This document shows positions 1-20,000 of a stretch of 20,000 nt of DNA, one piece after another (position 1 is the stretch's first letter; each line of letters opens with the position of its first letter). The notes under the pieces were generated by a model. The model saw nothing but the letters and a program-made list of their open reading frames with translations. It was not told the DNA's origin and did no database searches. The stretch lies in IMG/VR virus record IMGVR_UViG_3300021255_002352, one strand, 5' to 3'. The translations under genes and the position numbers were made by a program. Source of the stretch: an uncultured virus (IMG/VR IMGVR_UViG_3300021255_002352) (Duplodnaviria; Heunggongvirae; Uroviricota; Caudoviricetes).

Positions 1-1232
1 TGCTTCTTATAGATTGTAGTAGCATCGACTTCTCTTCTTAACAGAGTAAATACTTCTTCGATCTTCTGAGTGCCCTTAACATAGCCTCTAGCTCTTGCTT
101 CATTTGGTGTTAAGTCAGCGAACATCATCTTAATCTTTGCAAACGGAGTCTTATGAACACCGTTGTTGATTACGTCAACCCAACCATTCGGAGTAGTCGT
201 AATAAACGGAACTTCATTACCATGGACATTCTTCCATTCCGGTGCAAGATAATCTAAATGATTAATACTATGAACAAGAACTTCTTCGTTGTTCAAACCA
301 TGTGCCAGGAAAGATTCCTTGACAGAACCATATCTCTTGGCATCTTTTAATGCTTCGATGACTTCTTCCTTCATGCCATCATGTTCAATAACTTCTTCGT
401 TGTCAAATGCGTTATGTTTCATTTCTTCGTCCTCTTCTTCATCTTTTTCAGCGCCAGCAGAAGCAAGTGCTTCGCCAACAAGGTATTCAGTAACCTTTCT
501 CTGTTCCGGAGTCATTGAATCAAGAACATCCTGAACAGTCTTTTCTTCTTTCTTATCAGCCACTTCTTTGTCCTCTCCTTCTTGTTTAGCTGCTAATTCG
601 GCTTTTAAACCGTCCTGATTATCTGCGTGAGAAATCTCTTCTTTTTCTTCCTGATTTTCTTTTTTCTCTTCTTCAGAAGATTCTTCTTCTTTGTTTTCCT
701 CTTCTTCCGTAGATTTTTCTTCAGGATCATCAACGATTTCTACAACATCAGAATCCTCACTGTGCTCCAAATAAAGTGATTCGCCGGTGTAAATTTCAGC
801 ACCAACTGCCTCAACATCTTCATCAGCACTATGAGCCATCACATACTCGATAGATGCACCAGGATTAGCGCCAGCGAGAACTAAACTTACTTCTCTAATG
901 ACACCATGTAAAACATCGCCATCTGCAGTCTGCTTCAAACCATTTGCAAAGATTGACAAACTGGCGATATCACCATGTTGGAGAATTTCTTTAATCCTCT
1001 GAGATTTCGGAAGGTCATTAAAAAAGCCATACGCTTTTACACCTTCATCAGTGTTTTTTAGTAACGCATGGCCCAAAATGTTATCCGGATCATTATGCTG
1101 GTGATTCCAAACAAGCGGTACGGTCAATCCATCACAATCCTTAAATGCATTATGACGAATTGTCCTTCCATCGGAGCATTTCAAATCATTTCTTGTGGCC
1201 CATCCCCAAAAATCGTAATTTTTCTTAGCCAT
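1..1232 (-). CDS. Prohead protease / scaffold / major capsid fusion protein (3' end outside window)
   Basis: Absent from the ORF track because it has no stop in the window; translated by hand from ATG at 1232 (SD AAGGAG upstream). The N-terminus MAKKNYDFWGWATRNDLKCSDGRTI...VPLVWNHQH...SLSIFAN...IREVSLVLAGANPGA has HK97-type protease motifs. An acidic linker follows, then a capsid-like region (HKTPFAKIK...EARARGYVKG). It lies directly downstream of the portal. Confidence 0.88.
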   Translation of the reverse strand, partial: MAKKNYDFWGWATRNDLKCSDGRTIRHNAFKDCDGLTVPLVWNHQHNDPDNILGHALLKNTDEGVKAYGFFNDLPKSQRIKEILQHGDIASLSIFANGLKQTADGDVLHGVIREVSLVLAGANPGASIEYVMAHSADEDVEAVGAEIYTGESLYLEHSEDSDVVEIVDDPEEKSTEEEENKEEESSEEEKKENQEEKEEISHADNQDGLKAELAAKQEGEDKEVADKKEEKTVQDVLDSMTPEQRKVTEYLVGEALASAGAEKDEEEDEEMKHNAFDNEEVIEHDGMKEEVIEALKDAKRYGSVKESFLAHGLNNEEVLVHSINHLDYLAPEWKNVHGNEVPFITTTPNGWVDVINNGVHKTPFAKIKMMFADLTPNEARARGYVKGTQKIEEVFTLLRREVDATTIYKK

Positions 1233-1253
1233 TTTGAATTCTTTACTCCTTCT

Positions 1254-2597
1254 TTAAATTTCAGACACTTTCAATTCACTCAAGCTCTTATCTTCAACCG
1301 TGTTTACAGTTCCTTGATCCAATTGAGGTTTCTCTGAACTTCTATCAGATTGTGAATCAGTTTGTTCCTCAAGTTCTGAATCAGAAACGCTTGGAAATTG
1401 CTGTCCATTTGACTGGTTAATGTTCTTATTCCTAAGTTCATTAGCTCTAGGATCATCAGACGGAAGCAATCCAACAACTTGCCTAAATTCATTCGAAGAC
1501 ATAATTTCGTTTCTTGTAAATTTGTCTGCGAGTTCTGCAAGTTTGGATGTCGGAACAAGCTTGAACGGATCTCTAAAGAACGCTATTGACTGATGCTGTG
1601 TAATTGCGGTCTTTGTAAGAAACTTTCGTTTCATTTCGTCTGCTATCGCTGATACAATTGGTTCAACAGTTCTTGAATAGTAGTTGATCATAGTCTGCTC
1701 GTCCGCTGTACCGTCTAATATCGTAGTAGTGATTCCTAACTGCCCGTATAAGATGTTTGTCAGGTATTCAATCTGCGGTAATAGATTGTTCTCCAAAGAA
1801 CGATTCAACTGTGTGATCTTCTCTGTTGCATCGACATAAGCAATACCATACTTACTTCCAGTAAGTTGCATTTCTATGTCTTTACGACGCTGTTCAGCCT
1901 GTTGTTTTTTAGTATCAGTTTTAACAAGATACGGAAGCTGGATAATCATGTCTAATTTTCCAGCACCACTTTGTTGATCAACAACGTCCATTAATGTCAG
2001 TGTGCGAATTAATCTTTGCAGAACTGAGTTAGGCTCGTTCATTATCGAATAAAGTGGATTTTCTATGATTGCAACGTTTTTCTTGGTAAACCATAATTCT
2101 TCATGCTTACCAGTTCTATCGTTGTAAACATTAACTTTAACGTGGTCGGGAGACCACTCAGTAATCTTCCCGACCCGTAATGAAAGAATGTCAAAGGATC
2201 CTTTTTCTGGATCGATTGATGTGTCAATAGGTACGACTGCAATAGTGCCTTCATCGAACATCGACATGACAATGTCCTGAATAAAAGCCCTCCCGGTCTG
2301 GTCTTTATTTGCCGAGATCGATAGGCAGTCGTTTAACCGTGAATCCATTTTGCTAACAAAATAGCCGTTTTGATCTAATTTAACATGCTCAAATTTGATC
2401 TGTGCTACATCCAAAGCAATTCTATTATAGATTGATGTTACGATGGTTCTTTCATTTCCTCGAGATAATCTATAACGATATGGATTGTATGATGAATAAG
2501 AGATTTCTCCTGGTTCATAATTATATGAAGAAGGATACTCATCTTTATTCATAAAGGCATTCCACGCATGTAATAGCCTATCACCGAATTTCGGCAT
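1254..2597 (-). CDS. Phage portal protein (HK97-like)
   Basis: 447 aa with RIALDVAQI, GKLDMIIQLPY and NEIMSSNEFRQVVGL (portal C-terminal 'NE.R...GL' motif). Located between terminase and protease/capsid genes. Confidence 0.92.
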   Translation of the reverse strand: MPKFGDRLLHAWNAFMNKDEYPSSYNYEPGEISYSSYNPYRYRLSRGNERTIVTSIYNRIALDVAQIKFEHVKLDQNGYFVSKMDSRLNDCLSISANKDQTGRAFIQDIVMSMFDEGTIAVVPIDTSIDPEKGSFDILSLRVGKITEWSPDHVKVNVYNDRTGKHEELWFTKKNVAIIENPLYSIMNEPNSVLQRLIRTLTLMDVVDQQSGAGKLDMIIQLPYLVKTDTKKQQAEQRRKDIEMQLTGSKYGIAYVDATEKITQLNRSLENNLLPQIEYLTNILYGQLGITTTILDGTADEQTMINYYSRTVEPIVSAIADEMKRKFLTKTAITQHQSIAFFRDPFKLVPTSKLAELADKFTRNEIMSSNEFRQVVGLLPSDDPRANELRNKNINQSNGQQFPSVSDSELEEQTDSQSDRSSEKPQLDQGTVNTVEDKSLSELKVSEI

Positions 2598-2614
2598 TTA
2601 GGACTTACCTCCTA

Positions 2615-3037
2615 TTACTGTTGATAATTATTTGCGTTTAACTGACCAATTAATGATTCAATTACTCGTCTTTCACTATCATTTTGAGCGCTATCCATCA
2701 TAGTACTTTCTAATTGAGAAATCATTCTATCTCTTACGCTATGACCGCTATAGCCTCTATCCATCGGATAACCGTAATCTCTTTCGGCGATGTAATAATC
2801 TTTATAAGAGTTATTACCGTTATAACTTCTTCCACGCCTACGAGGATTCATACCGTAGTTGCTATATCCGGAATAAGAATCATCAGGTTCATATTCATCA
2901 ACCATTTTGATTTTTTCCAATAAGCAAACTGCTTTTGTTGCTGCTTCTAATTCAGAAGGATTGATATCACCTTTGCTGGCGATGCGGTCAAGTTCTTTAA
3001 GAACTAACTTTTTAAGTTTTTCTAACGCTTCATCCAT
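2615..3037 (-). CDS. Hypothetical protein, helical ends with Tyr/Gly/Arg-rich centre (cassette gene 6)
   Basis: 140 aa ORF with GGAGG SD; last gene of the tightly packed 2615-5217 cassette. Confidence 0.75.
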   Translation of the reverse strand: MDEALEKLKKLVLKELDRIASKGDINPSELEAATKAVCLLEKIKMVDEYEPDDSYSGYSNYGMNPRRRGRSYNGNNSYKDYYIAERDYGYPMDRGYSGHSVRDRMISQLESTMMDSAQNDSERRVIESLIGQLNANNYQQ

Positions 3038-3049
3038 TTAGTGAACCTC

Positions 3050-3514
3050 CTATCTGCTAACCAAAAGATCTGGTCTTGTAAAGATAATGTTTGCGTTTTC
3101 TACTTGTACTGGCTGTGAACTGGTATTAATAACAGATACGTTTTCACAACATCCATTCCAAACTTGAACATTAATTGCTCTGCTAACATTAAAAGCTTCA
3201 TTCACTGCTGCTGGTGTGACAACCATTTCACTGGCAGGAATTACTGTTCCGTCAATAGCTAACGCTAAAGAAATTTCGCTAACTGTTCCACCTTCAGGGA
3301 TAGAAATATTAGCTCCAAAATCTACTAAGTAATTCGCTTCAGCCTGTTTGCCGCAGCATCCGCATCTATTAGGTGTCCATCCGCTTAAAAGAAAATTCCC
3401 GGAACCATCTCTATGGCGGACGAAACCTCTAGTGCAAGGAACGGGAGCATCAGTAAACGCAACCGCTCCTCCTGTGGCTACAGTCTGAATAGCATTTGCA
3501 CTGTATTCAGCCAT
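3050..3514 (-). CDS. Beta-rich, Cys-containing protein, possibly BclA C-terminal/C1q-TNF-like fold (cassette gene 5)
   Basis: 154 aa with GGAGG SD. Alternating beta-strand patterns (YLVDFGANIS, ISLALAIDG, VSVINTS, VENANII) and CGCC/GCC motifs. The fold call is inference. Confidence 0.6.
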   Translation of the reverse strand: MAEYSANAIQTVATGGAVAFTDAPVPCTRGFVRHRDGSGNFLLSGWTPNRCGCCGKQAEANYLVDFGANISIPEGGTVSEISLALAIDGTVIPASEMVVTPAAVNEAFNVSRAINVQVWNGCCENVSVINTSSQPVQVENANIIFTRPDLLVSR

Positions 3515-3524
3515 TCGCCACCTC

Positions 3525-4202
3525 CTAGTTGCAGCCGCAGTTGCCCCAACCGTTATTGCAGCAATTAGGATTCGGAACGGTATATGCAGGAATCGGTGTA
3601 GGATTGAGATATTGCTCTAATGCAGCTGTCTGAGCAGCATTGTTTGCTAAGATCTGAGCAGTCTGTGCATTCTGAGAAGCAGCAAGGTTCTGCATATTAA
3701 GCTGAGTTCTAAGCTGAGCAATAGTTTCATTCTTAGCCTCGATTTCCTGCTGGCACATTTTATCAAGGATGGCCTGAGTATTTGCAGTATTAGATGCAAT
3801 AACGTCTCTTAAAGCATCAGTAAGAGCATTACGATCAGCACAGTTTTCAGTAGCTACTGTATACTTAATATCTGCTAAACCAGAACTAATACCATTAATT
3901 GCCTGAAGAGTGTTAAGATTGCCATTGCAACGAGAAACCTCTGCATTTGCAAATCCGTTAGAAACTGTCTGCGTTAATCCATTAATTCCACTCATAATTG
4001 ATTGCTGATCAAATCCTCTTTGCATACCACCATCTCCATATCCGCCGCGGCCAAAGTTATTTCCATTCATCATAAACAGAAATAAGATCAAAAGCCACCA
4101 AGCTCCGTCACCGTTGAAACCAAATCCATTACCATTGCTATTGCCAGTTACAGCCGCAATGTCCGCTGCGGATAAGCCAGAACCATAATCAGTAAGTGCC
4201 AT
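3525..4202 (-). CDS. Gly/Asn-rich protein with hydrophobic segment, coiled coil and Cys-rich tail (cassette gene 4)
   Basis: 225 aa: AWWLLILFLFMM hydrophobic stretch flanked by Gly/Asn tracts, an Ala/Gln/Asn heptad region, and a C-terminal NCCNNGWGNCGCN. Confidence 0.8.
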   Translation of the reverse strand: MALTDYGSGLSAADIAAVTGNSNGNGFGFNGDGAWWLLILFLFMMNGNNFGRGGYGDGGMQRGFDQQSIMSGINGLTQTVSNGFANAEVSRCNGNLNTLQAINGISSGLADIKYTVATENCADRNALTDALRDVIASNTANTQAILDKMCQQEIEAKNETIAQLRTQLNMQNLAASQNAQTAQILANNAAQTAALEQYLNPTPIPAYTVPNPNCCNNGWGNCGCN

Positions 4203-4227
4203 TTAAAGCGTCCCCCTTTTTATTCTT

Positions 4228-4425
4228 CTAATAATTTTTTCCAGTAATAAGGTTTGCGATCTCTCTAAGCTGATTAAAATCTTGCTGAGACATCTGCCCA
4301 GAATTCAGTAGTTCCTGCACTCTCTGCTGTGGGTTTACATTCTGATTCTGAGTTTTAAATTGCTGAGAAAAATTATTAAAATCCTTCATAAATTGACCCA
4401 AATTATTTAACATCGGATTTATCAT
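4228..4425 (-). CDS. Small Gln/Asn-rich helical protein (cassette gene 3)
   Basis: 65 aa containing NPQQRVQELLNSGQMSQQDFNQL; overlaps the upstream gene. Confidence 0.75.
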   Translation of the reverse strand: MINPMLNNLGQFMKDFNNFSQQFKTQNQNVNPQQRVQELLNSGQMSQQDFNQLREIANLITGKNY

Positions 4426-4834
4426 TTATCGGTCCTCTTTTCGTCATGTGTAGCTGATTCTTGATACCCTTAAACTGACCATCCAAATATTCTTTTAGGT
4501 CGTCAAGTTCCTTCTTTGTAACATAGTTACCTTCGAAGTTATTAGCCTCAATCTTTGGAGTTGTTTCTTTGAACGAGAACGATCTCATAGGTTGAGGAGA
4601 TCCATTGGAATTAGTCGACTTAATCCAGAATTGACCAGATTCAAAGTCCATTAAATAAACTGTATTTCCAGCAGCAACAGGATAATTATTCGCACCTTGT
4701 TCACCATTTACAAATACAATAATCGGTGGAATATTACTATATTGCGACGAAGAATAACCGTTATTATAACTTTGACTATTTCCGTTAAAATTGACGTTTG
4801 AAGGCTGATTATAAGCCGAATTATAGTAAGCCAT
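4403..4834 (-). CDS. Hypothetical protein with Asn/Tyr/Ser-rich N-terminus (cassette gene 2)
   Basis: Start moved to ATG 4834 (MAYYN), which follows AAGGAG and overlaps the upstream stop as TAATG. Core sequence VNGEQGANNYPVAAGNTVYLMDFES. Confidence 0.78.
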   Translation of the reverse strand: MAYYNSAYNQPSNVNFNGNSQSYNNGYSSSQYSNIPPIIVFVNGEQGANNYPVAAGNTVYLMDFESGQFWIKSTNSNGSPQPMRSFSFKETTPKIEANNFEGNYVTKKELDDLKEYLDGQFKGIKNQLHMTKRGPINDKSDVK

Positions 4835-5217
4835 TATCTCTCCTTTCTCCAATAATAAATTGGGACTTCATCTCCAGAATCCCAAGCATCATAATATTTA
4901 CCATCTTTCACAGCAACTACATGCTCACCAGTTCCTAAAAGAAAAACACCAACCGGATTATCTATACAGAATTGTTTTACTGTATAGCAATCCGGACAGG
5001 TGTTTGAAATTGTAAATCTCATGAAACCTTTTGAACGAAGATAGGATCCCCATACTTTGTTAGCAGATGGCATATCCTTCATCTCGAATCCTTTTAGCAT
5101 TATCTCGATATAAACTTTATCCCATGGAATATTAAGTATTTTACACAATCCACGAATAACACAGTCACCTACTTTAATGCCTCTGGGATTAGGATTATAG
5201 AATACAAATCTCTCCAT
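4834..5217 (-). CDS. Small papain-fold (C39-like) cysteine peptidase-like protein (cassette gene 1)
   Basis: 127 aa with GDCVIRGL ... GEHVVAV ... YYDAWDS, a Cys-His-Asp order typical of papain-like folds. Confidence 0.6.
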   Translation of the reverse strand: MERFVFYNPNPRGIKVGDCVIRGLCKILNIPWDKVYIEIMLKGFEMKDMPSANKVWGSYLRSKGFMRFTISNTCPDCYTVKQFCIDNPVGVFLLGTGEHVVAVKDGKYYDAWDSGDEVPIYYWRKER

Positions 5218-5223
5218 TTTGAA

Positions 5224-6210
5224 TTATTTGTCTTTTCCAAACAAATATTTACTAACAAGTTCTATTGAAGTCCCCATACTGTCAGCTATTTCGCTAATAC
5301 TTTCTCCAGATTTGAACATTTCACCTATTCTTTTAACTTGTTTGTCTGAAAGTGTAAACTGTCCTTTTCCATTATTATTTTTGTTCTCTTTATTATTGTT
5401 ATTGTTTTTGTTGCTATTATATACACTTGAATCTTTTGTTTCTTCAAACAACTTGTTCAGAGCTTTTGTTTTATTATAATCTGCCTTTTTATTCTCAATA
5501 TTTGCAAGATTATTCATATAATCTGATTCTTTTTTAGCTTCTGCATATTTATCAGGTTCAGACTTATTATCTTGAGAAATCTTCTTGATTACTGCATCTA
5601 TAAACTTTCTACCAGCATCTTGAGCAACTGGAACAATAACTTTTTCAGTCATCATATCCATAAATTGTTTACCTTTTGAAATCGGTTTTGGATCCAAAGA
5701 ATCAACTTCTTTTCTGATATTAGCAGCATCTTTTTCTAATCTCATTCTTTGAATATATTTCTCAAGTTGCTTATCTGTAAGCTGTTTTATATCCTTTTCG
5801 CGAGGAGAATGAATTTTGATCGGCTTTTGAGAATTTGTATAATCTTGAACTTTTTTGTCAAGATTTTTCTTTTCTTTTTCAATATCCTCAATTGATGCTT
5901 TATCGTCTGCAGCCGTTTTAAGTTTGGATGCAGATACTTTAATTCCTCTAAGTTTTGGCTCTTGAGCTCTTTGCAAAGCTTTTCTTTCAGATCGTGTGGT
6001 TCTGATATATGTTCCGTCTGCAGCTTTACGATATTTATAAGTTCCATTTGACGTCATGATATATTCGCCAGAAGATAACTTTCTATAACGTTTTAGTCCT
6101 TCTTCTGTTAAAGAACCATCTGGATTTTGGTATCTTCGAACACCCCATTTTTGGCCAAGGATACCGTGATGGTAAAGCTCATCTTCTGTAAGATAATAAT
6201 CCATCTTCAT
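5224..6210 (-). CDS. ELYHHG-tagged (DUF7211-like) basic protein with C-terminal HTH
   Basis: N-terminus ELYHHGILGQKWGVRRYQNPDGSLT, Lys-rich helical body, C-terminal GESISEIADSMGTSIELVSKYL HTH pattern. Confidence 0.8.
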   Translation of the reverse strand: MKMDYYLTEDELYHHGILGQKWGVRRYQNPDGSLTEEGLKRYRKLSSGEYIMTSNGTYKYRKAADGTYIRTTRSERKALQRAQEPKLRGIKVSASKLKTAADDKASIEDIEKEKKNLDKKVQDYTNSQKPIKIHSPREKDIKQLTDKQLEKYIQRMRLEKDAANIRKEVDSLDPKPISKGKQFMDMMTEKVIVPVAQDAGRKFIDAVIKKISQDNKSEPDKYAEAKKESDYMNNLANIENKKADYNKTKALNKLFEETKDSSVYNSNKNNNNNKENKNNNGKGQFTLSDKQVKRIGEMFKSGESISEIADSMGTSIELVSKYLFGKDK

Positions 6211-6217
6211 ATCCCCC

Positions 6218-6781
6218 CTATGATTTTTTATATTGTTCTTCTAGATAATCAGCAAAGCTATCCCAACCTGTTTCGCCACCATAAAGAACAATATTATTAA
6301 CTGCATAGTTGCTATATTCTCTCAGCAATGACTGAAGGGAAGCACTATCCTTTGGTGTAATTGAATCTAACTCTGCGTCATATTTGCGTAATATGGCGTT
6401 TATCTTATCTAACTTTGCTTGAAGCTTTCTTGTCTTTGAATTTAAACTATTTGCTTTAATTTCGGCTCTTCTAGCTTTTTCCTCTAGTTTTTCAGCTTTT
6501 GCTTTAGACGTAAAAAGCCCCATTTCTTTTTTTCTAAGTTTTGCCGATTTATTCTCAAGTCTGGCTATCTTCGCTCCGTGTTTTTGAGTTTCTTTATCGA
6601 TCTGCGATTGCACATCTTTTGCTTTCTTCGCATAATAATCGTACTCACCTCTTAACTCAGCATAGCGAATTTTACCTTCTGCAGTTAGAGTGCCGTCTGG
6701 ATTCTGATAGCGTCTTCTACCCCATTTTTGACCGAGGATACCGTAATGATAAAGTTCATCTTTTGTGTAATAGTACTCCAT
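6218..6781 (-). CDS. ELYHYG-tagged (DUF7211-like) basic coiled-coil protein
   Basis: N-terminus ELYHYGILGQKWGRRRYQNPDGTLT is nearly identical to that of the neighbouring gene; the remainder is an unrelated Lys/Ala-rich coiled coil. AGGAGG SD. Confidence 0.8.
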   Translation of the reverse strand: MEYYYTKDELYHYGILGQKWGRRRYQNPDGTLTAEGKIRYAELRGEYDYYAKKAKDVQSQIDKETQKHGAKIARLENKSAKLRKKEMGLFTSKAKAEKLEEKARRAEIKANSLNSKTRKLQAKLDKINAILRKYDAELDSITPKDSASLQSLLREYSNYAVNNIVLYGGETGWDSFADYLEEQYKKS

Positions 6782-6803
6782 TTTGAAATCCTCCTATATC
6801 TCG

Positions 6804-7067
6804 TTATAATATTTGTTTTCCATTCATATATGCATCCAACGAGATACTAAATGGAAAAAACGGTTTTATTTCTTTACTTTTTTTATCTACGGAAAAACTA
6901 GAATTAGCAGGACTTTCATCACTATCACTCTTTTTAAATCCTTCAGGCAAAAGATTAAAAACTAAAATATCGCCATAATCATATGCTGAATCAATAATAA
7001 AACCAGGGAATGACTCGGTAATCATGTCTTTATACTCATTTATTTTTTTCATTATTAATTCCTCCAT
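6804..7067 (-). CDS. Putative immunity protein, copy 2
   Basis: 87 aa, starting 3 bp after the toxin-like gene. Paralog of 8655-8894, sharing IIDSAYDYGDILVFN, S.DKK.K..K.F.PF and LD.Y.NGK.I. Confidence 0.6.
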   Translation of the reverse strand: MEELIMKKINEYKDMITESFPGFIIDSAYDYGDILVFNLLPEGFKKSDSDESPANSSFSVDKKSKEIKPFFPFSISLDAYMNGKQIL

Positions 7068-7070
7068 ACA

Positions 7071-8645
7071 CTAATGACGATTTGAATTTCCAAGATCAAT
7101 ATTGCAATTCTTGTCTATATACAAGCACTCGTCATCCGAAAGATATACTTTATACAAAACCTCTCCGTCGATAACGGTTGTATAAACCTTATATCCCATC
7201 TGATCATACTTATCCGCCAAAGCATAAGCAGTTGTTTTTGGTTTTCCTTTTTTGCCTGGATTTGTTGTATCCTCATCTTTGTTTTTAACAGCGCTTAATG
7301 CAGAATCAGTTAATTCTTCATTATCTGTTCTAAAGTAGATAACTGTTTTTGCATACTTTGCATAATCATCTACATTAACAACTTCCCCTGATTGACAATC
7401 TCTAAGAATAACTTTCTTATCCTTAACTTCATAAACAACTGAATGCCCACCACCTTTTGTCCATTTTAGAATAAAGCTTCCGCTAGCTCCTTCTCCTTGT
7501 GACAAAATGTCTTTTTCGATTTTCTTTATTTGCTCAGAAGTAAATGACGAATCACTTTTTCCAGAGTATTCAAATGTCGTTCCAGGATATGCCATTTCAT
7601 TTGCATATTTCTTTTCCGAGTATGTATCATTTGTTAATGAAGCCATAAAGGATTTTGCTCTTTTTGCAAAATCGTTTTTAACATTATTATGTGTATAGAA
7701 ACTATACTCAGTTGCAAATGTATTTGCAGTTTCCTTTTCTTCTAATCCTTGATGATAATCGTCGGCTTCTACATCATAGCCTTTTCTTCTCATACGATAT
7801 GCAAGAGTACAATATACACAGTTTATCTTAAATGAATCATCTTCAAGATAATATGGATTTACCCTTTTCATATCTTCATCTTCAGTCATTTCACGACTTT
7901 TCTTTTTTACCTCTGAAAATGACGAAGGGTTTTTCTTATTAACCTGTTTCATCATTTTTTCGACTTCTTTATTCCATGAGTCTATTACTTTTTGCGTTTT
8001 TTCATCAAAACTCTTTTCAGAATTAGAAGTATCATTATTCTTATTATTTTCTTTGTTAAGTATCGATTTTGAAAAAATCAAAGATTTGGCCTTATTGATT
8101 AAAAAACTAGTATTTTTATAATCTAAAGATTTCAATACATTCTTTTTGCTTGTATTAATGCTGCCAATAGTTTTATTAACTACACGATCTTTAAAATCTT
8201 GCTTTACTTTATTAATATTAGAGATCTTTTCTTTTACAGCATTGCTTGCTTTACTAACTTTGCTTACAACAGCCTTTTCTATAAAATCTTTAGCATTTTT
8301 TATTACAGCATGACGATCTTCTTTCGTTCTGTCCTTGACAGTTTTATTGATAATTTTCGAAATTGCACTTCTATCAAATTTACTAGATTGCTGATTTTGA
8401 TTACTTTTGTTCAAAACATATTGCTTTGCAGAATTGGAGACATTATTGAAAGTGTTAATAACTGTCTTACCAAAACTCTTTACATTACGTTTCGATGATG
8501 ACATAAACTTGTCAAATTCAGATTTTGTGTAAAAGTATCTATAATTCGGCTTAGATTCTGATCCAAGGTTTATTCGATCATAATATTTATGTTTTTCTCT
8601 CTTACCGCCTAATTTTATACCCCAATGATAAAGCTCTTGTTCCAT
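7071..8645 (-). CDS. ELYHWG-tagged protein with C-terminal papain-fold toxin (Tox-PL/glutamine deamidase-like) domain
   Basis: N-terminus ELYHWGIK...HKYYDR...YRYFY, a Lys/Asn-rich linker, then INCVYCTLAYRMRRKGYDVEA ... WTKGGGHSVVYE ... ILRDCQSG (NC / H / DxQ triad). Confidence 0.75.
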   Translation of the reverse strand: MEQELYHWGIKLGGKREKHKYYDRINLGSESKPNYRYFYTKSEFDKFMSSSKRNVKSFGKTVINTFNNVSNSAKQYVLNKSNQNQQSSKFDRSAISKIINKTVKDRTKEDRHAVIKNAKDFIEKAVVSKVSKASNAVKEKISNINKVKQDFKDRVVNKTIGSINTSKKNVLKSLDYKNTSFLINKAKSLIFSKSILNKENNKNNDTSNSEKSFDEKTQKVIDSWNKEVEKMMKQVNKKNPSSFSEVKKKSREMTEDEDMKRVNPYYLEDDSFKINCVYCTLAYRMRRKGYDVEADDYHQGLEEKETANTFATEYSFYTHNNVKNDFAKRAKSFMASLTNDTYSEKKYANEMAYPGTTFEYSGKSDSSFTSEQIKKIEKDILSQGEGASGSFILKWTKGGGHSVVYEVKDKKVILRDCQSGEVVNVDDYAKYAKTVIYFRTDNEELTDSALSAVKNKDEDTTNPGKKGKPKTTAYALADKYDQMGYKVYTTVIDGEVLYKVYLSDDECLYIDKNCNIDLGNSNRH

Positions 8646-8654
8646 ATAAGTCTC

Positions 8655-8894
8655 CTAAATAATTCGCTTACCATTTAAATACGTATCCAAAGGTATTTCG
8701 AATGGTAAAAACGCCTTAACTTTCTTTGTTTTTTTATCGATACTTACACTTCTGTTTAAAGGACCTTCATCGTAATCATCTTTAACAAAATCTGATGGAA
8801 TCATATTAAAAACTAAAATGTCACCATAGTCATAAGCAGAATCAATGATGTATTTCGGAAATGCTTTGAGAACAATCTTTTTATATTCATCCAT
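8655..8894 (-). CDS. Putative immunity protein, copy 1
   Basis: 79 aa overlapping the stop of the upstream toxin-like gene, with AAGGAG SD. Paralog of 6804-7067. Confidence 0.6.
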   Translation of the reverse strand: MDEYKKIVLKAFPKYIIDSAYDYGDILVFNMIPSDFVKDDYDEGPLNRSVSIDKKTKKVKAFLPFEIPLDTYLNGKRII

Positions 8895-9879
8895 TTCTAT
8901 TCTCCTTCATATTAATTTCCGCTTTTGTTACCTCATCGACATATTTAACAAACCCATCATAAAAAATCAGGAAGTATTTACCTCCCTGAGGATCTAAAAG
9001 AACTTTTATTTTGTCATGAAAAACAAAAACCTTATATCCAAGTTTCCTAAATTCGTTAATCAAAAAATCTCTAGACGAAATATGTGAATCTACATTTTTA
9101 TTCTTCAAACATAGAAGAATTCTATCTGTCGGAGCTTCATTGTCAGTTCTAAAATAGAATAATTTTTTAGATCTGGAAACTAAATCAAACAAGCTATAAG
9201 TTTTTGCTACTTGACTGTCAATTAATAGAACCGAATCATTTCTTATTTCATATGCAACGGCATGTGCTCCACCAAAAGACCAATCAACTATAAAAATTCC
9301 TCTTGCACCAGAACCCTGAGCAAGCATAATGCGTTCGATTTCATCCGCCGTAAATTCGGATGTATTAAAATACTTATATCCGGGATATAAAATATCAAAT
9401 TTTCGTTGCTTATCTAGTGTGTCGCTAATTATTCTCGTTCTATTTTTCGCATTGAAATGAGTCCACCAAGAATAAATCTCATATATACTATTATTTCGTT
9501 CATCTTGCCTAAGCGATTCGAAATGATAATCATCAGCCTCAACATCATAACCCCTACGACGCAAATCATAAACTGCTGCACAATATGCACAATTTATTGT
9601 AAAAGATCGATCATCTCTAAAATATGGGTTAACTCTACGCATATCTTCAAAAATCGACATTTTACGTTTTTTCATTTTTAAATCATTCAAACTTGATGGG
9701 TTATTTGATTTAACTTGATTAACCATTTCTTGAATGGATTTTCGCCATTTTATGATTATGTCTAGTTCACTAGTTCTATTTGCATAAATAGGCATTTGAA
9801 TACTTTTATCTAGTTTTTTAAGAATCTCCTCATTTCTAGCAATAGGAGACACTATAAAAAGTTCTTCTTGTTCTTTCAT
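8887..9879 (-). CDS. Papain-fold toxin-like (Tox-PL/glutamine deamidase-like) protein without the N-terminal tag
   Basis: INCAYCAAVYDLRRRGYDVEADDYH ... WSFGGAHAVAYE ... LLIDSQ ... YFRTDNE; a clear paralog of the C-terminal part of 7071-8645. Confidence 0.72.
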   Translation of the reverse strand: MKEQEELFIVSPIARNEEILKKLDKSIQMPIYANRTSELDIIIKWRKSIQEMVNQVKSNNPSSLNDLKMKKRKMSIFEDMRRVNPYFRDDRSFTINCAYCAAVYDLRRRGYDVEADDYHFESLRQDERNNSIYEIYSWWTHFNAKNRTRIISDTLDKQRKFDILYPGYKYFNTSEFTADEIERIMLAQGSGARGIFIVDWSFGGAHAVAYEIRNDSVLLIDSQVAKTYSLFDLVSRSKKLFYFRTDNEAPTDRILLCLKNKNVDSHISSRDFLINEFRKLGYKVFVFHDKIKVLLDPQGGKYFLIFYDGFVKYVDEVTKAEINMKENRNG

Positions 9880-9898
9880 AGAAAATCTCCATCATTCT

Positions 9899-11662
9899 TT
9901 AGAACGAATCTTTATTATGCTTGAACGCGACAAACGCATCCATCATTGCTGCAACACAGTCAATCTTTTGATCAGATCTTTTTTTGTATAGTTTACGGTT
10001 TCCGTTACTATCTTCAAGAGTAATACAATTTCCCATTGCAAAGTTCATAATTTGCTCGTCAAATAAAAGAAGCCTCTCTTCAGAAAGCTTCTTTAATTCG
10101 CCCAATGGAACAGATTCTGTTCTAGCACCCTGAATAACTTTTTCAACGCCAAACGGTCCTCGTTCAGTCATCCATCGCTCAACAAATTCTTTTGCATTAT
10201 ATGGGTCATACCCAAAGCAATTTATATCATACTGGTGCGCGTCAATAAATTGATCTAAATCCTCATAGACGTCCATCATATCAAGAATCGCACCATCCAT
10301 GACCATAAGACTTCCTTCATTTATAAAATCATCATACTTACTTCTAAGTGCGGAAGGCAGTTTTTGATAAGTGAATTGGCTTATATAATTTCTCGACTTG
10401 ATTCCAAAAGCTCCATTCCTTAATGGAAACATAAATGTAAAAGCACAGAAATCATCTCCTTGTGAAAGGTCTGCTCCAAGAGCGCATTGCATCTTGTCGA
10501 AAGATCTAAAGTGGTGCGGGATAGTTTCTTCATATGGAAAATAATATGTATAACCTTCTAATGGAATTCCGAATCTTTTTGCAAGAATATCGTTTCTGTT
10601 TGAAGGCGATTTCTCAGCTCTCTCTTTGTCTTGTGCATAAACATCGTATGTTACAGTTATTCCAAGATTTGGATTAGCTTTTACCCATTTACTAGGATCC
10701 TCTACTTCTTCAACAGAGTCCAATCTATAATACCAGATTGACACACGCGGATTAATATAATCTCCTTTAAGAATGTCTATAAGCTCCATTTTGATTGTAT
10801 CTCCAGGACCATTACGAACTGTACCTTCAGAAGAAGTTGCAACGATCAAATAATCGTTTACTTCATCAGTTCCGCCTTGCTCCTTAGTACATGACTGTTC
10901 TATTGCGCCAATAACATCTTCTCTTGTATCACCAGAAAGCCATTCATCAACAGTTGCTATCTTAATTCGATATCCTTGTAACTTGTCTTTGCTCATTGGC
11001 CTTGTTTCTATAGACGAATTAGTTATAAAATTCTGTATGCCTTTTTTGGTTGATGCTAATTTAACGCGATCTGCTTTATTGCCTGTTGTATTTTGCAACG
11101 ACCCATATGTCATAAACTTAAACATTGGTCCTCTTGCTCTAGTAATGGCAGTCCTAATTGGAGAAAGAACTTCATCCGCTTGTAACAATGTTGGAGCAAC
11201 AACAATCTGCAAACTTGATGATCTATCACAAATAAGATGATAAGCTTGAAGAAAAGCTGAATACATTGTCTTCGCAGCGCCTCTTGCTATGATTAAAAAT
11301 TGTTTTGTTATTAGTCGTTTTTTTATATATTTTGTTTCGTAATGGCCACCACGTCCATTCGGATTCGGAACATATGTCTCTCTAAGAATGAAATAATACC
11401 ATCCGAATATTTGTTCTGCCCAGAGTTTGAACGAGTCCAGCATTTTAACATCTCCGCCATTTGTAAGAGTTAATTCATTCTCACAAAAAGCGACAAAGCC
11501 ATTCATCGCATCTTTATCATAGTAAACTCCTGGGTTACTAATAAGATCATCGATACGGTTCATTTCCATAGCGATGTACTTATTAATTTGTGTCTCTCCT
11601 CTCATTACTGATTCTCTAAATCTGCCATAATAAATCGGTGTGGCAGTATTAGACAAACCCAT
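9899..11662 (-). CDS. terL: Terminase large subunit
   Basis: 587 aa with Walker A IARGAAKT, Walker B IATVDE, WVKANPNLG, and nuclease-domain motifs LGADLS, GYDPYNA and KIDCVAAMMDA. Confidence 0.95.
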   Translation of the reverse strand: MGLSNTATPIYYGRFRESVMRGETQINKYIAMEMNRIDDLISNPGVYYDKDAMNGFVAFCENELTLTNGGDVKMLDSFKLWAEQIFGWYYFILRETYVPNPNGRGGHYETKYIKKRLITKQFLIIARGAAKTMYSAFLQAYHLICDRSSSLQIVVAPTLLQADEVLSPIRTAITRARGPMFKFMTYGSLQNTTGNKADRVKLASTKKGIQNFITNSSIETRPMSKDKLQGYRIKIATVDEWLSGDTREDVIGAIEQSCTKEQGGTDEVNDYLIVATSSEGTVRNGPGDTIKMELIDILKGDYINPRVSIWYYRLDSVEEVEDPSKWVKANPNLGITVTYDVYAQDKERAEKSPSNRNDILAKRFGIPLEGYTYYFPYEETIPHHFRSFDKMQCALGADLSQGDDFCAFTFMFPLRNGAFGIKSRNYISQFTYQKLPSALRSKYDDFINEGSLMVMDGAILDMMDVYEDLDQFIDAHQYDINCFGYDPYNAKEFVERWMTERGPFGVEKVIQGARTESVPLGELKKLSEERLLLFDEQIMNFAMGNCITLEDSNGNRKLYKKRSDQKIDCVAAMMDAFVAFKHNKDSF

Positions 11663-11665
11663 TGG

Positions 11666-12043
11666 CTAAATCTCTCCAATTTCTCCAATGTAATTTTGTG
11701 TAATAAATCCTCTCCATTCTAATTCATTAATCGCTTCTTTGATTGCTGTAGAAATAGCTGAAGAGGTTGGAGGATCAAAGATCATCTTTGTTTTTAATCC
11801 CGCCCATGTAATGAGAGTTGATAAATCTATAGATTTTTCATGTAATAAAATGTCTGACCATTTCGTTGTATTGTCAGTGATTTTGTACGCTTCATCTGAC
11901 AAGCCTTCCTGGTAGATAATAAATAATACTGCGTTAATTGCAATTATTAGATTCGGATCAAAGTCATGGTTATCGGCATGAATACCAATAGTCTCTTTGA
12001 TTGAATCCATAATGCTTTCGTCCATTGGATTTTTATCGTCCAT
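11666..12043 (-). CDS. Head-tail connector/adaptor-like protein
   Basis: 125 aa helical protein (SIMDSIKETIGI...FDPNLIIAIN...KMIFDPPTSS...ELEWR) in the packaging module; resembles gp6/gp15-type connectors. Confidence 0.65.
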   Translation of the reverse strand: MDDKNPMDESIMDSIKETIGIHADNHDFDPNLIIAINAVLFIIYQEGLSDEAYKITDNTTKWSDILLHEKSIDLSTLITWAGLKTKMIFDPPTSSAISTAIKEAINELEWRGFITQNYIGEIGEI

Positions 12044-12046
12044 AGT

Positions 12047-12469
12047 CTACCTCCTCCAAAGGCATGTATCATTAGGAGAACGATCAGTCAAAGTAAAATT
12101 TATTACATCGCTCTCACTTCCATAATGAATCAAATTATGCGTATCTAATTTTGTAGTAATTAAATTTTCTGGATCAAATACAATGGGATCTCTTTTTAAA
12201 ATGTTTTCTACAGTTATTGGATTTATGTGATGAACTAAAGCGCCATTAAAAATATCGTATCCATCACATGCTAGATCACAGCCATTGTCTCTTATTATTA
12301 TTTTGTTTCTTACACTGCGCCATTCTGGACATTTATAAAGAAGCTGGTTTAAATATCTCTCATGACCAAATGTTTCACCGGCAACGCTTCCATGAAGCAT
12401 AAGGTATAAAACACGATCTCTGAAATTATCTATAGTAATCAATTCACTATAAGATCTTGAGCGGATCAT
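12047..12469 (-). CDS. HNH endonuclease (terminase-associated)
   Basis: EWRSVRNKIIIRDNGCDL...VHHINPI...ENLIT...THNLIH. The likely start is ATG 12469 (MIRSRSY) rather than 12520. Confidence 0.88.
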   Translation of the reverse strand: MIRSRSYSELITIDNFRDRVLYLMLHGSVAGETFGHERYLNQLLYKCPEWRSVRNKIIIRDNGCDLACDGYDIFNGALVHHINPITVENILKRDPIVFDPENLITTKLDTHNLIHYGSESDVINFTLTDRSPNDTCLWRR

Positions 12470-12809
12470 CTTCGTCTTCTTCTGATTCTGATGCAGATCC
12501 AGTATAAATTCCAAATGCACGCATAGCGCTTTCGAATAATTCTTCCGAATGCTTAGCAGATTTCAACGCTTCTGTTTTAGCAATCAGTAATTCATTTTCT
12601 CTTCTTAATTTTTCGGTCTCTAATTTCGCTTTTGTTGATCCAAGTTTAAGAAAGTGGACCAATTCTTGCGATGATGCTGTATGATTTCGAATCCTATACT
12701 CAACTTCATTTGCTGCTAAAGCTATAAGTTGGTTTTCACGACCTTCTTCTGTGGAAGCAGGCCTTAGTTTTGGTGTAGGTTCATCTACTATTACACGCTT
12801 TTTAGGCAT
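12447..12809 (-). CDS. Putative terminase small subunit-like protein
   Basis: Likely start ATG 12809 (MPKKRV, SD GAAAGGAAG). About 120 aa and helical, with a KAKLETEKLRRENELL coiled coil; first gene after the candidate cos. Confidence 0.55.
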   Translation of the reverse strand: MPKKRVIVDEPTPKLRPASTEEGRENQLIALAANEVEYRIRNHTASSQELVHFLKLGSTKAKLETEKLRRENELLIAKTEALKSAKHSEELFESAMRAFGIYTGSASESEEDEDDPLKIL

Positions 12810-12843
12810 GATCTCACTTCCTTTCAGTATACTTTTACCATTG

Positions 12844-12971
12844 TTTAGTGCCATTAATGAGGCATTAAATATTTGGAGAGAAAGTGTCTTAGAGGTAAAA
12901 ACGAAGACACCTCGTGCGAAAGGAGAGTAAAGCCCTAACACGGTATTTAATACCTCGTTAATAACACTAAA
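12844..12971 (-). ncRNA. Candidate structured RNA / long inverted repeat with two internal hairpins
   Basis: Arms 12844-12871 and 12944-12971 are 24/28 complementary, and 3 of the 4 mismatches are G-U pairs on the minus strand. Internal stems are GTGTCTT/AAGACAC and CGTG/CACG. Confidence 0.5.
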
Positions 12972-13014
12972 GGCATCAACAAAAATGATCCAGGGTTTAA
13001 AGTGTATTTAAAAA

Positions 13015-13090
13015 ATATCCCGCCGGAGAATTTTTTGAGACCGCCGCGATGCAATAGGGGGTGGGGTGTTTTAGACCCCCCTCCCTAGGC
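13015..13090. other. Candidate cos / packaging site
   Basis: GC-rich intergenic island (minus strand GGGAGGGGGG...CCCCACCCCC...CGCGGCGGTCTCAAAAAATTCTCCGGCGGG) just upstream of the TerS-HNH-TerL genes. Confidence 0.6.
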
Positions 13091-13133
13091 ACCTGATAGT
13101 CACCTTATATGGGTTAAAAACAGAGATAAAACA

Positions 13134-13436
13134 TTAATCAATGAAAGTTTTATAGTTTTTATTTTCAACTTTCTTATAAATGTGAAGAAAATCGAAAGAA
13201 ATTATTTCATCAATTGCACGTTCGATCTCGATATCGTTCAGCTCATCAGACAATTGGTCAGACGTTTTGGCAATACGAGCCAAATACGAACAAGAACAAT
13301 AGCCTTTTTCATTGTCGAACATTAACCAATCATAAAATTGTGTAAATGGGTCATAAGGATTGTCAATTGTTGTCAACGCAAAACGAGAATTGTTTTCAAT
13401 CAAATCAAGATTTGTTTCATTTGTTTCTTGTTTCAT
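13134..13436 (-). CDS. Acidic hypothetical protein following the RNAP-like gene
   Basis: 100 aa with GGAGG SD and LTTIDNPYDPFTQFYDWLMFD...GY.SCSYLARIA. Confidence 0.75.
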   Translation of the reverse strand: MKQETNETNLDLIENNSRFALTTIDNPYDPFTQFYDWLMFDNEKGYCSCSYLARIAKTSDQLSDELNDIEIERAIDEIISFDFLHIYKKVENKNYKTFID

Positions 13437-13462
13437 TGCTATTCAATCTGCCTCCAATCCAT

Positions 13463-16456
13463 TTACTGTTCACCAGCAAGAAGCTTAGATACAGTACTAG
13501 ATGATAGTCCTAGTGCCATAGCTATCTCTGCATTGCTACGGCCGTTAAGCTTCATCTGTTTAGCTCTGCTTTCCATTGCTGGAGTAATTGTTTTTCTCGA
13601 ACGAGGTGTGGCTCTCTCCTTTACCTTGCTCATATCAGTGTTGTCAAACACTTTACGTAAAGTATTTGCATGCACAGCACCAGACTGAATCGCTTCCCAC
13701 ATTCGATCTGTAATTTCTATTTTTGTTTTTGTAGCTCCTACTTGTTCCCTAGCTCTGGTTATCTCTTGTTGCCTTAGTTTCTTAAGCTCAGACTTCTTCA
13801 TGTCTGGGTTAGATTGCTTCTTAGCCTTGACAATACATGTAGCTATAACCTGTGCCTGACGTTCCCTAGGCTTATTCTTAGTAGCGACATCTAACTGAGA
13901 CTCTAAGTCTCTTACCTCCTTAGCATACAGCTTAGCTGCTTTAGAGCTGTATTCAACGCCCTTAGTCTCATATGATAGCTTACGGGCGGAGTTAGCCATA
14001 GCCTTCATGGTATTAGCGTATGCCGCATAGGCCTGCTCTATAGGGGAGTTGTATGAAGAGATGAGTGTTCTAGCGTCATCTGTTTCAGCCATCTTTGTGC
14101 TAGGTTGCGTGCGCACTTTCGTAACTTGAGTTATTTCGCCAGTCCTCTTATTCTCCTTGAGTACGGTGTAGGTAGCTTTAGGATCATCTTTATATAATAA
14201 GGCACCTTCTGGACGAGTAGGATCATAATCTGGACGCCCCTTAATATTTACTCTAGGCTGTCCTTTTCTTTTCACTACATCTTTTTCAGATTTGGCCATG
14301 GAAACCAAAGTAGATGCCCCATATACTTCTTTTCCATTCTCATCGAGATGCAACTGGTATTTCTTCTTAAGAGCTTCGATTCCATTCTGAACATAACTAG
14401 ATTTGTAATCTAACTTATGTTTCTCAGCATCAATAACTACCATTGAATGCCTTACTGCTCTAGCAAGTTCATCATTAGTAGCGCCTTTAATTGTCATATC
14501 CGTAATTAAGTTTGAAATCCTACCCATTTCATTCTGGGTATTCTTCATAACTTTAAACTCGATACCTGCTTTATTAAAGTAATGTTCATTACCTTTTGCA
14601 TCGGTATAAGTCTTCTTCGGATCGCAACCATATGTATCTTTTGGATCGAAACCTTCTAATCCTTTTAATCTCGGAGCATTCTTAACATTAGATCTGCTTG
14701 AAATAGGAATTACCATTGCAGTATCACCATCAAAGTCTGCTCCTGAAAGTCTATCTGCTACTTCGGCATTAATACCGACAGCGTCTCTAGAGTTCTTACC
14801 AATTAGTTTTACAGCATCTTTCTGTTTATTATTAACAGTAAGAATTGGTATTTCAAATAATCCACCATGAGGATAACGAATCAACGCAACTCTTTCACCA
14901 TCATTGTAGTTAGGAGCATAGATTTCATTATCTTTCATTGACGGAACTGGAAGAAGAACCTGGAACTTTTGTCTTGGTAATGCCGCAGCTGTTAAATGCA
15001 CTGCAGCATAATCACAATCATTGGCAAAAGAATCCAAATAATACTTTTTAACTGTATTATTTGTAAGACTCTTAATGTCATCTAATTCCTGCTGCTTTTC
15101 AACAGTTGCTACATTTAATTGCCTCTTAACTAATTGAAGATTTTGCTTTGATAAGAACTGAGCAGACAATGTATCTTTCCAGTTATCCCAGTCGCCTTCA
15201 TCTGATCTTTTATTAATTAAACCTAATTTAGCATTAGGACTATCAAATTTAGATTCAAGTCTTTTTCCAGTCTTTGAATCATAGTAGTACTGTCCGCCTT
15301 GTTCTGAATCTTTAATCAATGAGCCAAAAGGATTATCTGGATCATCTTTAATCTTCTTAAGAACGTCTCTCATCTCAGTTCCAACATGTTTATTGGTGTT
15401 AAAGATTACATCAACTCCATCTGGAAACTTAGATTGATCTGTTGCGTAAGCAGCCATTCCTTTTAAGTATCTATCTCCATCAACAAGAATTCTTACCTGT
15501 GCATAATTCTTTTCGCCAAGAGAAAGATCAGGAACATTTCTCCTTAATTCAATAAGACCGTCTTTTTCTTTACCGCCTTCTTCAGCATATCGAATCATTA
15601 ATCTTTTTGGATCCATTGATTCCGGATACTCGAATTTACGTTTAAAGTCTTTACCATTAGCTATTGCTTCATATTCTTTTAAGCTTTTAATATGCTCATA
15701 ATTATAGAAATCTTTAAACTCTGTTTCTGGAGTAGCAATTACATTCATTGTTGTCTGCCTAGATCCTGTTGGATCTGTAACATTCGGAATACGACCACCA
15801 TAGGTCTTATATCCTTCACCTTCAAGAATGTAAACGGCATTATCTAGTTTAGTTCTAGTAATTCCAAGTTCTTTTTCTACACCAGGTCCAATATCGATCA
15901 TTGCTTTTGGATCATCTTTAGAAAGATCTGTTAATCGTTCCTTTAAAAAATCTGCAGCTTTCTGAGCAACTTCAATATTTGCTTTTACAGATGGCTTTAA
16001 TAAAGATCTTACAGAAGACTCATTTGGTAATCCCATTTTTCTGGCAATCTCAGAATAGCCATATTTATGATTACCATTTTCATCAAGTGTGTTCCATAAA
16101 GCTTCGGCTCTATTAATCTTATCCATTTTGTCAAGATTTGACGCAAGAGTAATAGCCTGTCTGTATTCAGTTGTGCTCATCTTTAGCATCTTAGCTACAG
16201 CTGTTTCACCTTTAAACGTTTTTCCATAGTCTGGATTTTTTACTTTTTCACCATTTCTTAGAATATATTCTTCGTTATCTGTATAATTTAATCGTTTAGA
16301 TCTCAACTCTTTAACAAACGAAAGAAAATCTCCAGAATGCTGAAAAGGCGCATCACCAGACCCCCATGGGTATCTTCCAGAACCAGGAGTGCCTTTAATA
16401 TGGTCAATACCATAGTGCATTAAAAAATCATCGAGAGACGGTTTCTCGTTACTCAT
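13463..16456 (-). CDS. Single-chain two-barrel RNA polymerase-like protein (YonO / cellular RdRP-like) with terminal HTH domains
   Basis: 997 aa with LIRYPHGG...VGIN...RLSGADFDGDTAMV (RxP plus DxDGD catalytic loop) and YAQVR...YLKGMA. HTH patterns YSEIARKMGLPNESSVRSLL and SNAEIAMALGLSSSTVSKLL. Confidence 0.75.
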   Translation of the reverse strand: MSNEKPSLDDFLMHYGIDHIKGTPGSGRYPWGSGDAPFQHSGDFLSFVKELRSKRLNYTDNEEYILRNGEKVKNPDYGKTFKGETAVAKMLKMSTTEYRQAITLASNLDKMDKINRAEALWNTLDENGNHKYGYSEIARKMGLPNESSVRSLLKPSVKANIEVAQKAADFLKERLTDLSKDDPKAMIDIGPGVEKELGITRTKLDNAVYILEGEGYKTYGGRIPNVTDPTGSRQTTMNVIATPETEFKDFYNYEHIKSLKEYEAIANGKDFKRKFEYPESMDPKRLMIRYAEEGGKEKDGLIELRRNVPDLSLGEKNYAQVRILVDGDRYLKGMAAYATDQSKFPDGVDVIFNTNKHVGTEMRDVLKKIKDDPDNPFGSLIKDSEQGGQYYYDSKTGKRLESKFDSPNAKLGLINKRSDEGDWDNWKDTLSAQFLSKQNLQLVKRQLNVATVEKQQELDDIKSLTNNTVKKYYLDSFANDCDYAAVHLTAAALPRQKFQVLLPVPSMKDNEIYAPNYNDGERVALIRYPHGGLFEIPILTVNNKQKDAVKLIGKNSRDAVGINAEVADRLSGADFDGDTAMVIPISSRSNVKNAPRLKGLEGFDPKDTYGCDPKKTYTDAKGNEHYFNKAGIEFKVMKNTQNEMGRISNLITDMTIKGATNDELARAVRHSMVVIDAEKHKLDYKSSYVQNGIEALKKKYQLHLDENGKEVYGASTLVSMAKSEKDVVKRKGQPRVNIKGRPDYDPTRPEGALLYKDDPKATYTVLKENKRTGEITQVTKVRTQPSTKMAETDDARTLISSYNSPIEQAYAAYANTMKAMANSARKLSYETKGVEYSSKAAKLYAKEVRDLESQLDVATKNKPRERQAQVIATCIVKAKKQSNPDMKKSELKKLRQQEITRAREQVGATKTKIEITDRMWEAIQSGAVHANTLRKVFDNTDMSKVKERATPRSRKTITPAMESRAKQMKLNGRSNAEIAMALGLSSSTVSKLLAGEQ

Positions 16457-16457
16457 A

Positions 16458-17039
16458 TCAGTTCACTCCTTCCCTAGCCTTAATGTCATCAATTAATTTG
16501 CTGAACCTAATAATCTGATCCATAATCGGTAAAATCTCTTCTGGTGCAGGATTATGGTACACAACCTCATGACCTTGATAGATTCTTAATTCAATATCCA
16601 TCTCTCCAGGTTTAAAACCGTATTCCAAACAGAATAGAGATGCATATATTAACAACTGATCAATCTTTGCTGGAATCTCACCAGTCTTCAAATCATGGAT
16701 TCGTAATATCATTCTGTCAGAGCCACGCTGCCTGCCAAAATATATAGCGTCTGCAGTACCATAGCAATTGATTGAATAGAATAAAGGAATTTCTGAATCC
16801 ATACCGTATCCAATAGCGTCATTAACAAAAGCGTTAAGTGCTTTATTGGATCTAGGAAGTCTCTGTCTTAACTTAATACATCTAGAAGCAAAGTCATGAA
16901 GCTCAGTTCCTTTCTGAGCAGCAAGCTTGCTTTTAAATACAGATATCAATTTTTCATCTGTATAGTTAAGCCAGTGATAACTCGACGCACTTAGAAATGC
17001 ATGAGTACCTTCAATGTTTCCATGATTGTTCCAATTCAT
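16458..17039 (-). CDS. PD-(D/E)XK nuclease (DUF2800/Cas4-like exonuclease)
   Basis: HAFLSASS..W, AQKGTELH, YGTADAI, IHDLKTG, QLLIYA. Confidence 0.8.
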   Translation of the reverse strand: MNWNNHGNIEGTHAFLSASSYHWLNYTDEKLISVFKSKLAAQKGTELHDFASRCIKLRQRLPRSNKALNAFVNDAIGYGMDSEIPLFYSINCYGTADAIYFGRQRGSDRMILRIHDLKTGEIPAKIDQLLIYASLFCLEYGFKPGEMDIELRIYQGHEVVYHNPAPEEILPIMDQIIRFSKLIDDIKAREGVN

Positions 17040-17322
17040 TTAAAATACTCTCCTTATTCTCCGGATAAATAAATCTTGAGAAAGACATTTTATTCATAAG
17101 CTTCACTCTATAGTCTTGATTAGGACGATGTGAAGCATGCATGGAACGTTTAACTTCAAGAGCTGCCCAATGCGGTCCATATAATATCAATAGATCTGGT
17201 ACACCTTGAATAAGCCGTGGATCTAATTTAAATACCATACAGCCTTCAAAACGTTTCTTAATTTCTTTAATTAAGTCTTTCTGAAAATTTCTTTCTAAAA
17301 TATCAATTTTCTTTTTCTTCAT
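17011..17322 (-). CDS. VRR-NUC domain nuclease
   Basis: LERNFQ...GVPDLLIL...ALEVKR...RPNQ. Start at ATG 17322 with SD GGAGAGGAG. Confidence 0.85.
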   Translation of the reverse strand: MKKKKIDILERNFQKDLIKEIKKRFEGCMVFKLDPRLIQGVPDLLILYGPHWAALEVKRSMHASHRPNQDYRVKLMNKMSFSRFIYPENKESILNELEQSWKH

Positions 17323-17474
17323 AAGCGCTCCTCTCCAAAAACGTTTGTGACACAAAAAGAAAGAGAGCAAGTTAAAATAACCGACACAAACATACAAAAG
17401 TCGGCATTTATTACTTCTCCCTTCATAACAGGGCATGAAATTTACGCGAACTGATTTTTAGAAGAAAAATATCT

Positions 17475-17722
17475 GTGGACAAAAACCCACTTTTTTTCTT
17501 TAACTATTTATATATTTATTTTTCTTTTCATATAAATATAAGAAAAAAGTGGGCAAAGTGTCCAAAAGTGCAAAAAAGCCTTATTTTAAAGGCTTTTTTC
17601 GTGGCCAAAAATTTTTTAAAAGTGGCCAAAAACCCACTTTTTTGTCCAAATTTTCATTTTCTTGTTCTAAAAATTTTTCAAAACCCAGAAAAAAGTGTCC
17701 AATGGCCAAAAAAGTGTCCACA
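17475..17722. repeat. Iteron-like repeat array with AT-rich core (putative replication origin)
   Basis: About 10 copies of GTG(G/T)(C/A/G)CAAA-like units. A 22-bp direct repeat GTGG(A/C)CAAAAACCCACTTTTTT occurs at 17475 and 17622. Inverted repeats at 17486-17500/17540-17553 flank an almost pure A/T tract, and a second inverted repeat spans 17572-17599. Confidence 0.7.
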
Positions 17723-17787
17723 AATTTTCGTCCTTATATGCTTTAAAACCTAGTTCGTACAGATATCTTTTAGTGCCATTTGATCTC

Positions 17788-17820
17788 AAAAAGAAGAGCC
17801 CTAGAGAATATCCAGAGCTC
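17788..17820 (-). terminator. Rho-independent terminator
   Basis: Minus strand GAGCTCTGGA-TATTC-TCTAGGGCTC (10-bp stem with two G-U pairs) followed by TTCTTTTT, 8 nt after the stop of the HTH gene. Confidence 0.8.
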
Positions 17821-17828
17821 TGCCAAGA

Positions 17829-18005
17829 CTACTCAGCAACAGGGAAAAGTTTCTTTTTCCAAGCTCGAATAGTTGATGCATTGACACCAAGACGGCCAGC
17901 GATCTGAGAAACAGGAACTTTCTCTTCACACAGAGCCTTAGTGTAGCCCTGCTTGAATGCTCGATCGATCTCTACATGCATCTTTTCTTTTTCTTTGTCT
18001 GTCAT
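17829..18005 (-). CDS. Small HTH DNA-binding protein
   Basis: Hand-translated 58 aa, not in the ORF track: MTDKEKEKMHVEIDRAFKQGYTKALCEEKVPVSQIAGRLGVNASTIRAWKKKLFPVAE. AAGGAGG SD, HTH pattern, terminator downstream. Confidence 0.8.
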   Translation of the reverse strand: MTDKEKEKMHVEIDRAFKQGYTKALCEEKVPVSQIAGRLGVNASTIRAWKKKLFPVAE

Positions 18006-18035
18006 TGTTTCTTCCTCCTTTAAAATATCAAATGA

Positions 18036-18335
18036 CTAACTGTATAGTAAAAGCGACATCGTGTCATCCTGGGTAAAGAGCATCTCGCTTGTCTGCGTGT
18101 ACTCCCTTACCACGATTTCTCCGGTGTCGCTGCTATAGCATACCAAATATCTTTTAGACATGTCAGTTCTTAAGGCGATAGTTGCATTATAATAACCACT
18201 TTCCAGATCACGTTTAATATCAATTACACTCAAATAGTTCTCGGTTATTGGTTCTTCGCATGCAGCTTCCCTTATTTTATTAATACAGACCAAGACTGTC
18301 TCTTTAGCTAATAAGTAAAAGTCGTCATCTTTCAT
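18036..18335 (-). CDS. Hypothetical protein
   Basis: 99 aa ORF with AAGGAAG upstream, co-oriented with neighbours. Confidence 0.65.
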   Translation of the reverse strand: MKDDDFYLLAKETVLVCINKIREAACEEPITENYLSVIDIKRDLESGYYNATIALRTDMSKRYLVCYSSDTGEIVVREYTQTSEMLFTQDDTMSLLLYS

Positions 18336-18386
18336 AGAATATCTTCTTCCTTCACATCGGCCATTTCGTCGATCTTCTTAGCTAAT

Positions 18387-18614
18387 TTAGATATACTCTC
18401 CTTTTTTGTTTTTCTCCGAGTAAATATCAAGATCACCTTGAGACTGATAAGTAACAAACTCAAAATGATCGCGATCAAACCTGTTCTTTGCGTATTTCTC
18501 GTCACTTGTTCTTTCACACTCTCCTTTCTTCAAATACTTACAGGCAGCTCCGCTGCAAGCACCATCAGCTATCTTTCTTTTGGCGTCACAAATATAAAAG
18601 AACTTATCAGCCAT
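18387..18614 (-). CDS. Small Cys-containing hypothetical protein
   Basis: 75 aa with four Cys (YICD, ACSGAAC, ECERTSD); starts 2 bp after the upstream stop. Confidence 0.6.
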   Translation of the reverse strand: MADKFFYICDAKRKIADGACSGAACKYLKKGECERTSDEKYAKNRFDRDHFEFVTYQSQGDLDIYSEKNKKGEYI

Positions 18615-18616
18615 AG

Positions 18617-18850
18617 TTATTCAGCTTTATGTTCTTTCTTACGAGACAGCTTAGGTTTCTGTATTACTTTAGTTTTTAGTTCTTCTAAGTCAGTTTTAAG
18701 AGAATCAATGCAAGCGTTTTGAAGCTTTGTGATTTCTCTAAGTTCAATTATCTCTGTGTCAAGATCTTGCACGATTGATATTAAGACACTAATCGCTATA
18801 ACAACCAGGATCACCATTAAGGACATCCATAGTATTTCATTAAACGTCAT
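18617..18850 (-). CDS. Small membrane-anchored coiled-coil protein
   Basis: N-terminal hydrophobic helix ILWMSLMVILVVIAISVLISIV followed by a heptad region; GGGGAG SD. Confidence 0.7.
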   Translation of the reverse strand: MTFNEILWMSLMVILVVIAISVLISIVQDLDTEIIELREITKLQNACIDSLKTDLEELKTKVIQKPKLSRKKEHKAE

Positions 18851-18852
18851 AG

Positions 18853-19131
18853 TTAACTCCCCATTTCAAAAAGCATAATCCATTTACGTTTAGACTTCTG
18901 CAGCTTGTCTTCCAGCAGCTCCCATTCTTCAACCGGGCAATTAAAGACTTTGATCCAGTAATTAGCTTTCTTGTCTTCGTAGACAGTCCACCAGTACTTT
19001 GCATCGTCGTCTTCGTCAATGCCAAGCTCGTGCAAATATAAATGGACCTCATCCTTACGAGTCTTAGTAGCTCTACTTCTTTTCGGACCAAGCTTGATAG
19101 AGAATGTCTGCGTAACTTTTTTAGTCAGCAT
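18853..19131 (-). CDS. Hypothetical protein
   Basis: Likely start ATG 19131 (MLTKKV, AAAGGA upstream), overlapping the stop of the preceding gene. Confidence 0.6.
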   Translation of the reverse strand: MLTKKVTQTFSIKLGPKRSRATKTRKDEVHLYLHELGIDEDDDAKYWWTVYEDKKANYWIKVFNCPVEEWELLEDKLQKSKRKWIMLFEMGS

Positions 19132-19366
19132 TACTCGTCCTTTCTTCAGGCATGATCTGTACTTTAATTGAATTATCATTGTAGTAAGTTTCGAAAATGG
19201 CTTTGACATAGATCATAGCATCTTCCAAAGGCATATTATCTGCTGTCAGATGTCCATTAACATAAACCTTGTATTTGTTTTCTATCATTAGATTTCTCCT
19301 TTCTGATTCGGTTGCATTGTACAGTGGAGACCACAGAATCCTCGATGTCTCTTCACTCATGCTCAT
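19121..19366 (-). CDS. Hypothetical protein (start either 19366 or 19288)
   Basis: ATGA overlap at 19363-19366; an alternative ATG at 19288 has an AAGGAG SD. Confidence 0.6.
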   Translation of the reverse strand: MSMSEETSRILWSPLYNATESERRNLMIENKYKVYVNGHLTADNMPLEDAMIYVKAIFETYYNDNSIKVQIMPEERTSNAD

Positions 19367-19545
19367 TCTGTTTTCCTTTTAGCATCTGCACAGAACCAAT
19401 TTTCATCACGATGTACTGCGAACTCACCAATCGTGCAGACTGACGGCTTATATCTCTTGTCATCTGTATAGCCATCTTTGCCGCTCTTCATTTCCCAAAT
19501 TTCGTAATACTTGCAATCTTTACATCTGATTATTTCTTTGCTCAT
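19363..19545 (-). CDS. Small Cys-rich (CxxC) phage protein
   Basis: MSKEIIRCKDCKYY...C...WFCADAKRK with AGGAG SD before ATG 19545. Confidence 0.7.
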   Translation of the reverse strand: MSKEIIRCKDCKYYEIWEMKSGKDGYTDDKRYKPSVCTIGEFAVHRDENWFCADAKRKTE

Positions 19546-19555
19546 TCCGTTTCTC

Positions 19556-19669
19556 CTAAGCTGTATAGACATATTGTCTTATATCAACATAAACTTCACT
19601 ATCTGTCTTTACTAGAATATACAAATAGTATTTGCCATCTACGTACAGTAAATTGAATTGATCACTCAT
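19556..19669 (-). CDS. Small hypothetical protein (37 aa)
   Basis: Hand-translated MSDQFNLLYVDGKYYLYILVKTDSEVYVDIRQYVYTA with AGGAG SD; fills the gap and overlaps the upstream stop. Confidence 0.5.
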   Translation of the reverse strand: MSDQFNLLYVDGKYYLYILVKTDSEVYVDIRQYVYTA

Positions 19670-20000
19670 TCTGTTTCTCCTGTTTCAGTAATATCCTGCA
19701 TTTTTTGTGAAAGCTTTCTAGTCCGAAATCTTTTATTACATTAAGAAGATCGAGAATAAGCTTTTCCGTTTCAGGATGAAAATATCTTCCACCACGAACT
19801 TTAATATAGTATTTTAAAGGTTCTTCTTCGGTCCACTTTTCCTTACTATATGTTTTTCCGGCTCCAATCCAGTCGCATACCATCTCGATTACATACTTAA
19901 GCGGTATTTTGTTGGCGATTATTTTGCCATCATCTGAAAAATCAGTCCACCATTCCCAATGATGCTTGTTGTGGCCTTTATGATGTAACCATGCGACCGA
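19662..20000 (-). CDS. DUF5662-like HD-related protein (5' end outside window)
   Basis: The frame is open to the window edge: AWLHHKGHNKHHWEWW...IPLKYVIEMVCDWIGAGKTY. Confidence 0.72.
   Translation of the reverse strand, partial: SVAWLHHKGHNKHHWEWWTDFSDDGKIIANKIPLKYVIEMVCDWIGAGKTYSKEKWTEEEPLKYYIKVRGGRYFHPETEKLILDLLNVIKDFGLESFHKKCRILLKQEKQNE

What the first reader, a model, noticed from the sequence alone, without database searches (positions are those of the whole stretch)
6804..9879. Tandem papain-fold toxin / immunity pairs between terL and portal: a MuF-independent phage polymorphic toxin locus
Seen: two consecutive gene pairs. Each has a protein with NCxxC...RRxGYDVEADDYH...GGxH...DxQ...YFRTDNE followed immediately by a small paralogous protein sharing the identical 15-aa block IIDSAYDYGDILVFN. 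Established: an NC/H/DxQ triad typifies Tox-PL papain-fold toxin domains, toxin genes are followed by small immunity genes (Imm35/YrhB-like for Tox-PL), and MuF-fused phage toxins sit in head modules. No MuF domain was recognised here; the 524-aa copy instead carries the ELYHWG tag. Inference: a virion-delivered peptidase/deamidase effector with a cognate inhibitor, acting in host takeover, counter-defence or competition.
Basis: partly seen in the sequence, partly recalled or inferred. Interest (0 to 1): 0.85.

Follow-up and report, generated by a model that had tools for sequence, protein, structure and literature searches.

The report
Phage papain-fold toxins with inhibitor partners
An uncultured phage carries, between its DNA-packaging and portal genes, two copies of a papain-type enzyme of a known bacterial toxin family, each followed by a small protein predicted to plug its active site; this is a new variant of the known phage-borne toxin and immunity theme.

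Summary
Two minus-strand gene pairs lie at 9879..6804: ToxA (330 aa) with an overlapping 79-aa gene, then ToxB (524 aa) with an 87-aa gene.

- **Toxins:** both pass the Pfam cut-off for PF15644 (Tox-PL1, "Gln_amidase") and keep the NC / H / DxQ signature. The ToxA model is papain-like (SpvD Z 10.3, OspI Z 8.7).
- **Small proteins:** they are not detectable Imm35 members. They belong to a large, unnamed, mostly phage family (1306 representatives) with a distant PepSY (peptidase-propeptide) link.
- **Binding:** a controlled complex prediction supports it (score 0.64, best control 0.01). The partner lies over Cys97 and His206.
- **Recurrence:** across 78 related viral loci, 62 of 77 toxin genes are followed within 60 nt by a small ORF.
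- **Carriers:** the toxin domain is fused to MuF-type modules, to the DUF7211 tag, or to nothing.
- **Accessory status:** only 7 of 61 TerL-selected relatives carry it.

Best reading: an accessory cysteine hydrolase effector, probably loaded into the virion, held inactive by a PepSY-like inhibitor. Nothing has been tested at the bench.

MuF-fused Tox-PL1 was described in 2012, so this is a new variant of a known kind. This scan had already noted the DUF7211 "His-site" tag on other DNA.

The parts
8887..9879 (-). ToxA, 330 aa. Helical N-terminal region (1-57), Tox-PL1 papain-fold domain (about 62-252; Cys97, His206, Asp221, Gln223), C-terminal alpha/beta domain (268-323). No N-terminal tag.
   Evidence: PF15644 at 28.7 bits against a cut-off of 24.1. 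Model pLDDT 86.9. VIA-align: SpvD Z 10.3, OspI Z 8.7. Invariant columns. GGAG 8 nt before the ATG.
9130..9657 (-). Tox-PL1 catalytic domain of ToxA (residues about 75-250). Cys97 codon at 9589-9591, His206 codon at 9262-9264.
   Evidence: Pfam stretch 95-223. Structural matches span 62-252. Conserved NC, H and DxQ columns.
8655..8894 (-). smA, 79 aa. Predicted inhibitor (immunity) of ToxA, PepSY-like alpha + 4-strand fold. Overlaps the ToxA stop by 8 nt.
   Evidence: Model pLDDT 92.5. Complex score 0.64 against best control 0.01, with contacts to ToxA 94-98 and 199-207. Family profile reaches 1306 representatives. AGGAG before the ATG.
7071..8645 (-). ToxB, 524 aa. N-terminal L-Y-H-W tag plus a KHKYY...YRYFY motif, a long low-complexity linker, the Tox-PL1 domain (274-420; Cys276), and the same C-terminal domain as ToxA.
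   Evidence: PF15644 at 33.7 bits against a cut-off of 24.1. 37% identity to ToxA. The same N-terminal motif occurs in homologues. AGGAG before the ATG.
6804..7067 (-). smB, 87 aa as listed (probably 82 aa from the ATG at 7052). Paralogue of smA and predicted inhibitor of ToxB.
   Evidence: 58% identity to smA. Identical 15-aa block with 6 synonymous differences. GGAGG 8 nt before the ATG at 7052.
6218..6781 (-). 187-aa protein with an N-terminal DUF7211 tag (ELYHYGILGQKWG). Context: a tagged candidate cargo protein.
   Evidence: PF23847 at 28.0 bits against a cut-off of 27.
5224..6210 (-). 328-aa protein with an N-terminal DUF7211 tag and a weak C-terminal HTH match. Context: a tagged candidate cargo protein.
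   Evidence: PF23847 at 27.4 bits against a cut-off of 27. HTH_38 at E 0.0038, below its cut-off.
9899..11662 (-). Large terminase; upstream boundary of the cargo island.
   Evidence: TerL_nuclease E 6e-35. phrog_9 E 2.5e-103.
1254..2597 (-). Portal protein; downstream boundary of the cargo island.
   Evidence: Phage_portal E 9e-20. phrog_12 E 3e-47.

Best explanation
Each pair is a cysteine hydrolase effector of the Tox-PL1 family (peptidase or glutamine deamidase; which one is unknown) plus a small PepSY-like inhibitor made from the same transcript.

Proposed sequence of events (all inferred):
1. In the producing cell the inhibitor sits on the Cys/His site and keeps the enzyme harmless.
2. 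The enzyme is an accessory cargo of the head module. ToxB carries an N-terminal Leu-x-His tag of the kind that marks the neighbouring DUF7211 proteins, the phage RNA polymerase and the spacer of the capsid precursor. It is therefore probably loaded into the capsid and trimmed there.
3. It enters the next host with the DNA, free of its inhibitor, and modifies a host protein. The purpose could be takeover, counter-defence or killing of competitors.

What is shown in silico: family membership, fold, conserved triad, predicted binding over the active site, recurrent gene pairing, and accessory distribution.

What is inferred: activity, neutralisation, packaging, delivery and target.
For: **Family and fold**
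- PF15644 is above its cut-off in both proteins.
- N96, C97, H206 and Q223 are invariant and D221 is at least 90% conserved in 30 aligned relatives, picked from 82 hits.
- The fold is papain-like: SpvD Z 10.3 (rmsd 3.5, 153 aligned) and OspI Z 8.7 (rmsd 4.4, 147 aligned). OspI is named with PF15644 in PMC10318531.

**Partner**
- Complex score 0.64 against best control 0.01. That mark was reached by 116 of 157 solved complexes and 2 of 215 mismatched pairs. Runs agree in at least 73% of contacts, and partner pLDDT is at least 79. My own alignments were used, so these counts hold only roughly.
- The interface includes ToxA 94-98 and 199-207, that is Cys97 and His206.
- 62 of 77 toxin ORFs in related viral loci are followed within 60 nt by an ORF of at most 130 aa.
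- An iterated profile of the small proteins finds 37 such ORFs in 33 loci.
- PepSY, a peptidase-propeptide domain, matches 14 of 150 family members at E <= 0.01 and one locus member above its cut-off.

**Head association of the toxin domain** (71 unique relatives)
- DUF7211: 25
- Phage_Mu_F: 8
- Phage_min_cap2: 6
- VG15: 2

**Accessory nature**
- Of 61 TerL-selected relatives with both terL and portal in the locus, 7 carry Tox-PL1.
- The terL-portal gap ranges from 0 to 7871 nt, median 528; here it is 7301 nt.

**Tag**
- L-x-H-aromatic occurs in the first 45 aa of 24 of 71 toxins against 26 of 349 control ORFs.
- All 8 His of the capsid-precursor spacer have L, I or M at -2; 0 of 10,000 shuffles reach this.
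Against: - No experiment exists on any part of this.
- ToxA has no tag or carrier module, so nothing indicates that it is packaged.
- ToxB's tag fails the DUF7211 model at E <= 0.1.
- The toxin domain is followed by a further domain of about 70 aa, unlike classic C-terminal toxin modules.
- The small proteins are more alike (58%) than the toxins (37%), which argues against sharp cognate specificity.
- The window's own small proteins do not match PepSY or Imm35 at E <= 1.
- Structural matches of the smA model are weak: best Z 5.4, Foldseek nothing at E <= 0.001.
- Foldseek on the ToxA model also gave no match at E <= 0.001; AvrPphB came at E 4e-3.
- In some relatives the small domain is fused N-terminal to the toxin itself (L072 E 7e-8, L042 E 1e-5). 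That is unusual for an immunity protein.
- The complex model is a prediction from my own alignments.
Confidence: 0.55

Rival explanations
1. Processing or releasing peptidase. The Tox-PL1 domain acts on the phage's own proteins: it cuts tagged cargo, or frees itself or its neighbours from their carrier during head assembly or ejection. The small protein only times this activity, as a propeptide-like regulator.
For: - Zhang et al. 2012 proposed exactly this for MuF-fused Tox-PL1 (section 12 read).
- PepSY domains are known as peptidase propeptides (Pfam description).
- In L042, L063 and L072 the small domain sits N-terminal to a DUF7211 tag and the toxin in one polypeptide, like a pro-domain.
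- Giant proteins carry several internal DUF7211 tags and end in Tox-PL1, for example L015 (1375 aa) and L011 (1004 aa).
Against: - Tox-PL1 is absent from 54 of 61 TerL-selected relatives, within up to 10 kb on each side.
- Several of those relatives still carry DUF7211-tagged genes, for example L116, L117, L136 and L145. Tag processing and head assembly therefore do not need it.
- Two diverged paralogues, each with its own partner, look more like a conflict system than a housekeeping enzyme.
Confidence: 0.15
2. The small proteins are packaging chaperones or adaptors rather than inhibitors. They bind the enzyme to keep it loadable or to hand it to the procapsid, and enzyme toxicity is not the point.
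For: - Binding is predicted but inhibition is not shown.
- The small domain is fused to DUF7211-tagged proteins that lack a Tox-PL1 match in 9 of 150 family members, and in L007 and L008.
- The small proteins are better conserved than the enzymes.
Against: - The predicted interface covers Cys97 and His206 rather than a distal surface.
- The identical 15-aa block supplies contact residues 18, 19, 21, 28 and 30, which touch the conserved loop 200-204 next to His206.
- The pairing also holds for MuF-fused and untagged enzymes.
Confidence: 0.1
3. Cell-wall hydrolase used at entry: a virion-borne isopeptidase or amidase of papain fold that opens the wall of the next host.
For: The pseudomurein endoisopeptidase PeiR scores Z 7.8 and MepS Z 4.8 among the fold matches.
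Against: - The best sequence and fold matches are to the cytoplasm-acting effector group (PF15644; SpvD, OspI, AvrPphB), not to NlpC/P60.
- A dedicated cytoplasmic partner covering the active site is not expected for a wall enzyme.
- The genes lie in the head module, not the tail module.
Confidence: 0.05

Closest known systems
MuF-Tox-PL1 polymorphic toxins of prophages (Zhang et al. 2012, PMC3482391; MuF toxin family, Jamet et al. 2017, PMC5576092)
   Same: Same toxin domain (PF15644, NC-H-DxQ). Same genomic setting among terminase, portal and capsid genes. A small gene follows. Capsid loading and delivery with the DNA has been proposed. Eight MuF-fused relatives were recovered here.
   Different: No MuF domain in ToxA or ToxB. 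ToxB has a short Leu-x-His tag and ToxA has nothing. A further domain follows the toxin. The pair is duplicated in tandem. The partner belongs to a PepSY-like family.
OspI (Shigella) and SpvD (Salmonella) type III effectors
   Same: Papain fold with a Cys-His-Asp site. Best structural matches to the ToxA model: Z 8.7 and 10.3. OspI is cited with PF15644.
   Different: Those act on eukaryotic proteins and have no inhibitor gene. Here the host is a bacterium and the target is unknown. Sequence identity in the structural alignments is 12-13%.
Cpe1-Cpi1, an interbacterial papain-like protease toxin and its immunity protein (PMC12136450)
   Same: A papain-fold toxin that acts inside bacteria (it cleaves GyrB and ParE), with an adjacent small immunity gene (abstract and passages). 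The entry titled 'Papain-like cysteine protease toxin/immunity pair' (9l5u) appears among the Foldseek rows.
   Different: It is related to C39-type peptidases (those of ABC exporters, per the paper's introduction) and is delivered by T6SS or CDI. Its immunity protein blocks substrate binding without covering the active site. Here the predicted partner covers Cys97 and His206.
PepSY domain (PF03413), the propeptide of M4 peptidases and YpeB
   Same: Alpha + four-strand fold in the smA model. Matches to YpeB (Z 5.0), YpmB (Z 4.6) and UipA (Z 4.5). Sequence matches in 14 of 150 family members. Proposed role as a peptidase inhibitor (recalled from Yeats et al. 2004, not read here).
   Different: Known PepSY domains accompany secreted metallopeptidases or membrane proteins. 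Here the domain is a cytoplasmic stand-alone partner of a cysteine hydrolase. The window's own copies do not reach the Pfam model.
Phage T4 internal proteins and Alt with their capsid-targeting sequence
   Same: A short N-terminal peptide shared by unrelated proteins encoded in the head module. It resembles the cutting sites of the capsid precursor.
   Different: The peptide is unrelated in sequence. Neither packaging nor cleavage has been shown for DUF7211 or for ToxB.

Membership tests
Tox-PL1 / Pfam PF15644 (Gln_amidase) | Score at or above the curated Pfam cut-off (24.1 bits) | tested here: met
   ToxA 28.7 bits, ToxB 33.7 bits.
Tox-PL1 / Pfam PF15644 (Gln_amidase) | Conserved NC - H - DxQ signature (Zhang et al. 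2012) | tested here: met
   N96, C97, H206 and Q223 invariant, D221 at least 90% conserved, in 30 aligned sequences. Both window copies keep all of them.
Tox-PL1 / Pfam PF15644 (Gln_amidase) | Papain-like fold | tested here: met
   Model pLDDT 86.9. SpvD Z 10.3, OspI Z 8.7, AvrPphB Z 7.7 over residues 60-261. Foldseek was weak: AvrPphB at E 4e-3, probability 0.99.
Tox-PL1 / Pfam PF15644 (Gln_amidase) | Cysteine-dependent peptidase or deamidase activity | not testable with these tools
   Needs an enzyme assay.
MuF polymorphic toxins | N-terminal MuF domain (PF04233) | tested here: not met
   No PF04233 in ToxA or ToxB at E <= 0.1, nor in the other window ORFs scanned.
Polymorphic toxin systems in general | [quoted passage not shown] | tested here: not met
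   Some 75 (ToxA) to 85 (ToxB) residues follow the YFRTDNE end of the domain. They form a separate alpha/beta domain in the model, residues 268-323.
Polymorphic toxin systems in general | Small immunity gene immediately downstream that binds the toxin | tested here: met
   Adjacency: 8-nt overlap for pair 1, 3-nt gap for pair 2. The pairing recurs in 62 of 77 relatives. Binding is predicted only: 0.64 against best control 0.01. Neutralisation is untested.
Imm35 (PF15567, YrhB-like) | Match to the Pfam model | tested here: not met
   No match for smA or smB at E <= 0.1, and none in 34 locus members at E <= 1. None in 150 family members at E <= 0.01. Leads only: an Atlas cluster at rank 27, score 0.82, and one unrelated-looking partner, L024, at E 0.0022 and below cut-off.
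PepSY (PF03413) | Match to the Pfam model and an alpha + four-strand fold | tested here: inconclusive
   Window copies have no match at E <= 1. Family members: 1 of 32 above cut-off (L056, 32.1 against 24), and 14 of 150 at E <= 0.01. The fold matches are weak: YpeB Z 5.0, YpmB Z 4.6.
DUF7211 (PF23847) tag | Match to the Pfam model | tested here: not met
   ToxB has none at E <= 0.1 and ToxA none. The neighbouring 187-aa and 328-aa proteins pass: 28.0 and 27.4 against 27. ToxB shares only ELYH-x-GI with them.
Capsid-targeted cargo (T4 CTS type) | Protein found in virions and cut at the tag by the head protease | not testable with these tools
   Only motif statistics are available.

The most novel reading that the evidence does not exclude
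The terL-portal gap of this phage lineage is a swap site for tag-addressed cargo, and the PepSY-like protein is a detachable pro-domain of a capsid-borne zymogen.

In the fused forms the order is inhibitor, then the Leu-x-His tag, then Tox-PL1. The head protease would cut at the tag inside the capsid. The enzyme would then be armed only in the particle and injected into the next cell. This would be a phage counterpart of secretion-system effector and immunity pairs, with its own address code.
Probability: 0.3. Interest if true: 0.75.

Novelty: new variant of a known kind. Interest (0 to 1): 0.55.

Why it matters
Phage-carried toxins fused to MuF have been known on paper since 2012, but their role is still open. 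This locus shows three things:
- The same enzyme domain travels in head modules on at least three other carriers or on none.
- It is accessory.
- It has a dedicated partner from a large unnamed family of 1306 representatives, with a peptidase-propeptide flavour.

That gives a concrete, small and cheap system in which to ask what phage virions inject besides DNA, and how a phage keeps a dangerous enzyme silent until delivery: two enzymes, two 80-aa partners, one catalytic cysteine.

Tried and rejected
**Searches that found nothing useful**
- Megablast of 4000-12000 against 50,697 phage records: no match.
- phmmer of ToxA against PDB sequences: nothing relevant; best hit E 0.027, a glycosylase.
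- Profile of the small proteins against PDB sequences: nothing relevant.
- Foldseek of both models against the PDB: no row at E <= 0.001. The VIA-align wide search was needed.
- No whole genome is held for the window.
- The scan of bacterial genomes gave only distant relatives (at most 32% over long matches), in Clostridia, Coriobacteriia, Nocardia and other contigs. The host stays unknown.
- The paper found for 'VIP2-like toxin' was not relevant.

**Ideas tested and dropped**
- My first iterated profile of the small proteins drifted when long toxin proteins entered it. It was redone with ORFs of at most 130 aa only.
- The C-terminal domain of ToxA/ToxB as a second, in-cis copy of the small protein: hhalign probability 0.3%.
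- Recent gene conversion as the cause of the identical 15-aa block: rejected, because of 6 synonymous differences.
- Tox-PL1 as the enzyme that cuts the DUF7211 tags: weakened, because tagged genes occur in relatives without Tox-PL1.
- Imm35 membership of the small proteins: see Membership tests. hhalign against the Imm35-like partner cluster gave only 30%.

**Not done**

**Literature searches on novelty**
- 'PF15644': 1 paper.
- 'DUF7211': 0 papers.
- 'Tox-PL1 / Imm35 / papain fold toxin': 8 papers, 2 of them relevant.
- 'PepSY + immunity protein + toxin': 4 papers, none on this.
- 'PepSY + cysteine protease + inhibitor + phage': 3 papers, none on this.
- Subscription journals are not covered by these searches.
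Full report
**1. What is there**

All genes of the window run on the minus strand. In reading order, as evidence, they are:
- a YonO-like RNA polymerase (16456..13463; phrog_4291)
- two small genes
- an HNH endonuclease
- a Phage_connect_2 protein
- TerL (11662..9899)
- ToxA (9879..8887, 330 aa) and smA (8894..8655, 79 aa)
- ToxB (8645..7071, 524 aa) and smB (7067..6804, 87 aa)
- two DUF7211 proteins (187 and 328 aa)
- six further small ORFs
- the portal (2597..1254)
- a protease-spacer-capsid precursor that runs off the window

The four genes of the finding are tightly packed: an 8-nt overlap, then a 9-nt gap and a 3-nt gap. Each has a Shine-Dalgarno site. For smB the site fits the ATG at 7052 better than the one at 7067.

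ToxA and ToxB are 37% identical. smA and smB are 58% identical. The identical 15-aa block differs at 6 synonymous positions out of 45 nt, so it is conserved by selection and not by recent copying.

**2. The large proteins**

Both pass the curated cut-off of Pfam PF15644: 28.7 and 33.7 bits against 24.1. This family is the Tox-PL1 of Zhang et al. 2012, who define it by an NC-H-DxQ signature (section 12 read whole). Ozhelvaci and Steczkiewicz 2023 name OspI together with it (passages).

A database search gave 82 relatives. In an alignment of 30 of them, N96, C97, H206 and Q223 are invariant and D221 is at least 90% conserved.

An AlphaFold model of ToxA (pLDDT 86.9) has three parts: a helical N-terminal region, a papain-like domain (62-252) and a separate alpha/beta domain (268-323). 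Foldseek found nothing at E <= 0.001, although its rows were dominated by papain-fold proteins. The wider VIA-align search gave:

| Match | Z | rmsd | aligned residues |
|---|---|---|---|
| SpvD | 10.3 | 3.5 | 153 |
| a chain titled YopQ | 9.1 | not quoted | not quoted |
| OspI | 8.7 | 4.4 | 147 |

Below these came AvrPphB, C39 peptidases, staphopains and other papain-fold enzymes. The papain fold and the family are therefore settled. The chemistry (peptidase, deamidase or transglutaminase) is not.

**3. The small proteins**

Neither matches any Pfam family at E <= 0.1.

In 78 related viral loci found with the toxin alignment (184 relatives, best 80 kept), 62 of 77 toxin ORFs that have a following plus-strand ORF are followed within 60 nt by one of at most 130 aa. 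A profile started from smA and smB and iterated on short ORFs only reaches 37 ORFs in 33 loci. A first attempt had drifted and was discarded.

Of the partners that the profile missed:
- one cluster of four joins by hhalign at 94% probability
- another partner at 66%
- an Imm35-like cluster only at 30%
- three spurious ORFs used as negative controls score 0%

The same profile finds 1306 representatives at E <= 0.001 among 1.84 billion proteins. Of 150 members scanned (smA plus the best 149), at E <= 0.01:
- 14 match PepSY
- 9 carry a DUF7211 tag behind the small domain
- 1 carries PF15644
- none matches Imm35

Among the locus members, one (L056) passes the PepSY cut-off, 32.1 against 24 bits.

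The smA model (pLDDT 92.5) is one helix packed on a four-strand sheet. Its structural matches are weak (best Z 5.4) but include BLIP-like and PepSY proteins: YpeB Z 5.0, YpmB Z 4.6, UipA Z 4.5.

I therefore call the family PepSY-like, with membership inconclusive, and not Imm35.

**4. Do they bind?**

A controlled prediction of ToxA 60-330 with smA, each with its alignment, scored 0.64 (three runs: 0.62-0.65). The best of three controls scored 0.01. The mark was reached by 116 of 157 solved complexes and 2 of 215 mismatched pairs. The runs share at least 73% of contacts, and partner pLDDT is at least 79. Because my own alignments were used, the calibration holds only roughly.

The interface on ToxA includes 94-98 and 199-207, that is the catalytic Cys97 and His206. 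On smA it includes residues 18, 19, 21, 28 and 30 of the identical block.

This supports an inhibitor that covers the active site. It does not show it.

**5. Carriers and setting**

Among 71 unique toxin ORFs of the related loci, PF15644 is found at E <= 1e-4 in 64. The accompanying domains are:

| Accompanying domain | ORFs |
|---|---|
| DUF7211 | 25 |
| Phage_Mu_F | 8 |
| Phage_min_cap2 | 6 |
| VG15 | 2 |
| LPD3 | 1 |
| PF15644 alone | 24 |
| nothing at E <= 1e-4 | 5 |

Several of these ORFs are near-identical, so these are not independent counts.

In cultured actinophages the same domain sits in the C-terminal half of a 701-aa protein annotated as capsid maturation protease (Vibaki gp6). 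It also makes up a 271-aa protein annotated 'VIP2-like toxin', which is followed by a gene annotated 'immunity protein' (Echild gp3 and gp4). Both hit PF15644 and nothing else at E <= 0.01.

The domain is thus a recurrent passenger of head modules, and the MuF fusion described in 2012 is one of several carriers.

**6. The tag**

Earlier notes of this scan, on five other genomes, read DUF7211 as a 'His-site' cargo tag whose Leu-x-His start also studs the spacer of the capsid precursor. These are unchecked AI notes. I used them as a lead and tested what I could here.

- The 187-aa and 328-aa proteins, ToxB and the RNA polymerase all open with L-x-H followed by an aromatic residue.
- In the capsid-precursor spacer (residues 131-335), all 8 His have L, I or M two residues before. 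This is reached by 0 of 10,000 shuffles.
- L-x-H-aromatic occurs in the first 45 residues of 24 of 71 toxins, 49 of 60 DUF7211-like proteins and 26 of 349 other ORFs of at least 150 aa.
- ToxB and many of its homologues carry a second motif behind the site, KY-I/V-x-K ... RYFY, and ToxB fails the DUF7211 model.
- ToxA and its nearest relatives have no tag.

Packaging is therefore a reasonable inference for ToxB and an open question for ToxA.

**7. Accessory or core?**

I fetched relatives by TerL alone (244 found, best 80 kept, 60-99% identity).
- Tox-PL1 is present in 10 of the 80 loci.
- It is present in 7 of the 61 loci that hold both terL and portal.
- The terL-portal gap ranges from 0 to 7871 nt with a median of 528. 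Here it is 7301 nt.
- Close relatives differ. L113 (TerL 87% identical, contig of 85 kb) has two pairs, while L114 and L115 have one.
- Tagged genes occur in relatives without Tox-PL1.

The flanks are at most 10 kb, so 'absent' means absent from the locus fetched. Even so, the pair is clearly an accessory cassette in a hypervariable slot. This argues against an essential role in head assembly and against Tox-PL1 being the enzyme that cuts the tags.

**8. Fused forms**

In L042, L063 and L072 one polypeptide reads small domain, then DUF7211 tag, then Tox-PL1 (small-domain E-values 1e-5, 1.5e-3 and 7e-8). In L007 and L008 the gene after a giant toxin starts with the small domain followed by a tag.

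If the tag is a cutting site, these look like zymogens with a removable inhibitor. That is the basis of the more novel reading. It is also the best argument for the rival view that the system is about timed processing rather than toxicity.

**9. Verdict**

- The partner family is PepSY-like, not Imm35.
- The toxin domain is not terminal.
- The tag claim holds only loosely, and only for ToxB.

The principle (a phage head module carrying Tox-PL1 with a neighbouring small gene) is in print: Zhang et al. 2012, of which I read passages and section 12; and Jamet et al. 2017, of which I saw two passages only.

I found nothing in the searched library on three points: the PepSY-like partner family, the non-MuF carriers, and the accessory cargo slot. 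Subscription journals are not covered.

I rate it a new variant of a known kind, of moderate interest.

Noticed in passing
window 13463-16456 (-): A 997-aa YonO-like single-subunit RNA polymerase (phrog_4291, E 0, annotated 'RNA-dependent RNA polymerase'; Pfam RdRP only at E 0.0023). It opens with FLMHYGI, a variant of the Leu-x-His tag, and ends in weak HTH / sigma-70 region 4 matches that are below cut-off.
   Followed up: partly
window 3-1232 (-), residues 131-335 of the open ORF: The head protease is fused to an acidic spacer and, by homology to 594-699-aa relatives, to the capsid protein. All 8 His in the spacer have L, I or M two residues before (0 of 10,000 shuffles reach this).
   Followed up: partly
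window 4834-5217 (-): A 127-aa protein (phrog_3754, E 2.5e-30) with a Cys...His...Asp pattern by eye. Atlas neighbours include a cluster named 'Endopeptidase', and a cluster with Peptidase_C39 on 15% of its members (score 0.91). It may be a third papain-type protein in the same island.
   Followed up: partly
L003 / L112 1369-2328 versus window 11662-11666: A contig that is 99% identical in ToxA and TerL carries an extra 319-aa DUF7211-like gene between the connector gene and terL. The window has only 3 nt there, so tagged genes come and go between near-identical phages.
   Followed up: no
L007 1571-4657, L011 3130-6144, L015 2362-6489: Giant ORFs of 1004-1375 aa with several internal DUF7211 tags and a terminal Tox-PL1 domain. 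They look like polyproteins of tagged modules.
   Followed up: no
window 8887-9078 and 7071-7300 (-): C-terminal 60-75 residues of ToxA and ToxB: A shared alpha + four-strand domain follows the toxin domain (model residues 268-323). It has no family match. hhalign to the small-protein family gave 0.3%, although two homologues carry a 'DP-x-TGA' stretch that resembles it by eye.
   Followed up: partly
L001 1543-2675 (Mycobacterium phage Echild genes 3 and 4): The protein annotated 'VIP2-like toxin' matches PF15644 (E 1.8e-13) and no ADP-ribosyltransferase family at E <= 0.01. The public annotation of this gene in many cluster A mycobacteriophages may name the wrong fold.
   Followed up: partly
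window 11666-12520 (-): A Phage_connect_2 head-connector gene and an HNH endonuclease lie directly upstream of terL. This is an unusual place for a connector gene, yet the order is conserved in 22 related loci.
   Followed up: no
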